NCBI GenBank assembly: GCA_038227875.1 | Contig: JBBRPR010000020.1 | Coordinates: 32,001-96,000, forward strand | Direction: 5' to 3' | Source: Planctomycetota bacterium | Lineage (GTDB): Bacteria > Planctomycetota > SZUA-567 > H5-PLA8 | DNA: 64,000 nt | Part shown: piece after piece, positions 1-64,000 of the stretch | Position numbering within the stretch: position 1 is the stretch's first letter | Layout of the letters: each line of letters begins with the position of its first letter | Notes under the pieces: generated by a model | Seen by the model: only the letters and a program-made list of their open reading frames with translations | What the model was told of the DNA's origin: nothing | Database searches by the model: none | Position numbers and translations under genes: made by a program

Positions 1-47
1 TCGAGATCCAGAACGGGGATGTCGAGCCAGACGACACTGTTGGCCAT
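1..47 (-). CDS. VOC/glyoxalase family protein, 5' end only (runs off the window)
   Basis: Reverse strand reads MANSVVWLDIPVLDL after an AAGGAG RBS, matching the N-terminal 'xVWFEIPVxDL' pattern of VOC proteins. Confidence 0.65.
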   Translation of the reverse strand, partial: MANSVVWLDIPVLDL

Positions 48-203
48 GATCTTCTCCTTAAATGCAGGTTGTTTCAAATGCTACGGTCGCCCAAGTCGGA
101 GCTCAACTGCATCTTGCAGCTCCGACCGCACTACTAAGATGGAACAAATCGAGTAGAAATGGACATATAATATTCAGGTGGAGCATTTCAGGGAGAACCG
201 ATC

Positions 204-1394
204 ATGGCAGCGAACACGGACGTCGTTATCCTCTCGGCAGCGCGAACTCCGGTGGGGAAATTTCTGGGCGGGTTGTCGGGGCTGAGTGCCGCAGAGTTGG
301 GTGGCATCGCTTTTAAAAATGCTTTGGAACGCGCGGGGATTTCCGGCGCGGATGTCAACGAAGTCATCATGGGCAACGTCGTTAGCGCGGGCGTGGGCAT
401 GGCCCCGGCGCGCAATGCGGCGCTGAAGGCGGGTCTGCCGGATTCGATGCCGTGTTTCACGATCAACAAGGTGTGCGGCTCGGGTTTGAAGGCGGTAATG
501 CTCGGCGCCCAGGCGATCAAGGCCGGCGACGCGGCGGTGATTCTCGCCGGCGGCAGCGAGAGCATGTCGAATGCGCCGTATCTCTTGCGACGCGCGCGCA
601 CCGGGTACACCTACGGCCACGCCAAGATGGAAGACAGCCTGCTGACCGATGGCCTCGAGTGCTGCAAAGAAGGCTGGCCGATGGGCAACGCGGCGGAGTT
701 TATCGCGCAGAAATTCTCGATCTCGCGAGAGGCGGCCGACCAGTTCGCGTTTGAGAGCCACAAGAAGGCGGTAACAGCGGCGGAAGCTGGGAAGTTTAAG
801 GCCGAGATCGTGCCGATCGAGATCGCTCAGAAAAAGGGTCCGCCCACGGTGATCGTCAAGGACGAAGGTCCGCGCGCCGATACGACGCTGGAGAAACTGG
901 CGACGTTGAAACCGGCGTTCGATCCCAAGGGCGTTGTTACGGCAGGGAATTCCAGCACGCTGAACGATGGCGCGGCGGCGGTGGTCGTGGCCAGCGCCTC
1001 GTGGGCGGCGGAGAAGGGGCTCAAACCGCTCGCGCGGATCCGCGCGTATGCGACCAGCGGCGTGGCGCCGAAGGAAATTTTTCACGCGCCGTCCCTGGCG
1101 GTGCCTGCGGCGGTGCAGCGGGCGGGTCTGGAACTTAAGGATATCGGCCTGTTCGAGCTGAACGAAGCATTCGCGACGCAAGCGGTGGCGAACATTAATT
1201 TCATGAAACTGGACGCCAAACGCGTCAACGTTCACGGCGGCGCGGTGGCGCTGGGACATCCGCTGGGCGCCAGCGGCGCGCGGTGCCTGACGACACTGCT
1301 CTACGCGATGCGCGACCGCAACGAACGGTTCGGCGTGGCCGCGCTGTGCATTGGCGGTGGCAACGCGGTGGCGACGGTGGTGGAGTTGATGTGA
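204..1394 (+). CDS. Acetyl-CoA C-acetyltransferase (thiolase II)
   Basis: 396 aa with thiolase motifs SAARTPVG, NKVCGSG (catalytic Cys), NEAF, GHPLGASG and CIGGG; GGGAG RBS. Confidence 0.96.
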   Translation: MAANTDVVILSAARTPVGKFLGGLSGLSAAELGGIAFKNALERAGISGADVNEVIMGNVVSAGVGMAPARNAALKAGLPDSMPCFTINKVCGSGLKAVMLGAQAIKAGDAAVILAGGSESMSNAPYLLRRARTGYTYGHAKMEDSLLTDGLECCKEGWPMGNAAEFIAQKFSISREAADQFAFESHKKAVTAAEAGKFKAEIVPIEIAQKKGPPTVIVKDEGPRADTTLEKLATLKPAFDPKGVVTAGNSSTLNDGAAAVVVASASWAAEKGLKPLARIRAYATSGVAPKEIFHAPSLAVPAAVQRAGLELKDIGLFELNEAFATQAVANINFMKLDAKRVNVHGGAVALGHPLGASGARCLTTLLYAMRDRNERFGVAALCIGGGNAVATVVELM

Positions 1395-1407
1395 CCGGGG
1401 CCGCGTC

Positions 1408-1884
1408 GTGTCCAGAATTCAGACCGAAATGGCGCTGACAGTTCTTTTTGGTGGAACAGAAGTTCCGGGCGTCAGCGTTTACGGATATTGGCCCTATGAA
1501 AATGCAATATTCCCGGCGTTCCCAAGCCGGATTTGGACAGTTCCCACTCGAGTGAAGAATTCCACGCTGAGGCCCCTCGATGGTTCAGCATGGAGTATTC
1601 TGGTTTGGGATATTCATATCGTTGAGTGGCCGGATGCAGGCGAGTGGACTTCATTGATTAAGCAGACACTTCAGGTCTTCACGCACCATGGCGCTAAAGT
1701 TGCCTGGTGTGGACTTGAAGGGTTGGTTGCCGATCCACCATTTTTATTTGATCCGATTCACATGAGTGGTGGCGTATGGGCCTGTCTAACTTCGGATGAC
1801 GAGTTCTTATGCAGAGGTCATCTTGGACAAGAATTTAATGTCATGTCAGACTTCGATATGGCAGTGCTAAAGACAAAAATTTAA
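1408..1884 (+). CDS. Hypothetical protein, visibly lower GC than its neighbours (start may be the ATG at 1429)
   Basis: 158-aa ORF filling the gap between the thiolase and the convergent anti-sigma gene; Trp/aromatic-rich; many A/T-ending codons. Confidence 0.6.
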   Translation: MSRIQTEMALTVLFGGTEVPGVSVYGYWPYENAIFPAFPSRIWTVPTRVKNSTLRPLDGSAWSILVWDIHIVEWPDAGEWTSLIKQTLQVFTHHGAKVAWCGLEGLVADPPFLFDPIHMSGGVWACLTSDDEFLCRGHLGQEFNVMSDFDMAVLKTKI

Positions 1885-1885
1885 A

Positions 1886-4048
1886 CTATGGCAGCGTTTC
1901 GATGATGATCGTGATGGTGACCTGATCGCCAGCTGCCAGGCTGTTTGCATTCTGTTTGTCGGACTGTTTGTTGGCTGCGGACTTGTCTAGTTCCTTGGTT
2001 TCGTCAATGTCAGGCACTGAATTGGGCGCGGCAAATCCATCTTCAGTAGTGCCATTTCCAGCGCCACCGTTGCTACTACCTCGGGTTGCGCCGGGGCTTT
2101 CTTCCTTGCCAAATTTACCCTCGTTTCTGAACCGTCCGTCGGGGCGCAGCTTGGATTCCATGGCGCTGATTCTCGCGAGCAGCGCCTGACTCTGGCGGTC
2201 ACTGACGGAGAGGGTGAAGGTGAATGACCGCGCTTGTTCCCCGGCCGCGTCATCCAGAGCTGGCTGAGCGGCGAGTTGCTCATTGGAATTCGCTTCGTCC
2301 GCGGTTGTTGCGCGAGTAATCGTCGTGTCGTCGCTGGACTTTTTCGCGACCGCGGACTTGGCAGCTGACTGCGACCGGACAGGAGCCTTGGTACCGTTCT
2401 GTGAGTCCTTTGAAGTCTGCGCGGAATCGGCGGGCGCAGCCAGTCTGCCTCCGACCATTTTACCGCCGGATTGAGCGGCCAGTTTCTGAAGTTGATCGAC
2501 CAGGCCAGCGACTTCTTCCTTACGGCAGACGATTTTCCGGACCGTACCTGCACCGACTTTGGCACGGATTTGCAGCTTATCATCATCGCGCTCGTCACGA
2601 GCCATGCCTGAGGCGGCGGGTTTATCCTGCGCGCTTTCGCCGTCCTTGATCCGATCGCGTTTCGATTCCTCCCGCAACGGTTCGTTATTCAGGCCTGACT
2701 CTCTGGGCTGAGTTTTGGCCGGCGGCGCGGCAGGAGCCGCTCCCGGACCGTTATGTGGCGCCGGAGTTTGTGTTGGCCCAGTCGTTTCCGGATCACGCGG
2801 TGCGGCCGGGACGGCGGTTGCAGGTGCTCCAGAAGCAGCTCCCGCGGGTGGGAGTGTTGCGGCGCGGACTGCAGGCTTGGAGTCCGCGAATTTTGAATCC
2901 ATGTCGGCGGCCTTCGATTTGGCCAAGTCGCTTTTTTGCGCCTGACCGCCGCCCAATTTTTCCCCCGAGGCTGGCATCCGATCGTTACGCTCGGCACCGG
3001 CTCCGCTGCCAAGACCGCCACCCTTGCCCGGGTCAACCTGAGTTTTTGTCAACGGTTCTTCGTTCTGACTGACGGCTCCGACAGTCTTTTCCTCCGATTT
3101 CTCGTTCTCCGCTTTTTTGCTTTCTGTAACTTCCTCACCGCCGTCCGCCAAAGGTCGGGAAACTCTGGGTGCGAGGTCTTGCTCGAGATGCTGACCCGGT
3201 GGCGTCGAATTTTTGTCGTTGCGCTGTTCCTGGAGATGATCGACTCTTCGCTTCTCATCCAGCAGCATTTTGGCATGAGCCAGTGAATCCGCAGGATCGA
3301 ATTTGCGGTCCTTGACGGCATCGACCTCAACTGCATTGGATGCTTCGTTGCGATCACCTTTGGGAGCCGCGACTTGATCTCGGAAGATCGGCTTGGCTTG
3401 TTCCAACTTTTTAACGGCACCTTCCGGAGTAGTCGGGGCGGCCGGAAGCGCAGGCTTCCTCGCAGCCGAATCCGGCACCACAGGCGCTACAGGTGCGGGC
3501 GAGGGAGATGGGGAGTTGGCTTCCAGTTTCCTCGACGGCAAGTCAGCTTGTGGAGCGTTGGTGGAACCCTGCGGCGCTTCTGCTTCCTTGGCGGCTTCCA
3601 AGGTTGGGGGCCGAGATTTCGCGGGAGCCGCGGGCTGCGTTGCTACGCGCGACTCTTCGGTCATAGCGGTCTTGGAGTGATCGTGCGAGGCCAGCATGGG
3701 CAGTAGTTGAAAGATCAGAACTCCGGCCATCAGCATCGCTGCGATGCCCATCAGGGCGGGGCGCCAGCTCTGTGTCGCGCGCTTGGGTTCGAAGGAAACA
3801 ACCTGCGGAATCGCGGGGCGGCTTTCCTGCTTCGATGTTTCCTGGCGGATGGCAGCGGCAAGCGTGGCCGGGGCTTTGAGCTTGGGCAGGCTGGCGAGGG
3901 CACCCTGCGCTTGCGACAGTTCGTCAAGCAGCGCGCGGCAGGCGGGGCAGTCGCGGACGTGAGCCTCGATGGCGGCGCGTTCGGACGGCGGAGCCTCGCC
4001 GTCGAGATACGCGCTCAATTCAATTTGGATGTCTTCACAGTTTTGCAT
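1886..4048 (-). CDS. Zinc-finger (zf-HC2/ZAS) anti-sigma factor with a TM helix and a very long low-complexity extracytoplasmic region
   Basis: N-terminal C...LSAYLDGE...HVRDCPAC (HxxxCxxC), TM segment ALMGIAAMLMAGVLIFQLL; directly downstream of an ECF sigma gene. Confidence 0.85.
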   Translation of the reverse strand: MQNCEDIQIELSAYLDGEAPPSERAAIEAHVRDCPACRALLDELSQAQGALASLPKLKAPATLAAAIRQETSKQESRPAIPQVVSFEPKRATQSWRPALMGIAAMLMAGVLIFQLLPMLASHDHSKTAMTEESRVATQPAAPAKSRPPTLEAAKEAEAPQGSTNAPQADLPSRKLEANSPSPSPAPVAPVVPDSAARKPALPAAPTTPEGAVKKLEQAKPIFRDQVAAPKGDRNEASNAVEVDAVKDRKFDPADSLAHAKMLLDEKRRVDHLQEQRNDKNSTPPGQHLEQDLAPRVSRPLADGGEEVTESKKAENEKSEEKTVGAVSQNEEPLTKTQVDPGKGGGLGSGAGAERNDRMPASGEKLGGGQAQKSDLAKSKAADMDSKFADSKPAVRAATLPPAGAASGAPATAVPAAPRDPETTGPTQTPAPHNGPGAAPAAPPAKTQPRESGLNNEPLREESKRDRIKDGESAQDKPAASGMARDERDDDKLQIRAKVGAGTVRKIVCRKEEVAGLVDQLQKLAAQSGGKMVGGRLAAPADSAQTSKDSQNGTKAPVRSQSAAKSAVAKKSSDDTTITRATTADEANSNEQLAAQPALDDAAGEQARSFTFTLSVSDRQSQALLARISAMESKLRPDGRFRNEGKFGKEESPGATRGSSNGGAGNGTTEDGFAAPNSVPDIDETKELDKSAANKQSDKQNANSLAAGDQVTITIIIETLP

Positions 4049-4077
4049 GCTGCCTGTCCCGAGGCCCGTCGAAGGGC

Positions 4078-4794
4078 CTACTTCCTCAGATCCTTTAAGA
4101 TCCGCGCCAGTTCCAACCGTGCCCGGTGCAACCGGGACTTCACGGCGGCTGTCGTAATATCTAGTGTTTCCGCGATGGTCTCGTAGTCCATGCCCTCAAT
4201 GTCCCGCAGCACCAGAATGGAGCGGTAATCTTCGTCGATCTCCTGCAGTCCTGCCCGAACGCGTGCCTTGAGCTGTTCCTGTTCCAGAATCTTCGCGGGG
4301 TCGGTGTCTTTACGATCGGGAATCACCGCGTCCAGGGAAAGATCGTCGTCGCCCGACTTGCCTGATCCAGCATCCAACCGCGCGCCTTCGTGCGCTTTGC
4401 GCCGGACTTCCTGTCTGCGCCGCGAAAAGCCGGTGTTGACGGCGATGCGGAAAAGCCACGTGTAGAATTTCGACCCTTGGCGGAACGACCCCAGTGCGCG
4501 GAAAGCTTTCAAAAACGTTTCCTGCGAAAGGTCTTCGGCCTCCTGAGTCGAACCACACATGCGCGCCAGAGTATTGAACACCCGGTCCTGGTAGCGCACG
4601 ACCAGTTCGTCAAACGCGTCGGAGTTCCCGGCCAGAACCTTTTCGACCAGGTCTTCGTCGCTGTTGCCCCGAGCTGCAGGATTGGCCACGATACCCGCTG
4701 CGGCCGGAAGTCGCTCCGCGCTGGGTGCCAGCCCTGTGGGCTTCACTTTGTTTGACTCACCGTGGGCCAAAGTCGATTCGCACTTTCTTACCAA
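4078..4794 (-). CDS. ECF RNA polymerase sigma-70 factor (RpoE/SigW-like)
   Basis: Region 2 AEDLSQETFLKAFRAL...FYTWLFRIAVN and region 4 LRDIEGMDYETIAETL...VKSRLHRAR. Confidence 0.95.
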   Translation of the reverse strand: MVRKCESTLAHGESNKVKPTGLAPSAERLPAAAGIVANPAARGNSDEDLVEKVLAGNSDAFDELVVRYQDRVFNTLARMCGSTQEAEDLSQETFLKAFRALGSFRQGSKFYTWLFRIAVNTGFSRRRQEVRRKAHEGARLDAGSGKSGDDDLSLDAVIPDRKDTDPAKILEQEQLKARVRAGLQEIDEDYRSILVLRDIEGMDYETIAETLDITTAAVKSRLHRARLELARILKDLRK

Positions 4795-4943
4795 AAAATG
4801 AGGGTACGGAAAGTGGGGCTGCGCCGCCCCTTTCCATGTGCACTTGCGTGCCGAGCACAGGCGATCACTTCAAGTTTAACGGCTATCTGCGCTTCCGGGT
4901 AATCAAAAATTAGACGTGTAGATCGGAATGGGGCGGGGATACG

Positions 4944-4975
4944 AATAAAGAAGCGGACCCTTTTCGATCCGCTTC
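4944..4975 (-). terminator. Probable intrinsic terminator of the HU/IHF gene
   Basis: Minus-strand stem GAAGCGGA/TCCGCTTC followed by TTTATT, about 30 bp after the HU stop. Confidence 0.65.
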
Positions 4976-5007
4976 CTACATATAAATGTGGTACAGCCCG
5001 CCAAACT

Positions 5008-5361
5008 TCAAGACACGACGGGCGTCGTCGACGTGGCAGGAGCGCCTTGTGTTGCGGGAGCTGCCGCAGCGGAGTCGGATGCTTTGGTGTTCTCGATCCG
5101 CTCTTCCATGATCTTGCCGGCTTTGAACGTCACCACCTGTTTGCTCGGCACCATAACTTCCGCACCTGTACGCGGGTTACGTGCTTTGCGGGCTTTGCGC
5201 GTGCGCACTTCGAACACGCCGAAATTGCGCAACTCGATGCGTTTCTCGCTGGTGAGGATCTCAACAATGCTGTCCAACGTCAGTTGCACGATTTGCTTGA
5301 CCTTCTGCTGCTCGACGTTGGTCTTCTTGGCGATCTCAATCACCATATCATTCTTTGTCAC
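5008..5361 (-). CDS. HU/IHF family nucleoid-associated protein
   Basis: GTG start at 5361 after GGAGGAG; (M)TKNDMV...RIELRNFGVFEVRTRKARKARNPRTG...VVTFKAGK is the Bac_DNA_binding signature; short Ala/Thr/Pro tail. Confidence 0.93.
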   Translation of the reverse strand: MTKNDMVIEIAKKTNVEQQKVKQIVQLTLDSIVEILTSEKRIELRNFGVFEVRTRKARKARNPRTGAEVMVPSKQVVTFKAGKIMEERIENTKASDSAAAAPATQGAPATSTTPVVS

Positions 5362-5867
5362 CGACCGCGCTCCTCCCCTGCGAACCCAAGAACGTGACGT
5401 CCATTTTACAAACCGAGTATGGATCGTCGCTTCAAAAAACGCCTGGCCGCCGTTCCTGATTAACGAAAACGACCGCACCTTCTACCGAACTAGGCTCTAA
5501 GTATCATGTTAGCGGATTCCTTGTCTATCACCGCCCTTGAGCGTGTCAAGGGAGAACCGCGAGGCGACGCACAAAGCTTGTAAAAACCGACAAAATCAGT
5601 TCGGCACGGATCGTCCTGCGATAAACCCTTTGCAGATGCCACAAAGCGTTTGTGCAGGAAGTTTCATAGCCGCCTTGATCAACGTGACCGAATGTTACAG
5701 TTTGTTACAGCCGAAGGGGAACCTTTTCGCAAAGTTCGGAAAAATCTTCTTATCGAGGGAACTGTGGTGACGATCGTACGCTGGCGTCCGAGGCTGCATG
5801 CGGTTGCGCGTGCATTTTCGCCCGTTATAGTCGTCTTAAAGATATTACCTTTAGAGAGGATCTGACT

Positions 5868-6953
5868 ACGGCTATCAACGACGCAGAAGTCGAGCTTTAT
5901 CTTGCTGAAATCAGCAAGTTCAAGCTGTTGACGATGCAGGAAGAGCGGGAGCTGGCTTACAAAATCGCGCAAGGCGATACGGAAGCTCGCGACCGGATGA
6001 TCCGTTGCAACCTGCGTCTGGTTGTCAGTATTGCCAAAAATTACAACGACCGCGGCATGGCGTTTTTGGATCTGATTGAAGAAGGAAATCTGGGATTGCT
6101 GAAAGCAGTCGGCCGATTTTCGCCGGACCAGGGTTGCAAATTTTCGACGTATGCGTCGTGGTGGATCAAGCAGACCATCCGCCGCGCATTGATCAACAAA
6201 GTTAAATCCGTGCGCGTGCCGGCATATATGGTGGAAGTGCTGACGCGCTGGAAGCGCACCAGCGCCAAGCTGGCGCAGAAACTCGGGCGCGATCCCGACA
6301 TCGACGAAATCGGCCGCGAATTGAAACTGTCACCTTCGAAGATCGCGATCATCCGCCAGGCGCTGAGCGCCTCGGCGCCGGTGGGCCGTGGCGGTGGCGG
6401 CGGGCAGGATTCCGACGGCTCGTTCGATCTGGAAGACATTCTCGCCGGCGTTCCCAGCCGCGAAGAAGAAGCGAGCCTTCCCGGCGACTACGACCGTGAG
6501 GCGCTGCGCTCCGCACTGGAATTCGCGCTGACCGATCGCGAACGGCACATCATCGAACTGCGGTACGGGTTGCATTCCGAAGACACATCGGAAGACGCCG
6601 AAGCGTTCACGCTGGAAAAAATCGGCGAAAAAATCGGACTGACGCGCGAGCGCGTTCGGCAGATTGAAAACCAGGCGCTGCGGAAGTTGCAGATTTTCCT
6701 GCAGCAGAAAGACGAGCGCGAAGAACGCGAGCGCGTCGCGCGCCGGAAAAATCGCGCCGAAGCGCAGCGGCAGGGCCTGCCCGCGCCCAAGCCCGATCAC
6801 GCTCAGGCCACGCCGACAGAAAGCGAAGCGTTGGAAGCCGCACGGCAAGTCAAACAGCCGCGCGCGCGCAAGGCCAAAGCCGCTCCTCCCAAGCCCCTGG
6901 TTGCGTCTGATCCGGACGACGATACAGACGACGCCGGCGATGCGGACGAATAG
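5868..6953 (+). CDS. Group 1/2 sigma-70 factor (RpoD/RpoS-like, no region 1.1) with a charged C-terminal tail; probable ACG start
   Basis: Region 1.2 (DAEVELYLAEISKFKLLTMQEE) lies in frame upstream of the annotated TTG at 5928; also NLRLVVSIAK, DLIEEGNLGL, KFSTYASWWIKQ and TRERVRQIE. Confidence 0.9.
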   Translation, partial: TAINDAEVELYLAEISKFKLLTMQEERELAYKIAQGDTEARDRMIRCNLRLVVSIAKNYNDRGMAFLDLIEEGNLGLLKAVGRFSPDQGCKFSTYASWWIKQTIRRALINKVKSVRVPAYMVEVLTRWKRTSAKLAQKLGRDPDIDEIGRELKLSPSKIAIIRQALSASAPVGRGGGGGQDSDGSFDLEDILAGVPSREEEASLPGDYDREALRSALEFALTDRERHIIELRYGLHSEDTSEDAEAFTLEKIGEKIGLTRERVRQIENQALRKLQIFLQQKDEREERERVARRKNRAEAQRQGLPAPKPDHAQATPTESEALEAARQVKQPRARKAKAAPPKPLVASDPDDDTDDAGDADE

Positions 6954-6987
6954 TACGATTTCCCGATCAGATCGGACGTGACCTGCC

Positions 6988-7809
6988 ATGATCCTGGGCG
7001 CTCCACTTACGCTTTCCGCGCAGCAGCCGCTCGCGGAACGGATCGATGCCGTCAAGAAGGCCGGATATTCGTGCGTACAGGTGAATCTGTCCGGACCTCC
7101 GACCTCGGAACTCAACGACAGCCTGAAGCGTTGCGCCGACGAAGGACTTGAGGTCGTCGCGATCGGCTGCTACGGCAATCCGCTGCAGCCGTGGACGCGA
7201 TCCGCGCAGGACGTATGCGCGGAGGATGCCTTTGCGTTGCTGGAATTTCTGCCGGTGCGCGAGAAGCCGTGGCCAATCGTGACGTGGAGCGGCACGCTTT
7301 CGGGGCAGCTCACCACGCCGCATCCCGGCAACACCAGCCCCGGGGCATTGCGCGAATTGAATTTCTGGGCGCGCCGCGCGAGTGCTGCGTTCAGCGCCAA
7401 AAATGCCAAGCTGCTCTTCAAGCCGCATAACGCTCACGCCTTGAACAACGCGGATGGAACGTACGATTTTCTGGCCGAACTGGACAACCCGCGCATTGGT
7501 GTGGTGATCGACGTCTGTAATTTTCTGACGCCGCGTAATTTTCACGAACGCGAGAAACACATCGTCGGCGCTATCGATTTGCTTGCGCCATTTGCCGGGT
7601 TGGCAGCGTTGAAAGACGCGCGGATCGAGCAGTTCAAAGTCGGGTATACGTCTCCCGGTCAGGGACAGGTCGGGTATGCGGGGTTACTGCGCCAGTTGAA
7701 CCGTCGCTGCAAAACCATTCCATGGATGATCGAATGCCCAGAGAGCGAACAGCAGCTGCGGCATGCGCGGGCGTATGTGGAGTTGCAGGGGCAACTGGCG
7801 GGTCTTTGA
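6988..7809 (+). CDS. Sugar phosphate isomerase/epimerase family (AP endonuclease 2 TIM barrel), divergent
   Basis: 273 aa; IGVVIDVCN, LKD and GQGQVGY...MIE segments typical of the fold; some metal ligands look substituted. Confidence 0.75.
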   Translation: MILGAPLTLSAQQPLAERIDAVKKAGYSCVQVNLSGPPTSELNDSLKRCADEGLEVVAIGCYGNPLQPWTRSAQDVCAEDAFALLEFLPVREKPWPIVTWSGTLSGQLTTPHPGNTSPGALRELNFWARRASAAFSAKNAKLLFKPHNAHALNNADGTYDFLAELDNPRIGVVIDVCNFLTPRNFHEREKHIVGAIDLLAPFAGLAALKDARIEQFKVGYTSPGQGQVGYAGLLRQLNRRCKTIPWMIECPESEQQLRHARAYVELQGQLAGL

Positions 7810-7960
7810 GCTTTTTTATGTCACGCAAAGCCGCAAAGAACGGCAACTGCCGGGAATGGGGATTCGGGAATCGGGATTCGGTGATCCGAGGCGGCGAATG
7901 CCGATTCCCGAATACCGGCAGTTCTTTGCGGCTTCGCGGCTTTGCGCGAGATAAAAAAGC
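7810..7960. repeat. About 150-bp intergenic fold-back (long imperfect inverted repeat containing GGGATTC/GGGAATC heptamers)
   Basis: GCTTTTTTAT...CGCAAAGCCGC...AACTGCCGG...ATTCGGGAATCGG pairs with CCGATTCCCGAAT...CCGGCAGTT...GCGGCTTTGCG...ATAAAAAAGC. Confidence 0.85.
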
Positions 7961-8031
7961 GGGTCTTAATAGGGGCGAACAAAGTCGCCGCGTGGCACGT
8001 ATAGTGTAGAAACGCCATTGGAGAACGATTC

Positions 8032-9033
8032 ATGAGCGGCATGCGGACGCTGATCACCGGGGGTGCGGGGTTTATTGGGAGTCATCTGGCCGATCGGCTG
8101 CTCGCGAACGGCGCAGAGCTGACGATCCTCGATGACCTCTCCACCGGGCGCTACGCCAATGTTGCGCATCTGGAAGGCAAGCCGGGTGTCACGCTGATCG
8201 TCGACAGTGTGCTCAACGAACGGCTGATGGAAGATCTGATCCGGGGATCCGACCGCGTCTTTCACCTCGCCAGTGCGGTGGGCGTGAAGTTGATCATGGA
8301 ACAGCCGGTCAAAACGATCGAGACGATTTTTCGCGGCACGGAAATCGTGCTGAAAAATTGTTCGCGCTACCGCAAACGCGTCCTGATTCCCAGCAGCAGC
8401 GAAGTCTACGGAAAAGGCGTCTCGGTGCCCTTCCGCGAAGACGACGATGTCCTGACGGGTGCCACGAAAAAACACCGCTGGGCCTATGCCTGCGCCAAAT
8501 CGCTCGACGAATTTCTGGCGCTTGCGCACTTCAAGGAAACGCGGCTGCCGGTCTCCGTCGTGCGGTTGTTTAACACCGTCGGCCCACGGCAGAGCGGGCA
8601 TTACGGCATGGTCGTGCCGCGTTTCGTGCAGTCGGCGCTGGCTGGTGAGCCCATCGAAGTTCACGGCGATGGCAAGCAGAGCCGCTGCTTCGCGCACGTC
8701 GCGGATATTGTCGATGTCTTTGCCAGAGTGCTGGAGACGCCGGAATGTTTCGGCGAAGTGATCAATCTCGGGAACGATACAGAAGTCACCGTTGAGCAAC
8801 TCGCGCAGACGGTCGTGCAGCTGACGAAAAGCAAAAGCGAAATCCGTCGGATCCCGTACGACGCAGTGTATGGCGCGGGCTTCGAAGACATGCAGCGCCG
8901 CGTCCCGTGTCTGGAGAAGGCCAAACGGCTGCTGGGCTACACGCCTTCGCGGGATTTGAAGACGATCATTCTGGACGTGGCGAGCGCGCTGACGCGCGAG
9001 GGGTCAGGGGTCAGGGGCCAGGGGTCAGAGTAG
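8032..9033 (+). CDS. NAD-dependent nucleotide-sugar epimerase/dehydratase (extended SDR)
   Basis: TGGAGFIGSH, SSSEVYG, YACAK (YxxxK), RLFNTVGPRQ and GDGKQSRCF. Confidence 0.95.
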   Translation: MSGMRTLITGGAGFIGSHLADRLLANGAELTILDDLSTGRYANVAHLEGKPGVTLIVDSVLNERLMEDLIRGSDRVFHLASAVGVKLIMEQPVKTIETIFRGTEIVLKNCSRYRKRVLIPSSSEVYGKGVSVPFREDDDVLTGATKKHRWAYACAKSLDEFLALAHFKETRLPVSVVRLFNTVGPRQSGHYGMVVPRFVQSALAGEPIEVHGDGKQSRCFAHVADIVDVFARVLETPECFGEVINLGNDTEVTVEQLAQTVVQLTKSKSEIRRIPYDAVYGAGFEDMQRRVPCLEKAKRLLGYTPSRDLKTIILDVASALTREGSGVRGQGSE

Positions 9034-9190
9034 AGGACCGTTGCGTGGGGAATTGTGTCCTCCTGGTTTCGAATGTCATAACGCGACAATGCAACCTGTT
9101 CGCCAAAAGGCGGTAGACAAGTTTCAGCGGTAAGCCGCACTCTATTCTGGCCCTGACCCCTAACCCCTGGCCCCTCACGCGTCAGCGCGC
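8984..9190. repeat. MITE-like element with ~52-bp inverted arms built on the GGGGTCA heptamer, overlapping the epimerase 3' end
   Basis: 8984-9035 is the near reverse complement of 9140-9190, with a ~104-bp spacer. Confidence 0.8.
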
Positions 9191-9222
9191 CAGAGGCATT
9201 CTAATCGCGCAAAAATTCGCTA

Positions 9223-10413
9223 ATGCATTATAGTATCGGTATGGAATCCTCGAATCAGCTTCAGATGCAACACGTCCTTGTCGCCTGCGCGACGTTCAAG
9301 GGGACGATGTCGTCGAAAGAGGCCGGTGAAGCCGTCGCGCGCGGACTGACAAGCGTGGGGATTCATTCTCGCATCGTGGTTCTCGCCGATGGCGGCGAGG
9401 GACTTGTGGAAGCGCTGGCCAATCAGGTGAAGGGCGCACTGCTCGTCGGCGTGCCGAGCCGCTGTCCGTTGCTCCACCCGCGCACGGCGATGTTCGCGGT
9501 GCTGCCGAAGACCTCGCGGCGCACGGTCAGCACGGTTGTGATTGAAATGGCTGCGTCGAGCGGGCTGAACCTCGTGCCGGAAGCGCAGCGCGATCCGAAG
9601 ATCACGACGTCGTTGGGCGTGGGTGATCAGATTCTCGCGGCGCTGGAACATCAAGGGGAACACATCCAGATTCTGCTCGGGCTGGGCGGCAGCGCTACGA
9701 ACGACGGCGGCGCTGGCATGGCTCAGGCGCTGGGCGCGAAATTGCTCGACAAGAGCGGGGCGGAATTGGAACCCGGCGGCGCGGCGCTGTTGAACCTCGA
9801 CCGCATCGATATTTCCGGCATGGATCCGCGGCTGGCAACGGTGCCCGTGACCGTGGCGTGCGACGTGACGTCGCCGCTGTGCGGTCCGACGGGCGCGAGT
9901 TTCGTTTTCGGCAAGCAGAAGGGTGGCACGCCGGACGACCTGAAAATTCTCGACGAAGCCCTGGCGCATTACGCCGATGTGATTCGACGTGATCTGGGCA
10001 AATCGGTCGCCGACATTCCCGGCTCCGGTGCGGCCGGCGGGTTGGGTGCCGGGTGCCTCGCCTTCTTGAATGCGACATTGAAACCCGGAATCGAGATTGT
10101 GCTGGACGCGGTAGACTTCGATCGTTCGCTGAAAAACGCGCTGCTTGTGGTCACCGGCGAAGGACTGCTCGACGACCAGACGCTGATGGGTAAAGCGCCA
10201 GCCGGCGTGGCCGCGCGCGCCAAGCGTGCGGGTATCAAGTGCGTGGCGATCGGCGGCTCATACGCGGAAGCGCATCGAGCCCAATTGCTGGACGCGTTTT
10301 CAATTGTCGAATCCGTGAGCGAATTTGCCGGATCGAGCGAAGCGGCGATGCGAGAACCGTCGCGCTGGCTGGAAAATCTGGTTCACGACCGCGCGAAAGG
10401 CTGGCTGGCGTGA
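9223..10413 (+). CDS. Glycerate kinase (GlxK/GarK family); true start probably 9241 or 9265
   Basis: ADGGEG, IEMAASSG, GLGGSATNDGGAG, FGKQKG, GAAGGLG, TGEG...QTLMGK. Confidence 0.93.
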   Translation: MHYSIGMESSNQLQMQHVLVACATFKGTMSSKEAGEAVARGLTSVGIHSRIVVLADGGEGLVEALANQVKGALLVGVPSRCPLLHPRTAMFAVLPKTSRRTVSTVVIEMAASSGLNLVPEAQRDPKITTSLGVGDQILAALEHQGEHIQILLGLGGSATNDGGAGMAQALGAKLLDKSGAELEPGGAALLNLDRIDISGMDPRLATVPVTVACDVTSPLCGPTGASFVFGKQKGGTPDDLKILDEALAHYADVIRRDLGKSVADIPGSGAAGGLGAGCLAFLNATLKPGIEIVLDAVDFDRSLKNALLVVTGEGLLDDQTLMGKAPAGVAARAKRAGIKCVAIGGSYAEAHRAQLLDAFSIVESVSEFAGSSEAAMREPSRWLENLVHDRAKGWLA

Positions 10414-10513
10414 ATGTCGAATACTGAATGTCGAATGCCGAATATGCCGAGTCAATTTTGAATTGTTGTCGTCACGAACCTAATTTAAAATTCAAAACTC
10501 AAAATTAAAAATT
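10413..10513. repeat. Short heptamer tandem repeats (GAATGTC/GAATGCC type, then an AT-rich TCAAAA(T) type)
   Basis: gaatgtc-gaatact-gaatgtc-gaatgcc, then aatttaaaattcaaaactcaaaattaaaaatt, between glycerate kinase and murQ. Confidence 0.55.
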
Positions 10514-10569
10514 GCTTTAGATGCGTTGACTGATTTCAATGCGCGCTGATTCCTGCCGATACATTCTGC

Positions 10570-11400
10570 ATGACCAAACTCAGCGACCTGGCCACCGAAC
10601 AGTCCAACTCCCGCAGCGCCAAACTCGACCGGCTTTCCATTCCTGAAGTTTTGCGCGTGATCAACCGTGAGGATGCGACGGTGGCGCGCGCGGTAGGCAA
10701 AGCCATTCCGCAGATCGCCGCCGCCACGAAAGTCATTGCACAAAAATTGAAAGCCGGCGGCCGGTTGTTCTACATTGGAGCAGGCACCAGCGGCCGGCTG
10801 GGTTGTTTGGATGCCAGCGAAATGCCGCCCACCTACGGCGTGCCGCACACCCTGATTCAAGGCATCATCGCCGGCGGCCCGCCCGCGCTGACGCGCAGCC
10901 AGGAAGGCGCTGAAGACGACGCAAAAGCGGGAATCGGCGATATTCGAAAGCGCAAAGTCTCCAAGCGCGATGCCGTTGTCGGATTATCCGTCTCGGGGCG
11001 TGCACGGTATGTCCGCGAGGCGCTGAACGAAGCGCGGCGGCGCGGCGCGTTCACGGCCTGCATCACCTGCAACAAAAACTCGCTGCTGATTCCCTGTGCG
11101 GATGTCGCGATCGTGGTGGAGACGGGTCCGGAAGTCGTAGCCGGCTCCACGCGCATGAAAGCCGGCACGGCTCAGAAAATGATTCTCAACATGATCTCCA
11201 CCGCATCGATGGTCCAGCTCGGCCGCGTCAAAGGCAACCGCATGCTGGATCTGCAGATCAAGTGCGAGAAATTGGAAGAGCGCGCGGTGAATCTGATCGT
11301 CGAAGAAACTGGAGTGAGCGCCGCGAAAGCTCTAAAAGCCCTGAAGCAGGCGAAGGGCTCCGTGCGTGCCGCGATCAATCTGCTCAAGTCAAAGTACTAG
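10570..11400 (+). CDS. murQ: N-acetylmuramic acid 6-phosphate etherase
   Basis: TEQSNSRS, GAGTSGRLGCLDASEMPPTYG, EGAED and GPEVVAGSTRMKAGTAQKMILNMIST signatures. Confidence 0.96.
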   Translation: MTKLSDLATEQSNSRSAKLDRLSIPEVLRVINREDATVARAVGKAIPQIAAATKVIAQKLKAGGRLFYIGAGTSGRLGCLDASEMPPTYGVPHTLIQGIIAGGPPALTRSQEGAEDDAKAGIGDIRKRKVSKRDAVVGLSVSGRARYVREALNEARRRGAFTACITCNKNSLLIPCADVAIVVETGPEVVAGSTRMKAGTAQKMILNMISTASMVQLGRVKGNRMLDLQIKCEKLEERAVNLIVEETGVSAAKALKALKQAKGSVRAAINLLKSKY

Positions 11401-11411
11401 GTTCCAGAAAC

Positions 11412-11441
11412 AAAAACTCCCCGCCTAAGCGGGGAGTTTTT
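11412..11441. terminator. Bidirectional intrinsic terminator
   Basis: AAAAACTCCCCGC-CTAA-GCGGGGAGTTTTT between convergent murQ and helicase genes. Confidence 0.85.
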
Positions 11442-11460
11442 ACTTCTCAGTCCTCAGTCG

Positions 11461-12960
11461 TCACGAGCCGCCTTTGTTTTCCCAAGGACGGGTGCGGTTG
11501 CCGCGGCGATTGTTGTTATTGCCGCGCTGCCAGGGTTTCGGGGCCGGGCCGCCATGACCTTGCGGCGCGCGTTCGCTGGCGCGCTCGACTTGCGGTTCGG
11601 ACGTCTGACGATGTCCCGCGCCGCGGATGGGTTCATTGGCCGGGCCGGATGGTGCACTGTAATGCGAATCGCGACGCGGCTGGTTGTAGGAGCGATGTTC
11701 GCCCTGGCCACCACCCTGATTGCGATTCGGGCGGAAGTTGCGTCCGCCTCCGCCCTGCCGGTTTCCACCATAACCGCCGCCTTGGCCGCGATGGCCGCCC
11801 GAACGCGGTGGCGGTTTGGCCACGTGGCGATCGAGTGACGGCGGGTTGACATAGTCGAAGTTCTCGAGCGTCTTGCGTTCGATCTGGCGGGCGATGAACT
11901 TCTCGATCGCCTTCATGTAGACCCAGTCTTCCGCGGCGCAGAGCGTAATGGCATCGCCCGTGGCTTCGGCGCGTCCTGTGCGGCCGATGCGGTGAACGTA
12001 ATCTTCCGGATGCTGCGGAATGTCGTAGTTGATCACGTGCGTGATCGATTCGACATCCAGTCCGCGCGCGGCGATGTCGGTGGCGACCATCACTTCAAAA
12101 CGCCCGTCGCGGAAGCCGCGTAGCGCCTGTTCGCGCTCGCGTTGCGTGCGGTTGGAATGGAGCACCGCCACGGCGTGTCCGTTGCGCTTTAACAACTGCG
12201 CGATGCGGTCGGCCTTGTGCTTCGTGCGGGTGAAAACCAGCAGCGAGTCGTAATTCAGCCGCTCCATCATTTCCAGCAGCAGCGCGGTCTTCTGTTCACT
12301 CGCCACGGGGTACATCGCGTGCGTGATCGTCTCGGCCGGCGAGCGGCGGTGGCCGATCTCGATGACCTCCGGCTGATGCATGGCCCAGCGCGAGAGGTCG
12401 GAGATTTCCGGCGGCATCGTCGCGGAGAACAGCAGCGTCTGCCGCTTCTTCGGGCAGGCTTCGATAATGCGCTTCACATCCGGCATGAAACCCATGTCGA
12501 GCATGCGGTCGGCTTCGTCAAGGACCAGGTGATTGACGCAGCGCAGGTCGATCGTGCGGCGCTGAATGTGGTCGATCAGGCGGCCGGGCGTGGCGACGAC
12601 GATGTCGGCTTCGCGCAGACTGCGTTCCTGCTGCGAGTAGCCGCAACCGCCGTAAATCACGGTCGTCTTGAGATCGGTGAAACGCGAGTAATCGCGAAAC
12701 GCCGTCTCGACCTGCGACGCGAGTTCGCGGGTGGGTTCCAGGACCAGCACGCGCAAATTGCCGTGGCCGTTGAGGTGCGAGAGGATCGGCAGCGCGAACG
12801 CGGCTGTTTTACCCGTACCTGTCTGAGCGCTGCCGATGATGTCTTTACCGGCGAGGCCCAGGGGGATGGTTCGAAGCTGGATCGGCGTGGGGTCAACGTA
12901 CCCCATGGCGCGGACGGCTTTTACAATGGGAGCTGCAAGCTCAAGTTTGCTGAATGGCAT
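11461..12960 (-). CDS. DEAD-box ATP-dependent RNA helicase (RhlE-like) with a Gly/Arg-rich tail
   Basis: Q motif PTPIQ, AQTGTGKT, PTRELA, TPGRL, DEAD, SAT, ARGLD and HRIGRTGR. Confidence 0.96.
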   Translation of the reverse strand: MPFSKLELAAPIVKAVRAMGYVDPTPIQLRTIPLGLAGKDIIGSAQTGTGKTAAFALPILSHLNGHGNLRVLVLEPTRELASQVETAFRDYSRFTDLKTTVIYGGCGYSQQERSLREADIVVATPGRLIDHIQRRTIDLRCVNHLVLDEADRMLDMGFMPDVKRIIEACPKKRQTLLFSATMPPEISDLSRWAMHQPEVIEIGHRRSPAETITHAMYPVASEQKTALLLEMMERLNYDSLLVFTRTKHKADRIAQLLKRNGHAVAVLHSNRTQREREQALRGFRDGRFEVMVATDIAARGLDVESITHVINYDIPQHPEDYVHRIGRTGRAEATGDAITLCAAEDWVYMKAIEKFIARQIERKTLENFDYVNPPSLDRHVAKPPPRSGGHRGQGGGYGGNRQGGGGRNFRPNRNQGGGQGEHRSYNQPRRDSHYSAPSGPANEPIRGAGHRQTSEPQVERASERAPQGHGGPAPKPWQRGNNNNRRGNRTRPWENKGGS

Positions 12961-13124
12961 CGATAGACAGTAACCGCAAGAGAGGGTGAATTCGAGTGAC
13001 GAATGTGTTGAATCGCGAATGCCGAACGTGGAGCGGATGCGTCAGGTGTGAATTTGAATTCATGAAAGCCTGTGGACAAAATCGTTTCTCAGACCAAAAT
13101 TTGGTGATCCATTGAGTCTGTTGA

Positions 13125-15734
13125 TTGCGCCGGGGAAGCGTCTTGAACACTGTGAAATCCGATTCCGTCAGCGGCGATTCAAAGGACGGCGATTCCGCCA
13201 GCGAAGCGACGTTGCGCATCGACGGCGGGACCAAAGCCGCGCCCCTGCACACACCCAAGCCGGCCCCAGCTCCGATTGGCGACGAGACGATTGCCATTCC
13301 GGGCGGCACGGCGGCGGTGCATCCCTCCGGCGGATACGCCATGAGCGTGGAGGAGACGGCATCCGGCCGGATCGTCACGCGCAAATACGCGGTGGAACGC
13401 GAAGTGGCGCGCGGCGGCATGGGCGCGATTCTGCGCGTCACCGATCTGAACATCAAACGCGAAGTCGCGATGAAGGTGATGCTCGGCGAAGCCGATCCGG
13501 TTACCTGCGTCCGCTTCATCGAAGAAGCTCGCATTACCGGGCGGCTTGAGCATCCAAATATCGTCCCGGTCCACGACTTGGGTATCGACGACGAGGGCCG
13601 GCACTACTTCACAATGAAGCTGGTGAACGGCCGAACCCTGGGCGATCTGCTGGATGAAGTACGCATAAAGAAAGAGAAGGGCCGAACGCTCACGCAGTTT
13701 CTCCAGATATTCATCAACACGTCTCACGCCGTGGCGTTCGCGCATTCGCGGGGCGTGATCCATCGCGACTTGAAGCCGGCCAACATCATGATCGGCGATT
13801 TCGGCGAAGTGCTGGTGATGGATTGGGGCTTGGCTAAGGTCAAGGCGGCTCACGGCCAACCGGCCGCCGCGCCGCATGCGCCGGTGAATGTCGACGTGAA
13901 CGCGAACACCACCGATACCAGTCAGACGTTGCAAGGCACGATCATCGGCACGCCGGCATACATGTCTCCGGAGCAGGCGCGCGGTGACATCGAGCACATC
14001 GATGAACGCAGCGATATTTACGCGCTCGGCGCAGTGCTCTATGAAATTCTGACGTTAAAGCCGCCCGTGGAAGGCAAAACCATTGCGATGCTGCTGGGCG
14101 CTGCGGCTGCGGGAAACATTGCGCTGCCGGAATACCGCAGCCCCGAACTAAAAGACAATATTCCGCCGGAGCTCGCGGCCATTGCGATGAAAGCACTCGC
14201 GACGCAGCCGGAGAAGCGCTACCGCACCGTCGACGAACTGATCACGGACATTCACCTTTATATGGAAGGCCGCTCGGTCAGTGCCAAAGAGGACACGGCG
14301 TTCGAGGCATTCCGCAAGCTGATCAACCGCAACCGCGCGGTCAGTCTCGTGGGCGGAGCGGCGCTCGCGACGCTGCTGATCTTCGGCATCATCAGCCATC
14401 AGTTGAATTCCGCGGCCCGCGCGCGGGCGGAAACTCAACGCGCCGTTGCGGAGAAGCATCTGGAAAACCTGCGCGACGAACAACAGCGCCGCCGCACCGA
14501 ACAGAAAAACGCAGCCCCTGCATTTCTGGGCCGCGCAAAGAGCTGCGCCGAAGCGCGGGACTTTGCCGGCGCGTTGCAGGATGTCGCCGTCGCGCTCAGC
14601 TTCGATCCGGAACTGCCCGGTGCGCATCTGTTGAAGGCGCAGATCCACATCGTCAAAAGCGAATTCTCCGACGCGCTGGCCGAACTCGACATCTATTCCA
14701 AATTGAAACCCGAGGACACCGACGCTTTTGAGCTCAAGCAGATCTGCAAAGGGGCCGGGGTGGATGTCACACCCGCGATGGCTTCGGCGCTGGCGGATAT
14801 TTTCATGCGACAGCAGGCGTTCGGGATCGCCGAGAGCATGCATTTGTCCGTCGAGAAGCAGCTGGAAGTCTACCGGCAGAAAGTCGCGAAGGCGTGGCCG
14901 GACAGCGGCGCGAAGCTGTTCAAGGATCATGACGGCCACTGCGTCGTGGATCTGAACCGATCCAAACTCGTCACCGATCTCTCGCCGCTGAAGGACATTC
15001 CCGTGCAACGACTGCAGATGCAGGAGACAGGCGTGCGCGACTTAAAGCCGCTCGAGGGGATGGCGCTGACGCATCTGTTGATGGAAGGCACCGCGGTCAA
15101 CGATTTGACGCCGCTCAAATCGGCGAAACTCGAAGTCTTCAACGCGATGAATGCGCGCGACCTGCGCGATTTGCAGCCGCTGGAAGGAATGCCCATCCGC
15201 TTCCTGAACGTCAGCGGCTGCCGCGGGCTGCGTGACATTGGCATACTCGCCGACATGCCACTGACGGATGTAAATCTGGCACTGACACGCGTGCGTGACA
15301 TCGCGCCGCTGGCGGGCCTGGAGATCAAACATCTCTACCTGACCTCGACGCTCGTCACCGATCTTTCGCCCATCAAGCTGATGCCGCTGGAAGGACTGTG
15401 GCTCGGCAAAACCAATGTCATGGATCTGAGCACGCTCAAGGGACAGCAGCTGAAAACTCTCTCGCTTTACGACTGTGAGAAAATCAGCGACCTGTCGCCC
15501 CTCAAGGGCATGCCGCTGGAGGATCTGGCCATCAATGGTTCAAAAGTTTCGGACCTGACGCCGCTGCAGGGGATGAAACTGAAAGCGTTCTCGTTTACGC
15601 CGAAGAACATCACCAAAGGGCTGGACTTGATCCGCTCCATGGACACGCTGCGGGAGATCGGCATCACGTCCGAGCAGCGGCTGGAGTCGTCGGAGTTCTG
15701 GAAGCGCTACGACGCCGGCGAGTTCAAAAATTAA
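13125..15734 (+). CDS. Hanks-type Ser/Thr protein kinase with a TM helix, TPR-like region and C-terminal LRRs
   Basis: GGMG, VAMK, HRDLKPAN, DWG, GTPAYMSPE; TM VSLVGGAALATLLIFGII; repeated 'VxDLSPLKGMPL' LRR units. Start codon uncertain. Confidence 0.92.
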   Translation: MRRGSVLNTVKSDSVSGDSKDGDSASEATLRIDGGTKAAPLHTPKPAPAPIGDETIAIPGGTAAVHPSGGYAMSVEETASGRIVTRKYAVEREVARGGMGAILRVTDLNIKREVAMKVMLGEADPVTCVRFIEEARITGRLEHPNIVPVHDLGIDDEGRHYFTMKLVNGRTLGDLLDEVRIKKEKGRTLTQFLQIFINTSHAVAFAHSRGVIHRDLKPANIMIGDFGEVLVMDWGLAKVKAAHGQPAAAPHAPVNVDVNANTTDTSQTLQGTIIGTPAYMSPEQARGDIEHIDERSDIYALGAVLYEILTLKPPVEGKTIAMLLGAAAAGNIALPEYRSPELKDNIPPELAAIAMKALATQPEKRYRTVDELITDIHLYMEGRSVSAKEDTAFEAFRKLINRNRAVSLVGGAALATLLIFGIISHQLNSAARARAETQRAVAEKHLENLRDEQQRRRTEQKNAAPAFLGRAKSCAEARDFAGALQDVAVALSFDPELPGAHLLKAQIHIVKSEFSDALAELDIYSKLKPEDTDAFELKQICKGAGVDVTPAMASALADIFMRQQAFGIAESMHLSVEKQLEVYRQKVAKAWPDSGAKLFKDHDGHCVVDLNRSKLVTDLSPLKDIPVQRLQMQETGVRDLKPLEGMALTHLLMEGTAVNDLTPLKSAKLEVFNAMNARDLRDLQPLEGMPIRFLNVSGCRGLRDIGILADMPLTDVNLALTRVRDIAPLAGLEIKHLYLTSTLVTDLSPIKLMPLEGLWLGKTNVMDLSTLKGQQLKTLSLYDCEKISDLSPLKGMPLEDLAINGSKVSDLTPLQGMKLKAFSFTPKNITKGLDLIRSMDTLREIGITSEQRLESSEFWKRYDAGEFKN

Positions 15735-15840
15735 TTTAGTCGAACCTGTCAGGTTTACCTTTTCCCACACTTCAAATGACGGTATTGCGAAAAAATTCTG
15801 TTTCGCGATGATGCTCGCTTCCTTTCGCGGGGAGTGATGC

Positions 15841-17166
15841 ATGCCGGAAACGCAGGATCTCGAAACTCGAACCATTTCCAAAGTGACATGGCGGTTGATC
15901 CCGTTCATGATTTTTTTGTATCTGCTCAATTACCTCGACCGCGTCAACATCGGCGTGGCCAAGCTGCAGATGTCGAAGGATCTGAATTTCAACAACACTG
16001 TCTACAGCATCGCCGTCAGCGCGTTTTACATCGGCTACTGCGCGTTTGAAGTTCCCAGCAACCTGATCATGGACCGCGTCGGCGCGCGCATCTGGATCGC
16101 GCGCATCATGATTTCGTGGGGCCTGGTCTCCGCGGCAATGATGTTCATCACCGGGCCGTGGAGCTTTTACGGCATGCGTCTGCTGCTGGGTGCAGCCGAA
16201 GCGGGATTTTTTCCGGGGATGATTCTCTATCTTTCGTATTGGATTCCCCGTCGCCAGCGCGCACAGGCTGCGGCGTGGTTCCTCACCTCGACGGCGCTCT
16301 CCGGCGTAATCGGCAACCCGCTTGCCGGACAAATCATGCGCCTGGACGGCTACCGCAATCTTCTCGGCTGGCAGTGGCTTTTCATGATCGAAGGCCTGGT
16401 CACGGTCGTCTTCGGTTTCGTCGTCTACTATTACCTCACCGATCGTCCCGAGCACGCCACGTGGCTGGACGATGACGAGCGGACGTGGCTGTGCGATCAC
16501 ATGAACCAGGAAAACGCCGGCAACGCGCACGGACATCACAACATCGGCGTGGCATTGAAGGACAAAAAAGTGTGGTGCTTAAGTTACGTCTACGCCACCA
16601 TTCTGCTCGCGTTCTACTGCATCATTTACTGGACGCCGACGATTTTGAAGCAAGTCCTGCATACGGACGACACGACGCGAATCTCCACGCTCTCCGCGCT
16701 TCCCTTCGTCGCCGCGGTGATCGGCATGGTGCTGATCGGGCGCAATTCCGATCGCACCGGCGAGCACATGCGGCACACGGCCTACGGTTGTCTGGCCGGT
16801 TGCCTGGGAATGCTGATCGCCTGCTATTTCACCAGCTCACCGGCGCTGACGATTCTCGGGCTCTCGATTTCCGCGGCCGGAACCTTCGGCACGCTGGGGC
16901 CCTTCTGGGCGATGCCGGCGAGTTTTCTGCGCGGCGCGGCCGCCGCGGCGGGAATCGCCGCGATCAATGCGCTCGGCAATGTGGGCGGCGGTTTGCTTGG
17001 GCCGCCGGTCATTGGCAGCCTGAAAGATTCCACCGGAACCTACGTCGTCGGACTGGCGATCGTCGCCGGCGCGCTGCTCAGTGGTTACTGCCTTGCGCTG
17101 AGCCTCGACAAGCCAAACTCACCTGAGCCGATTACGCAACCGGCCAGCGCGCCCGCTACCGCTTGA
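15841..17166 (+). CDS. MFS transporter, anion:cation symporter family (tartrate/TtuB-like)
   Basis: NYLDRVNIG, FEVPSN, GARIWIARIM, GAAEAGFFPG and GWQWLFMIEG; about 12 hydrophobic segments. Confidence 0.93.
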   Translation: MPETQDLETRTISKVTWRLIPFMIFLYLLNYLDRVNIGVAKLQMSKDLNFNNTVYSIAVSAFYIGYCAFEVPSNLIMDRVGARIWIARIMISWGLVSAAMMFITGPWSFYGMRLLLGAAEAGFFPGMILYLSYWIPRRQRAQAAAWFLTSTALSGVIGNPLAGQIMRLDGYRNLLGWQWLFMIEGLVTVVFGFVVYYYLTDRPEHATWLDDDERTWLCDHMNQENAGNAHGHHNIGVALKDKKVWCLSYVYATILLAFYCIIYWTPTILKQVLHTDDTTRISTLSALPFVAAVIGMVLIGRNSDRTGEHMRHTAYGCLAGCLGMLIACYFTSSPALTILGLSISAAGTFGTLGPFWAMPASFLRGAAAAAGIAAINALGNVGGGLLGPPVIGSLKDSTGTYVVGLAIVAGALLSGYCLALSLDKPNSPEPITQPASAPATA

Positions 17167-20100
17167 ATTCCATCGTTCCAAATTTGGATGGATTGTGGAA
17201 CGAGTGGCCGACGAATGCCCAGGAGCTGGTCTCCGACGGTTGCGGCTGACGGTTGCGGCAGAGGTTTACGCCCCAGACGCCGCCCTCCTTGGCTTCCGCG
17301 CCGAGTGATTTGAGCGTCACGGACATTTCCACGCGCCACAGTCCTTTTTCCTTGCTCACCGCGGTTTGAATGTCTCCGTTCCAGAGCGGATCGCGGCCGT
17401 CTTCGTCTTCAATCGTGCCGAGACAGTTGATGGCAATGTGCTTGTACGTCTGCTTGTCGTGCTTCGTGTCGAGGAACAATTCCACCGAGTCGTCTTCCCA
17501 GCACGCGTCGTCGCGATTGATGGCGTAACCTTTCAGTTCGCCATACTTCGGCTCGTTGCACGTGAAAAGAAAATAGAGCTTCTCGCCGTCGCAGAGCGTA
17601 TTGACGTGCGTCTGCACCGGCGCGAAAATTCCCTGCGCCAGATTGACGAAGTCGGTGACTTCCGTCGCATCTTTCCAGACCGGATCGCTGCCCTTGCCGT
17701 CGATCGCCGGCCCTTTGGCCACAAGCTTGCAGATGACGCGCCGATCTTCCTCCAGCGCCTGTTTTGGGAACATCGCCCACGCCGCGTCGACTTTCTTCGC
17801 GACCCGATTTTCCTTCATCGCTACGATGTATTCCGCGATCTGGGCGCGCCAGAAATCGAAATACGCCGTTGCCTTCGATTCGTCGTACGTGCCGCCCGCT
17901 TCCGCGCCGGTGGTCTGGCCGATGTCTTCCGGATATTCGGGCAGGAATTTATTCAGCACCGTCAAAAACGCCTGCGTGTCCTTGGCGGCCGGCGTGGTCT
18001 TATCCGTGATGTTCAGCGTTTCATTCAGCAGTTCAAGGTAGCGGTGATCGTCGATGCCTTCGCGTACGTTCTCGTACTTCAACGTATTGAGGAATCCGCC
18101 CGGGCAGACGAAAATTGCCGACGACTCTTGTTCGAAAAAGACCGGCACGTTCGCATTGCAGACTTCCCACGAGTAGACCCACTGCCAGTGGCCCAAGGCT
18201 TTGCACTTCCACAGATAGTAGCCATGAGCAAAGCGCGTGAAGCCGTTGTTATAGCACCAGAAGTCCGCGATCTTTTCGACTCCGGCGAGGTAGATGATGT
18301 TGTCGGAACCCGGCCACGAATGCGTGGACATCACGTCGATCAGCGAAACCAGCGGCGCGTACGGACGGCCGAAAGCGTCCTTGTCACCCATGATCGTAAC
18401 CATGGTTTTCAGTCCGGGAACTTCGCGGGCCAGGCGCAACAGCTTGATCGTGTCGCGCCGGTTGAAATTCCAATCGTTCAATTCGGTTTCGCGCGGTTCG
18501 TCGGTGACTTGCAGGATGCCGTTGATGTCGTTCTTCTTCATCCAATCGCGGACGTCGGCCATCATCTGCTTGAGCGCCGTGTTGTACTGCGGACTGAATT
18601 CGGTGAAGCCGTGCTTCAACAAACCGTACTTCGCCAAGCCATCAACGCCGAATTTGTGGCGACCAGTCATGCCAAATTTCTTGATCGCTGCCGCTTTCAA
18701 ATCATACACATGAAAGTCGAGCGTCGCCGACTGCGTGCCGAAGTCGTAGCTCTTCGCGGTGGGCCCGTCGAACGAGAAGCAATTCAAGCCGTGTTCGGTC
18801 ATGTTCTTGCATTCGGCGTCGAGGATCTTCGATGCCGCTTCGTCGTTGGGGAACGCGTCGATCTGGTGGCTGGAGAGAGCGCCATTGTCCCACATGCCGC
18901 ACTCGGTTTTCGTCTTCGGCAGATCGAATGGATAGACCGTGATCGTCAGTGCAATCTTGGCCGCCTCGCCGTTGGCAGGCGTGAGCGTGATCGTGCCCTT
19001 GTATTCTCCGGCTGGTGTTCCCGCCGGAACGTGCAGCGTCATCCAATACTGCGTGTTCCAATCCTTCTTCAGCTCTGCGTCAAAGTACGGATAAAGCACC
19101 GTCGGCAGCGGCTCGTACCAGAAGCCGTCGACCTTTTGCGGGAAGTATTTGACGATGAACTTCTCCAGCGTTTCTGGCGCGAGTTTCTTGTCGCCCGCAG
19201 CGAGTTCCGAAATCGCGAGCTTGGCCACGCCCAGATCCTTGAGCGGCCGCACCGCGAACGTCACCGGTTCAAATTCGTTGGCCGCGCACGCGACTTTCAA
19301 TCCGTCGGGGATGAGCTCCTCGTTGGTCGGCTGCGAATTCGGATAAACCCGGTACTGGTAATTGCGCGCGAACAACTGGTAACCGCGCTGCTGGTCCGCG
19401 GCATTCGCAGCGACGCCATTCTTCGGCGCTTCGTGATCGCGGACGCGTGCCTGGTTGAGCCACAATCCGTACGCCTCTTCCGCGTAGCAGCATTCAACGA
19501 ACGCGCGACCCTCCTCGGCCATGGCCTTGGGATACACCCACAGCGCGTGGACACCACAATTCTCGAACTTCAGCGCGAGCTTGCCATCCGCAGCTTTCGT
19601 TTCGAAGCGATGACCTTCGAAATACTTGCGGTGGTATTGATCGAAGAGCGAACGAGCAGGGTTGTAGAAAAGATTTGCGCCGTAGTATTGATTGTCGAAG
19701 GTGTAGAAATTCTCCGGCGTAACCTTCACATCCACCAGCGGAGCCTCTCCGGCCAGGATCCGATACGACGAACTGCGCACGCCCTGCCAACTCGTGCCGA
19801 ACGCCACAGCGTGAACTTCGTAATCGCCATCAGGAACTTTGGTCGTGAACGCCAGATTTGTGCCAACAATGTCTGAACCCAACAGCGGGAACTTTGGCTG
19901 CCAGTTTTGTACGCCAATGTCCGTGCCACTCACGCCGTAAGTCTTGTCGTTTTCGAAAATGGACTTTGGATTGATCGGGATCGCACCCGGCGTGGTCGAT
20001 CCGAACGTGAACAGTTGCAGCTTCGACGCGTCGGTGAACACTTTCTGCGCGGCAACCTTGCCGAATTTCAAATTGGCCGGATCGCCCTGGCGTGGAATCG

Positions 20101-20593
20101 AGACGCGGAGTTTCTTGAGTTTCGAGAGCTCCAATTTCTCAGCGCCGCCATCCTTCGCGACCCACCAGATCGGAAACGCGACGGTGGTCGATCCGGGATC
20201 CAGTGGCATGGCGAACGTCGCGGCGCCACCGTCGGTGCCCAGTATCAGCTTGGCCTGCACGCGCACCTTGCCGGCGTTCTGTACGTCGAAGCGGAGCAGA
20301 TCGGATTTCGAGAGATCCTTTTCGCCACTCCACAATTCGATCGTTGGCCCCTCCTCACGCGCAGGGAACGTCGCGGAGAGCCAGCCTTCGCCGACCTCCA
20401 CTTTGGTTTGCGGATGCAGCGATTTTGCCGTGGAGTTTTGTTTGTCGGTGTAATCCGTCAGAACTACCTGCTCCAGCACCGGGCGCTTGAGCAGCAAGCG
20501 TTCGGGGGTGGCTTCAACGGCGAATGCGGAGCAGAGGAAGCCCTGTAAAGCAAGAACCAGACAAGTGATTGCTGCCTTGATGGAGTGCGGCAT
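17156..20593 (-). CDS. Large secreted glycoside hydrolase-like protein (GH123/DUF4091-like core with a C-terminal CBM9-like module)
   Basis: Signal peptide from the ATG at 20593; NEFEPVTFAV, PAGTPAGEYKG, VTDEP, KYENVREGIDDHRY; C-terminal PAIDG...WEDDSVELFLD...WRVEMSV...WGVNLCR. Confidence 0.75.
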   Translation of the reverse strand: MPHSIKAAITCLVLALQGFLCSAFAVEATPERLLLKRPVLEQVVLTDYTDKQNSTAKSLHPQTKVEVGEGWLSATFPAREEGPTIELWSGEKDLSKSDLLRFDVQNAGKVRVQAKLILGTDGGAATFAMPLDPGSTTVAFPIWWVAKDGGAEKLELSKLKKLRVSIPRQGDPANLKFGKVAAQKVFTDASKLQLFTFGSTTPGAIPINPKSIFENDKTYGVSGTDIGVQNWQPKFPLLGSDIVGTNLAFTTKVPDGDYEVHAVAFGTSWQGVRSSSYRILAGEAPLVDVKVTPENFYTFDNQYYGANLFYNPARSLFDQYHRKYFEGHRFETKAADGKLALKFENCGVHALWVYPKAMAEEGRAFVECCYAEEAYGLWLNQARVRDHEAPKNGVAANAADQQRGYQLFARNYQYRVYPNSQPTNEELIPDGLKVACAANEFEPVTFAVRPLKDLGVAKLAISELAAGDKKLAPETLEKFIVKYFPQKVDGFWYEPLPTVLYPYFDAELKKDWNTQYWMTLHVPAGTPAGEYKGTITLTPANGEAAKIALTITVYPFDLPKTKTECGMWDNGALSSHQIDAFPNDEAASKILDAECKNMTEHGLNCFSFDGPTAKSYDFGTQSATLDFHVYDLKAAAIKKFGMTGRHKFGVDGLAKYGLLKHGFTEFSPQYNTALKQMMADVRDWMKKNDINGILQVTDEPRETELNDWNFNRRDTIKLLRLAREVPGLKTMVTIMGDKDAFGRPYAPLVSLIDVMSTHSWPGSDNIIYLAGVEKIADFWCYNNGFTRFAHGYYLWKCKALGHWQWVYSWEVCNANVPVFFEQESSAIFVCPGGFLNTLKYENVREGIDDHRYLELLNETLNITDKTTPAAKDTQAFLTVLNKFLPEYPEDIGQTTGAEAGGTYDESKATAYFDFWRAQIAEYIVAMKENRVAKKVDAAWAMFPKQALEEDRRVICKLVAKGPAIDGKGSDPVWKDATEVTDFVNLAQGIFAPVQTHVNTLCDGEKLYFLFTCNEPKYGELKGYAINRDDACWEDDSVELFLDTKHDKQTYKHIAINCLGTIEDEDGRDPLWNGDIQTAVSKEKGLWRVEMSVTLKSLGAEAKEGGVWGVNLCRNRQPQPSETSSWAFVGHSFHNPSKFGTMEFKR

Positions 20594-20784
20594 GAGTGCG
20601 GGTGACTCCTGTTTTAGCTTTGAGCTACACGTGATCAACGGAAGTGTATACACTGGAAAAGTCATAACAGTTTAACAATTGCGGGGTGGTACTTAGTACG
20701 CCACAAAATGGAATTCGGCTCTTTTTTCCCGAATGATTTTGAGGGCATCGGGCCTCGTAACTGTTAAGGATCCCGGAGGCGTTA

Positions 20785-21396
20785 GTGGGTGTCGGGTCCG
20801 AGTACTTGAACGACACGGCTCTGGCTAAGCGGATGCTGGCCGGAGACGAGCGTGCGTTTGAGGATTTCTTCGCAGCGTATTTTCCCGGGCTGTTCCGGTT
20901 CGCGCTTTTCCGCGTCGAAAGCGATGCCGGCGCGGCGGAGGAAATTACGCAGGCTGCGCTGTGCGCGGCGATGCTGAAGATCGAAAGCTACCGGGGCGAA
21001 GCGCCGCTGTTTTCGTGGCTGTGTACGTTCTGTCGTCACGAAATTTCGGCCTACTACACCCGCATGCAGCGTTCGCCGGCCTCGCTGGGCATTGCCGACG
21101 ACGAGGCCGTGCAGGCGGTGCTCGATTCGCTTCAGGCGGCGGAATACCACGGCCCGGAGCAGACGCTGCGCCGCAAGGAGCTGGCGGAACTGGTGCGTCA
21201 GGCGCTCGACCGCCTGCCTCACCATTACGGTAACGCGTTGGAATGGAAGTACGTCGAGAATCTGTCGGTGAACGAAATCGCGGAACGTCTGGGCATGGGG
21301 CCCAAGGCCGCGGAATCGTTGTTAATGCGCGCGCGCACGGCTTTTCGCGAATGTTTCGCGGCCGTCTGTGGCGGGCAGTCTAATCTGGAAACGTAG
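20785..21396 (+). CDS. ECF sigma-70 factor (FecR-paired)
   Basis: AEEITQAAL...SYRGEAPLFSWLCTFCR and region 4 LSVNEIAERLG...SLLMRAR; followed by fecR. Confidence 0.92.
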   Translation: MGVGSEYLNDTALAKRMLAGDERAFEDFFAAYFPGLFRFALFRVESDAGAAEEITQAALCAAMLKIESYRGEAPLFSWLCTFCRHEISAYYTRMQRSPASLGIADDEAVQAVLDSLQAAEYHGPEQTLRRKELAELVRQALDRLPHHYGNALEWKYVENLSVNEIAERLGMGPKAAESLLMRARTAFRECFAAVCGGQSNLET

Positions 21397-21399
21397 CGA

Positions 21400-21431
21400 T
21401 CTCCCTTAGTGACCCGAGTCATTAAGGGAGA
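21400..21431 (+). other. 14-bp stem-loop between the ECF sigma and fecR (possible mRNA stability or attenuation element)
   Basis: TCTCCCTTAGTGAC-CCGA-GTCATTAAGGGAGA (one G-U pair); no U-tract; the 3' arm includes a purine-rich AAGGGAG. Confidence 0.5.
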
Positions 21432-21443
21432 ACTGGGAATCAA

Positions 21444-22448
21444 ATGGCCAATCGAGCCCGTGCGAACGATACACCGGAAGGGCAGGATCCCCTGGCGGAT
21501 TTAATCCGCTCTGCGGGCCGCCGTCCGCCCATCGCGCCGGGCCGCGAGCAGCGCGTCCACAAAGCGGTGATGGAGGAGTGGAAGCGCGTGGTGCGCAAGC
21601 GCCGCCTCCGGCGCCTCTCGATTTTCATTCCCTCCGGACTGGTGGCGGCGGCGGTGCTGTTTGCCGTGGCCTCGCACCTCCTCAAGGCAGCCGCGCCCAA
21701 ACCGCAAACGGTCGCCACGATTGAATTTCTCGATGGCACACTCAACGAAAGCCGCACCAATTCTCTCCGCGCCGTGAAACTCGGCGACGCCATCACCACC
21801 GACAGCACGCTCGAAACCACGGCCACCGGCCGCGCGTCGTTGCGCCTGGCGGACGGACAGTCTTTGCGCCTGGATGTGGGCACGAAGTTGCGCATCCTCT
21901 CGAGCGGCTTTCATCTCGAAACCGGCGCCGTATACGTGGATTCGGCCAAGCCTTCAGGCTCGAAAGCCAAGGAGTCGGTGCGCATCGAGACCGATTACGC
22001 GGAAATCCGCGACGTCGGTACGCAATTTGAAGTTCGCTTGATCGAAGCCGCACGGCCGCTCTCCGTCCGCGTGCGCGAAGGGCGCGTGGATTTCAAGCGC
22101 GGCACCGACAAGGCCTCGGTCGGCGCCGGTGAGGAACTGACCTCCGCGCCCACGGGTCAGTTTGTGGCTCGCAAAATTTCCCTCGCCGATCCGCTCTGGG
22201 ATTGGGCTTCGGCCTGCGCGCCAGCGGTGCATCTCGATGGTCTGTCGTTGGAATTCGCGGTGACGTGGATCTGCCGCGAGCAAGGCTGGCAATTCAGCTA
22301 CGAAACCGAAGCGGCAAAGGCGCTGGCGAAGAAAACAATTCTGCATGGTTCGCTTGATGGCATTCCGCCACGCCGGGCGCTCGACGCCGTGCTGCCCGCA
22401 TCGGGATTGACCTATTCGTTCGATGGCACCTCAGTCCACATCAAATAA
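21444..22448 (+). CDS. FecR-family anti-sigma/signal transducer
   Basis: Single TM helix; FecR domain (LRLADGQSLRLDVGT...LETGAVYVD...RDVGTQFEV...VRVREGRV) plus a C-terminal FecR_C-like domain (LDGLSLE...WICREQG...LDAVLPASGL). Confidence 0.9.
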   Translation: MANRARANDTPEGQDPLADLIRSAGRRPPIAPGREQRVHKAVMEEWKRVVRKRRLRRLSIFIPSGLVAAAVLFAVASHLLKAAAPKPQTVATIEFLDGTLNESRTNSLRAVKLGDAITTDSTLETTATGRASLRLADGQSLRLDVGTKLRILSSGFHLETGAVYVDSAKPSGSKAKESVRIETDYAEIRDVGTQFEVRLIEAARPLSVRVREGRVDFKRGTDKASVGAGEELTSAPTGQFVARKISLADPLWDWASACAPAVHLDGLSLEFAVTWICREQGWQFSYETEAAKALAKKTILHGSLDGIPPRRALDAVLPASGLTYSFDGTSVHIK

Positions 22449-22466
22449 TTCAAAAGGAGCGATCCG

Positions 22467-24677
22467 GTGAACTTCCGCGCTCGATTTGCTGCCTGCATGC
22501 TGGCGGTCGCAATGATCGCCTCCGCCGCTCTTGCCGCCGATGCTCCCTCGAAGCGCTATGCCGGCCGAACGCTGGAAAGTGCATTGGAAGACCTGCGTAG
22601 CCAGGGCGTGAAGTTGATTTATAGCTCGGCGCTGGTCACGCCGGAGATGAAAGTCGCCGCCGAACCCGAAGGCAAGACGCCGCGTGAACTGCTGGAAAAA
22701 ATGGTCGAAGCGAGCGGCTTGCACGTCGCCGCCGGACCCAACGACACGCTCGTCGTCGTCAAGGACCTCCCGACGCAGACCGCCGGTGTGTCGAATGTCG
22801 GCGTGGTCAGCTTCGTCAAAATTGTATCCGACAAAATCGAAGACGTTTCCAGCATGGACGCGTGGAAGAAATCGTTCATCAAAGATGGCATGACCGACGA
22901 GCAGAAAGCATTGGCGGTATGGCAGACGGTGGTGAAGTTCCGACACCAGACGTCTCCGCCCAATGAATTCCTGGGCGAGGGCAATGTTCACGACCCGATC
23001 AAGACATTCAACGTCTACGGTTATGGCATGTGCTGCTGCGCGTCGTCGAACATCGAGGCGCTGGCGCGCTACGCCGGACTGAAGGCGCAGGGCCGCGGGC
23101 TCAGCGGACATAGTGTCCCGGAAGTTTTCTGGGACGGCGCGTGGCATCTGCTCGACGGATCATTGATCACGTATTTTCCGAAGCCCGATAAAAAAATCGC
23201 GAGCGTCGACGAGATCGTCGAGAGCATTGCCGACTGGTTCACGAAAAATCCCGGCATGAAAGGCAAAGACGCCAAGGAACTGATGGCGTTCATGCGCGGC
23301 CAGGGGTGGAAGAAGGGACCGGTCGTCCTGTCTAATTGCCCCTTCTATGGTGAGAACGGTTGGCTTCCGGCGGCCACGCACGGCTGGTATTCGACGATCG
23401 GGGAATACGACGGCGCCAACAAATTCATCTATGAGTACACGTATTCGCAGGGCTATCAGGTGAACGTTCAATTGCGAGAAGGCGAGAAGCTGACGCGCAA
23501 TTGGTTCAATAAGGGACTCCACATCAATCAGGAAGGCGATTCGCCCATCAACGAAAAAGTCGGCGAAGGCGATATGAAGTACGCCGTGGAGTACGGCGAT
23601 CTTGCGCCCGGACGCATTGGCAACGGTTCTCTGGAATATGACCTGCCGCTGGCTTCCGGGGCTTATCAAACGGCAGCATTGGTCGCGGAAAATCTCGTCA
23701 GCAAATCCGAGGCGCGCGCCGGTCCGGCGGTACAAGTGAAGGACGCCGCAAAGCCGGGCGTGCTGGTCGTCCGCATGCCCAGCAGCTACGTTTTTCTCGG
23801 TGGCGCGCTGAGCTACAACGCGGTCGTGGGGCAGGGCGGGGAAGTGACCGTCTCCTTCTCCGACAACAACGGACTGGCGTGGACGGAAGTGTCCAAAGCT
23901 GGCGTCTCAGGTCCGATGAGCGTGGAGCTGAAGCCGAGGATTCTGCGCCGCTACGATTACCGCCTGAAGTTCGAACTAAAAGGCAGCGGTACGGGACTCG
24001 ATGCCGTGAAGATCGTCAACGATATCCAGAACTCCCAGCGCGCCCTGCCGGCCCTGGCTCAAGGAAAGAACACGATCACCTTCAGTGCCGGCGCAGCAGA
24101 AGGCACGATCACCGTCGAGCCGAATCTGAACTACGAGCACAAAGACAAGAATGTTTTCGTCACGGATTTCACCAAGAACATGACGGGATTCAATCCGACC
24201 GATTTTTTCATGGCCGGCGCCAAAGCGCAGATCACCTTTCCAGTTGAAACGCCGGGTGAGATGACGCGCATCCGCATGGGTTGCCAATACCGCGCGCGCA
24301 GCGTGAGCGAAGGTTGGGATTTTCAGGTCTCATTCGACGACGGCAAGACGTTCAGGACCATCGACAAGGCCGAAGGCCCGGTCGCCGGCTTCTGCAAGTA
24401 CACGACCTTCGCCGAGATCCCGCCCGGGACAAAGAGTGCCCTGATCCGCTATTCCGGAACGCAGAACAACACCTGCGGCCTGTTCGGCGTCACGATTAAC
24501 GCCGACTACAAGGAACCGCACGGCGGCTTCCGGCCCGTGAAGGTCACGTATGTCTGGGAAGAGAACGGCGCCGAGAAAAAGGATGTACACGTCGCCACGA
24601 AAGAAAACGAAACATACACGATCGATTGTGCAACCAAGCCAACGATGAAATCCTTGATCGTCGAATTGGCGAACTAA
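22467..24677 (+). CDS. Secreted protein: STN-like signalling domain fused to a transglutaminase-like Cys-His-Asp core and beta-rich domains
   Basis: AAAGGAG RBS; signal peptide; GRTLESALEDL...LIYSS...ELLEKMVEASGL (STN-like); YGMCCC, GHSVPEVFWDGAWHLLD (transglutaminase-core pattern). Confidence 0.8.
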   Translation: MNFRARFAACMLAVAMIASAALAADAPSKRYAGRTLESALEDLRSQGVKLIYSSALVTPEMKVAAEPEGKTPRELLEKMVEASGLHVAAGPNDTLVVVKDLPTQTAGVSNVGVVSFVKIVSDKIEDVSSMDAWKKSFIKDGMTDEQKALAVWQTVVKFRHQTSPPNEFLGEGNVHDPIKTFNVYGYGMCCCASSNIEALARYAGLKAQGRGLSGHSVPEVFWDGAWHLLDGSLITYFPKPDKKIASVDEIVESIADWFTKNPGMKGKDAKELMAFMRGQGWKKGPVVLSNCPFYGENGWLPAATHGWYSTIGEYDGANKFIYEYTYSQGYQVNVQLREGEKLTRNWFNKGLHINQEGDSPINEKVGEGDMKYAVEYGDLAPGRIGNGSLEYDLPLASGAYQTAALVAENLVSKSEARAGPAVQVKDAAKPGVLVVRMPSSYVFLGGALSYNAVVGQGGEVTVSFSDNNGLAWTEVSKAGVSGPMSVELKPRILRRYDYRLKFELKGSGTGLDAVKIVNDIQNSQRALPALAQGKNTITFSAGAAEGTITVEPNLNYEHKDKNVFVTDFTKNMTGFNPTDFFMAGAKAQITFPVETPGEMTRIRMGCQYRARSVSEGWDFQVSFDDGKTFRTIDKAEGPVAGFCKYTTFAEIPPGTKSALIRYSGTQNNTCGLFGVTINADYKEPHGGFRPVKVTYVWEENGAEKKDVHVATKENETYTIDCATKPTMKSLIVELAN

Positions 24678-24683
24678 TCCGAC

Positions 24684-26879
24684 CTACTTCAGAAAGTCCG
24701 GCATATACCCGTCGCTCTTGCCGCCCTGATCTTCCATCTGCTTCTTCCGTTCGCGTTCCTTGCGTGCGGCTTCTTCCTTGCGAAGTTGCTTGTACGAGCC
24801 GCTCGGGATGCGGTCTTCCAGCGGCGTGCCGTCGTCGCGTCTGCCTTTTCCGGCGACGACGATGATCGCCGGTTCGGTCATGAACTTTTCCTGCTCGACG
24901 TTGATGTGATTGCAGCGCGTCTGGCAGAGCCCGCAGCCGACGCATTTATCGTGAACGACAACCGGCGCGAGGAAGCCGGTGCCGTCGATCGGAATTCCCT
25001 GCTCGTCGACTTCGGCGCGGACGCGGTTGAATTCGATCGCGTTGTATCCGGCGGCGGTGCATTCATCGACGCAGAGCTGGCAGGCCTGTTTGCCGGCGAT
25101 GGGCAGGCAAGTCTGCATGTTCAAAATCGCGAGGCCCAGTCGCGCTTCACGTTTTTCGACCAGCGGAATCGCGCGGATCGCACCCGTCGGACAGACCTGG
25201 CCGCAATTGTTGCAGCTCGTCTCGCAGCCCGCGAAATTCGGGTTGATCTCCGGCGTCCACAATCCTTCCAGTCCTTGTTTGAAGCCGACCGGTTGCAGCA
25301 CTTTACTTGGGCAGGCCTTGAAACATTCGCCGCAGCGAATGCAGGCCTCAAGGAACTGTGCCTCCGGCAAACTTCCCGGCGGACGAACCGGCACGGGTCG
25401 CGACGGATCGTCGATCCCCGCGCCAAACGCGTTGCGCATCCCGAAGACCGTCAGCAGCGAGACGCCGGTTCCTGCCAGAAAGCCGCGTCGATTCAGCGCC
25501 ACTTCGCTCACGGGCGGATCGTTGACGGGTTTGAGGTCGGAGATGTTCCAGCGTTCTACAAATTTGATCGCGTGGGTCGGGCAGACACCGCCGCAGGATT
25601 GGCAGAGCGTGCAATCGGCCGTCCGCGTAGTGAAGTCGGCCTTGATTGCGTCGAAGGGGCAGATCTCTACGCATTTGTTGCAATGAATACAGCTCGATTC
25701 CACTTTCCGTTCGGAGACGCGGAAGAGATTGAAGACGGAGAAGACGGCGCCCGACGGACAGACATAGCGGCACCAGAATCGCTTCCGCAACAAACCGAGC
25801 CCGAGTACGGCAAGAAACAACACGATCGAAACAATTTGCCCGAAGTTGATCGCGGGGACCTGGTGCCAGCCGCGCATAAAGCCCAATTGGAAGGGCTCTA
25901 GGATGTAGAGCATGCCGCGCGTGATCACGGGAATCGCAGCGACGAAGCCGGAGAGCAGCACGCCGCAGAGTGCCGAGACGATCACGCCGGTGAGGATGTA
26001 ATACTTGAGGTGGACCCACCAGCCTTCGCCTTTGACTTTGAAGACGTTGACGCGCTTGCCGATCGCCCAGTCGAAGACGTCGATCAGTGTGCCGAGCGGA
26101 CAGAGGTAGCCGCAGAATCCGCGCGGGAAGATCAGGCAGACGGCGAGAATTCCCAGCGCCCAGCTCAGCGACCATTCCCACGTGCGCGAACAGATTGCCG
26201 TCGAGATGGAGACGAGCGGGTCGATGATCAGGAAGATCTCCGCCGGCACCTTCTCTTTGCGTTCGCGGTCGTCGGTGTAGTGAGAGATCCAGAGCTGCGC
26301 CTGCTCATCCGGATTGTGGACGATGGCGAGCACCAGGTCGGTCGGCGTGGTCTTCTCGGCCGTTGCGATTTCGCGGAGATCTCGGCCGACCCAATCGGGG
26401 TGCGGCCCGTACTTGCCGAGGATCACGTTGCCGCGCGCGCCGCGCCGCGCAAAGTCAGCGTCGATCTCCGCATGGATGCGCGTGGCATCGGCCGCGTCGT
26501 TCAGGCGGCCCAGCATCATGTCCTTGCCGCCGTCACGCGCCCACGCAGGCACGAACATCTGCTCCACGGTTGTACGCGCGTCAGGTTGTGCGTTGTAGGG
26601 CCAGCAGACATAGAAAAAGAGCACGAGGAAGAGCACGAAGCACACCGCTTGAACGCCGCGGCGCAACGGGGCCGATTGCGTAACCGGCCCAATCTTCTTG
26701 ATGGCGCGGCGGATCAGGCCGGGTTTGCCTTTGAGCGGATCGGAGAAGAACGCTGCGGGAAGAATCTTTTGCGCGGCGCGTTCAAACAAGCCAGGCGGCT
26801 TGGGTTCCGTGCCCTTTTTGGGGCGGCGAAGGAACGGGAGGAAGTGATTGAGATTCATGCGCATCCCACCCGGGTTCAC
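24684..26879 (-). CDS. Membrane polyferredoxin (NapH/MauN-like domain fused to a NapG/MauM-like 4Fe-4S domain)
   Basis: RGFCGYLCPLG and RFWCRYVCPSG motifs, multiple CxxCxxCxxxCP clusters, internal NRRGFL and VRPPGS. Confidence 0.9.
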   Translation of the reverse strand: MNPGGMRMNLNHFLPFLRRPKKGTEPKPPGLFERAAQKILPAAFFSDPLKGKPGLIRRAIKKIGPVTQSAPLRRGVQAVCFVLFLVLFFYVCWPYNAQPDARTTVEQMFVPAWARDGGKDMMLGRLNDAADATRIHAEIDADFARRGARGNVILGKYGPHPDWVGRDLREIATAEKTTPTDLVLAIVHNPDEQAQLWISHYTDDRERKEKVPAEIFLIIDPLVSISTAICSRTWEWSLSWALGILAVCLIFPRGFCGYLCPLGTLIDVFDWAIGKRVNVFKVKGEGWWVHLKYYILTGVIVSALCGVLLSGFVAAIPVITRGMLYILEPFQLGFMRGWHQVPAINFGQIVSIVLFLAVLGLGLLRKRFWCRYVCPSGAVFSVFNLFRVSERKVESSCIHCNKCVEICPFDAIKADFTTRTADCTLCQSCGGVCPTHAIKFVERWNISDLKPVNDPPVSEVALNRRGFLAGTGVSLLTVFGMRNAFGAGIDDPSRPVPVRPPGSLPEAQFLEACIRCGECFKACPSKVLQPVGFKQGLEGLWTPEINPNFAGCETSCNNCGQVCPTGAIRAIPLVEKREARLGLAILNMQTCLPIAGKQACQLCVDECTAAGYNAIEFNRVRAEVDEQGIPIDGTGFLAPVVVHDKCVGCGLCQTRCNHINVEQEKFMTEPAIIVVAGKGRRDDGTPLEDRIPSGSYKQLRKEEAARKERERKKQMEDQGGKSDGYMPDFLK

Positions 26880-26898
26880 TGCCGCTTAAAAGACTTCG

Positions 26899-27909
26899 TT
26901 ACTTTGCGTCCTTGGACTTCTCCGGCTTGCCCGCGACTGCTTTTGCAGCGCTGGCAAGGGTGAGACGCGCAACGCGGTTGGCTTGCTGCGCGACCCAGAT
27001 ATTTCCGTCTGGCCCCGTGCCAATACAGAACGGTTGGGAGTTCGGTGTCGGCAAGGCGATCTCCGTGATCTTGCCGTCGGGAGTAATGCGCGCGATTTTA
27101 CCCAGTTTGAATTCGCAGAAGTATACATTTCCATCCGTTCCGCTCGTAATTCCCAGCGGCTGGGCGTTGGCGGAGGGCAGGGGATACTCGGTGGCCTCAC
27201 CTTTCATGCTCAGGCGGCCGATGGCGTTGACCTTGTCGGCGGTGAACCAGATGTTGCCATCGGCGCCGAAGGCCAGTTCGCGGCCGCCATTCTTCACGGG
27301 GAACTCGGTGATCTTGCCCTCCGGCGTGATCTGCCCGATGTTCGGCTTGTCCCATTCCGTGAACCAGAGATTGCCATCCGGTCCAGCGACGATGCAGTAC
27401 GGCTTGCACGCGGCCGTCGGGATGGGAAATTCCGTGATCTCGCCCTTGGTCGTAATGCGCGCGATTTTGTTGCCGGCCATCTCGGTGAACCAGAGATTCT
27501 TGTCCGGCCCGGCCGTGATCTCGCGCGGCCAGCATACTGCGGTGGGGAGTTTGAACGCGCCGTTGAATTCTCCCGTGGGCGTCATGCGGCGGATCATGTT
27601 CTCATCGCGCGACGAGAAATAGAGATTGCCGTCGGAACCGGCCGCGATGCCTTGAAGCACGCCGGCTTCCTTGGCGGGAACGGCGAATTCAGTGAACTCA
27701 CCTTTCGGCGTGAGTTTGAGAATCTTGTGCTTCAACACTTCCGTTACCCACAGGTTGCCGTCGGGCCCAACCGTGAGCGCCTGCGGGCGATGGCCTTCCG
27801 TTGAGAGCGGAAATTCGACGATGTCGTCGCTGGCGCGCAACGCGGCGCTGAAAAGTACTGCGATAAGTGAGACCAGCACTGCCAGATGAATTTTCATTCG
27901 CATCTCCAA
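26899..27909 (-). CDS. Secreted Vgb-family (virginiamycin B lyase-like) beta-propeller
   Basis: Signal peptide and about 7 repeats of P..I..GPDGNLWFTE...IARIT..G.ITEF. Confidence 0.85.
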   Translation of the reverse strand: MEMRMKIHLAVLVSLIAVLFSAALRASDDIVEFPLSTEGHRPQALTVGPDGNLWVTEVLKHKILKLTPKGEFTEFAVPAKEAGVLQGIAAGSDGNLYFSSRDENMIRRMTPTGEFNGAFKLPTAVCWPREITAGPDKNLWFTEMAGNKIARITTKGEITEFPIPTAACKPYCIVAGPDGNLWFTEWDKPNIGQITPEGKITEFPVKNGGRELAFGADGNIWFTADKVNAIGRLSMKGEATEYPLPSANAQPLGITSGTDGNVYFCEFKLGKIARITPDGKITEIALPTPNSQPFCIGTGPDGNIWVAQQANRVARLTLASAAKAVAGKPEKSKDAK

Positions 27910-27921
27910 TTTGGAAGAAAT

Positions 27922-28995
27922 CTATTTCACGCCCGTCGAGAGCGCTTTGGCGCAGGCGTTGACGATGGCGTTCGACGTGACCGTGGCCGACGAATAGGTG
28001 TCGACTCCCTTGACCGTCTGCTTGTCGATGATTTTCTGGGGAATGACCGTCAGCGATGCGTAGCACTGATGTTCGGTCTGCTGGGTCACGACCACGCTGT
28101 CGATCTTGTGGCCCTTCGTTACGACGTCCACCGAGACATTGCCGGAGTAGCCCATGCTGGTTCCGGAATACTTGCCGTCGGCGATGCGCTTGAGGTCGAG
28201 CAGCTCGAAAAGTTTGATCGCGTCGATGGACGCGTGGGCCTGATCCTGATTCCATTTCAGGCGTCCGGCGGCGGTCTGCGTGTCTTTCTGGACGACTTTC
28301 AGCACCTTTTCGTAGAAGTCGATTGCTTCCTTGTAACGGCCCGCGAGTTTCAGGCAGTCGCCGGCGACAAAGTATCCGGCGTCCGGACAACTCATCGCCT
28401 TGCCTTCCGCCATTTTCAGCGCGGTGTCGATGTCGCCAATGTCGGCCCACAATTTAATCACGCCGCCCTGGCGGGTGTTGTCGTAGCCGACCTTGTCGAG
28501 AACTTCTTTGGCCATGTCCTTGTTGCCCAGCCGGAAGTAGCAGTCGGCGAGCAGTTCGTCGTTGGACTCCGCCTTGCGAAACCAGAACGCGGCGCGCGCG
28601 TAGTCGGCGAAAAAGTTGTGATAACATTCGCCCAGCGCGAACATGGTTCGTTTCAGTTTCTCGGGATCACTCTTATTGACATTCAAAACCTGGTGGAGCA
28701 GTTTCACGCCTTCTTTCCAGCGCGGCGGATTGGGATTGATCACCGTCCAGATAAATTCCTTCAGATCCTTCTGAGCGTTGCGGCCTTTCGGATCGCCCCA
28801 GGTTAAATCGAGCGTCTGCGGATAATTCGGCGTGACGGATGCGAACCAATCGGGCGGAGCCTGGCCGGCCTTCTGGATGATCGCGTCGATCTCCGCGCGG
28901 GTGTGCGAATTGGCGGCGGGTTGCGCCGGCTTGGCGGTTTCCGCGGCGGGCAGCGATGCAAGCATCAGCAGCAGCGCTACCGGCAGAATCTTCAT
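27922..28995 (-). CDS. Secreted TPR + FMN-binding domain protein (paralog 2)
   Basis: Signal peptide MKILPVALLLMLASLPAA; TPR-like helices; C-terminal DGKYSG..GYSGNVSVDV...GVDTYSSATVTS FMN_bind fold. Confidence 0.85.
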   Translation of the reverse strand: MKILPVALLLMLASLPAAETAKPAQPAANSHTRAEIDAIIQKAGQAPPDWFASVTPNYPQTLDLTWGDPKGRNAQKDLKEFIWTVINPNPPRWKEGVKLLHQVLNVNKSDPEKLKRTMFALGECYHNFFADYARAAFWFRKAESNDELLADCYFRLGNKDMAKEVLDKVGYDNTRQGGVIKLWADIGDIDTALKMAEGKAMSCPDAGYFVAGDCLKLAGRYKEAIDFYEKVLKVVQKDTQTAAGRLKWNQDQAHASIDAIKLFELLDLKRIADGKYSGTSMGYSGNVSVDVVTKGHKIDSVVVTQQTEHQCYASLTVIPQKIIDKQTVKGVDTYSSATVTSNAIVNACAKALSTGVK

Positions 28996-29110
28996 GAGTC
29001 GAGCGCGAGAATTCACTGATATTACCCTCTCCGCAGGTCCGAATTTGGTTCGCACCAGAGAGTGGTTTGCGCACGTGAAAAGGGTGCGGCGATTTTCTCG
29101 AAATTGACGA

Positions 29111-30193
29111 CTATTTCATACCCGTGGCCAACGCCTTGGCGCAGGCGTTAATGATCGCTTCCGACGTGATGGTCGCCGAGGTGTACGTGTCGACGCCCTT
29201 GACGCCTTGTTTGAGGATGATCTGTTTCGGCGTCTCCGTCAGCGAGCCGTAGAACTGTTTTTCGGTGTGCTGCGTCACTTTCACGTCGTCGATTTTGGCG
29301 CCTTTAACGGAAAGTTCCACGGTGACCGGACCGGTGTAGCCGGTGCTGCTGCTGGTATATTTTCCGTCGGGAACGCGCTTGAGGTCGAGTGTGTCGAAGA
29401 CCTTGATCGCGTCGATGCTGGCCTGCGCGCGCGCTTTACTCTGCTTGAAATCGCGGCCTGCTTTGGACGGATCGCTGGTCAGGACTTTTTGGAAATACTT
29501 CAGCGCATCGGCGTAGCGGCCAGTCGTGCGGCAGGCTTCGCCGGCCATCAGCCAGGCAATGTCCGGCTTGTCGAAATCGGCTTTCACTTCCGCTTCCTTG
29601 ATTGCCTTGTCGAATTCGCCCAGATCCGCCCACAGCTTGATCAGCGAGCCGTGGCGCGTGTCGTCGTTGCCACAGCGGCCGAGGATTTCCTTGGCGTACG
29701 CGGGGCAACCGAGCTTCCAGTAACAGAACGCCAATTCTTCCGTGTCCGTATCGCCTTTCTTCTGCCACCAGTACGCGGCGCGGGCGTAATCGAAGAGGCA
29801 ATTGGCGTAGAGATGTGCCATCTGGCCCTGCATGTTGGCGACTTTCGCCGCGTCTTTCTCGTTCACGGCAATGACATGGGCGGCAAACTTCACGCCCTCT
29901 TTCCATTTGCCCGCGTTTTCGTTGATCACGCTCCAGAAATACTGACCGACATTCTTCTGCGGATCCCACGGCGCGCCCTTGGGTGGCGGGGTCAGGGTCA
30001 GATCCAACGTCTTTGGAAAATTCAGGGGCGTCGCCTCCCACCAATCCGGCGGCGTGGTGCCTTGCTTCTGGATAAGCGCGTCGACTTCGGGTTTGGTGCG
30101 TACCGGCGGAGCAGTCTCGCCTGCGTAAATCAGCCCGGTAGCGCCGAGCACCACAGCAATGAGCACGCACGTTGACGGTCCGAAATTTTGCAC
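29111..30193 (-). CDS. Secreted TPR + FMN-binding domain protein (paralog 1); start uncertain
   Basis: Clearly homologous to 27922-28995 (PPDW, KEGVK, DYARAA, LIKLWAD); C-terminal DGKY..GYTGPVTVEL...GVDTYTSATITS. Confidence 0.85.
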   Translation of the reverse strand: MQNFGPSTCVLIAVVLGATGLIYAGETAPPVRTKPEVDALIQKQGTTPPDWWEATPLNFPKTLDLTLTPPPKGAPWDPQKNVGQYFWSVINENAGKWKEGVKFAAHVIAVNEKDAAKVANMQGQMAHLYANCLFDYARAAYWWQKKGDTDTEELAFCYWKLGCPAYAKEILGRCGNDDTRHGSLIKLWADLGEFDKAIKEAEVKADFDKPDIAWLMAGEACRTTGRYADALKYFQKVLTSDPSKAGRDFKQSKARAQASIDAIKVFDTLDLKRVPDGKYTSSSTGYTGPVTVELSVKGAKIDDVKVTQHTEKQFYGSLTETPKQIILKQGVKGVDTYTSATITSEAIINACAKALATGMK

Positions 30194-30221
30194 GTTGAAT
30201 CGTACTCCGTTGAGAATCGAT

Positions 30222-30249
30222 GACCTTGCCGCCAATGGGCGGCAAGGTC
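30222..30249. repeat. 28-bp GACCT-N18-AGGTC palindrome, copy 1
   Basis: GACCT TGCCGCC AATG GGCGGCA AGGTC. Confidence 0.8.
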
Positions 30250-30259
30250 AACTGCTGTG

Positions 30260-30628
30260 CTACTTTTTCTCTTTATGATCGCCACCGCCACCTTCGCCCT
30301 TCTTGGTGATCGTATTGGCGTGAATTGTGGGAACGTCGCCATCTTTCTTGATGCTGCCGGTCACTTGGAACGTGCCCTGGCCGACGAGGTCCTTCTCCGC
30401 TGCCGCGAGCTTCGCCTTGGTTTCGTCGCTCGCTTTTTCGCCGGCGACGATGGCGTGGCTTTCGCCGTTGGCGGACTTGAACGAGATCTTACCGTCACCG
30501 GACTTTTCGAATGTGCCAACCCACGTATGGGCCCCGCCGCTCTGCTTGTGCTCCTCTTCGGCTTTGGCCACCGTGGCCACGCAACAGGCGAACAGACAAA
30601 CGGCCGCAATATATAACCCGCGCTTCAT
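30260..30628 (-). CDS. Small secreted hypothetical protein (possible OB-like beta domain)
   Basis: Strong AAGGAG RBS; signal peptide MKRGLYIAAVCLFACCVATVAKA; co-oriented within the operon. Confidence 0.75.
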   Translation of the reverse strand: MKRGLYIAAVCLFACCVATVAKAEEEHKQSGGAHTWVGTFEKSGDGKISFKSANGESHAIVAGEKASDETKAKLAAAEKDLVGQGTFQVTGSIKKDGDVPTIHANTITKKGEGGGGDHKEKK

Positions 30629-30726
30629 GTAACGCTCCTTTTCCTCCTCCACATGGCAACACGCCACCCTCACATGAGGGAAGTGCCCCATGCCGATGTG
30701 CTGAACTCAATTCGATCGTGCCACTA

Positions 30727-30754
30727 GACCTTTGTGCCTTTGGGCACAAAGGTC
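30727..30754. repeat. 28-bp GACCT-N18-AGGTC palindrome, copy 2
   Basis: GACCT TTGTGCC TTTG GGCACAA AGGTC. Confidence 0.8.
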
Positions 30755-30763
30755 AGGCTCACA

Positions 30764-31801
30764 TCAACCCGCCATTGGGAAATTCTTGGTCGTGTACGTT
30801 TTGCCGTCCTTGAACACCAGCAGTCCTTCCGCCGGCGTGTCCGAGATCAATTTCAGGCCGCGTTCCAAGCCCGCCACGCAGACGGCCGAAGAAAGTCCAT
30901 CGGCGTCAATCGCACGGTTGGTGACCACGGTGACGCTGGAGAAGACCAGCGGCGAGCGCCCGGTTGCCGGATCGAAAATGTGGTTGTAGACAAAGTCGTC
31001 GGAGAAGGTCGTGGCGTAGTCACCGGACGTAGCCAGGCACAGGCCGTCGAGCCTGGCCATGCCGATGTACGCATCGGGCTTGCGCGGATGCTGGATGCCC
31101 ACGGTCCACGGTGCGGGCGTCGCGTCGGGCTTGTTTCCCATCGCGCGGATTTCGCCGGTGTTGACCAGGGCGTGCTGAATGCCGAACTTCTTCAGCGCGT
31201 CGGCGCAGCGGTCGGCCGCGTAGCCCTGTGCGATGCCGTTGAACGTAATCGCCTGGCCTGCGCCGACTTGAATCTTGGAGTCGGAGTATTCGATTTTCGT
31301 CCAGTCGATCTTCTTGCGCGCGGCTTCGATTTCGGCGTCGCCGGGGAGCGCATTCTTCTTCTTCGCGGCCATGTACAGTTCCCACAGCGGCTGGACGGTC
31401 ACGTCAAATGCCCCTTCGCTGCGCTTGGAGAGCTTGAGCGCGGCCTTCAGACAATCGACGAAGTACGGATGCGGGTTGTTGAAAACGCCGTCGCGGTTGA
31501 GCTTCGAAATCTGGCTCTCAGGCCGGTAGATGCTCATCACGGATTCAACGGTTTCGAGTTCCCCGAACGCGGCGTCGAGCGCCTTGCGGGCGATGTCTTC
31601 GTCTTCGTGCATGACCAGCATCGAAATCTCAGTGCCCAGCGCGTACGACGTGCGCTTGGCGGTCTTCATGCCTTCCACCCCCAGCGCGGCGGCGGCCGGA
31701 CCGTCGCCGGCGAACGCTTTTTTCATCCACGGCATCAGGAGCGCAGCGCTGCCTGCACCAAAGGCCAGTTGAAAGAATTTGCGGCGGTTGAGGTTCGACA
31801 T
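30764..31801 (-). CDS. apbE: FAD:protein FMN transferase with a Tat-type signal
   Basis: NRRKFF twin-arginine motif; ALGT, SQISKLN, GAFDVTVQPL, NGIAQGY, VGIQHP, ATSGDY, HIFDPATG and ADGLSSA. Confidence 0.93.
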   Translation of the reverse strand: MSNLNRRKFFQLAFGAGSAALLMPWMKKAFAGDGPAAAALGVEGMKTAKRTSYALGTEISMLVMHEDEDIARKALDAAFGELETVESVMSIYRPESQISKLNRDGVFNNPHPYFVDCLKAALKLSKRSEGAFDVTVQPLWELYMAAKKKNALPGDAEIEAARKKIDWTKIEYSDSKIQVGAGQAITFNGIAQGYAADRCADALKKFGIQHALVNTGEIRAMGNKPDATPAPWTVGIQHPRKPDAYIGMARLDGLCLATSGDYATTFSDDFVYNHIFDPATGRSPLVFSSVTVVTNRAIDADGLSSAVCVAGLERGLKLISDTPAEGLLVFKDGKTYTTKNFPMAG

Positions 31802-31816
31802 GTTCAAGTGCGCTCC

Positions 31817-33022
31817 TTAGTCCTGCTTTTCAATCCGGACGATGCGGCGGTGTTCTTCCAAGACCCATTCGACTTTAACTTTGTCACCCTTATTCAACTT
31901 TTCAAGGGTGCGAATCATGTCTTTGTCCAGATTTCCTTCCTTCGGGTTATCTTTGGTGGGAACCCAGCGCGGGGTGTACTTCTCGTTTTCGCCACCGTGG
32001 TCGCGAATCCGAATCCACTCGCCGCCATCGCCCTTCTCGGTCACTTCTCCCACGATGGAACCGGTCTTGTGATGGTGTTCGGTGGAGTCCGGGGGGCTCC
32101 AGACGATCTGCATTTTTGTGACGCGCGGGTACTCCTGCATGACCCAGGCGATCTGCACGCGCGTGCCCTTGCTCAACTTGTGAATCGCTTCGAGCATCTC
32201 TTTGTCGACGCCGTCGTGCGTTCGCGGGGTGAAGCGGCGCGCATCCTTGCCTTCGTCGCGAAGTTCGAAAAAGTTGTCGCCCTTGTTGGTCACAAGGCCG
32301 AAGGCGATGCCGCCCTTTTCGCCGGCACGAAGCGTCGTACCCCATCCGGGCAGCTCCACAGCGCCTTCCTGAACGCTGACATCCATCGTCCGGCGCCGAG
32401 CCTGCTCGGTCTTGAGTTCATTGCCTTCGCCGCTGATGGCGACGGTGAACTTCGTTCCCGTTACGGCGACTGTTCCGGAATCGGTGCGAACGGCAAAGGT
32501 ACCAATGTGACGGTCGACCTGGCAGGTTACGCTGCCGGACTCGAGCAGCACCTGCTCGGCCTTGTCCTTGCCTTCATTCACGAGCGAACTGTTGGCGGCG
32601 ACGTCGAGATTGCAGTAACCGCCCAGCGCGACCTTCTTTGGCGTGGCGTCGGTCTTGATCCGCTCGCCGCGCGCCCAGGCATTGGGGCTGGGCTTAAAGT
32701 CGTTCTCCGGCTTCGGCGGCGTGTAGGGTGGGTCACCCCACTGCAAACCGGGCTCATTGGTCTTGGGCGTTTCCTTGGCCACCTCGACCGGCGGCGCGGG
32801 CATGGCAAATTTCCAGACCGCCACGCCAATCAGAATCGCGGCCGCGACACTCGCGCCGCCCGCCAGCCAGTAGAAGCGGCGGCGTTCGCGTTCGACCCGT
32901 TTCATGATCCGGCTGGCGAGATTCGGCGGCGCTTCCTTGCCGAGCGCTTCGCGCAGGAGCGTGTCGATCAGGCGGTCTTTGGGATCCGCCAAATCCGAAG
33001 GATCGTTGTCGTCGGCGCTCAT
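31817..33022 (-). CDS. FecR-domain anti-sigma factor with two C-terminal ~75-aa repeats
   Basis: TM helix; LESGSVTCQV...FAVRTDSGTVAVTGTKFTV...VSVQEGAVEL; duplicated G.VT.KGD...TPR...DK.M......L.KG..V...W module; start overlaps the ECF stop (ATGA). Confidence 0.85.
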   Translation of the reverse strand: MSADDNDPSDLADPKDRLIDTLLREALGKEAPPNLASRIMKRVERERRRFYWLAGGASVAAAILIGVAVWKFAMPAPPVEVAKETPKTNEPGLQWGDPPYTPPKPENDFKPSPNAWARGERIKTDATPKKVALGGYCNLDVAANSSLVNEGKDKAEQVLLESGSVTCQVDRHIGTFAVRTDSGTVAVTGTKFTVAISGEGNELKTEQARRRTMDVSVQEGAVELPGWGTTLRAGEKGGIAFGLVTNKGDNFFELRDEGKDARRFTPRTHDGVDKEMLEAIHKLSKGTRVQIAWVMQEYPRVTKMQIVWSPPDSTEHHHKTGSIVGEVTEKGDGGEWIRIRDHGGENEKYTPRWVPTKDNPKEGNLDKDMIRTLEKLNKGDKVKVEWVLEEHRRIVRIEKQD

Positions 33023-33558
33023 GCTCGACTCGCTTTGCCTGTGGCCAGCCGCCGGCGGATACAGTCCGCCAGTTCGCGGCGCAGACGGCGCATCAACGAT
33101 TTCACGCCGTCTTCGGACATCTTGTAGAGCTGCGCCAGTTCGGCGCGCGATTTTTCCTGCTTGTAGAAGTGATCGAGAATGCCGCGCTGCTTGTCTTCCA
33201 GTTTCCCGACGCAGCCGCGCAGTGCTTCGATCGCTTCAAAGCCGTCGCCGCCCTGGAGAAAATCGGCCGTCCAGACGACTTCGGCCTGCTCCAACGCTTC
33301 ACTGTTGACCTTGACCGGGCTGTGCTTCGCGCGGCGGCAGTAGTTGAAGAAGAGATTGCGGGCAATCCCGCGCAGCCAGGCCGCGCGCACGCGCTCGTCG
33401 TTGGTGACCGGCGTCGAGGTGCTCTTGAACGCCATCAGGAACGTGTCTTGAACGAGATCTTCCGCGACGGAGACGCTGTCGGCGCCAAGGTAGCGCAGGT
33501 AGCGGTAGATCTCCGCCTGATGCGCCAGAATCCAGCTTTCCAGTTCGTCGCGATCCAT
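33019..33558 (-). CDS. ECF sigma-70 factor (type common in Planctomycetes/Verrucomicrobia)
   Basis: AEDLVQDTFL, AWLRGIARN, ALRGCVGKL, VKSLMRRLRRELADCI; ATG at 33558 after GGGAG. Confidence 0.92.
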   Translation of the reverse strand: MDRDELESWILAHQAEIYRYLRYLGADSVSVAEDLVQDTFLMAFKSTSTPVTNDERVRAAWLRGIARNLFFNYCRRAKHSPVKVNSEALEQAEVVWTADFLQGGDGFEAIEALRGCVGKLEDKQRGILDHFYKQEKSRAELAQLYKMSEDGVKSLMRRLRRELADCIRRRLATGKASRA

Positions 33559-33658
33559 CACAGCTCCCGAGTATCCAAGAGGAAGTGGTGTAATTTGTAG
33601 TAAAGGGTGAGGAAAAACCTGCGAATTTCTTGGGATCGGAGGAGGATCGTGTCGTTTT

Positions 33659-33686
33659 GACCTCCCGGTAAATTTACCGGGAGGTT
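33659..33686. repeat. 28-bp GACCT-N18-AGGTT palindrome, copy 3
   Basis: GACCT CCCGGTAAA TTTACCGGG AGGTT; the inner 26 bp form a perfect palindrome. Confidence 0.8.
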
Positions 33687-33769
33687 CCACAGGTACAACA
33701 GTCCTGAGTAATTGCGAAGAATCGCCCCACGAGTTACATCGGCTTTTGAGAGCAATTGAGGATTTAGTG

Positions 33770-34219
33770 ATGGCAAGCATTCAGGACGTCCAGCTTCTAC
33801 TAAATTCGAATAAAGAGATTTCCGATTTTGGAAAGCCTGCATCGAGCCAGTCAATCAGACGCGCCGAAGAATTCTTGAGTCTAGGTTTTCCAGTAGACTA
33901 CCGCGATTACCTCATGCGCTGGAGTTGGTTGTCCATAGGACCCAATGAGTACTTTGGGATTATCAGTGAAAACTTTGAGAGCGCGAGCCATCAGAATGCA
34001 ATCGGCTTTACGCAGATGTGTCGACGGGAGAGGAGTTACCCGAATCATTTAATTGTTGTGCGTAACAATGAAGGCGATGAACTCCATTCGTTGGACACCA
34101 CTGATCCGGATGCCTCTCGAATAGTGGTATGGGATACGAATTTGCGCAAGATTACGGCTGTGCGGGCAGATTCTCTGTTTGAATACATTCTTAAAGAAGC
34201 GACGGACTTTTTAGACTAA
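33770..34219 (+). CDS. SMI1/KNR4 (SUKH) family immunity-like protein, low GC
   Basis: PASSQSIRRAEEFLSLGFPVDYRDYL...NNEGDELHSLD...SLFEYI pattern; AT-richer codon usage than the flanks. Confidence 0.82.
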   Translation: MASIQDVQLLLNSNKEISDFGKPASSQSIRRAEEFLSLGFPVDYRDYLMRWSWLSIGPNEYFGIISENFESASHQNAIGFTQMCRRERSYPNHLIVVRNNEGDELHSLDTTDPDASRIVVWDTNLRKITAVRADSLFEYILKEATDFLD

Positions 34220-35454
34220 CGCTTCTCCGCGCTTCCCGTCCCCGCCAGCACATCAAACCCATGCACCGCCACTTCGATCGCGTGCATCGTGTCGTCGTTT
34301 TCGTTCTCGATGACACTGGCGCTGTAATTTCTAGGCGCGGGTTTTGGCGTGGCGGCGTGGGCCAGTTGCAGCTCGGTGGCGCGGTTGAGCCACAATCGCG
34401 ATTCCAGTGGATCCAGGCGCAGGCCGCGGCCTTCTGCGTAGCGTGCGCCTAACCGGGCCGCAGCGTCGGCGTTGTGTTGTTCCGCTGCCTTCAGATACCA
34501 GTTCGACGCGACTTCGTCTTCATCGGGCAGGCCGCGGCGGAAGGCGTAATAGTCGGCAAGCTTCACTTGCGACGGCGCGTGGCCCTGCTCGGCCGCGAGC
34601 TCAAACCATTCGGCCGCGAAGCCGGTGTCGACGAGGACGCCAAGTCCCTGTGCATACATCATACCGACGCGAAACTGCGATGGCGCGGAGCCGCGCGATC
34701 CGGCGCGTTTGCTCCACTGCAGCGCGAGCGCGTCGTTGCGCGCGACGATGAAGCCATCGGCATACAGTTCGCCGAGGTGATCCTGGGCCTGAATCAGATT
34801 TTGGGTAGCGCATTCCGTGAGCAGCGCCAGACCCTTGTCCACGTTCGTGGCTGTTCCGATGCCGTGAAGCAGTCCGTAAGCGACGTGGAATTTCGCGGGC
34901 AGAAATCCCTGCTCCGCGGCGCGCGCGTACCAGCTGAAGGCGCCGACGGAGTCCTCGAGCGATTCGCAACACACGCCCACGAAAAATTGAGACGCGGCGT
35001 TTCCGCGGTTGGCGTCGTCGAGGAAGTCCCACCGCGCGGCCTGGACGAGCGACTTTCCGTACGCGGCATTTTTGTCGGTGGAGTTCGCTTCCAGTCCCAG
35101 CAACGTCCGTCCGCGGTAGAGCACGCCCAACGGCGTTCCTGCGCGCCACGCTTTGTCGAGCCACTCGGCGGCGACGTTGGTATCGGCCGGGCAGCCCAAT
35201 CCGCTGAGATGTGCGTAGAAAACGACGTCCAGCGCGACAGGGTCTTCGTGTTCCGCGCGCTGCTCAAATGACTTCAGCGCGACCGGCGAGAGGGTGGGGG
35301 AGAGCTGATTGTATTCTTTGGCATCCCGATCGGGTGCGATGACCACCGCACGATGATCCAGCGCATCGGCGGGAAGTTCGACGACTTCGGAGCGTACACC
35401 TGCACATATTATAACGAGCACAAACAGGGCAAAACCGGACACCACCTTGCGCAT
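34216..35454 (-). CDS. Secreted Sel1-repeat protein
   Basis: Signal peptide; repeated WY.RAAEQG...AQ..LG.MY..G.G units. Confidence 0.88.
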   Translation of the reverse strand: MRKVVSGFALFVLVIICAGVRSEVVELPADALDHRAVVIAPDRDAKEYNQLSPTLSPVALKSFEQRAEHEDPVALDVVFYAHLSGLGCPADTNVAAEWLDKAWRAGTPLGVLYRGRTLLGLEANSTDKNAAYGKSLVQAARWDFLDDANRGNAASQFFVGVCCESLEDSVGAFSWYARAAEQGFLPAKFHVAYGLLHGIGTATNVDKGLALLTECATQNLIQAQDHLGELYADGFIVARNDALALQWSKRAGSRGSAPSQFRVGMMYAQGLGVLVDTGFAAEWFELAAEQGHAPSQVKLADYYAFRRGLPDEDEVASNWYLKAAEQHNADAAARLGARYAEGRGLRLDPLESRLWLNRATELQLAHAATPKPAPRNYSASVIENENDDTMHAIEVAVHGFDVLAGTGSAEKR

Positions 35455-35610
35455 ACATATCCCTCGCAGAAGTTGCGAAGTGAAGGCGCAAATGACGTGA
35501 CAGCCCGCAGGAATTTTCGTACATGGTGTCTGAGTGCTGCTTGCGGCAACCCAGGTAAAAAGCACCGGCTGAATTTCAGACAGATTCCCGAACGAAATTG
35601 CGCGAGCGGC

Positions 35611-36786
35611 TCATTCAACTTCCAGATTGGGACTGGCGTCTTTGAGCGTTTTGAGCCCAGCGGCGCTGACGGACGTGCCTTTTAGTGACAACTTTTTCAG
35701 ATGGGTCAGACCTTTCAGCGCGGCGACGGATGCGTCGGTAACGGCGGTGCGGGACAGGTCGAGGATTTCCAGCGACTGCAGGTCCTTGAGCTCCGCCAGA
35801 CCCGCGTCAGTAACGGCCGTGCCGCCCAACATCAGTTGCTTCATCGCTTTCAGGCCGCTCAGCGATTTGAGTCCAGCATCGGTGATTTTCGTGGCCGTCA
35901 GCCAGAGGCCGGGGAATTCGGGCAGTTCTTTGGGTGCGGCCACGCCAGGGACGACGGCCGGCTGTTCTTTCAGCGCCGCCGCGGAAAGCTGCTTCATCGC
36001 GGCCAGCTTCTGCAATCCGGCATCGCCGACCGCCGTGCCGTCGAGCATCAGAGTCTGAAGGCCGGGCAGTGCGGCGAGGGTTTCCATGCCGGCGTCGGTG
36101 ACGAGCGTGCCGCGCAGGTCCAGCGTCTGGAGTTCGGTCATCCCTTTTAAGTGCTGGAGACCGGCGTCGGTGATCTTTGTCTTGTAGATGATCAGGCGCG
36201 TCATGTGGGTCATGCCGGCGAGGTACGCCAAGCCTGCGTCGGTGATCTGCGTGTTGCCGATGGAGATTCCCGGAAGTTGCGTCAGACCTTTCAGATGTTC
36301 CAAGCCCGCGTCGCCGATCTTCGTTTCGCGGAGACCGAGCCATTCGAGATGGGTCATCCCTTTCAGATTGGCCAGGCCCGCGTCGGTAACTTTCGCGCCT
36401 TTCAAGCCCAGCAGCCGGAGTTGGACGAGTCCCTGCAGGTGCTTGAGGCCCTCGTCGCCGACGGCCGTTTCCGAAAGATGGAGCGCCTGAAGTTTGCTCA
36501 GCCCCGCCAGCGCGTTGAGTCCAGCATCGGTGACCTTGCTGTGCGCCAGGCTGAGTTCCTCTAGCTGGCGGAGCACGCGGATGTTCTCGAGATCCGCGTC
36601 GCCGGCTTGGGTTTCGCCCAGGTAGATACCGGTGATCGATTTGCCGTCCGCGCCGAGCGTGACTTTTCCGCCGAGCCTGACAACCGCGGCGCTGGCGCGC
36701 GTCTCTGGCGATTGGTCTTCGGCAGCGGCGACACCGATGGAACTGAGTACCAGAAAAACGGCGGTCGCGCGGGCAACGTTGAACAT
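35611..36786 (-). CDS. Secreted leucine-rich repeat protein
   Basis: Signal peptide; more than ten 24-aa LxxLxLxxTxVTDAGLxxLKGL repeats. Confidence 0.9.
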   Translation of the reverse strand: MFNVARATAVFLVLSSIGVAAAEDQSPETRASAAVVRLGGKVTLGADGKSITGIYLGETQAGDADLENIRVLRQLEELSLAHSKVTDAGLNALAGLSKLQALHLSETAVGDEGLKHLQGLVQLRLLGLKGAKVTDAGLANLKGMTHLEWLGLRETKIGDAGLEHLKGLTQLPGISIGNTQITDAGLAYLAGMTHMTRLIIYKTKITDAGLQHLKGMTELQTLDLRGTLVTDAGMETLAALPGLQTLMLDGTAVGDAGLQKLAAMKQLSAAALKEQPAVVPGVAAPKELPEFPGLWLTATKITDAGLKSLSGLKAMKQLMLGGTAVTDAGLAELKDLQSLEILDLSRTAVTDASVAALKGLTHLKKLSLKGTSVSAAGLKTLKDASPNLEVE

Positions 36787-36954
36787 CGTCAGATTCCTCA
36801 TTTTCCAATCGTCATTGACCGGAGTGCCATGATCGTGGGTGTATACAGCACAATGGACTGAATCTTCAACAGAAACACGGCGCGAGTCGAGCACTTAATC
36901 GTGACCTTTCAGTACGGCAACAGTTATCAGAATACTCAAAGGAGGCGTTGCCAT

Positions 36955-37185
36955 ATGCCGGGACTCTTGATGCTGCTGGCCTGGGCGCTGCTCTTGATTG
37001 GCGGAATCATGGTGCTGATCGCAGCCTTCCGGGTCGGAATACTGTGGGGGCTGGCGGTGTTCTTTCTGCCGGGAATCGTGCATTTGATCTTTGTCATCGT
37101 TCATTGGAAAGAGGCGAAGAACGGGATCCTCGTCCAGCTCTGTGCGATTCCGCTAATCATTCTTGCCAAATTGATGCGCCATTGA
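36955..37185 (+). CDS. Small integral membrane protein (about 76 aa)
   Basis: AAAGGAGG RBS; three hydrophobic segments with AFRVGILWGL...HWKEAK. Confidence 0.75.
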   Translation: MPGLLMLLAWALLLIGGIMVLIAAFRVGILWGLAVFFLPGIVHLIFVIVHWKEAKNGILVQLCAIPLIILAKLMRH

Positions 37186-37295
37186 CGATCGCTCATTTCG
37201 ATCCGCCTTCGTCAGGAATTTTTTCCACCTTTCGTGTATCATAGTTGGGATCACATCCAATTTTTGACTGATACACGGACTCGAAGGGGGAAGTC

Positions 37296-38108
37296 ATGCG
37301 CGTCATCATCCAACCCAACGCTCAGAAGGCCGGCGAGTGGGCCGCAGCGTACATTGCGCGCGGAGTCAAGCGCGCGGCGCCGAGCGCCAAAAAGCCATAC
37401 GTGCTGGGCTTGCCCACGGGCAGTTCGCCGATTCCCACCTACGCCCGCATGGTGGCGTTGAACAAGGCCGGCGCGCTGCCGTTCGCCAACGTGATCACCT
37501 TCAACATGGATGAGTACGTTGCGCTCCCGGAATCGCATCCAGAGAGTTACCATTCCTTCATGCGGCGCCATCTGTTCGACCACGTCGACGCGAAGCCGGA
37601 GAACATCAATATTCTCAACGGCAACGCGCCGGATCTGGAGGCCGAATGCCACACCTATGAGGAGAAGATCAAGCGCTGCGGCGGAATCGATCTGTTTCTC
37701 GGCGGCATCGGTCCGGACGGTCACATCGCCTTCAACGAGCCCGCATCGTCGCTGGCCTCACGCACGCGCATCAAAACACTGACGCAGGACACGCGCATCG
37801 CCAACTCGCGGTTCTTCAACAACGATCCGGAGCAGGTGCCGAAGCTGGCGCTGACCGTCGGCGTCGCGACCGTAATGGACGCGCGCATAGTTCTGCTGAT
37901 TGTGACCGGGCATGGCAAATCGCGTGCGCTGGCCGAAGTGGTCGAGCACGGCGTGAATCACATGTGGACGGTTTCCGCGCTGCAACTGCACCCCAAGGGC
38001 ATCATTGTCTGCGACGACGCGGCGACGGTGGAACTGAAGGTGGGCACGGTGAATTACTTCAAGGATATTGAGCGCGAGAATTTGGATCCGGAGCGGCTGC
38101 TGGGATGA
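37296..38108 (+). CDS. nagB: Glucosamine-6-phosphate deaminase
   Basis: [46 protein letters not shown] and SALQLH. Confidence 0.97.
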
Positions 38109-38110
38109 GT

Positions 38111-38836
38111 CTACATCTTAGCGATCCACTCCTGCACCACATCACGGTTGGTGACCCAGAAGAAGAATGTCGACGCCAGAATCGCGTGTGAGATCGCAAT
38201 CGGTATGACGTAGCGGTCGCGGTGGTACGAGTAGCTCCAGAAAATGCCGCCGAGGATCGTCACCGCTGTCAGCTCCGGCGCGGGCAGATGGCACAATCCG
38301 TAGAGCACGCCATTGATGATGCTGATCGTCAGCGGCGATGCGAACGGCAGCAGCGCGCGCAAGCGGCCCAGTAGATAGAACTGGAAAAGCGTCTGTTGCA
38401 GGAGCGCCCAGGGAAGATAGGCGCACAAGGCCGTCAGGAAATGCAGGCTGAACATCGGGACGTGCGGCTCTTTGAAGACGTCGAAGTGGCGGCAGAGAAT
38501 ACCGATGATCAGAAATCCGACCGCGGGCGGCACGGTGAAGAAGGACGTGTTGATCGCGCAGCGGCGGATGCGGTCGAACGGCGGCGAGGTCACCGGACCC
38601 CAGATGCGTTCTTCCGTTTCTTTCGCGGTGAAGCCGACCAGGCCCAAACCGACCAGCGCCATTCCCAGGTAAATGCCCTGCTTGGTCTGCGGATCCTTGG
38701 GAACGAAAATCAGGAACAGGGCGGTGAGCACCGATAAAATGCTCAGCTCCGTCGCGACGCGCAGCCGCAAACCATTGGGCGGGTGCGGCATTCCATTGGG
38801 ATAGACGGCTCCGGCCACGGCTTTTTGCTCCAGCAA
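38111..38836 (-). CDS. CPBP/Abi (CAAX protease-like) membrane protein with a variant motif 1
   Basis: Multi-TM; LQQTLFQ (EExxxR position), YGLCH and ISHAIL motifs. Confidence 0.7.
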   Translation of the reverse strand: MLEQKAVAGAVYPNGMPHPPNGLRLRVATELSILSVLTALFLIFVPKDPQTKQGIYLGMALVGLGLVGFTAKETEERIWGPVTSPPFDRIRRCAINTSFFTVPPAVGFLIIGILCRHFDVFKEPHVPMFSLHFLTALCAYLPWALLQQTLFQFYLLGRLRALLPFASPLTISIINGVLYGLCHLPAPELTAVTILGGIFWSYSYHRDRYVIPIAISHAILASTFFFWVTNRDVVQEWIAKM

Positions 38837-39174
38837 CTAGCCCCAATAACTACTGCCTTGGGGAAAGGGTATCGGTGGCACGAAAAATAGTGTACTCAGG
38901 ATCGATCCTGTTTCAACGGTCCTGAAGCACCTTATCTGATACATGCAAACATCCGTTGCGTCACCGGCGCGCGCACACGCAGAAACCGACGTTTGATTGC
39001 CGGACGAAAAGTCCTGGCGTTGCCTTCTGTTGTGGGTTATTCGTTCTTTTTGTTCTGTTGAGTTCTCAATTTTTAAACACTATGCTGGAAAAACACACAA
39101 CTACAGATTAGTTTCAGAGCTGTCTCTAAATGCGCGGTTCATCAGGGATGCCTGGCAGTCGAGGAATTGTTCCC

Positions 39175-41100
39175 ATGCAATTAGAGCCACTGAAGCTGCT
39201 GCTGGTGGAAGCGTCCTCCGACGCGGCGTTGCTGATTGAACGCGAAGTCAAAGCCGCGGGGCACGAAACGCTCTGCGTAAACGTTAATTCCAGCGCGCGG
39301 TTGCAGGAGGAATTGAAGCGCGCGGCCTGGGACATAGTCATCGCTGACTATGCGCTACCGGGCTTCAGCGGGCTGGAAGCGATCTCGCTGGTCAAGCAGA
39401 TTCAATTCGATCTGCCAATCATCATTGTTTCCGGAACCGCCGGCGAGGAAGCCGCCGTCGCGGCGATGAAAGCGGGCGCCAGCGATTTCGTGCTGAAGGG
39501 CCGGCTCTCGCGGCTGGTTCCGTCGATCGAGCGGGAGATCCGCGAATACCGCCAGCGCCTCGCGCACCGCCAGACCCGCATCAAGCTGCTGGACATGCAG
39601 GAGAATTTCCGGGCGTTCATGAACAACAGCCCGGTCATCGCGTTCCTTAAAGATCGCGACGGGCGAATCGTGTACGCCAACGAAACGTTCGAGCGCGTCT
39701 TCAAAATGGATGCGGCGGCGTATATGGGTAAAACCGTCGACGAACTGTATTCACCCGAGTTCGCCGAGCAATACCGCCGCAACGATACCTATGTGCTCGA
39801 ACACAACCGCCCGCTGGAAGTAATCGAGACGGTGATGCATTCCGACGGCGTGCATCACTGGCTGATCACGAAGTTTCCGCTGATCAAGTCCGAAGGTCCG
39901 CCACTGCTGGGCGCCATCGGGATTGACATCACCGAGCGCCGCCGACTGGAAGAGCAGCTCCGGCAATCGCAGAAGATGGAAGCCATCGGGCATCTGGCCG
40001 GCGGCGTGGCGCACGATTTTAACAACCTGCTGACGATCATCATGGGCCGCGCCGATCTGCTCCTGCGCGGCATGGAGCAGGCCGATCCCACGCGCGGTGA
40101 ACTGGCGCTTATTTATTCCACTGCCGAGCGCGCCGGCGTGCTCACGCGGCAGCTCCTGCAATTCAGCCGCCAGCAGATGCTGACGCCCCGGGTCATCAAC
40201 CTGAACGAGGTGATCGTCGACGTGAAGGAGATGCTCTGCCGGCTGATCGGGGAAGACATCGAGCTGGTGACGCGCCTGGAACCGCAGCTCGTGCCGGTCT
40301 CCGCAGATGCCAGCCAGATTCAGCAGATCATCTTAAATCTGGCCGTGAATGCCCGCGACGCCATGAAGGATGGCGGACGGCTGCTGATCGAAACCGGGAA
40401 CATCGAACTGGACGAAGAGTACGCCATGCGCCACGTCTCGGTGGTGCCGGGAAAGTATGCGGTCTTGAGCGTCTCAGACACCGGCTGCGGCATGGACGAG
40501 AAAGTCCGCGCGCGGCTCTTCGAGCCGTTCTTCACCACCAAGGAAATGGGGAAGGGGACCGGGTTGGGGTTGTCGACGGTCTATGGCATCGTCAAACAAA
40601 GCGGCGGAAACATCTGGGTCTACAGCGAACCCGGCCGCGGCTCGGCGTTCAAAGTCTATCTGCCCGCCTCCAAGGACACCAAGGTCGTCAGTGCCGCCTC
40701 CAGCGCCGAGCTGCCATCCGTGCAGACGGGGTCGCAGGTCGTCCTGGTAGCGGAGGACGAAAGTGCCGTCTGCGAGTTGATCGCGGAAGTGCTGACGGTC
40801 GCCGGCTACACCGTGCTCACCGCCGGCAACGGCGAAGACGCGCTAACGGTCAGCGCGGAGTATAATGGGGAGATTCATCTGCTGGTGACCGACCTGGTAA
40901 TGCCGCGCTTGAGCGGCAGCGCGCTGGCCGCGCAGCTCAAGCCATTGCGCCCGTCGATCAAGGTGCTCTTCATGTCCGGCTATGCCAGCAATATGACCGA
41001 CCGCATCGGCATTCCAGACGGCATGTTCTATCTGGATAAACCCTTCACACCCGACAAGCTGATCCGACGCGTGAAAGAGGCGCTCGCCAGTACTCCCTGA
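39175..41100 (+). CDS. Cytoplasmic hybrid histidine kinase (REC-PAS-HisKA-HATPase-REC, CckA-like)
   Basis: QSQKMEAIGHLAGGVAHDFNNLL, NLAVNARDAM, DTGCGM, FEPFFTTK, GTGLGL; receiver domains at both ends; no TM helix. Confidence 0.95.
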   Translation: MQLEPLKLLLVEASSDAALLIEREVKAAGHETLCVNVNSSARLQEELKRAAWDIVIADYALPGFSGLEAISLVKQIQFDLPIIIVSGTAGEEAAVAAMKAGASDFVLKGRLSRLVPSIEREIREYRQRLAHRQTRIKLLDMQENFRAFMNNSPVIAFLKDRDGRIVYANETFERVFKMDAAAYMGKTVDELYSPEFAEQYRRNDTYVLEHNRPLEVIETVMHSDGVHHWLITKFPLIKSEGPPLLGAIGIDITERRRLEEQLRQSQKMEAIGHLAGGVAHDFNNLLTIIMGRADLLLRGMEQADPTRGELALIYSTAERAGVLTRQLLQFSRQQMLTPRVINLNEVIVDVKEMLCRLIGEDIELVTRLEPQLVPVSADASQIQQIILNLAVNARDAMKDGGRLLIETGNIELDEEYAMRHVSVVPGKYAVLSVSDTGCGMDEKVRARLFEPFFTTKEMGKGTGLGLSTVYGIVKQSGGNIWVYSEPGRGSAFKVYLPASKDTKVVSAASSAELPSVQTGSQVVLVAEDESAVCELIAEVLTVAGYTVLTAGNGEDALTVSAEYNGEIHLLVTDLVMPRLSGSALAAQLKPLRPSIKVLFMSGYASNMTDRIGIPDGMFYLDKPFTPDKLIRRVKEALASTP

Positions 41101-41108
41101 CAACAAAG

Positions 41109-41141
41109 AAAAACGCGGGGCAGTTTGCCCCGCGCCTTTTT
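41109..41141. terminator. Bidirectional intrinsic terminator
   Basis: AAAAA-CGCGGGGCA-GTT-TGCCCCGCG-CCTTTTT between convergent genes. Confidence 0.8.
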
Positions 41142-41163
41142 GGCTGCGTGAGTTTTCCTTCAT

Positions 41164-43221
41164 TTAGCCCTGGGTCTTGCTCGCCGCTGTCTTTTCTTTG
41201 CGGGCCTGAGCTTCGGCCTTTGTGGCTTCCGCTTTCGCCGCGCGTTCCTGCTGCTTGGCTTCGGTCTGCTGGCGCGCCGCGGCCTGGCGGGCTTCCTGCG
41301 CGGCCTTCGTCGCTGCCGCCTTTTCCGCGGCCTGCTTCTGCTGTTCAGCGCGGACGTTCTGGGCCTGGACCTTCGCCGCTTCGTTCTGCGCGGCCCGTTC
41401 CTTCGCCTGTTGCTGAGCCTGCGCCTGGCGCTGTTCCTGCGCAACCTTCGTTGCCGCGGCCTTTTCCGCCGCCTGCTTCTGTTGTTCAGCCCGGAGGTTC
41501 TGGGCCTGGACCTTCGCTGCTTCGTTCTGTGCAGCCCGTTCCTTCGCCTGTTGCTGAGCCTGCGCCTGGCGCTGATCCTGAGCGGCCTTCGTTGCCGCGG
41601 CTTTTTCCGCGGCCTGCTTCTGCTGCTCCGCGCGGAGGTTCTGGGCCTGGACCTTCGCCGCTTCGTTCTGCGCGGCCCGCTCCTTCGCCTGTTGCTGAGC
41701 CTGCGCCTGGCGCTGATCCTGAGCGGCCTTCGTCGCGGCGGCTTTGTCGGCCGCTTGCTTCTGCTGTTCCGCGCGGAGGTTCTGCGCCTGGACCTTTGCC
41801 GCTTCATTCTTGGCGGCGCGTTCCTGTGCCTGCTGCTGAGCGAGCGCCTGGCGTTGATCCTGCGCGGCCTTCGTTGCAGCAGCCTTCTCGGCGGCCTTCT
41901 GTTGCTGTTCGGCGCGGAGATTCTGAGCCTGGAGCTTCGCGGCTTCGGTCTTCGCGGCGCGGTCGGACTGAGCTTGCACGCGCTGCGCTTCGCGCTGAGC
42001 CACTGCGTCCTGCAACTTCTGGCGCGCTTCCTGGCGCTTCTGTTCTTCCGCGGCGCGGCGTTCCTGGATCACCAGCGGATTGACGGGCGCCTTGGCATCG
42101 ATCTGCGGGCGGAAGGTCACCAGCTGATCGCCCTGGCGGTGGTCGTGGGGAATCTGCTGGCCGATGTCCACTCGGGCGTCGGCGATCTGCACGGGGCGGA
42201 TCGTCTGGTGCGTGTAGCTTTCAATCCGGTTCACCGGGATGCCGGCGTTGACGACATGGTGGTCGCGGTACTGGTAGGTGTTGCCCAGGTTGATGCTGAT
42301 GTTGAAGACATTCTTCACTCGGGACTGGGGCAGCAGGCACGTTCCGACGTCCGTGGCGAGGAAGCGGTCGGACGGGACGAAGTTGTAGTCCGCATCGCGC
42401 AGGCCGAAGTCGCAATTGGTTCCCGCCAGATTGCCGTGGAATTCCAGGCCGACCTTTTCGTCGAAGCGCGCCTCGGGGGGCAGCGGCGCCCAACCGTAGG
42501 CATCGTTGGTCTGGCGGAAGTTCACCCAGGCCGGCGCCCACTTCGTATCCGGCACCCACACCCAGCGCTGTGCCGAACCGCGCGCCCAGCGGCCGTAGTG
42601 GAACGCCGCCCAGCTCCAGTTGTATGACGATTCCCAGTACCAGCCCTGATTGGTGTAGGTCCAGTGGCCGTGCTGAGCATACGGGCGCCAGTCGCTATGC
42701 GTGTCGGCCACCGTCGGCGTCCACACCCAGCCGTAAGACGGATCGTTGTGCCAGTTGCCATCCGGCGCGAGCGCCTGGTAGAAGAAGCTGACATTCATGT
42801 CGCTGTTCTGCGGCACAGTCACCGGCGGTTCGACCACCGGCGTAGTCTGCAGCAGCGTGCTGGCCGGAGTGTACGCGACCGGCAGTGTCTGCGCGGCGGG
42901 CGTCGACGTAGTCGTCGGATCGCTGATCAAGCTCGACAGGCTCGGCTGCGTGGTATCAGTGTTGTCGACAATCTTGCCGTGGTTGATCATCTCCAGGATC
43001 ACGGCATCGGAGACGTTCTCGCGTTCCAGGCGGATGATGTCGTCGGAGGTCAGTTCGTACTGCCGGCCGGCGTTGTCGATGTAGGCGGTGATCACCGGTT
43101 CGCTGACCCCGGCGCTGACCATGCGTTCGATTTCGGTCACTTCCTCACCGGCATGGACGGCGGTCATTCCCATCAAGAATCCCATCGTGAGCGTGGCGAT
43201 CAGTGCTTTTAAGCTTTTCAT
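41164..43221 (-). CDS. Secreted DUF6600-like protein with a C-terminal Ala/Gln/Lys-rich helical repeat tail
   Basis: Signal peptide; FYQALAPDGNW...YGWVWTP...WRPY..GHW...GWYWES...WAAFHYGRW...WAPAWV...GWAPLPP. Confidence 0.85.
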   Translation of the reverse strand: MKSLKALIATLTMGFLMGMTAVHAGEEVTEIERMVSAGVSEPVITAYIDNAGRQYELTSDDIIRLERENVSDAVILEMINHGKIVDNTDTTQPSLSSLISDPTTTSTPAAQTLPVAYTPASTLLQTTPVVEPPVTVPQNSDMNVSFFYQALAPDGNWHNDPSYGWVWTPTVADTHSDWRPYAQHGHWTYTNQGWYWESSYNWSWAAFHYGRWARGSAQRWVWVPDTKWAPAWVNFRQTNDAYGWAPLPPEARFDEKVGLEFHGNLAGTNCDFGLRDADYNFVPSDRFLATDVGTCLLPQSRVKNVFNISINLGNTYQYRDHHVVNAGIPVNRIESYTHQTIRPVQIADARVDIGQQIPHDHRQGDQLVTFRPQIDAKAPVNPLVIQERRAAEEQKRQEARQKLQDAVAQREAQRVQAQSDRAAKTEAAKLQAQNLRAEQQQKAAEKAAATKAAQDQRQALAQQQAQERAAKNEAAKVQAQNLRAEQQKQAADKAAATKAAQDQRQAQAQQQAKERAAQNEAAKVQAQNLRAEQQKQAAEKAAATKAAQDQRQAQAQQQAKERAAQNEAAKVQAQNLRAEQQKQAAEKAAATKVAQEQRQAQAQQQAKERAAQNEAAKVQAQNVRAEQQKQAAEKAAATKAAQEARQAAARQQTEAKQQERAAKAEATKAEAQARKEKTAASKTQG
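41265..41960 (-). repeat. About five tandem 141-bp (47-aa) intragenic repeats
   Basis: Unit AAQNEAAKVQAQNLRAEQQKQAAEKAAATKAAQDQRQAQAQQQAKER; the DNA motif recurs at 141-bp spacing (e.g. 41356 and 41497). Confidence 0.9.
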
Positions 43222-43440
43222 GGTTGAGTCCCTGAAGTTTGCTTTTGAAAGTCGTTCTTGTCTCTCCACTTCTCTAGTCGAATCAGACGATTCAAATATT
43301 CATTTGAGTTTTTGATATTCTGGATGACAGAATTGATAACATATTGATTATAAACAAGTTAAAATATTAAATATTATCGATAATTAGAGAGTGTCCGTGC
43401 GTTCGCAGGCGGGAACATGTGCAGAAGTGAACGAAGCAGT

Positions 43441-43519
43441 GGTCAAAAGTCAACATAGGGAAAATTTTCCCTATGCTGAAACGGTCATTTTGACCTGTGG
43501 GCCACGTGGCCCACAGGTC
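43441..43519. repeat. Nested palindromes, including copy 4 of the GACCT-N18-AGGTC element
   Basis: GGTCAAAA/TTTTGACC (43441-43495) brackets a perfect 22-bp CATAGGGAAAATTTTCCCTATG (43454-43475); a perfect 28-bp GACCTGTGGGCCACGTGGCCCACAGGTC follows (43492-43519). Confidence 0.85.
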
Positions 43520-43616
43520 CGTTCCAGAAGTCGAAAATCCTCCTATATATTGTCACTCTACCTCTAAACCGCGCTGCTTTCTGACCGATGAAGCCCGGGT
43601 GAGAGGTGCTGTGTCT

Positions 43617-46271
43617 ATGCCGATGGATAATAATTACCTGAAGACCAAGCCGCCCGCTTCCGGGGCGCCCACGGTGTTGACGCCGCCTCCGGTGCCTTCC
43701 CAACCGCCGGTCGATTCCGGAATCCACTACCCGACCGTACCGCTGCCCGAATCCGCCTCGAAGCTTGCCGTCTCGCCCTCTTCCGGTGGCGCTCTTCACG
43801 AACTGTCCGCCGGCTGGATGCTCGACGACCTCTCCAATGACGTTTTGCTGGCGCTGGTGCCGCGCACGCAGATCAACGGCCGCCCGCATCCGCTGCTTGA
43901 TGGCGTGCTCCTCTCCCGCAAACTCGGTCAGGGCGGAATGGGTGCGGTGTACATGGGCTTCCATCGCCGCCTCGGGAAAAAAGTCGCGGTCAAAGTGCTG
44001 CCGCTCCAGGGCGCCATGCAGCCGCAGACCGTGCAGCGTTTTTATCGTGAAGCCCAACTCGCCGCGCAGGTCCAGTCGCCGCATCTCGTCGGCGTGCTGG
44101 ACGTCAACGAACAGAACGGCCTCTCGTACATTGTGATGGAACTGGTTGAAGGCCCGTCTGCGCAGGAAGTGCTGATGCGCGCCCGCAGCGAAGGCCAGCG
44201 CGGACTGCCCGAAGCGCTCGCGCTCGACATCTGCATCGCAGCTTCGCGCGGGATCTCCGCGGCACACACGGCGGGGATCATTCACCGCGACATCAAGCCC
44301 GACAATATTCTTCTGCCGGGCAATCTCGAAAAACAAGGAGCCTTCGATGCGCTTTCTGCAAAGCTTGCTGACTTGGGTCTGGCACGCCAGGAACACGCCG
44401 AACCGGCCCTTACCGGTACGCATGGTGGCATGGGCACGCCGGGATACATGGCCCCGGAACAGGCGCTGAACGCCGGCACCGCCGGCAAAGCCGCCGACGT
44501 TTTCGGACTCGGCGCGACCCTCTACGCGCTGCTCTGCGGACACGCGCCGTTCCACGATGCCGAAGCGATGCAGATCATCGTCGCGACCCTGCAGCAGCCG
44601 CATGTTCAGGCTCAGAATCTGCGCCGCGATGTTTCGTTCGCGAGCAACGCGCTGCTGGAACGTTGCCTGCACAAGGATCCGCAGTACCGCTTCACTGACG
44701 GCACCGCGCTGTTAAATGCCCTGATCGACTGCCGCAATGTCTATCAGAATCCGCCCGAGAAACAGAAGTCGACCGTGAAGCGTTGGAACGATTTACTCAC
44801 CGCGCTTCCGCCGTCCGCCGGCGGACCCGGAACGGACCTGGCTTCGCGGCCATCGCGCCAGAGCGACACCGGCAAGCTGACGCTCGTCGACACAGCCGTG
44901 AACGTGCTGCGGCGCGGCGCGGATCGGGTTTCGTACTGGCGCGCGATGTCGCGCGGTCGCGGGCAGCTCAAGCGCATGCGCTGGACGCAGGCCGAGGACA
45001 GTTTCCGCCTGGCCCTGCGCTGCGTGCCCGATGACAAGCGCGCGCAGGAAGGCGTCGACGAAGCTCTCTCCGGCGCTTCCGAAACCCGCTTCAAAATCGC
45101 GCTGGCCGAAGCGGAGAAACTGGCCAACACGGAAAACTGGGACGCCGCGAAGGAAGCCTATCAGCGTGCGCTCTCGGAACGGCCGCAGCACCCCGGAGCG
45201 ATGGACGGCCGCGGCCGCGCGCTTTATCAGCAGGCGATGCGGCAGGCGCGCACGGAACTCGACGCCGTCAAACCCGACGCGCGCGGTTACTACACCGACC
45301 TAGACGTCGCCCGCCGCAACCGCGTGGAATGCGCACTGACTGAAGCGCTGAATGCGCTGCCCAACGATCGCGCCGCGATGGAATTGGTCGAACGCGTCGG
45401 CGATCCGCGCGAAGTCTATCTGGATCTCGGCGAAGGCGTGAACATCGCGCTCGTCCGCGTGCGCGAAGGCGAATTCGACATGGGCAGCCAGGAAGGCGGC
45501 CAGCACGAACGACCCGCGCGGCGCGTGAAGATTGGACGCACGTACTACCTCGCCAAATCGCCGATCACGGTCAAACAGTTCAGCCGCTTCGTCCAGAAAA
45601 CAAGCTACATCTCCGCCGCTGAACGCGCCGGTAAGGGCTTGGGGATCTCCGGCGCCGATTGGGGTTTGCTGCCGGGCGTGAGCTGGAAGCAGCCCGGTTA
45701 CAGCCAGACCGACGATCATCCGGCGGTGCTGCTCTCATGGTTCGACGCGCAGGTCTTCTGCACGTGGCTGGCGCGCAACGCCGCCGTCTCATGGACGTCG
45801 CGGCAGAAGCATTTCATTCCCACGTTGCCGAGCGAAGCGCAGTGGGAGTACGCCACCCGCGGTCCGCAGAGCCTGCGTTATGCGTGGGGGCAGATCTGGG
45901 ACGGCCAGAAAGCCAATCATGCGGACGCCAGTTTGAGTTCGCGCGGAACGCTGTTGATGTGCAGCAACGACAACGACGGATTCCCCTTCGCATCGCCCGT
46001 CGGGCGCTTCGACAATGCCAGCTGGTGCGGGGCGCAGGATCTGATCGGCAACGTCTGGGAATGGTGCCACGATTGGTACGCCGATGACTACTATCAGATC
46101 GCCGGAAACGCCGATCCGCGCGGGCCGGAGAAGGGGACCAAGCGCATCATCCGCGGCGGCTCGTGGGCCGACATGCCGATGAAGTGCCGCGCCTACACGC
46201 GCCGCGGCGCGCCGCCCGAAGGCGCCGCGACCAACGTCGGCTTCCGCATCGCCGTCTCGTTCCAGATGTAA
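43617..46271 (+). CDS. Ser/Thr protein kinase with TPRs and a C-terminal FGE-sulfatase (SUMF1) domain
   Basis: LGQGGMGAVY, VAVK, HRDIKPDN, DLG, GTPGYMAPE; C-terminal FDMGS...LPSEAQWEYA...GNVWEWC...RGGSW...NVGFR. Confidence 0.92.
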   Translation: MPMDNNYLKTKPPASGAPTVLTPPPVPSQPPVDSGIHYPTVPLPESASKLAVSPSSGGALHELSAGWMLDDLSNDVLLALVPRTQINGRPHPLLDGVLLSRKLGQGGMGAVYMGFHRRLGKKVAVKVLPLQGAMQPQTVQRFYREAQLAAQVQSPHLVGVLDVNEQNGLSYIVMELVEGPSAQEVLMRARSEGQRGLPEALALDICIAASRGISAAHTAGIIHRDIKPDNILLPGNLEKQGAFDALSAKLADLGLARQEHAEPALTGTHGGMGTPGYMAPEQALNAGTAGKAADVFGLGATLYALLCGHAPFHDAEAMQIIVATLQQPHVQAQNLRRDVSFASNALLERCLHKDPQYRFTDGTALLNALIDCRNVYQNPPEKQKSTVKRWNDLLTALPPSAGGPGTDLASRPSRQSDTGKLTLVDTAVNVLRRGADRVSYWRAMSRGRGQLKRMRWTQAEDSFRLALRCVPDDKRAQEGVDEALSGASETRFKIALAEAEKLANTENWDAAKEAYQRALSERPQHPGAMDGRGRALYQQAMRQARTELDAVKPDARGYYTDLDVARRNRVECALTEALNALPNDRAAMELVERVGDPREVYLDLGEGVNIALVRVREGEFDMGSQEGGQHERPARRVKIGRTYYLAKSPITVKQFSRFVQKTSYISAAERAGKGLGISGADWGLLPGVSWKQPGYSQTDDHPAVLLSWFDAQVFCTWLARNAAVSWTSRQKHFIPTLPSEAQWEYATRGPQSLRYAWGQIWDGQKANHADASLSSRGTLLMCSNDNDGFPFASPVGRFDNASWCGAQDLIGNVWEWCHDWYADDYYQIAGNADPRGPEKGTKRIIRGGSWADMPMKCRAYTRRGAPPEGAATNVGFRIAVSFQM

Positions 46272-46364
46272 TCCCGAAAAGCGTCCGGCAGTTCCGCATT
46301 CGCTAACGCGCCCTGCTTCGACTAAAATCAGCGCCTCACTTACGAAGACTGGCATTGAGGCGTC

Positions 46365-47792
46365 ATGAAAAAGAAGAAGAGTTTACACCCGAAACGCGTT
46401 TATCACCCGCACGACAAAAATCTCCCGTCAGCTCCGACCAAATCGACCAAGAGCTTCGACAAATCGGGCGCGGTGACGAGCATGTACCCCACGGTGGCGC
46501 TGGTGGGCCGCCCGAACGTGGGCAAGTCGAGCTTGTTCAACGCGCTGTTGAAGCGCGAAATCTCGATCACCGACGCGCGCGCAGGCACGACGCGCGACCG
46601 CATCCTTCATCCGATCGTGATCAACGACAAGCCGCTGGACCTGATGGACACCGGCGGCATCGGCATCGTCGACAGCCAGGATCTGTCGAAGGACGTCGAG
46701 CAGCAGATCGAAAAAGCGATCGTCGCCGCCACGGTGCTCGCGTTTGTCGTCGATGCGCAACAGGGCCTGACGCCGCTGGACCGCGAAGTGGCCGCGAAGC
46801 TGCGCAAGCTCAACCGCCCGATGATCTGCGTCGCCAACAAGACCGAAGGCAAAGACGCCAAGGTGCTGATCAACGAATTTTCCGAACTGGGCATCGAGCC
46901 GGTGGTCGCGACGTCGGCGGTGCATCGCATCGGCCTCGACGATCTGGAAGAAGCCATTGCCGCGCACATTCCGCGCGTTGACGAACGCGAAGACGAGTGG
47001 GAAGACATTCCACGCCTGGCCGTGGTCGGGCGGCGCAACGTCGGCAAGAGCAGTTTCTGCAATGCGCTGGCTCATGAAGAACGCACGATCGTCTCGCCCA
47101 TCGCGGGAACCACGCGCGATGCCGTCGACATGATGCTGGAGAAAGACGGACAGCGCTTCTGCCTGGTCGACACGGCCGGACTGCGGCGCATGAAAACGCC
47201 GGAAGGTCCCGTGGAATTCTTCGCGCAGGTCCGCACCGAACGTGCGATCCGCCGCGCCGACGTCGTGATTCTGATGGTCTCGTCGCTGGAAGGCATCAGC
47301 ACCACCGACCGCAACACCGCCAACCTGATCGTCGAAGAGTACAAGCCCTGCCTGATCGTCGTCAACAAATGGGACTTGAGCAAGGGCGTGATGACCGGCG
47401 AGTACGTGAAGTACATCGAAGAGCGTCTGCCGCCGCTGCGTTACGCGCCGATCACGTTTTCGAGCGCGATTTCCGGGACGCGCTGCTGGCAGACCATCGA
47501 CGTGGCGCTGGAATTGTACCACCAGGCCAGCACGCAGGTGCCGACGCCGCAGCTGAACAAGGCCATCGAACGCGCGGAGTTCGAACACGAACCGCCCGCA
47601 TACAAGGGCTACAAACCGCGTCTACTGTACGGCGTGCAGGTCGCCGTACGGCCGCCGACGTTCGTGATTCATTGCCGCCACGCCGAGAAGATCGACAAGA
47701 AATACCATCGGTATCTGTCGGCGCGGTTGCGCGAAATTCTTGATCTCTCGGAAGTGCCAGTGCGCCTGTTGCTTCGCGAAGCGACGCGCTAA
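46365..47792 (+). CDS. der: Ribosome biogenesis GTPase Der (EngA)
   Basis: Two GTPase domains (GRPNVGKS/DTGG/NKTE and GRRNVGKS/DTAG/NKWD) plus a KH-like C-terminus (PPTFV). Confidence 0.96.
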   Translation: MKKKKSLHPKRVYHPHDKNLPSAPTKSTKSFDKSGAVTSMYPTVALVGRPNVGKSSLFNALLKREISITDARAGTTRDRILHPIVINDKPLDLMDTGGIGIVDSQDLSKDVEQQIEKAIVAATVLAFVVDAQQGLTPLDREVAAKLRKLNRPMICVANKTEGKDAKVLINEFSELGIEPVVATSAVHRIGLDDLEEAIAAHIPRVDEREDEWEDIPRLAVVGRRNVGKSSFCNALAHEERTIVSPIAGTTRDAVDMMLEKDGQRFCLVDTAGLRRMKTPEGPVEFFAQVRTERAIRRADVVILMVSSLEGISTTDRNTANLIVEEYKPCLIVVNKWDLSKGVMTGEYVKYIEERLPPLRYAPITFSSAISGTRCWQTIDVALELYHQASTQVPTPQLNKAIERAEFEHEPPAYKGYKPRLLYGVQVAVRPPTFVIHCRHAEKIDKKYHRYLSARLREILDLSEVPVRLLLREATR

Positions 47793-47798
47793 AGGCGA

Positions 47799-48665
47799 CT
47801 ATTCAATGCGCAGCGAGGCGCGGTATTCCTTCGGCGACATGCCGCAGGCTTCCGCGAAGACCGCGTAAAAACGGCTGAGCGAACCGAAGCCGGATTCCAG
47901 CGCGACGTCGAGAATTTTGGCGTCGCTGGTGAGCAGCAGGCGTTGCGCGTGCGAAATGCGGTGCTGCGTGGCGTAATCGACCAGGCTCGTCCCCATTGAT
48001 TTGCGGAAGAGATTCATCGCGTAATTGGGATGCAGGCCCACGGCGCCGGCAATCTCCGCGACGCGCAGCGGACGCATGTAATGCTGCGCGACATAGTGGA
48101 CCATCTGTTCGACCTTCGGCAGCGTTTCGCTGTGTACGGAAGACTTGGTCTGCGTCCGGCTCTTCTTTTCACAACTGAGCGTCAGGCGCCGCAGTCGCGC
48201 TTCCAATTCCAGCAGGAAAATCGAGCGGTGTTCAGCGCCCTCGTTGGCGGGGCGCGCTTTGTCCGCGGCCCATTGCTTGAAGAGCGCCAGATCGCTCTCC
48301 GTGCGCGAGGCGTCGCCTTCGACGATCAATTCGCCGCGCATGATTTTCTGCGTAAAGGAATCGGGCAGCTTCCACTGCAGGAACCAGACGAGCGGCAGCG
48401 TTACCCAATTGCAGCGTGTCGCGCCGGGCGTGGCGATCAGTTGATGCGGGATGCCGGCCCAAAACAGAGCCAGACGCCACGGCGGAACCACTGCCTTGTT
48501 TCCGCCGAGCAGATATGTAAACGACCCGCCTTCGACCAGATTGATTTCAATTTCATTATGACGGTGCGGCCGCTCCATGCGGCGCGCGTGGCCCTGCCAG
48601 TTCATCAGCCCGATCTGAGTGGCCGGAACCGGGCTGAAGGGTTTCGAGTGTGAACGCTTGGGCAT
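47799..48665 (-). CDS. AraC family transcriptional regulator (MelR-like)
   Basis: PHRHNEIEIN, LFWAGIPHQ, VGLHPNYAMNLF and GFGSLSRFY. Confidence 0.92.
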   Translation of the reverse strand: MPKRSHSKPFSPVPATQIGLMNWQGHARRMERPHRHNEIEINLVEGGSFTYLLGGNKAVVPPWRLALFWAGIPHQLIATPGATRCNWVTLPLVWFLQWKLPDSFTQKIMRGELIVEGDASRTESDLALFKQWAADKARPANEGAEHRSIFLLELEARLRRLTLSCEKKSRTQTKSSVHSETLPKVEQMVHYVAQHYMRPLRVAEIAGAVGLHPNYAMNLFRKSMGTSLVDYATQHRISHAQRLLLTSDAKILDVALESGFGSLSRFYAVFAEACGMSPKEYRASLRIE

Positions 48666-48684
48666 GTGCTGAGATTAGCAGTTT

Positions 48685-48742
48685 GTAGTCCGGGCGTCTC
48701 GCCCGGTCTGACTGCACCCGAGTCGAGAGAGGCATGCCTCTC
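48685..48742. repeat. REP-like GTAG hairpin plus a 16-bp perfect palindrome
   Basis: GTAG-T-CCGGGCG-TCT-CGCCCGG at 48685; GAGAGGCATGCCTCTC at 48727-48742. Confidence 0.45.
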
Positions 48743-48819
48743 GATCGGCGCATTCACCACCGCGAAAGCAAACGGATTTGCTTTGCGATTCAGCTAGTCC
48801 ATCGAACGAACGGCTGCGA

Positions 48820-49809
48820 CTACATCTTCGTCCAATCAAACAAAATCCCCATCGTCTCCCCGCGCTTCGTGTTGGCGACGTCATAGGCCTGTTGAAATTC
48901 CAGCGGCGCGAAAGTGTGGGTGATCAGACCGCTGAGGTTAAAACGACCGCTCTTAACCAGATTAAAGAAGAGCCGGTAAATGCGCGGCCCCGTCCAGGAG
49001 CCGACTTCATGACCGTCATGCGCGCCGGTGATGGTGACGCCGCGCGTCACGACGTCGGAGGTGAGATGCTGGCGGCTGGGCGCGCCTGTGTCACCGAGGA
49101 GCACCAGTTTGCCGTGGCGCGCGACCAGCGTGAGCGCTGCCGCGAAGACGTGTTCGTTACCGGTGGTGTCGACGACGATCTTCGGCAACGCGCCGTAGTT
49201 CTGCGCTTTGACTTCGTCCATGCATTTGTCGACGGCCGTATTGATCACCGACGTCGCTCCGCCGCGCGTCGCCATTTCCAAGCGAGACGCCACGGGATCG
49301 GCGACGATCACGTTCTCCGCGCCGCACGCGCGGGCCCAGCGTAGAGTCATCTGGCCAATGGGGCCGGCACCGATCACGAGCACGTCGTCTCCAATCGCAT
49401 ACGCCGCCGCTTTCGCGCCCATCGAGGCGATCTTGGCGAGCGCAAACCAGGCGGCATCCTGCGAGTTGACCGCGGCGGGAATCGGCGAGCATTGGCTTTC
49501 GGAGAGCACGTGATGCGAGGCATGCCCCTCGCGCGCCACGACGCGGTCGCCGACCTTTACATTCTTGACGTCTTCGCCGACGGCTTCCACTTCGCCGACG
49601 AGCGAATAGCCGGGGTAGAACGGATACTTCACCCAGCGATCCCAGTGCGTGCCGGCTTCAAAGAGCCGGTTGTAAACGATGTTCTCCGTTCCGGTGCTCA
49701 TCAACGAGCAGACCGAGCGGACGCGAATTTTGTCGCCGCGCGGATCTTCGACTTTGAACTCTTCCAGAGCAACCTTCTGTTTTCCGGTGAAGACCACGCG
49801 AACGCCCAT
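48820..49809 (-). CDS. Medium-chain (zinc-binding alcohol) dehydrogenase-like oxidoreductase
   Basis: SLMSTGTE, YPFYPGYSLVGEV...GDRV and Rossmann VIGAGPIG; ATG at 49809. Confidence 0.88.
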   Translation of the reverse strand: MGVRVVFTGKQKVALEEFKVEDPRGDKIRVRSVCSLMSTGTENIVYNRLFEAGTHWDRWVKYPFYPGYSLVGEVEAVGEDVKNVKVGDRVVAREGHASHHVLSESQCSPIPAAVNSQDAAWFALAKIASMGAKAAAYAIGDDVLVIGAGPIGQMTLRWARACGAENVIVADPVASRLEMATRGGATSVINTAVDKCMDEVKAQNYGALPKIVVDTTGNEHVFAAALTLVARHGKLVLLGDTGAPSRQHLTSDVVTRGVTITGAHDGHEVGSWTGPRIYRLFFNLVKSGRFNLSGLITHTFAPLEFQQAYDVANTKRGETMGILFDWTKM

Positions 49810-50017
49810 AGTGGATTTCCTTATCAAGGCCAGATTCCCTGGCGTAGACCCAGAAATGCGGAATGACGCATCACTGGTAATTCGTGTCATCGGACTCGCA
49901 TCGCACAGGTGGATTCTGACCCAAACGAGAGGAGCGGGCAATTCCGAAGAATGGTTATAACTTCCACTTTTTGGCTATCTTGGTTAGAGTTGGCTGTGCA
50001 CCGCGTGGAGATCAACG

Positions 50018-50827
50018 ATGAAGAGCGGCGATTTGGAAACGTACTTTGCGGCAAAGCCATTGCGGTTCCTGACCGGATTCCGGCACGCCGCGCTGAATTA
50101 CTGCCAGATGCATTTCCATCAAGCCTTCGAAATCGTCTACCACCCAACCGGCCGCGGCGTGACGAAAATCAAGAGCGGGGAGAGTGTCGCGTACGACGAA
50201 AACGGCGTGGTGGTCTACGCGCCCTTCATGTCACACGACCAGACGCCGCAAACGGCCGGCGAAGATGTCTGCCTGCAATTCGACAGTGCGCTGCCGCTGC
50301 CGGCGGCTCTGCAGAAATGCATTTACGTTCCGCCGCTTCGCGACGGACACCTGATTGCCGAGATCAACGATCTCGCGCGCTTCAACGCGTCGGGGTTGAG
50401 CGCTCTGCAAAAAACGGCGCTCAATTGCCGCATCAACGCGCTGCTGATTCACTTCGTTCAAGCCAGTTCGGCTGCCTCCGCTGGCGCGCGGCGACCCAGC
50501 ACCGAACGCTACGCCGAGGCCGCGCGCAGCCACATCACCAGCCATTCGCAGGAAATCAGCCGCATCGAGGACGTCGCCGCTCACGTCGGCGTCAGCCACA
50601 CGTACCTGCGGCATCTTTTCAAGGAACACTACGGCGTCACGCTCGCAGCGTACCTGAACCAGGCGCGCGTGGAGCGGGCCAAGGACTTGCTGACCCGCTC
50701 GGCGTTGCCACTGAAGATCGTGGCGACGATGTGCGGCTTTGACAACGAGCGTTACTTCTCTCACGTCTTCAAAAAGCATTCCCGCTGCACGCCCGGCGAA
50801 TTCCGAGGACGACTACTTCATTTCTGA
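50018..50827 (+). CDS. AraC family transcriptional regulator
   Basis: Cupin MHFHQAFEIVY; C-terminal double HTH CGFDNERYFSHVFKK...TPGEFR. Confidence 0.92.
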   Translation: MKSGDLETYFAAKPLRFLTGFRHAALNYCQMHFHQAFEIVYHPTGRGVTKIKSGESVAYDENGVVVYAPFMSHDQTPQTAGEDVCLQFDSALPLPAALQKCIYVPPLRDGHLIAEINDLARFNASGLSALQKTALNCRINALLIHFVQASSAASAGARRPSTERYAEAARSHITSHSQEISRIEDVAAHVGVSHTYLRHLFKEHYGVTLAAYLNQARVERAKDLLTRSALPLKIVATMCGFDNERYFSHVFKKHSRCTPGEFRGRLLHF

Positions 50828-53496
50828 ATGACGTAATACATGCAGTTGTTGAGAAGTTCGATCTTGAGTGTATTGCCCTCGCCCGAAGGGAGGTCTTTCG
50901 ATTTGCAGCCGTTGGTATCCAGCGCGGTTACTTTCAGCGCGGCAGCATCGGCGCGGGTGATGGTCACGGTTCCAGCGAACTTGCGAACGCAGAGGGGCGC
51001 GCCGCCGATGTTCGTGATCTGCAGACAGTCGACCTCGTCTTTGCCGCTGAAGGCGGTCTTTGCGGGCTGCGTCTCCCAGCCAAAATTTTTCTCCTCGCTC
51101 ATGACCTGCAACAGAATCTTGCCCGATTCCCGAAGTGGTTTTCCATCCAGCGAGACGACGAACGCGGCGCCGTATTCAAACTGAAGATTCAACGCGACGT
51201 CGCCGAGTGTCAATGGGCCGGAAGATTGGAAAAATCCCGTGGCGCCCTGCGCACACGGCGCGTTGAGCGTGACCAGGCCTTTGCCGTAATCGAAGGTCAA
51301 TTCGCCGGTGGCGCTTTTGACTATCTTGGCGTTGCGGTCGATGTGTTTGTCGAGTTCCGGCAAGGTGGACGAGGAGCCCGGGTTGTCTCCGATCGTGCGG
51401 ATGACGCGCCCGACGTAGAACGCCAGCGGATCGACACTCGTTAAGGTTCCTTCAGGATTGGAATTGGGGTTGGAGTCTCCTTTTTCTGCAGTGGTGTGCG
51501 GTTGGGCGTTGAAATCCGAGGAGGCCGCATCGACGGAGAACCTTGCGCCTTTTAACTCGTACAGATCTTTCAGTGCGAGGGCTTCGTTAATGGCGACCGG
51601 TCCTTCTTTAACGTAGCCATTACGGAAAATAAGCGAGGCGGCCGGGTATTGCCCGATCGCACTGGGCGTTTGGATGGGCCACTTTTTCAGAACCATGGCG
51701 AGCCAGTCGGGTTGAATCGAGAAAATACAATACCCGTCCATGCCTTGAAGCGAACCGTAGCAGGCCTCCAAGAAAGGCTCTTCGGCCCGGAACCTGTTGG
51801 GCATGGCCCAATCGCCTTCGGTCATAAAGTGCGGGAAACCCGCGCACTGAATATGCATCAGGATGGCCTGTTCGGGATTTTTCAGCAGCGATAGATCCGT
51901 GTAGTAATCTCCCTTGCTCACCGCATAGCCGGATTTGACGCCCTTATGCGGTGGCGCGAAATACGAATTCTCGGCCGTGATGTCCATGCTCATGTTGGCG
52001 TACTGATCCAATGGATTGAGAACACGCTTGTCGAATGTCTGCCAGTTCGAACCGATAACCAGTCCTTCATAGCCCAGTTCAGAACGAAGCCATTTCTTTG
52101 TCTCTGTGTACCAGTCCCGCATCAGCTCCGTGAGAAAGCGAACTTCGTCCCTCGCGCGCAGGGCATTGCGCTGTGCCACAGCCCAGTCGGCACTTCCGAG
52201 CAGGTAGGCCGGGTAAAACCCCACGCGACCTGCAGCAAAGTCATCCCCCTTGGGATACTTATCGGGTCCCCAGGCTGCCGCCGCTTTTTCGAGCGAGCCG
52301 TAGCGGACTTTGAGCCACTCAGCAAACTTTCCTTCCAGCAGGTGCATTGGTTCCTCAGTCAATGATCCCGCGTAGGGCTTGAACGTTCCCCATAAGAGAC
52401 TGTCCTCGTCCAGTAATTCAACCGAGACCACGGATGGATCTTTGGCGAGAGGGATGCCGGTGTAAGGATTGACGGTGCCCAGCAGTGTGCGCGCCCAGCC
52501 CTTGTACTGCTCCTGGTACTTCGGGTTGAAATAGAATTGCCCGCTCAGGTCGCCCCCCGCAGTGCAAAACCACAAAAAGTCCGAGTAGATGCCTTGTTTC
52601 TTCAGCGCGGCCACGAAGTAATGGACAGCTTCCATCAGTGGCTTGGGTTGATTGAACATGCCGGCCAAATGAAAGCGGACCAGATTAACTCCTGTTTTGG
52701 CGAGCCGCCGGGCCAGGTAATCCAGCTCAGGTTTGCTCAACAATACTTCATCGCCAATGGTTACACCCCAGAAGCGAACCTTCTTTCCCGACTTCTCGAA
52801 GACCAGGTCGTCTCCGCGAGCCACCACACGGCCTTGTGTACCGGCTTCGGAATCGTTGAAGATGCGCATGTCCAGCAGGGCACTGGCATCAAACGCATCC
52901 TTATCCGGCTCGAAGGGAAACCATCCTTCGGGGGCACGATTGTATTTCCCACCCGGCTTCAACGGTCCGTTGGGTGAAAACGCGCCGGGGATGAGCAGCC
53001 AGCAATCGAACGCAATCGCGGTGGCGTCTTTTAGCGCCTCGATTTCAAGTACGTTGGCGCCCTCAGGCAGCTTGACGATGCCGAGGAAGACCCAATTGAC
53101 GCCGACGTCCTGCCGCACCGAGATGCCGTCGGCAAGGATGCAATCGCGCCCGCAGGTCGTCCACTCGCCGCCATTCCAGCGCCACTTGAAGGGTCCGTGC
53201 TTCCAGAATTTTCGTGTCCAGAAGTTGTAGTCGCCCGCCGTCGGCGTCTGGATTTCATATTTCGCGGTGACGCCGGACCCCTTGTCCGTCTGCAGCCAGT
53301 CGCCGCCGGAGAGTTTTTCTTTTTCCTGGTCCGTTATCGGCTTGAACGAGTTGCTGGGTGGAAACGTGTGCGCCACGGCCGCCTCGCCCTCCCACCAGAC
53401 GTAGGCGGGCAGCTCCGCCGCGGCGACGCGTGGCCAAGAGTGAGCGCAAAAAACAGCCATGCTAATTGCAAGTACGATCCATTTGGGATTTCTCAT
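50818..53496 (-). CDS. Secreted clan GH-A-like glycoside hydrolase (GH5/GH42-like)
   Basis: Signal peptide; VRFWGV, LAKTGVNLVRFH, VNPYTG...KDP, ELLDEDS (putative acid/base) and FMTEG (putative nucleophile). Confidence 0.75.
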   Translation of the reverse strand: MRNPKWIVLAISMAVFCAHSWPRVAAAELPAYVWWEGEAAVAHTFPPSNSFKPITDQEKEKLSGGDWLQTDKGSGVTAKYEIQTPTAGDYNFWTRKFWKHGPFKWRWNGGEWTTCGRDCILADGISVRQDVGVNWVFLGIVKLPEGANVLEIEALKDATAIAFDCWLLIPGAFSPNGPLKPGGKYNRAPEGWFPFEPDKDAFDASALLDMRIFNDSEAGTQGRVVARGDDLVFEKSGKKVRFWGVTIGDEVLLSKPELDYLARRLAKTGVNLVRFHLAGMFNQPKPLMEAVHYFVAALKKQGIYSDFLWFCTAGGDLSGQFYFNPKYQEQYKGWARTLLGTVNPYTGIPLAKDPSVVSVELLDEDSLLWGTFKPYAGSLTEEPMHLLEGKFAEWLKVRYGSLEKAAAAWGPDKYPKGDDFAAGRVGFYPAYLLGSADWAVAQRNALRARDEVRFLTELMRDWYTETKKWLRSELGYEGLVIGSNWQTFDKRVLNPLDQYANMSMDITAENSYFAPPHKGVKSGYAVSKGDYYTDLSLLKNPEQAILMHIQCAGFPHFMTEGDWAMPNRFRAEEPFLEACYGSLQGMDGYCIFSIQPDWLAMVLKKWPIQTPSAIGQYPAASLIFRNGYVKEGPVAINEALALKDLYELKGARFSVDAASSDFNAQPHTTAEKGDSNPNSNPEGTLTSVDPLAFYVGRVIRTIGDNPGSSSTLPELDKHIDRNAKIVKSATGELTFDYGKGLVTLNAPCAQGATGFFQSSGPLTLGDVALNLQFEYGAAFVVSLDGKPLRESGKILLQVMSEEKNFGWETQPAKTAFSGKDEVDCLQITNIGGAPLCVRKFAGTVTITRADAAALKVTALDTNGCKSKDLPSGEGNTLKIELLNNCMYYVIQK

Positions 53497-53515
53497 GTCT
53501 ATTCCTTTCGTGTCA

Positions 53516-54586
53516 TCAGCCTCGCAACGCTGCGGTCGCGGTGCTTTGGCGAATCATCAGCTGCGATGGAATCTGTTCGATTTGCTGTTGGAACCCGGCG
53601 CGTGCCGTATCACTGGAGGCCAGTTCGATGGCCCGCAGCGCCGCCACCCGTCCAATTTTCTGGAGCTGGTGGCTGATGGCCGTCATCGGAGGCCAGGCAA
53701 CCGGAGCGTAAATATCGTCAAAGCCGATGACGGAGACGTCCTCGGGCACACGTAAGCCGGCGTTCGCCAGCGCCGCGTACGCGCCGAGCGCAGCCGTCTC
53801 TTCGTAGCAGACCACCGCGGTAAAGCCGGAATGCTCCGCGATAAAATTCAGGAGACTGGCGCGCGCGGCTGCAACCTGTTCCTGATCCGTGCGCGGACGA
53901 ACCAGGCACAGCTCCGTGCTTTCCAGTCCGAGATTTTGCACGGCCTTCAGGAATGCATCACGGCGCACGGCGCAGCTGCGGTGCAACTCCGGCGGCGGAC
54001 CCATCCAGAGCAAACGGCGATGTCCAAGTTGCGCCAAATGTGTAACAGCTTCGACCACGCCGACTGCATCATCGAGATTCACCACCGGAAGGGAAGTGGG
54101 CCCATGGAATTCGGTCAGGACAATGGGCAGCGCGCTATCCATTGTTGCGGAGATGGGGTGGGCCGCAAAGACGAAGCCTGGTATGACCAGGGCGTCCACC
54201 CGGTGTTCGTTCAGGAACCGCAAGCCGTTGGCGACATCGGTTAGATCGTCAACCGCCCCAACAATGACGACGTGACGGCCCGAGGCTCGGATAGTCGTGT
54301 CGATCGCGTTAAACATGGGGGCCCAAAACGGCGCCCCATTTTCTTCAGCGTCACCCTGGTTGAGCACGACGCCGATCGCCCGCGCTTTCCCGGTGAGGAG
54401 TGAACGGGCGTGGTAATTGGGCTGGTAGCCGAGCTGAAGCGCTGCCTTGCGGACGGCCTGGCTGCAGGCCTCGCTGATGCGTCCGCTTTCCGAAGACGGA
54501 TTAAGCACTTTACTGACGGTTCCGGGGCTGACCTTGGCGCGGCGGGCGACATCCTCGATGGTAACTTTGGATGATTTTCGGGTCAT
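53516..54586 (-). CDS. LacI family transcriptional regulator
   Basis: TIEDVARRAKVSPGTVSKVLN, LGYQPN..ARSL, VPEDVSVIGFDD and LMIRQST. Confidence 0.95.
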   Translation of the reverse strand: MTRKSSKVTIEDVARRAKVSPGTVSKVLNPSSESGRISEACSQAVRKAALQLGYQPNYHARSLLTGKARAIGVVLNQGDAEENGAPFWAPMFNAIDTTIRASGRHVVIVGAVDDLTDVANGLRFLNEHRVDALVIPGFVFAAHPISATMDSALPIVLTEFHGPTSLPVVNLDDAVGVVEAVTHLAQLGHRRLLWMGPPPELHRSCAVRRDAFLKAVQNLGLESTELCLVRPRTDQEQVAAARASLLNFIAEHSGFTAVVCYEETAALGAYAALANAGLRVPEDVSVIGFDDIYAPVAWPPMTAISHQLQKIGRVAALRAIELASSDTARAGFQQQIEQIPSQLMIRQSTATAALRG

Positions 54587-54618
54587 GCGCGCACGCCTTA
54601 GTGAGTATTTTTGTCCTA

Positions 54619-54636
54619 TGCGAAAACCTTTTCGCA
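54619..54636. promoter_or_regulatory. Putative LacI-type operator
   Basis: TGCGAAAA-CC-TTTTCGCA about 33 bp upstream of the lacI-family start, resembling the GAAA(A)CG(T)TTTC family consensus. Confidence 0.65.
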
Positions 54637-54816
54637 AAGGTGAATACACCGGACTCTGCGCGTGGTCGTAAGTTTTATCAATTTGTTTAGAAGGTTAAAT
54701 AACGATGGCCCCAATTAAGGGGCTTCGGACCAGATCCCGCGCCAATTAAGGGCTGTCGAAAATTGGATAGGACTGGAAGCTACGCGCACGGATTGCGCGT
54801 CCCTTCCCTGATGAGG

Positions 54817-55836
54817 TTATGGACGCGAGAGGCCCAAGCCTGGACCGGCCGGCAGAATCAGTTTCGCCTGCTTGTCGATCAATACGCCGCGAAACGGATC
54901 GTCGGAGATCAGCAGGTTGCCGTCGAGGTCGGCGTAATCGACCAGCGGGGCGAGGTGCGCGGCGGCGGTGATCAGCACGCTCGACTCGATCATGCAGCCG
55001 AGCATGATCTTCAATCCGCAGGCACGCGCCAAGTGGATCATCTTGAGCGCCTGGCGCAGGCCACCGCACTTCACCAGCTTGATGTTGATGCCGTCGACGC
55101 AGCCCCACAGGCCGGGGATGTCGTCGGGCGTCAGGCTGGATTCATCGGTCATCAGCGGGACGCCGATTTTGTTTTTGATGCGTTTCAAGGCGGCGTTGTT
55201 GCCCGGCGGGACTGGCTGCTCGATGAACTCGACGCCGAGTTTCTCCAGCACCTTTGCCTTGCGGATCGCTTCGGGGACGCTCCAACCGCAATTGGCATCA
55301 ACGCGCAGGCGCTTTTTGGGCGCGAGTTTGCGGACTTCGTGCATGATCTCCAGATCGTGTGCGACACCGAGCTTGATCTTGAGCACGGGGAATCGGGCGG
55401 CCTCTTCGACCTTCTGCGCCACTTTCTCCAGTGTGGCGATGCCGATGGTGAAGGAGGTTTGCGGCGTCGTCGACGGGTCGAGGCCCCACAACTTCCAGAG
55501 TGGCACGCCGAGCTTCTTGCCGATCAGATCGTGGAGCGCAATGTCGACAGCGCAAATGGCGCTGGGTTCTTTCGGAAAACGCGCGCGGAGGTCGGTGAGA
55601 ATTGTTTCAAGTTCAAACGGATCGCGGTTGGCGAGCCGCTTGCCCATCTTCGCCAGCGCGGCGATGGAGCTGGCTTGCGTCTGCCCGTAATATTTCGCCG
55701 GCGATGTTTCACCGAGCCCCGTGAACTTTCCATCCCGCAATTCGACCAACGCGTTTTGCGCGATGTCGGTCGAATTGCGGGAGATGGTGAAGGTGTGGCG
55801 AAGCGTCAGGTTGAGGGGAGAGGGAGTTAGTTTCAT
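54817..55836 (-). CDS. Dipeptide epimerase / N-acyl-amino-acid racemase (enolase superfamily; AEE/DgcA-like)
   Basis: FTISR, KIKLG, VDAN, IEQP, TDES, NIKLVKCGG, GCMIES and DLDG. Confidence 0.92.
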   Translation of the reverse strand: MKLTPSPLNLTLRHTFTISRNSTDIAQNALVELRDGKFTGLGETSPAKYYGQTQASSIAALAKMGKRLANRDPFELETILTDLRARFPKEPSAICAVDIALHDLIGKKLGVPLWKLWGLDPSTTPQTSFTIGIATLEKVAQKVEEAARFPVLKIKLGVAHDLEIMHEVRKLAPKKRLRVDANCGWSVPEAIRKAKVLEKLGVEFIEQPVPPGNNAALKRIKNKIGVPLMTDESSLTPDDIPGLWGCVDGINIKLVKCGGLRQALKMIHLARACGLKIMLGCMIESSVLITAAAHLAPLVDYADLDGNLLISDDPFRGVLIDKQAKLILPAGPGLGLSRP

Positions 55837-55863
55837 TCACGTTCCTTCGCGGCGTTTAACAGA

Positions 55864-55912
55864 GTCATTGGGCATTGGTCATTGGTCATTGGTCATTGGT
55901 CATTTTTCATTT
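55864..55912. repeat. Seven tandem GTCATTG-type heptamers
   Basis: gtcattg ggcattg gtcattg gtcattg gtcattg gtcattt ttcattt. Confidence 0.85.
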
Positions 55913-55958
55913 ACGAAGGGCGGCCAAGATTGACCGCCCCGAATCCCGATTCCGACTA

Positions 55959-57008
55959 TCACTTCTTGCTCCGCTTCAATTCCTTCTCGATCGCCGGAAT
56001 CATCTTGCTCGTGCCGTGGCGGATCGGGTCTTCGGCGGGCAGGCCGGTCTGGTCTTCGATCTGCTTCGCGGCGCGATCGGCGGCGGCGGGCGTCATGCCG
56101 ACGGTGTTGAGGCTCACGGCGGCCACGCGGCAGGGCTGCAGGGGTTTCATCAACGCTTCGACCAGTTGAATGCCGTCCTTCACGGGGTAGATCTTGAACT
56201 TCTCGTAGTGCGAGATGTTCTTGCGGTTCGGCGCGTGGACGTAAACGATCGCGTGCGGCATGGAGCCGTGGAGCAGGCCGACAGTGACGCCGCTGTACGC
56301 GGGATGGTAGACGCTGCCCTGGCCTTCCACGACGACCACTTCACGGTTGCGGCGTTCCCAGCAGAGGCGCTCGGCCGCGCCGTTGACGTAGTCGCTCAGC
56401 ACATGGTCTACGGCGATTCCGGAACCGGCGATCATGATGCCCGTCTGGCCGGTGGCGACGAATTCACTGTCCCAACCGGCTTTCTTCAGACCCTTGTCGA
56501 TTTCCAGCGCTGTCACCATCTTGCCGAGATTGCAATCGGAACCGAGCAGGGCGATGCGGCGCTGCTTGAGGCCGCGGAGTTTGTCTTCGGCGACGGAAAT
56601 GTCGGCGGGCGGAACGCGGACGTCGACGAGCTTCACCTTATTCTTCTTCGCGGCGGCGGCAAATTCCGCGTCTTCCGAGAGAACGTGATGGAGACCGCTG
56701 ACCACGTCGAGTCCCGCGGCGATCGCGGCCAGAATAATGTTGCGCCACGATTGCGGCAGCCGGCCACCGACCGGCGCGATGCCGATCAGCAGTTCCGTCG
56801 GCTTGTATTTCAGGCCTTGAGCGACGGAGCTCACGATTGGGATGCCGTGCCCGCAGCCGATCACTTCTTCCAGCGGCTTGCCGGCCTTGGCGGCTTTGGA
56901 GTCCAGCACGCACGCCGTCTCGCTCGGACAGTAGCGGATCAGCGACGTCGCGGTCTTCGAAGAGAAGACACCCAGCTGGCCTTCGGTGAGGATCATCATT
57001 TTGCGCAT
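55959..57008 (-). CDS. DUF1611 family protein (DgcN-like N-acetyltransferase)
   Basis: KTA..LIRY, IGIAPVGGRLP, SGLH, GSDCNLGKM, ATGQTGI and VEGQGSVYHPAYSGV. Confidence 0.9.
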   Translation of the reverse strand: MRKMMILTEGQLGVFSSKTATSLIRYCPSETACVLDSKAAKAGKPLEEVIGCGHGIPIVSSVAQGLKYKPTELLIGIAPVGGRLPQSWRNIILAAIAAGLDVVSGLHHVLSEDAEFAAAAKKNKVKLVDVRVPPADISVAEDKLRGLKQRRIALLGSDCNLGKMVTALEIDKGLKKAGWDSEFVATGQTGIMIAGSGIAVDHVLSDYVNGAAERLCWERRNREVVVVEGQGSVYHPAYSGVTVGLLHGSMPHAIVYVHAPNRKNISHYEKFKIYPVKDGIQLVEALMKPLQPCRVAAVSLNTVGMTPAAADRAAKQIEDQTGLPAEDPIRHGTSKMIPAIEKELKRSKK

Positions 57009-57042
57009 TCGGTTTTTCCTTTGATCATGGTTGTTGTGGCGC

Positions 57043-57150
57043 GGCTCCTGACTCTTAGCTTTTGGCTCTGGAGATCCTGTCGGTCAGTCCACGATCCATC
57101 GACTAACCGACAGGACCCTCAGGAGCCAAGAGCCAGGAGCCAAGAGTCAA
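57043..57150. repeat. Intergenic fold-back with GGCTCCT/GGCTCTT heptamer arms
   Basis: Left heptamers pair with CAGGAGC/CAAGAGC on the right; inner stem TCCTGTCGGTCAGTC / GACTAACCGACAGGA. Confidence 0.8.
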
Positions 57151-57151
57151 T

Positions 57152-57970
57152 CTATGCATCCTTCCACATCGCGCGGACTTTGCGGGGGAAATGGGGGAAC
57201 GTTTTCTCGGGCGGGTCGAGTTCGGGGATCCACTTCTTCTCCCATTCGAAGCTCAAGTAGCTGTCGAAGCCATCGGCTTTCAAGCGTGAGAAGACTTTCG
57301 GCCACGGAATCTCGCCGGCGCCGACAAGAACGTACTCGTGCTTGCCGCCGGGGAAGTTGAATCCGTCTTTGACGTGGCAGTAGCAGATATGCTTCTTAAT
57401 GGTGGCGTAGGTGGTCTCCCACGGTTCCAGGTTGGCGTGGATGCCATTGAAGACGTCGTAGACTACTCCAAGTCCCTTGCTATCGACGCGGTCGAGAATG
57501 CCCATCAAATTCTTGCCGGAGCACCAGTCATCGTGAATTTCAAACGCGATCGTGAGGTTGCGCTTGGCGGCTTCCTGAGCCAGCGGCTTGACGGCATCGG
57601 CGATGACGGTGGTCATGGCCTCGACGGTGGATCCCTTCGGCACGCCGCCGCAGAACGCACGGATATACTTTGCGCCCATGGCCTCGGCGATGGCAATCAG
57701 TTTGTGGCCGAGTTCCTGATTCTTCACGACTTCCGCCGGATCCGTGAAGGCGAAGCGGCAGTAACCCATCACGCTGAAGATGGGGACGCAGTGGTCGCGG
57801 AAAATCTGCGCGGTCTCGCGGGCCAGGGCGGGGGAGGCGTCGGGCGAAAAATGATTGCCGTCGGCATGAGTGCGAAGTTCGACGCCGTCGTAGCCCATCG
57901 ATTTGGCGTTGCTGGCGATGTTTGGAAGCGACCAATCCGGGCAGCCGAGCGTGGAGAACGACAGTTTCAT
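57152..57970 (-). CDS. Sugar phosphate isomerase/epimerase family protein
   Basis: FSTLGCPDW, GYDGVELR, FEIHD, YD, HVKD and SFEWEKKW. Confidence 0.9.
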   Translation of the reverse strand: MKLSFSTLGCPDWSLPNIASNAKSMGYDGVELRTHADGNHFSPDASPALARETAQIFRDHCVPIFSVMGYCRFAFTDPAEVVKNQELGHKLIAIAEAMGAKYIRAFCGGVPKGSTVEAMTTVIADAVKPLAQEAAKRNLTIAFEIHDDWCSGKNLMGILDRVDSKGLGVVYDVFNGIHANLEPWETTYATIKKHICYCHVKDGFNFPGGKHEYVLVGAGEIPWPKVFSRLKADGFDSYLSFEWEKKWIPELDPPEKTFPHFPRKVRAMWKDA

Positions 57971-58195
57971 GTCGAGGCCTCAAATTATTATGTCCGTCAT
58001 GTTCCTGACGGATAAACGCTATCAAGGTGTTTCGTCTTGGCAACTGTGATTTAAAGGTGAAACCATAGCGCGTCGTTTGAGAATTTATAGCGACCATTGT
58101 CAACCGCCGGTTAAGCTGTTCTTGACTTCCCTGGAATTTGAATCACAAATCATCTGCACGCTACAAATTTGCAGGCATCACTGGAGGAATTCGAC

Positions 58196-58858
58196 ATGCG
58201 GCTTTTCCTGATCACGGTCGTGTTGGCGTTGATCGCCGGCTCGCAAGCGGCTCATGCACTGGAGCCGCTCGGCGGTGTCTACTACGTCACCACGTCCGAA
58301 GGACGTTGGAAGCTGACGTTCTCCCGCGACGGCACGTATGAGTTGCAGAATCCGCGAGGCCGCACCACGGCGGGAAATTACAATTCAACCGACCGTGAAC
58401 TGGCGCTGATTGAAACCGGCGGCGCGGGCAACCGCAGGCATTTCCGTTACTACCGCGTGGCGGGACAACTGTCGCTGGAATCGACCAACCGCGACGCGTC
58501 GACCAACGACGGACTGCTCAACCGCATGCCGCCGAGCATCGGCTCGAGCGTTGTCTGGTATGACCGGCCGGTGGTGGTCGTACAGCCTCCCGTCGTGGTA
58601 CGGCCGCCCGTGGTTGTGGTTGAGCCCTCGCGACCGATCTACGTTCCGCCGCCGGCGTATGTCCCCCCGCCAGCGTACGTGCCTCCGCCGACCTGGCAGT
58701 CGCCTGCGATTTCCCGGATCAACGATCTGCTCGATCGCGCCGCGCGGGAGACAAGCAATGCCCGCATCTACCTGCGCAATGGCGAGCGGAATTCGTTCCT
58801 CGATTCGATGCGCCGCGCCCGCGAAGCCCTGCAGGATGCCGAAGAGCTCGCGCGTTGA
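58196..58858 (+). CDS. Secreted hypothetical protein with a Val/Pro-rich linker
   Basis: GGAGG RBS; signal peptide; PVVVV and YVPPPA repeats; helical C-terminus. Confidence 0.75.
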   Translation: MRLFLITVVLALIAGSQAAHALEPLGGVYYVTTSEGRWKLTFSRDGTYELQNPRGRTTAGNYNSTDRELALIETGGAGNRRHFRYYRVAGQLSLESTNRDASTNDGLLNRMPPSIGSSVVWYDRPVVVVQPPVVVRPPVVVVEPSRPIYVPPPAYVPPPAYVPPPTWQSPAISRINDLLDRAARETSNARIYLRNGERNSFLDSMRRAREALQDAEELAR

Positions 58859-58916
58859 ACCGGCCGAAGTGCCGGCTTGTTAAGCAATCGAATTGAGAAA
58901 ACTTCAGGAGAATGCA

Positions 58917-60428
58917 ATGCGCTTCGACGGAACACTGAAAACCTTGCGAGTACTGGTGGCGTGCGGCGGACTGTTGACGGCTCGAAGTTGGGCCGCCGCC
59001 GATGCAGCTAACCCGCCGGCGCCCGTACCCGCTGGCGAATCGGCTGGCGGAGCGGACAGTGGTTCGGAGCTGGCCGAGAGCGGCAGTGCCAATCCGCTGG
59101 AACGTTATTTTTCTGCGCAGATCGATGCGTCGCGCGAGGAGAAGAAGGGGCTGATCCTGGCAGTCTTCGATTCCGGCACTCCCAGCGCGCTCTCGAAGGT
59201 GCTGATACATACGCCGGACTGGAAGGAGCGGATTACGAGCAAGTACACGATCATGCCGTTGGATCTGCGGCCCGCGTTGCTGGCCAATCCGGAATACGCC
59301 GGCATGGCGCGCGATATCGCGGAACGCTTTCCAGTAAAAGGCGTACCGGGGATGATCTTTTTCGATGCCAGCTTGCAGCCGGTGGCGCAGATCCATTCGC
59401 AGACCACGAAGGAAGGCTTTCTCGCGGCGCTGGACAAAGTAGAAGCGGCCGTGGCCAAGCGCGGTGAATTGGTCGCTAAACGCCAGAGCTTGAAAGCCGA
59501 AGAGGCCAAGGTCACCGATCAACTGATCGAAGCGGCGTTGACGCTGGATACTCCTGTCGAAGCGTTGCGGGACCAGATCGACGACGTGCTGGAACTGGAT
59601 GCCGACGGTGCGGCCGGGTTGAAGGCCAAGTACGACCCGATCGCGCGGATTCTTCAGGCGCAGACGCTGGTGAAGAAGAACACCGCCGACGCCGCGGGCA
59701 TGGCCGAAGCGGCGCTCAATGCCATCGACGCCACGAAACTGGCGCCGGCGTGGCAGGAACGTCGCATGGCGCTGCTGCTCGATGCCGTGCTGAGCGGTGG
59801 TGACAAGGCGAAGATTGAGACGACGTTGAACGCCGCTCTGGCGCTCGACGCGGCCGCGCCGGAGATCAAGCAGGCGTGGACAGCACGCGCGGCAGGCGCT
59901 CTGGTCGCCCAAGGCGACACAGTCCACGCGGAAGAACTCGTGAAGAAGGCCGTGGCGCTTGCGCCGCAGTCGGCCTGGGCCAAGTCGCAGGCCGAGGCGC
60001 CGGCGGCGACTGCCGCCACCGCGGTTGCCGCGGCGACGTCAGCGTTGAAAACCCACGACGGCAAGCCCTTCGACTTGGACGCCTGGAAAGGCAAGCCGGT
60101 CGTAATTGAATTCTGGAGCACCGCCAACCGTCACAGCGCCACTGCGCTGCAGACGCTGGCCGATGTGGCCGCCGCGAACAAGGACAAGGCCGGCTTCATC
60201 GCGGTCAATGTCGGCAACTCGGATGACTGCTCGGCCTTCGCCGCGAAATTTCCCGCGCTGCAGTGGGTCGAGGACACCACCGGAGTGCTGGAAGATCGCT
60301 TCGAAATCAAGCGCGCACCGTACACCCTGGTGGTCGGGCCGGATGGCAAGCGGGTCTCGGGCATTGTCGGCTTGAACACCTTCAACAAGGCGATGCTGGA
60401 AACGCGCCTCGGCGATCTGCTGAAGTAG
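58917..60428 (+). CDS. Exported protein with thioredoxin-like folds (C-terminal TlpA/redoxin-like) lacking CxxC
   Basis: C-terminal LKTHDGKPFDLDAWKGKPVVIEFWST...FIAVNV...APYTLVVGPDGK; N-terminal FPVKGVPGMIFFD segment. Confidence 0.75.
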   Translation: MRFDGTLKTLRVLVACGGLLTARSWAAADAANPPAPVPAGESAGGADSGSELAESGSANPLERYFSAQIDASREEKKGLILAVFDSGTPSALSKVLIHTPDWKERITSKYTIMPLDLRPALLANPEYAGMARDIAERFPVKGVPGMIFFDASLQPVAQIHSQTTKEGFLAALDKVEAAVAKRGELVAKRQSLKAEEAKVTDQLIEAALTLDTPVEALRDQIDDVLELDADGAAGLKAKYDPIARILQAQTLVKKNTADAAGMAEAALNAIDATKLAPAWQERRMALLLDAVLSGGDKAKIETTLNAALALDAAAPEIKQAWTARAAGALVAQGDTVHAEELVKKAVALAPQSAWAKSQAEAPAATAATAVAAATSALKTHDGKPFDLDAWKGKPVVIEFWSTANRHSATALQTLADVAAANKDKAGFIAVNVGNSDDCSAFAAKFPALQWVEDTTGVLEDRFEIKRAPYTLVVGPDGKRVSGIVGLNTFNKAMLETRLGDLLK

Positions 60429-60630
60429 AGCATAAAATAGTGCCACGGATGCATAAGTTTCTGAGCGTAGCGCATAAGCTTATTCATCCGTGACTCGTCA
60501 CCTTTCCATAAGCACAATAATAGTTGTGGACGAAGCTTGGCCGCTACGCCAAGCTCCGTGAATTCGTGACACAACTTCCGTGAAATTCTCATTTGCAATT
60601 CTCTCGGACCAAAGCTACTGTCCTGACTTG

Positions 60631-60647
60631 TTGAGAATGATTCTCAA
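60631..60647. promoter_or_regulatory. Fur-family box
   Basis: Perfect 8-1-8 inverted repeat TTGAGAAT-G-ATTCTCAA about 20 bp upstream of the next start codon. Confidence 0.75.
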
Positions 60648-60667
60648 TATCAATTCAGGAGGATGTC

Positions 60668-62296
60668 GTGCGTAAGATCATGGTTTTGCTTGTCTTGCAA
60701 GTCTGTCTCGGGGTGGTGGGTAAGGCTCATGCGGCGTTGGACAAGGATTCGGCCGAAGCCAAGCTTGGCGAGCGGTTGTTCCTGGAAACGCGGTTTGCGC
60801 AGTTCTTTGCGGCCAACTGCGGCGGGAATTTCAACGCGACACTCAATGCCGGTGATCCAGTGATGGCGGTGCTGGTGAAGCCGGACGGCACTATTCCGGG
60901 ACCGTTCGCCGGACAGTCGATGAACTGCCGCGCCTGCCATCTTGTTGGCGACGCGGCGCAGACGCCGGGCGGCGGGTTCCGAACTTATGCCGACTTTGCG
61001 CGCCGTAGCCCGATACCATTCCGCATCGAAGACGGCTTGACGCTCACGCCGCGCAATTCGCCCTCACTGGTTAACGGACTGCTCAACCTGTCCAGCAAAC
61101 GTACGCTGCATTTCGACGGCGAGTTTCCCACGATCACCGACCTCATCAAAGGCACGCTGACGGGTCGAAACTTCGGCTGGCTCCCCGACGAGAGTGGGGC
61201 GGCGCTGCATCATATCGCTCAGGTTATCCGCCGGGACAATGGATCCGGCCAGTTGGCGCAGGATTCCGGCGGTGCGTACCGCGATGTGTTTGCGGCCAGC
61301 GGCGCGGTGGACGAGGAGTTCAAAATTCCGGAACAGTACCAGTTGGATGTGATGAAGGCCTCGGACGCGGAAATTCTGGACGCGGTGGCGAAATTAATGG
61401 CCGTCTACGTTCACACCCTGCAATTTCAAGTCACGCCTGGCGGCACGTTTGTTGGTTCACCGTACGACGTGTTCTTAAAGAAGAATGGGTTGCCGCAGCA
61501 GCCCAAGGGCCGCAAGTCCGATCTGGTGTATGCGCGCGATTTCCGCGCCAGATTGGCGGCGCTGTCCAATCCGCAATTTGTGACGGAGGCGGACGGCAAG
61601 CTCGCCAATCATAACGGTCAGCCGTTCGTATTTGGTCCAAAGGAAATGCAGGGTCTGCAGATTTTTCTCAGCGAGCCGATGGCTGGAAATTCCAGCGCGT
61701 CGGTGGGCAACTGCCTGGCGTGTCACGCGCCGCCACGGTTTACGGATTTTGGATTTCATAACACCGGCGCGACGCAGGAAGAGTACGACTTCATCCATGG
61801 CGAGGGCGCGTTCATGAAACTCGTCATTCCGTCTTTAAACGACCGAATGCAAAATCCCGACGCCTTTCTGCCCGCAACTGCGGCGCATCCCAAGGCCACG
61901 GGCGTGTTCCGATCGATTCCGATTGCCGGCGATGCGCGGCAGACTGACCTGGGCGTGTGGAACATTTACGCCAATCCTGACATGCCAACCGCGCAGAAGC
62001 ACATTCTCGCCTCGTTGAATCTCAAGCATGCCGATCCCGAGACGGCGCTGACGCGCTGCATCGGCGCCTTCAAAACACCGGGGCTGCGCGACCTGCCGGA
62101 CAGCGCGCCGTTTTTGCATACGGGGCGGATGGACACGCTCACCGACGTGCTTCATTTTTATCAGCGCTTTTCAACCGCGGCTCGCCTGGGCGCCGTGCGT
62201 AATGCCGACCTTGAGATCGCAAAAATCAACATCTCGGAAGACGATGTGGACGCGCTGGAGGCGTTCTTGTTGTCGCTGACCGAGGACTACGATTGA
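60668..62296 (+). CDS. Diheme cytochrome c peroxidase / MauG superfamily protein
   Basis: Signal peptide; LGERLFLE, CRACH, RNSPSL, HFDG, CLACH, FHNTG and FKTPGLRDL..SAPFLHTG. Confidence 0.88.
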   Translation: MRKIMVLLVLQVCLGVVGKAHAALDKDSAEAKLGERLFLETRFAQFFAANCGGNFNATLNAGDPVMAVLVKPDGTIPGPFAGQSMNCRACHLVGDAAQTPGGGFRTYADFARRSPIPFRIEDGLTLTPRNSPSLVNGLLNLSSKRTLHFDGEFPTITDLIKGTLTGRNFGWLPDESGAALHHIAQVIRRDNGSGQLAQDSGGAYRDVFAASGAVDEEFKIPEQYQLDVMKASDAEILDAVAKLMAVYVHTLQFQVTPGGTFVGSPYDVFLKKNGLPQQPKGRKSDLVYARDFRARLAALSNPQFVTEADGKLANHNGQPFVFGPKEMQGLQIFLSEPMAGNSSASVGNCLACHAPPRFTDFGFHNTGATQEEYDFIHGEGAFMKLVIPSLNDRMQNPDAFLPATAAHPKATGVFRSIPIAGDARQTDLGVWNIYANPDMPTAQKHILASLNLKHADPETALTRCIGAFKTPGLRDLPDSAPFLHTGRMDTLTDVLHFYQRFSTAARLGAVRNADLEIAKINISEDDVDALEAFLLSLTEDYD

Positions 62297-62394
62297 CACC
62301 TGAACGGCGCTGACGCCTTTAGATTTCATATATTTCGGTTTGGACAGAAATGTCAGTAATGTGGTAGAGTTAATGGCGGAGGAGGGGATCAGCC

Positions 62395-63186
62395 ATGCTC
62401 ACTACCACGGCCAGCAGGGGACTCACGCGTCTGCATTCTGACGCGGCGCGGTGGCGGATGGAGCGGCCTGAGGAACGGCCGCTGTTTTTTTCTGATTGGG
62501 TGCGGGCGGTCTTTATTCATTTCGAATGTGATCCGGAATTGCTTCAGCGTCTGACGCCCTACCGCCTGGACCTGCGCGACGGCAAGGCCTACGTCAGCCT
62601 CGTGGCGTTCACGATGGTTCGGTTGCGGCCGAGTTTCGGCGGACGGTTCACGGAAGTTCTCTGCAAGCCCATCGCGACGCACAGTTTTATGAACGTTCGC
62701 ACGTACGTCCGGCACGGCGGGACGACAGGCATTTTCTTTCTGACCGAATGGCTTCCGAACCGCCTGAGCGTACTCCTGGGGCCAGTTGTCTACGGTCTTC
62801 CCTACCGTTTCGGGCGGCTGAATTACCACAACGACATGGCGACTGGATCTTTGCGAGGTTGCGTCGTTGCGCCGCCGGACCAACAGCTGAGTTACACGTG
62901 CACCATCGACCCGCTTACTCAGTTGCATCCTTGCGCCAGCGGTTCACCGGACGAATTTCTGCTGGAGCGTTACACGGCGTTCCTGATCCGCGGCACCTCT
63001 AAAGTGCTCTTCCATATCTGGCACGAGCCCTGGCCGCAGACTCAGATAAAGGTGGACTTGCCACAGACGGAGTTGCTGCGCGCACACTGCCCGTGGTTCC
63101 CGACGGCCCGGCGCGTCAGCGCTAACTATTCCACGGGAGTTGAGAACGTGTGGGTAGGTGCACCGATGGCGGCGGGTCTTTCGTAG
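62395..63186 (+). CDS. DUF2071 (YqjF-like) protein
   Basis: W..AVFIHF, AYVSLVAF, NVRTYV, GIFFL, FLLERY and HEPWP. Confidence 0.85.
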   Translation: MLTTTASRGLTRLHSDAARWRMERPEERPLFFSDWVRAVFIHFECDPELLQRLTPYRLDLRDGKAYVSLVAFTMVRLRPSFGGRFTEVLCKPIATHSFMNVRTYVRHGGTTGIFFLTEWLPNRLSVLLGPVVYGLPYRFGRLNYHNDMATGSLRGCVVAPPDQQLSYTCTIDPLTQLHPCASGSPDEFLLERYTAFLIRGTSKVLFHIWHEPWPQTQIKVDLPQTELLRAHCPWFPTARRVSANYSTGVENVWVGAPMAAGLS

Positions 63187-63503
63187 CTCCAAATTCGAGG
63201 CACTTGGTGAGCTGAGCTCACAAAAATCGGACGGCATTAATTTCTAAGCCATCTGTGCGATAATTCCCGGGGGTCTTAATGTCCGGTTGAGTGTCCTGAG
63301 ATTGATCCAGTTAGATTTTCCGGATCCTGTACACCGCGTCCGGAATCTCAAGCAGGCAAAATTTCCATTCAGACCTAACGCATGGATGCCTCGCGTATTA
63401 CACGAAAGTCGCGACCGCTGCGCGTTGCGGCATTTCCATTGCTATTCTCAACAAAGGAAGGCAGCAGTGACCCGCAACCGGGAATACAAAGGTGGAGAAT
63501 ATC

Positions 63504-63674
63504 ATGGACGGTGGAACTCAGAATTCAGTGGCGATAAGCCCGATGCAGGTTCACGGTACATCCCGCATGCGCTCGCGCACCCCAGTGGTGCTGGGTCCAC
63601 TCGATATTTTTGCGCTTACGACCACGACCAAAATGCAGTCATCCAAAACCGCGCGGCGCTCGCGCAACAACTGA
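63504..63674 (+). CDS. Possible small protein (56 aa)
   Basis: GGAG RBS 6 nt before the ATG; stop lies 2 bp from the stop of the convergent gene; no recognisable family. Confidence 0.3.
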   Translation: MDGGTQNSVAISPMQVHGTSRMRSRTPVVLGPLDIFALTTTTKMQSSKTARRSRNN

Positions 63675-63676
63675 AG

Positions 63677-64000
63677 TCAAACCTCAATCGTTTTCAGATA
63701 GTGCTGCAAGGCCACCGCCAGATCCCGGCCAAACGCGTGAGCCGATTCGGCGCTCACCCCCGCGCCGCTCGCATTCGCATACGGAATTTCAAGCGTCGCG
63801 GCCAGCCGGACTCCCGGTAACGATTGCGCCCAGTTCTGGCACATCATCAGCGGCCCGTTGTAGGTGTTCCAGCCCAAGCCAAACGCGAGATTATCAGCGC
63901 TCTGGAAGGGCAGGGGTCCGGTGCGTTCGCGCTCCAGGATCTGGCTGAATGCTCCGACGTGGTTCCAGTGTTCGGCCGACGACGTGCCGACGAAGTAAAT
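63677..64000 (-). CDS. 3' end of a probable M14-type zinc carboxypeptidase-like protein (partial)
   Basis: Frame open to the window edge: IYFVG...GLGWNT...AATLEIPYANASG...FGRDLAVAL; TLEIPY resembles the M14 catalytic Glu region. Confidence 0.55.
   Translation of the reverse strand: MYFVGTSSAEHWNHVGAFSQILERERTGPLPFQSADNLAFGLGWNTYNGPLMMCQNWAQSLPGVRLAATLEIPYANASGAGVSAESAHAFGRDLAVALQHYLKTIEV

What the first reader, a model, noticed from the sequence alone, without database searches (positions are those of the whole stretch)
20785..24677. Cell-surface-signalling cassette in which the TonB receptor is replaced by an STN-transglutaminase fusion
Seen: an ECF sigma, fecR and a third gene in one tight operon. 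The third protein has a signal peptide and a ~70-aa domain (GRTLESALEDLRSQGVKLIYSSALV...PRELLEKMVEASGL...DTLVVVK, about 22560-22765). It then continues into a transglutaminase-like core (CCC at 23031-23039, His at 23109, Asp at 23154) and ends in SLIVELAN, with no plug/barrel pattern and no terminal aromatic residue. Established: in FecIRA/PupIRB-type systems the FecR C-terminal domain binds the STN signalling domain of a TonB-dependent transducer encoded next door. Inference: here an STN-like module is grafted onto a soluble periplasmic Cys-His-Asp enzyme. Enzyme state, substrate binding or proteolysis/cross-linking of FecR could therefore trigger the ECF response without an outer-membrane receptor. 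I know of no described system with this layout.
Basis: partly seen in the sequence, partly recalled or inferred. Interest (0 to 1): 0.85.

Follow-up and report, generated by a model that had tools for sequence, protein, structure and literature searches.

The report
Barrel-less cell-surface signalling cassette in Planctomycetota
An alternative sigma factor, its membrane anti-sigma factor and a secreted enzyme-like protein form a conserved three-gene unit in which the enzyme-like protein carries the small docking domain normally found on outer-membrane iron receptors, so it probably acts as the sensor in their place.

Summary
Three tightly spaced genes encode an ECF sigma factor, a FecR-type anti-sigma factor and a 736-aa secreted protein.

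The third protein has these parts:
- a signal peptide;
- an N-terminal module (aa 28-100) with the STN/N0 fold, whose best structural match is the PupB signalling domain (Z 9.5, rmsd 2.2 Å);
- a disordered linker;
- a transglutaminase-like Cys189-His215-Asp230 core;
- two CBM-like jelly rolls.

It has no plug or barrel.

The ~630-aa core is a very large family with no Pfam match here, found mainly in Planctomycetota. Most members lack the STN module, and none of the 53 checked has sigma or FecR genes just upstream. Every STN-bearing copy with readable upstream DNA sits directly behind sigma-FecR.

In other members the same core is fused directly to FecR, to an ECF sigma or to a Ser/Thr kinase. 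One FecR fusion type replaces exactly the two STN domains. A complex prediction docks the module on the FecR C-terminal STN subdomain (0.76 against 0.00 for controls). That interface mirrors the solved PupR:PupB complex, so the pass may come from memory.

Signalling itself is inferred, not shown. Pseudomonas VreA is a partial precedent, so I rate this a new variant of cell-surface signalling.

The parts
20666..20784 (.). Intergenic region shared with the divergently transcribed 1169-aa CBM9/GH123-like gene (17156-20665, minus strand). This is the presumed promoter region of the cassette.
   Evidence: Gene layout and the sequence. No promoter motif was established.
20785..21396 (+). ECF sigma factor, 203 aa (region 2 at aa 29-96, region 4 at aa 135-185).
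   Evidence: Sigma70_r4_2 E 9.8e-11, Sigma70_ECF 6e-06, Sigma70_r2 1.5e-05. TIGR02937 E 1.4e-20.
21444..22448 (+). FecR-type anti-sigma factor, 334 aa. Cytoplasmic N-terminal part about aa 1-55. One hydrophobic span about aa 58-80. FecR/CJM domain aa 122-215. C-terminal STN-like subdomain aa 255-334.
   Evidence: PF04773 E 5.2e-11. The hydrophobic span was read from the sequence. The C-terminal subdomain gives a weak Pfam STN hit (E 0.35). It aligns with full FecR relatives. It is the predicted docking surface.
22206..22445 (+). FecR C-terminal STN-like subdomain. It holds the strand K297-TILHGS-303, which is predicted to pair with the partner's module.
   Evidence: L300 and G302 are nearly invariant in 50 FecR sequences.
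22467..22538 (+). Signal peptide of the third protein (aa 1-24, ...SAALA/AD).
   Evidence: Read from the sequence. Modelled as helix 3-21 with low pLDDT. Relatives have equivalent N-termini.
22548..22766 (+). STN/N0-fold signalling-domain-like module (aa 28-100), containing the invariant L-[IV]-Y-S-S strand.
   Evidence: 6ovk_B (PupB NTSD) Z 9.5, rmsd 2.2 Å, 76 aligned; 6ovk_B Z 7.8, FecA Z 7.3, PupR STN Z 7.2, PupA Z 6.7; the top Foldseek rows are PupB, GspD N0, FecA and FpvA, all at E > 1e-3; hhalign 95.2% to the FecR C-domain; sub-threshold Pfam STN in 4 of 13 homologs.
22767..22793 (+). Disordered linker (aa 101-109).
   Evidence: pLDDT below 50 for residues 101-109. Length and sequence vary in the alignment.
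22794..23615 (+). Transglutaminase-like (papain-type) core with a helical insert (aa 110-383). Candidate triad C189 (23031), H215 (23109), D230 (23154).
   Evidence: 3isr_A putative cysteine protease Z 10.3; TglA 9crn Z 9.5; 3kd4 Z 9.3; LapG 4fgo Z 9.1; factor XIII 4kty Z 8.9; relatives P0261, P0263 and P0269 pass the Pfam PF01841 cut-off; in P0261 and P0263, which were aligned with the query, C, H and D are kept. C-H-D kept in 195 of 202 relatives.
23616..24512 (+). Two jelly-roll (CBM / reelin-subrepeat-like) beta-sandwich domains (about aa 384-525 and 533-682) with BNR-like SxDxG motifs.
   Evidence: reelin repeat 7lyu Z 10.7; matches titled carbohydrate-binding modules (TmCBM61, CBM29, a porphyran-binding CBM, CBM6, family-16 module) Z 8.2-9.5. 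Foldseek hits to reelin, BcsB and neuropilin b1b2; weak Reelin_subrepeat-B and BNR hits.
24513..24677 (+). Conserved C-terminal beta domain ending in ...CxxKPxMKSxxxEL. There is no aromatic terminal residue. The stop codon is included.
   Evidence: Strands 691-734 in the model. C721, P725, M727, S729 and E733 are invariant in A1.

Best explanation
This is a cell-surface-signalling-type cassette that works without a TonB-dependent outer-membrane transducer.

The proposed mechanism, step by step:
1. The 736-aa protein is exported by its signal peptide.
2. Its N-terminal STN module docks onto the C-terminal STN subdomain of the membrane anti-sigma factor FecR. The docking is by beta-sheet pairing of protein strand K49-LIYSSAL-56 with FecR strand K297-TILHGS-303.
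3. As in FoxA/FoxR, the docked module probably shields FecR from proteolysis in the resting state.
4. The body of the protein is a Cys-His-Asp transglutaminase-like domain followed by two CBM-like jelly rolls. It engages an extracytoplasmic polymer, either a glycan or a glycan-linked peptide.
5. That engagement changes the contact with FecR. FecR is degraded, the ECF sigma factor is released, and it transcribes the cassette. Where tandem STN-less paralogs follow, it transcribes those too.

What is shown:
- the gene order and its conservation;
- the folds;
- strict co-occurrence of the STN module with sigma-FecR;
- natural fusions of the same core to FecR, to ECF sigma and to a Ser/Thr kinase.

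What is only predicted is the interface. What is only inferred is the shielding, the ligand, the proteolytic cascade and the regulon.
For: **Anatomy.** The three ORFs are 47 and 18 nt apart and each has an SD-like motif. The next gene downstream is convergent, so the operon ends with gene 3.

**STN fold.**
- In the full model (mean pLDDT 92.5; about 90 over the module), aa 28-106 align with the PupB signalling domain 6ovk_B at Z 9.5, rmsd 2.2 Å, 76 aligned.
- For the module folded alone (pLDDT 72.9), the top rows are PupB, FecA, the PupR STN subdomain, an anti-sigma C-domain, PupA and secretin N0 domains.
- hhalign of 18 modules against 50 FecR C-domains gives 95.2% probability, E 2.8e-8, over 71 columns.

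**Co-occurrence.**
- Among 93 close family ORFs in 83 loci, 7 carry the module, in 6 loci. All 5 of those loci with upstream sequence have sigma plus FecR (with its C-domain) directly upstream.
- In a sample of 401 genomes of the phylum, the module profile hits 6. All 6 are in the window's own family (5 of its 8 other genomes), and 0 of 392 elsewhere are hit.
- All 5 of those other genomes have sigma-FecR upstream.
- I ran Pfam on 125 ORFs within 2.6 kb upstream of 53 STN-less family genes. It finds 0 sigma and 0 FecR domains at E <= 1e-5.

**Rosetta-stone fusions.**
- FecR::core occurs in P0087, P0089, P0094, P0107, P0126, P0130 and L019.
- Full FecR, including its STN subdomain, fused to the core occurs in P0122.
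- ECF sigma::core occurs in P0121, L020 and the own-genome paralog L004.
- Ser/Thr kinase::core occurs in P0124.
- In the P0087-type fusions the core follows directly after the conserved DPxWDW motif that ends the FecR juxtamembrane domain. The covalent link therefore replaces exactly the two STN domains.

**Tree.** On a core-only tree of 71 rows, STN-bearing, FecR-fused and sigma-fused forms interleave. STN-bearing rows need at least 3 changes across starred branches. Holding them as one clade is rejected (p-AU 1.2e-7).

**Complex prediction**.
- The score is 0.76 in each of three runs, and the best of 3 controls scores 0.00.
- The runs share at least 97% of their contacts. Partner pLDDT is at least 81.
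- The pass mark was reached by 116 of 157 solved complexes and by 2 of 215 mismatched pairs. These counts hold only roughly here, because my own alignments were used.
- The interface uses helix 1 and strand 2 of the module and a strand plus helix of the FecR STN subdomain. This matches what is described for PupR:PupB (PMC7186176, passages) and FoxR:FoxA (PMC11637429, sections 9 and 11).

**No classical transducer found.** The genome has 4 Plug-domain (TonB-dependent) genes, and none coincides with an STN hit.
Against: - The Pfam STN model does not match this protein at E <= 1. It reaches only E 0.015-0.15 in 4 of 13 homologs.
- Foldseek on the isolated module gives no row at E <= 1e-3. Z 7-9.5 is in the range the tool says can reflect a common arrangement.
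- A profile of the module finds nothing significant among PDB sequences (best E 0.23).
- The complex prediction resembles a solved complex (6OVK), so the pass may come from memory. It shows likeness, not binding.
- No expression data exist, no promoter motif was established, and no ligand is known.
- The triad is kept in almost all members, including this one. That fits an enzyme at least as well as a pure sensor.
- The STN-bearing form is taxonomically narrow, confined to one family of the phylum as sampled.
- The genomes found and those may partly be the same, so the synteny counts are not independent.
Confidence: 0.6

Rival explanations
1. Tethered site-1 protease. The transglutaminase-like Cys-His-Asp domain is a cysteine protease held on FecR by the STN module. 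When it is activated it cuts the FecR periplasmic domain itself. In this reading the enzyme is the trigger rather than a ligand sensor.
For: The triad is kept in this protein and in 195 of 202 relatives. The fold matches include periplasmic or putative cysteine proteases: 3isr Z 10.3, 3kd4 Z 9.3 and LapG 4fgo Z 9.1. The STN docking would place the enzyme next to the FecR C-terminus.
Against: - Most family members are stand-alone secreted proteins with no FecR nearby, so FecR cannot be the family's general substrate.
- Two signalling fusions, P0124 (kinase) and P0126 (FecR), have lost Cys and His (PQD and GPD). In those at least, catalysis is not needed for the signalling role.
- Sigma::core fusions have no anti-sigma factor to cut.
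- Known CSS systems use Prc/CtpA and RseP (search listing of PMC10392083).
Confidence: 0.13
2. Regulated cargo only. Gene 3 is just an enzyme whose expression the sigma/FecR pair controls. In this reading the N-terminal STN-like module serves another purpose, such as oligomerisation or docking to a secretin or another envelope partner. FecR senses its signal by other means.
For: STN/N0 domains are generic interaction modules. They are also found in secretins, of which this genome has several. Neighbours of STN-less relatives are often carbohydrate-active genes: CBM6/35, GH10, GH123-like, beta-helix and PIG-L. That fits a degradative enzyme family. No experiment shows binding to FecR.
Against: - The module is present only where sigma-FecR lies directly upstream, and absent elsewhere.
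- Natural FecR::core fusions replace exactly the pair of STN domains.
- The module's closest structural matches are CSS signalling domains rather than secretin N0 domains, though by a small margin.
- The predicted interface passes its controls.
Confidence: 0.15
3. Artefact. In this reading the STN-core junction near 22765 is a chimeric assembly or a mis-called start.
For: The window comes from a 176-contig, 88%-complete assembly.
Against: - The same 743-766-aa architecture occurs in 5 other genomes of the family, in 5 further loci (L016-L018, L080, L086) and in 13 database proteins.
- A contig of a run from another study covers 22604-22895.
- A 7414-nt contig assembled separately from the run that may be the source spans 20600-24800 without any difference.
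- The AF2 model is confident on both sides of the linker.
Confidence: 0.01

Closest known systems
FecIRA / PupIRB / FoxIRA cell-surface signalling (ECF sigma, FecR-type anti-sigma factor, TonB-dependent transducer with an N-terminal STN signalling domain)
   Same: An ECF sigma gene and a FecR-type anti-sigma gene sit next to a gene whose product starts with an STN-fold domain. The predicted STN:STN beta-sheet contact uses the same elements as PupR:PupB and FoxR:FoxA. A conserved Ser on the partner strand and a conserved Gly on the anti-sigma strand parallel FoxA-S81 and FoxR-G293.
   Different: There is no TonB box, plug or 22-strand barrel. The body is a soluble transglutaminase-like plus CBM-like protein. 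Nothing in the locus relates to iron. The Pfam STN and FecR_C models are not matched at threshold.
PUMA3 (VreA-VreI-VreR) of Pseudomonas aeruginosa (PMC2729926, abstract and passages read)
   Same: The receptor component lacks a beta-barrel, is mostly soluble (periplasmic), and has an N-terminal STN-like signalling domain thought to contact the sigma regulator.
   Different: VreA is small. Its second domain is modelled as TolA/TonB-like, not as an enzyme-like core. It is proposed to relay from an unknown outer-membrane partner. Here the STN module is joined to a 630-aa Cys-His-Asp/CBM-like body, and that body also occurs fused to FecR, to sigma and to a kinase.
RsgI/SigI systems of Clostridium thermocellum (anti-sigma factors carrying polysaccharide-sensing modules). 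This rests on my own recall plus the search listing and abstract start of PMC10328401.
   Same: Carbohydrate-binding or enzyme-like extracytoplasmic modules serve as the input of an anti-sigma factor. The FecR::core fusions found here have that layout.
   Different: Those are Gram-positive SigI-type systems, and the sensor is always covalently part of the anti-sigma factor. In this window the sensor is a separate protein coupled through an STN:STN contact.
LapD-LapG (a periplasmic transglutaminase-like cysteine protease held by an inner-membrane receptor). The mechanism is recalled; only the fold match was tested.
   Same: A periplasmic transglutaminase-fold Cys-His-Asp protein is proposed to be bound by the periplasmic domain of an inner-membrane signalling protein. 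LapG 4fgo matches the core at Z 9.1, rmsd 3.1 Å, 121 aligned.
   Different: The sequence families differ. LapG has no STN module. LapD is a c-di-GMP receptor, not an anti-sigma factor, and the output there is adhesin cleavage, not transcription.

Membership tests
Cell-surface signalling system (FecIRA type) | ECF sigma factor gene in the cassette | tested here: met
   Sigma70_r2, Sigma70_r4_2, Sigma70_ECF; TIGR02937, E 1.4e-20.
Cell-surface signalling system (FecIRA type) | FecR-type anti-sigma factor: cytoplasmic N-terminal part, one membrane span, periplasmic FecR domain and a C-terminal STN subdomain | tested here: met
   PF04773 E 5.2e-11. One hydrophobic span at aa 58-80, read from the sequence. 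The C-terminal 80 aa align with full FecR relatives and with STN-fold modules at 95.2%. Pfam FecR_C is not matched at E <= 1, and FecR was not folded on its own.
Cell-surface signalling system (FecIRA type) | Partner is a TonB-dependent transducer (TonB box, plug, beta-barrel) | tested here: not met
   No Plug or TonB_dep_Rec hit. The confident model has no barrel. The DTLVVV string that looks like a TonB box is the last strand of the STN fold and is not conserved.
Cell-surface signalling system (FecIRA type) | Partner's N-terminal signalling domain binds the anti-sigma factor's C-terminal domain | tested here: inconclusive
   Prediction only. Score 0.76 against a best control of 0.00. A like complex is solved, so the pass may come from memory. 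There is no binding experiment.
Cell-surface signalling system (FecIRA type) | [quoted passage not shown] | not testable with these tools
   No RNA run holds the stretch, and the organism is known only from metagenomes.
STN domain (Pfam PF07660 / SMART SM00965) | Sequence match to the family model above the curated cut-off | tested here: not met
   No hit at E <= 1 on the query. In 4 of 13 homologs the score is 12-15.5 bits against a cut-off of 28.4.
STN domain (Pfam PF07660 / SMART SM00965) | Two beta-alpha-beta repeats forming the STN/N0 fold | tested here: met
   Secondary structure. 6ovk_B Z 9.5, rmsd 2.2 Å, 76 of 81. The list of matches is mostly STN, N0 and baseplate-hub domains.
Transglutaminase-like superfamily (Pfam PF01841) | Sequence match to the family model above the curated cut-off | tested here: not met
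   No hit on the query at E <= 1. Relatives P0261 (30.7 bits), P0263 (26.7) and P0269 (25.6) pass the 23-bit cut-off. P0261 and P0263 align with the query at BLASTP E 2e-44 and 3e-41.
Transglutaminase-like superfamily (Pfam PF01841) | Cys-His-Asp triad in the conserved order and spacing on the papain-like core fold | tested here: met
   C189-x25-H215-x14-D230 is invariant in A1 and kept in 195 of 202 relatives. Core matches: 3isr Z 10.3, TglA Z 9.5, factor XIII Z 8.9. The three-dimensional proximity of the three residues was not measured, because model coordinates are not readable here.
VreA-type barrel-less CSS receptor (PUMA3) | STN-like N-terminal domain followed by a TolA/TonB-like C-terminal domain | tested here: not met
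   The first half is met. The remainder is a transglutaminase-like core plus jelly rolls, not a TolA/TonB-like domain.

The most novel reading that the evidence does not exclude
The roughly 630-aa secreted transglutaminase-like/CBM-like protein is a general extracytoplasmic input module of Planctomycetota and their neighbours. It has been wired repeatedly and interchangeably to three signalling chassis. One is the ECF sigma factor, by direct fusion. The second is the FecR anti-sigma factor, either by fusion or by a detachable STN:STN link. The third is a Ser/Thr kinase. In this reading the catalytic state of the Cys-His-Asp site on an envelope or extracellular polymer is itself the signal. The window would then hold an 'enzyme-as-sensor' form of cell-surface signalling that needs neither TonB nor an outer-membrane receptor. 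The STN pair would have arisen by fission of a FecR::core fusion.
Probability: 0.3. Interest if true: 0.8.

Novelty: new variant of a known kind. Interest (0 to 1): 0.66.

Why it matters
Cell-surface signalling is understood almost entirely from TonB-dependent iron transducers of Proteobacteria.

This cassette shows the same docking logic, STN domain on the anti-sigma STN subdomain, moved onto a soluble enzyme-like protein. The genome's four TonB-dependent receptor genes do not coincide with any STN hit.

The natural series gives a ready-made set of constructs for asking what the STN:STN contact contributes to signalling. The series runs from FecR::core, through FecR-STN::core, to FecR-STN plus STN-core.

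It also assigns a first plausible role, envelope or polymer sensing, to part of a very large protein family that matched no Pfam family in these scans. That family has 2186 representative clusters at E <= 1e-3.

Tried and rejected
- **Family scans on the third protein.** Pfam and NCBIfam gave no usable hit.
- **PDB sequence searches.** Profile searches with the whole-family alignment and with the module alignment gave nothing significant (best E 0.035 and 0.23).
- **Word-indexed search with the module alone (aa 22-108).** It found only 6 proteins, all of the same architecture, and no other protein family carrying the module.
- **Foldseek with the full model.** The list was dominated by jelly-roll matches at very low TM. 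Domain-level reading came from VIA-align.
- **Foldseek with the isolated module.** No row at E <= 1e-3.
- **Shared promoter motif.** I looked upstream of five sigma genes. L016 and L018 share a block, and L080 and L086 share another, but nothing is common to all five, so I make no claim.
- **Flanking genes of the cassette.** They are not conserved between loci. A Prc-like S41 protease lies next to the L018 cassette only.
- **Expression.** No RNA holder was listed for the stretch.
- **Earlier notes of this scan.** Nothing to show by place or by sequence.
- **Other STN hits in the own genome.** I checked whether they are further barrel-less partners. Of the 10 stretches checked, 7 hold secretin-type proteins. 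One is a 948-aa FecR-domain protein, one is a 715-aa protein with no other Pfam domain, and one is a WD40-like protein.
- **TonB-box look-alike.** DTLVVV is not conserved among homologs.
- **Literature.** Searches for the STN-transglutaminase layout found no description of it. The library holds open-access papers and preprints only, so this is not proof that it is unpublished.

Full report
**What is in the sequence.**
They are separated by 47 and 18 nt, and each start is preceded by a GGAG-type motif. The gene upstream (17156-20665, a 1169-aa CBM9/GH123-like protein) is divergent. The gene downstream (24684-26879, a multi-4Fe-4S membrane protein) is convergent, so the three genes form a self-contained unit.

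Pfam calls the first an ECF sigma factor and the second a FecR protein (PF04773, E 5.2e-11). The third gets no Pfam or NCBIfam assignment at all.

**The third protein belongs to a very large family with no Pfam match in these scans.**
A word-indexed search gave 1298 proteins at E <= 1e-3 among 7998 scored candidates. The exhaustive search of 50%-identity representatives gave 2186 at E <= 1e-3, 848 at <= 1e-10 and 157 at <= 1e-30.

Source names and record titles are mostly Planctomycetota. Armatimonadota, Verrucomicrobiota, Abditibacteriaceae and others also occur. Of the 120 best proteins, most are 640-690 aa and cover about 85% of the query, starting at aa ~108 (GVVSxVKVLSDK). Twelve of the 120 cover 95-100% and carry the extra N-terminal ~80 residues. 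Four carry a FecR domain instead. The window's own 9.3-Mb genome has six close paralogs.

**Folds.**
An AlphaFold2 model built on 46 sequences is confident (mean pLDDT 92.5, pTM 0.82). Only the signal peptide and a linker (aa 101-109) are of low confidence. VIA-align against about 48,000 PDB representatives resolves the domains:
- aa 28-106 match the PupB N-terminal signalling domain from the PupR complex (6ovk_B; Z 9.5, rmsd 2.2 Å, 76 aligned of 81).
- aa ~126-253 match transglutaminase-fold proteins: 3isr putative cysteine protease Z 10.3; TglA Z 9.5; 3kd4 Z 9.3; LapG Z 9.1; factor XIII Z 8.9.
- aa ~385-682 match reelin subrepeats and many carbohydrate-binding modules (Z 8-10.7).

The module folded alone is less confident (pLDDT 72.9), but it gives a largely homogeneous list of matches. 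These are PupB, FecA, PupA, FpvA and FoxA signalling domains, the STN subdomain of PupR, a Bacteroidetes anti-sigma C-domain, and secretin N0 domains. VIA gives Z 7.8-6.7. The Foldseek rows are all weaker than E 1e-3. These Z values lie in the range the tool warns can be a common arrangement, so I do not rest on them alone.

Three further lines agree:
- Pfam STN appears sub-threshold, at the right place and nearly full length, in 4 of 13 STN-bearing homologs (E 0.015-0.15).
- A profile of 18 modules aligns with a profile of 50 FecR C-terminal subdomains at 95.2% probability (E 2.8e-8, 71 columns). That subdomain is an STN domain in the PupR structure (PMC7186176, passages).
- For the enzyme-like core, three distant relatives pass the Pfam Transglut_core cut-off. 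Two of them align with the query at E 3e-41 and 2e-44 with the Cys, His and Asp conserved. C-H-D is kept in 195 of 202 family members whose sequence covers the site.

**Does the module go with sigma-FecR?**
I collected 77 loci from species-representative genomes and added the own-genome paralogs. I then scored six-frame ORFs with the window's proteins and with small local HMMs. Distant paralogs L007-L012 and core matches weaker than E 1e-100 were left out. That left 93 family ORFs in 83 loci.

Seven of these ORFs, in six loci, carry the module: the window, L016 (two tandem copies), L017, L018, L080 and L086. Five of the six loci have readable upstream DNA. All five have an ECF sigma gene and a FecR gene with its C-terminal subdomain immediately upstream. 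L017 starts at a contig edge.

For the converse test I took one STN-less, unfused family gene per locus. That gave 68 loci. I dropped 15 that had less than 2 kb of upstream sequence, and I had already excluded six truncated genes. Pfam on all 125 ORFs of at least 110 aa within 2.6 kb upstream of the remaining 53 genes finds no sigma and no FecR domain at E <= 1e-5.

Separately, the module profile was run over 401 genomes sampled across the phylum. It hits six, all in the window's own family (5 of its 8 other genomes), and none of 392 elsewhere. Every hit lies in an open frame of 742-766 aa. All five other genomes have sigma-FecR directly upstream, and one has two tandem STN-bearing copies. Genomes may overlap, so these are not independent counts.

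The fusion is therefore conserved but taxonomically narrow. A contig from a run of a different study covers 22604-22895 across the junction, which disposes of the chimera worry.

**Rosetta-stone fusions.**
The same core is found joined covalently to signalling parts:
- to the FecR N-terminal, membrane and juxtamembrane parts (P0087, P0089, P0094, P0107, P0130, P0126, L019);
- to a complete FecR including its STN subdomain (P0122);
- to an ECF sigma factor through a membrane span (P0121, L020, and the paralog L004 in the window's own genome);
- to a Ser/Thr kinase (P0124). In L087 a kinase ORF abuts the family ORF.

In the P0087-type fusions the core begins a few residues after the DPxWDW motif that closes the FecR juxtamembrane domain. 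In the window's FecR, that motif is followed by the STN subdomain. The covalent link therefore substitutes for precisely the two STN domains that, in the window, would have to meet non-covalently.

Two of the fused forms have lost the Cys and His: P0124 (PQD) and P0126 (GPD). In those at least, the core can only bind, not catalyse.

A quick maximum-likelihood tree of the core region alone was built (71 rows, LG+G4, SH-aLRT support only, midpoint root). It interleaves STN-bearing, FecR-fused, sigma-fused and plain members. For example, a 94%-supported group joins L004 (sigma fusion), P0122 (FecR fusion) and three STN-bearing rows. The five P0094-type fusions are sister to a group of four STN-bearing rows and two plain rows. 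STN-bearing rows need at least three changes across starred branches. An AU test rejects holding them together (log-likelihood difference 234.6, p-AU 1.2e-7). The group was defined by architecture before the tree was built, but the test was run after the tree had been seen. Coupling of this core to ECF signalling has evidently been re-wired several times.

**Predicted contact.**
The score was 0.76 in each of three runs, against 0.00 for the best of three controls. There were 66-69 contacts, the runs agreed in at least 97% of contacts, and partner pLDDT was at least 81. The pass mark was reached by 116 of 157 solved complexes and by 2 of 215 mismatched pairs in the tool's calibration, which holds only roughly with my own alignments.

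The interface is FecR L264, L269, L294, K297-S303, 306-308, 311-312, 314-316 and 318-321, against protein residues 40-41, 44, 49-56, 88, 90-92, 94, 96-100 and 102. Strand TILHG pairs with strand LIYSS. Y52, S53 and L56 of the protein are invariant or nearly so in 18 modules. L300 and G302 of FecR are nearly invariant in 50 sequences.

This is the arrangement described for PupR:PupB (helix 1 and strand 2 of the signalling domain against a strand and helix of the STN subdomain). It is also the arrangement described for FoxR:FoxA (FoxR S292-V294 with FoxA L80-A82; FoxR-G293 and the strand around FoxA-S81 are needed for binding). Because such a complex is solved, the pass may reflect memory of it. 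It shows likeness, not binding.

**How it most likely works.**
My reading, at about 0.6, is a barrel-less cell-surface-signalling unit. The exported protein docks by its STN module on the FecR STN subdomain. By analogy with FoxA/FoxR (PMC11637429, abstract), the docked module protects FecR from proteolysis at rest. Engagement of the enzyme-like/CBM-like body with an extracytoplasmic polymer then alters the contact and lets the sigma factor go.

In L016 and L018 the cassette continues into tandem STN-less paralogs. This suggests a sensor copy that controls effector copies, much as a TonB-dependent transducer controls its own transport function.

The neighbours of STN-less relatives are often carbohydrate-active: CBM6/35, GH10, GH123-like, beta-helix, PIG-L deacetylase and BNR_2. 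The window's divergent neighbour is CBM9/GH123-like. Together these point, weakly, to a glycan or glycoconjugate as the ligand.

Two rivals remain. In one, the enzyme is itself a tethered protease acting on FecR (0.13). In the other, gene 3 is merely regulated cargo whose STN module has another partner (0.15). An artefact is excluded.

**Comparison with what is known.**
The system fails the defining test of a FecIRA-type system, a TonB-dependent transducer, while keeping the sigma factor, the FecR protein and the STN docking logic. The genome does encode four Plug-domain receptors, but none coincides with an STN hit. Of the 10 other STN-hit stretches checked, 7 hold secretin-type proteins.

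The nearest published case is the PUMA3 system of Pseudomonas aeruginosa. Its receptor VreA lacks a barrel, is largely soluble, and combines an STN-like domain with a TolA/TonB-like domain (PMC2729926). So a barrel-less STN partner is not unprecedented. What I did not find in four literature searches (open-access library only) is threefold: an STN module on a transglutaminase-like/CBM-like protein, the fusion series to FecR, sigma and kinase, or any description of this family.

[quoted passage not shown] It mentions nothing like this layout in the passages I read. Its supplements were not opened and could hold relevant group descriptions.

**Verdict.**
Function remains inferred. I rate it a new variant of a known kind, with interest 0.66.

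Noticed in passing
L004 (G000:C45:15244-20382), minus-strand ORF 1495-4353: A paralog in the window's own genome is a single 952-aa protein. It joins an ECF sigma factor, through a hydrophobic linker, to the same transglutaminase-like/CBM-like core. That makes it a one-polypeptide membrane-tethered sigma factor.
   Followed up: partly
L016 (2541-12182), L081 (592-10135), L018 (4964-11394): The family forms tandem arrays of three to five or more paralogs. In L016 and L018 the array is headed by sigma-FecR and one or two STN-bearing copies.
   Followed up: partly
L087:2033-3088 and 3092-6130: A Ser/Thr protein kinase ORF ends three bases before the open frame that holds a family core with a 374-aa N-terminal extension. 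This is either a split or a read-through form of the kinase::core fusion seen in P0124.
   Followed up: no
L018:991-3225 (minus strand): A Prc-like tail-specific protease (Peptidase_S41 with PDZ) is divergently adjacent to the sigma gene of one STN-bearing cassette. Prc is a site-1 protease of Pseudomonas CSS. The neighbour is not conserved in the other loci.
   Followed up: no
L098 (G000:C18:1500-10500), ORFs 4199-7042 and 7177-7728, minus strand: Another ECF sigma gene is followed by an unusually long (948-aa) FecR-domain protein with a weak STN hit at its extreme C-terminus.
   Followed up: no
window 24684-30235, minus strand: Downstream lies a 731-aa membrane protein with many 4Fe-4S motifs. 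It is followed by a Vgb-lyase-like beta-propeller and two paralogous TPR plus FMN_bind proteins. This is possibly an extracytoplasmic electron-transfer cluster.
   Followed up: no
window 13125-15731 and 43497-46268: Two Ser/Thr kinases carry extracytoplasmic-type C-terminal domains, one LRR and one FGE-sulfatase-like. The window also holds an ECF sigma gene (4078-4794) beside a 720-aa zf-HC2 anti-sigma gene (1886-4048), and a Sigma70_r2 ORF (33019-33780). The window is dense in signalling genes.
   Followed up: no
window 22746-22763 (aa 94-99, TLVVVK; D93 precedes): The string DTLVVV resembles a TonB box. However, it forms the last strand of the STN fold, and the Thr is not conserved in homologs.
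   Followed up: yes
PDB 6goc chain A residues 21-98 (fold match to model aa 30-101): The N-terminal domain of the Bacteroides methylesterase BT1017 matches the module about as well as CSS signalling domains do (Z 8.3, rmsd 1.9 Å, 69 aligned). It may be another enzyme carrying an STN-like domain.
   Followed up: no

Follow-up and report, generated by a model that had tools for sequence, protein, structure and literature searches.

A minus-strand operon encoding an ECF sigma factor, FecR, ApbE, a small secreted protein and FMN-binding proteins carries two copies of a 28-nt palindrome, and two further copies occupy divergent gaps between genes. A search of the window (the whole stretch of DNA that was analysed, 64 kb) for the pattern GACCT-N18-AGGTY returned these four sites, at 30222, 30727, 33659 and 43492, with the same sequences and shared geometry that a first-pass annotation had described.

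30222..30249, minus strand: copy 1, a 28-nt palindrome with a 13-bp stem if the T/A pair 30221/30250 is counted
30727..30754, minus strand: copy 2, 9 nt past the ApbE stop codon (30766-30764), with 97 nt between its end and the small secreted-protein ATG (30629)
33659..33686, unstranded: copy 3, in a divergent gap, palindromic through its centre, with GTCGTTTT directly before it
43492..43519, unstranded: copy 4, in a divergent gap, fully palindromic, with GTCATTTT directly before it

Copy 1 begins 10 nt past the stop codon (30262-30260) of the small secreted-protein gene, and 28 nt separate its end from the GTG (30193) of the first TPR/FMN-binding gene; the small secreted-protein gene is the one that copies 1 and 2 had been said to bracket. 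Copy 3 is 100 nt from the ATG of an ECF sigma gene (33558, minus strand) and 84 nt from that of a SUKH/SMI1-KNR4-family gene (33771, plus strand), which has a GC3 of 0.49 and is the one described earlier as a low-GC immunity gene. Copy 4 lies between a DUF6600 gene (start 43222, minus strand) and a kinase/FGE-sulfatase fusion gene, 97 nt from the ATG of the latter (43617, plus strand). The AT-rich spacer reported beside copy 4 is present in the sequence, and this stretch, upstream of the copy, carries the only two promoter-like sites in the gap, both on the plus strand. In three of the four copies the next start codon is 97-100 nt from the hairpin. The TTTT recorded before copies 3 and 4 belongs to a longer shared run, GTCRTTTT, immediately 5' of both; beyond it the flanks of the four copies share no sequence, and no target-site duplications were found in them.

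Shuffled sequence is expected to contain 0.11 matches to the pattern, and none of 100 shuffles reached the observed seven strand-matches (four sites, three of them fully symmetric and so matching on both strands). Across end-to-end spacings of 0-60 in the window, only N18 had more than one site; every other spacing had none or one, and none of these was self-complementary. Within the 64 kb, enrichment is confined to N18. A relaxed search of the window (up to 2 mismatches over the ten end positions, spacings 8-32) added no self-complementary site. A covariance model made from the four copies and run over all 64 kb with filters off scored only those copies above 29 bits, the next being two other hairpins at 18.7 and 16.6 bits. 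Neither search detected decayed copies in the window. All four copies are intergenic, against about 7.8% of the window (P ~4e-5), and all fall inside 13.3 kb (P ~0.03). Their cores are mutually unrelated, and each is found nowhere else in the window. Four of the six perfect hairpins in the window with stems of at least 11 bp have the ACCT...AGGT base. Taken together, the palindromes look like a small family of hairpin signals, and unlike chance matches, ordinary terminators or known repeat elements.

Rfam 15 gave no match at gathering thresholds anywhere in the window, and E-value scans of 30100-33900 and 43200-43700 gave six hits, all with E of at least 0.11 and all to unrelated families, among them small RNAs of eukaryotes, a proteobacterial sRNA and a frameshift element; the hit to mir-287 (30169-30233, plus strand, E 1.5) extends into the left end of copy 1. 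Full-text literature searches found no published description of a GACCT-N18-AGGTY motif. Four stretches of planctomycete plasmids, a low-powered sample of 167 kb that consists of plasmids only and comes from other orders, held no pattern match and two weak covariance-model hits (20.6 and 20.5 bits); the stretches come from Isosphaera, Singulisphaera (two) and Planctopirus. Searches by tblastn against plasmids with the kinase-FGE protein and an ECF sigma factor turned up no close relative: the 1187 and the 405 records were without exception below 60% identity. An ApbE search of genome contigs yielded one confirmed locus among 74 candidate stretches, on a gammaproteobacterial MAG contig at 29% identity and useless for synteny.

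Stem structure and pairing

All 48 stem cells (four copies by 12 pairs) form standard pairs, 47 of them strictly Watson-Crick; the sole departure is the outermost pair of copy 3, G-T, which reads as G.U on the plus strand and A.C on the minus strand. Six of the 12 pairs change on both sides (10 cells), no shuffle among 500 matched the covariation score, and sliding the 3' partner out of register lowers pairing to 30-50%. Because every stem cell pairs while half of the pairs change on both sides, the hairpin structure is under selection. The earlier view that the cores differ but pair with themselves is thereby confirmed, and its inference of a structurally selected hairpin, as opposed to a simple operator, is supported.

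Folded, all four copies adopt the same form, a 12-13 bp stem with a 4-nt loop. As RNA they reach -22 to -27 kcal/mol (copy 1, -26.7, z -6.3; copy 2, -22.5, z -5.8; copy 4, -26.4, z -6.3), and for each copy none of 200 shuffles folds as well; as DNA the range is -12.6 to -18.2 kcal/mol. The distinction once drawn between two copies without a loop and two with a 4-nt loop is accurate only for DNA, where two copies are palindromic through the centre. The lowest five pairs (GACCU/AGGUC) are fixed and the upper seven vary but remain paired. Cores do differ between copies, but they are not entirely free: stem position 10 is a G-C pair in every copy, and GCC/GGC closes the loop in three of four.

The window also contains the following hairpins.

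43451..43478, unstranded: neighbouring hairpin of 28 nt with 12 stem positions and a 4-nt centre, which stops 13 nt short of copy 4
21400-21431, after the stop of an ECF sigma gene and ahead of a FecR start: hairpin matching the family in size, with a G.U on the coding strand, masking a Shine-Dalgarno-like run
11412-11441 and ~41105-41145: canonical bidirectional terminators with A/T tracts, both in convergent gaps

Loops of 4 nt and stems of 11-14 bp recur in the other long hairpins of the window, so the length of 28 nt, although indeed shared by the four copies, is less special than it seems. The hairpin at 43451..43478 has one non-Watson-Crick position (A.C on the plus strand, G.U on the minus strand) and scores 18.7 bits (E 0.018) with the covariance model. 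Its different end motif rules it out as a family member, but it may be a partner to copy 4. A sliding scan for folds across the entire window gave 475 hits and was uninformative, since sequence of 60% GC folds throughout.

Terminators, operators and mutational by-products

The palindromes are intergenic and are not canonical terminators. A scan for intrinsic terminators calls none of the four hairpins, and by direct reading no T-run follows either arm, in agreement with the missing U-tract remarked on earlier. A weak 6-pair alternative stem (30239-30258, plus strand) shares bases with the right arm of copy 1 and has a T-run behind it; this class was found 7 times in all, against 5.9 expected.

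Non-canonical, factor-dependent terminators or insulators that work in both directions, with GACCU and AGGUC replacing the A- and U-tracts around a GC stem, would share the layout of the two canonical terminators in the window (five flanking nt, a GC-rich stem of 7-9 bp, a loop of 3-4 nt, the stem and five flanking nt), and copies 1 and 2 do sit close behind stop codons. However, a U-run follows no copy on either strand, and both canonical examples occupy convergent gaps, where none of the four family members is found. No coding transcript reaches copies 3 and 4, whose neighbouring genes diverge, and only 28 nt separate copy 1 from the following start codon in what appears to be a single operon. 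We consider this explanation improbable.

Operators of the MerR type begin inside a TTGAC -35 hexamer, with the dyad inside the 19-20 bp spacer between -35 and -10. This precedent counts toward reading the palindromes as duplex DNA operators bound by one or more dimeric regulators, in which outer half-sites (T)TGACC would overlap a -35-like hexamer; TTGACC faces the next gene in three of four copies, and the spacing of 97-100 nt to a start codon in three copies also fits. If TTGACC is taken as a -35, however, direct reading finds no -10-like hexamer at spacers of 19-25 bp, the promoter scans list no site at any copy, and no copy is adjoined by a MerR or CRP-family gene. The FNR/CRP-type HcpR sites in PMC545781 have the form TTGACC...GGTCAA, but their half-sites (TTGAC-N6-GTCAA) are 6 bp apart, as opposed to 20 bp here. 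Both MerR-type and FNR/CRP-type operator-promoters were rejected on this spacing and on the missing -10. Perfect symmetry at all 12-14 positions is moreover unneeded and rare in operators; one protein cannot account for four cores, and four proteins could hardly account for identical ends and length. We regard this operator reading as very unlikely.

Perfect palindromes, two of them symmetric through the centre, with mutually unrelated cores absent elsewhere in the window and no decayed copies, are what young products of a palindrome-making mutation would look like. Such functionless by-products might arise by template switching or fold-back synthesis anchored at GACCT with a fixed arm of 14 nt. 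Yet all four are intergenic and the coding 92% of the window contains none (purifying selection against insertions could also explain this), and GACCT and AGGTC occur 67 and 48 times on the plus strand of the window with only four palindromes among them. We know of no enzyme with a ruler for a fixed 14-nt arm, and the GC-rich loop-closing pairs in three of four copies suggest selection for stability. We give this origin very little credence.

Narrower candidates were likewise rejected. An ECF-type promoter would have a GGAAC-to-GTC spacing of 22-26 nt; for a sigma-54 promoter after copy 2, TGGCAC is present with the second element 2 nt out of register. No ORF runs on through the hairpins, as a SECIS or stop-codon read-through stimulator would have it, and hairpin-to-start distances of 28-100 nt speak against sequestration of a Shine-Dalgarno sequence. 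A tRNA-like minihelix for RNase P fits one orientation with U at -1 and G at +1, with no CCA after it and a loop of only 4 nt. Insertion into a GACCTAGGTC target was dismissed, as the window lacks this sequence and even CCTAGG itself. Tiny leader ORFs that end in TGA over the base of copies 3 and 4 have only 3 and 6 codons and are too weak to consider.

RNA stem-loops, DNA elements and cassette sites

We tentatively favour the possibility that the family is a transcript stem-loop in which a factor would read the invariant base and which would mark or protect mRNA ends. An RNA-processing signal is accordingly our choice, held with the same reserve, among the three identities that the first-pass annotation offered. 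The four sites would form one family of cis-acting hairpin elements with a 12-bp stem and a 4-nt loop; once transcribed, each copy would fold into a highly stable stem-loop located between cistrons or in a leader. In that place it could serve as punctuation by acting as a barrier to exonucleases, the invariant stem base might be the docking or cleavage mark for a factor, and the hairpin would set the surviving amount of each mRNA segment. We infer that the active form is RNA rather than DNA, that the stem base is read by a factor acting in trans, and that mRNA-end protection or processing is the outcome.

For this RNA reading we count the perfect covariation, the strong RNA folds, the intergenic location of all four copies and the single departure in copy 3, which is a G.U on one strand. 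Copies 1 and 2, at 9-10 nt past the stops of co-directional operon genes, are in the position of intercistronic stabiliser stem-loops, of which PMC4423207 describes examples in a Clostridium operon. The hairpin at 21400-21431, which reads as RNA, is also counted in favour. Copy 4 is probably in a long 5' leader, because the promoter-like sites of its gap all lie upstream of it. Against the RNA reading we set the divergent gaps of copies 3 and 4, which would require 5' leaders of at least 110 nt to be transcribed, the absence, by scan, of a promoter-like site upstream of copy 3 on the plus strand, and the occurrence of only four copies, all inside 13 kb. A conserved, fully paired block is an unusual target for an RNA-binding protein, and the flanks of the four copies share nothing that points to a cleavage site. 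Finally, 47 of 48 strict Watson-Crick pairs and two centre-palindromic copies fit a constraint on two DNA strands at least as well.

This last point bears on the main rival to the RNA reading, a REP-like target in single-stranded DNA, which we rate as rather unlikely. Here a structure-specific nuclease or transposase, encoded in another part of the genome, would recognise a single-stranded or cruciform hairpin by its "double foot" of GACCT and complement; the element would be selfish or domesticated, and its cores would have drifted while arm-to-arm correction kept them perfect. The conserved motif at both ends, the stability of the DNA folds and the two copies in divergent gaps, where transcription is not assured, are all in keeping with it. 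"Double-foot" REPs of 27-28 nt, with 12-bp stems and the foot paired with its complement, are on record in PMC6006769, whose Table S1 also has REP families that combine one foot with compensating stem changes inside a single genome.

REPs are defined in PMC3733652 and PMC8266576 by a tetranucleotide foot (GTAG or CGTC) that is unpaired and no more than 2 nt away from the stem. No unpaired foot (GTAG/CTAC or CGTC/GACG) adjoins the stem in the flanks of the four copies read on both strands, nor does a CnGA foot adjoin any copy; the closest GTAG lies some 12 nt ahead of copy 1 and includes the stop codon of the preceding gene. Within the 64 kb, four copies have four different cores and no core is common to two, whereas REP families are dominated by few sequence types in PMC3733652; a stem shared within the family and a high copy number are traits of REPs. 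Class 3 TnpA-Y1 "atypical structures" of Planctomycetes and Acidobacteria have, in Table S1 of PMC6006769, a CnGA foot and one conserved imperfect hairpin; these were rejected, as the palindromes here are perfect and variable and the class-3 consensus has no match in the window at up to 3 mismatches. Decayed copies and target-site duplications, too, are absent. Domain scans of 97 ORF translations spanning the window (15 + 35 + 47, a few ORFs being scanned twice) found no Y1_Tnp, HUH, transposase or integrase domain. With no foot, no stem common to the copies and no Y1/HUH domain in these ORFs, the window does not confirm the REP/RAYT target first proposed.

Nor does the window confirm the cassette-recombination site that had also been put forward. 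Integron attC sites are 57-141 nt long, with R''/L''...L'/R' boxes (RYYYAAC...GTTRRRY), unpaired extrahelical bases that choose the strand and IntI nearby. The units here are far shorter, at 28 nt, with GACCT/AGGTY ends unlike attC boxes, all 48 stem cells paired without a bulge or unpaired base, and no integrase among the ORFs of the window; attC sites were rejected on these grounds.

It is also conceivable, if distinctly unlikely, that the palindromes represent a new class of elements in a planctomycete-like genome, "double-footed" and hypervariable in the core, in which a structure-specific protein of unknown family reads a 5-bp base and the 12-bp/4-nt geometry and ignores the core. Were this true, the system would resemble attC sites or REPs while being unrelated to both in sequence, and it could mark the boundaries of gene modules, given that copies 1 and 2 bracket a small gene and that a low-GC gene of immunity type follows copy 3.

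Should the family prove to be genome-wide, it would constitute a compact, readily searchable cis-element (5-bp base, 12-bp stem, tetraloop) in a phylum where hardly any work exists on repeats or on the punctuation of transcripts. The family would then offer a clean natural case of selection on shape with free sequence, its hairpin would be a handle for pulling down the reader protein, and it could aid the prediction of operon substructure or gene-module boundaries. If limited to the 13-kb stretch, it is a local curiosity of the ECF sigma/ApbE flavin operon.

Among known systems, attC sites resemble the palindromes in having conserved inverted ends around a variable, self-pairing middle, in being recognised by structure and in sitting just past a cassette ORF, as copies 1 and 2 sit past two ORFs; the genes bracketed here, in contrast, form a functionally coherent ApbE/FMN-binding operon. 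The canonical bidirectional terminators of the window have the same layout and size as the family, which differs in having GACCT/AGGTC in place of A- and U-tracts and in occupying tandem or divergent rather than convergent gaps. REPs are likewise short intergenic hairpin-forming palindromes (20-40 nt), of which the double-foot form in PMC6006769 has 27-28 nt and a 12-bp stem with conserved ends that pair with each other, and they have a reported secondary action on mRNA stability. Unlike in REPs, the foot here is GACCT and always paired, the stems are unshared, and four copies are seen with no RAYT gene in 64 kb. Intercistronic stabiliser stem-loops are, like copies 1 and 2, stable and placed a few nt past stops within operons, whereas two of the four copies here are not intercistronic. 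To our knowledge such stabilisers have no common sequence motif or fixed length; the palindromes described here have both.

Geometry and constraint of the palindrome family

The first-pass annotation had described four 28-nt palindromes with GACCT and AGGTY ends around an 18-nt core, and all four (copies 1 to 4, starting at 30222, 30727, 33659 and 43492) are present exactly as claimed. The GACCT-N18-AGGTY pattern is real, statistically solid and structurally constrained, with four copies in one 13-kb stretch. Chance would supply 0.11 matches, and none of 100 dinucleotide-preserving shuffles of the window reached the observed count. Across spacings of 0–60 nt in the window, only N18 yielded more than one site, and the lone matches at other spacings are without self-complementarity. 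The whole window has six perfect hairpins with stems of at least 11 bp; four of them carry the stem base, which comprises the five outermost pairs (GACCT/AGGTC). A relaxed search of the window, permitting two end mismatches and spacings of 8–32, added no family site. When a covariance model trained on the four copies was run unfiltered over the whole window, they alone exceeded 29 bits; two hairpins outside the family came next, scoring 18.7 and 16.6 bits. Agreement among the exact-pattern, relaxed and covariance-model searches indicates that the family in the window has exactly four members. All are perfect, and no decayed copies were found in the window. They are confined to 13.3 kb of it (P ~0.03), and each is intergenic, compared with ~7.8% of the window overall (P ~4e-5).

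The differing cores were said to pair with themselves, and standard pairs indeed occupy 48 of 48 stem cells. Both sides have changed at six of the 12 stem pairs (10 cells), the covariation score was equalled by none of 500 shuffles, and shifting the partner by 1–3 columns reduces pairing to 30–50%. The RNA fold of every copy is a 12–13-bp stem capped by a 4-nt loop, with energies from -22 to -26.7 kcal/mol and z scores from -5.1 to -6.3; the DNA folds range from -12.6 to -18.2 kcal/mol. These data show that the four hairpins are under selection for shape, and a palindrome-making process without function is a very improbable source of them. The basal five pairs are invariant across copies except for a G-T end in copy 3, and we infer that this stem base is read by some factor. 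The notion of a free core survives in part: the sequences differ, but one G-C pair is invariant and the loop is closed by GCC/GGC in three copies. The core sequences do not recur elsewhere in the window. The TTTT noted before copies 3 and 4 extends to GTCRTTTT upstream of both, and no flank sequence common to all four copies was found. That the palindromes serve as duplex operators is similarly improbable, as no single operator model accounts for four different, perfectly symmetric cores, in keeping with the earlier view that this is not a simple operator. MerR-type, FNR-type, ECF and sigma-54 promoter-element readings have the wrong spacing.

Gene context of the copies

Domains encoded in the window include ECF sigma/FecR pairs, kinase-FGE fusions, and LRR and Sel1 proteins, a content suggestive of a planctomycete-like source; a weak match in a protein atlas (score 0.88) agrees with this. 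Copies 1–3 are associated with one minus-strand cluster (24684–33558), ordered as follows:

ECF sigma gene, minus, start 33558
FecR gene, minus
ApbE gene (flavin transferase family), minus
Copy 2, starting 9 nt past the ApbE stop
Gene for a 122-aa secreted protein, minus; the small gene that copies 1 and 2 were said to bracket
Copy 1, beginning 10 nt past the small-gene stop and ending 28 nt ahead of the next start codon
Two tandem TPR/FMN-binding paralogues, minus
Vgb-lyase-like propeller, minus
Poly-ferredoxin (731-aa multi-4Fe-4S protein), minus

Together these genes resemble a module for flavin-based extracytoplasmic electron transfer controlled by envelope signals.

Copy 3 occupies the 212 nt that separate the sigma gene from the divergent, low-GC immunity gene reported beside it, which belongs to the SUKH/SMI1-KNR4 family (GC3 0.49 versus ~0.75 in neighbours). 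This gene and the Sel1-repeat and leucine-rich-repeat proteins that follow on the opposite strand span 33771–36894, possibly an acquired immunity-gene islet. The 394-nt gap that holds copy 4 separates a DUF6600 gene from a divergently oriented kinase/FGE gene. The AT-rich spacer attributed to this site was found upstream of copy 4, within 43280–43480, and holds both promoter-like sites of the gap, which are sigma-70-like and on the plus strand. A 22-bp perfect palindrome, which lengthens with one mismatch into a 28-nt hairpin of the family geometry and different ends, stands 13 nt before copy 4; the two are tandem hairpins in what is probably a long leader of the kinase/FGE-sulfatase gene. In three of the four copies, 97–100 nt separate the copy end from a following start codon.

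Two textbook bidirectional intrinsic terminators, each a GC stem between A- and T-tracts, are present in the window:

11412–11441, intrinsic terminator
~41105–41145, intrinsic terminator

They occupy the window's only two convergent gaps of ~60 nt, and indicate that the genome uses canonical terminators. As had been observed, no U-run follows either arm of any family copy, which rules out canonical terminator identity; the copies' gaps, tandem or divergent only, are also unlike those of the window's true terminators. A non-canonical terminator or insulator is unlikely.

Further features of the window are:

5008–5478, minus, HU-family DNA-binding protein (Pfam)
5720–5737, half-site-like copy of the 54619–54636 palindrome
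50018–50827, plus, AraC regulator (Pfam)
53516–54649, minus, LacI-family regulator gene
54619–54636, near-perfect 18-bp palindrome at the 5' end of the LacI-family gene, adjoining a divergent gap; likely its auto-operator
Run within 54817–57970, minus, mandelate-racemase-like enzyme, DUF1611 and xylose-isomerase-like TIM barrel (Pfam)

The hexamer CCTAGG is absent from the 64 kb (~20 expected from base composition), probably through general bacterial CTAG avoidance or a restriction system.

RNA or DNA as the active form

We rank transcript punctuation first, tentatively. A stem-loop in the transcript would act as the punctuation, and a factor docking at the stem base would leave mRNA ends protected or marked. 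Consistent with an RNA form, two copies directly follow stop codons within the operon, copy 4 is probably within a long leader, and the family's sole wobble is a G.U on one strand. A like-sized hairpin at 21400–21431 also reads as RNA, with a coding-strand G.U and a hidden Shine-Dalgarno-like run. A REP-like single-strand DNA target, which we rank behind transcript punctuation, is a more doubtful reading; it draws on strict Watson-Crick pairing in 47 of 48 pairs, fully palindromic centres in two copies, and two copies where transcription is not assured. Part of the probability we assign to none of the readings considered.

The 21400–21431 hairpin itself (32 nt; 14-bp stem and 4-nt loop; one G.U pair, on the plus, coding strand) fills the gap from an ECF sigma stop (21396) to a FecR start (21444). 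The Shine-Dalgarno-like run lies in its 3' arm, 12 nt before the ATG, so the hairpin likely serves in translational coupling or masking of the anti-sigma gene.

Comparison with known families

The four copies fit none of the families tested. Cassette-recombination (attC) sites, one identity proposed earlier, differ from them in ends, in length and in having unpaired bases. No Rfam family matched the copies, and full-text literature searches found no description of the GACCT-N18-AGGTY motif. An ApbE query of the genome collection returned one distant locus only, and plasmid searches returned no close relative. A search of 167 kb of sequence on four plasmids, belonging to three further planctomycete species, found no family copy, which hints that the family is not phylum-wide.

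REPs are defined, in the relevant passages of PMC3733652 and PMC8266576, by a GTAG or CGTC foot, a short conserved motif adjoining the stem. On that definition the suggested REP/RAYT identity does not hold, as neither foot lies beside any copy and no stem is common to two of the four copies in the window. No Y1/HUH (the transposase class of REP-type hairpins), transposase or integrase domain was found in 97 ORF translations covering the window. Excerpts of PMC6006769 describe class 3 Y1-transposase structures, mainly from Planctomycetes and Acidobacteria, as a single conserved hairpin, imperfectly paired and bearing a CnGA foot; the consensus, as given in those excerpts, is missing from the window. 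The same excerpts list 'double-foot' REPs of 27–28 nt, and in these, as in our family, the conserved block is paired and stands at both ends, a likeness that favours the DNA form.
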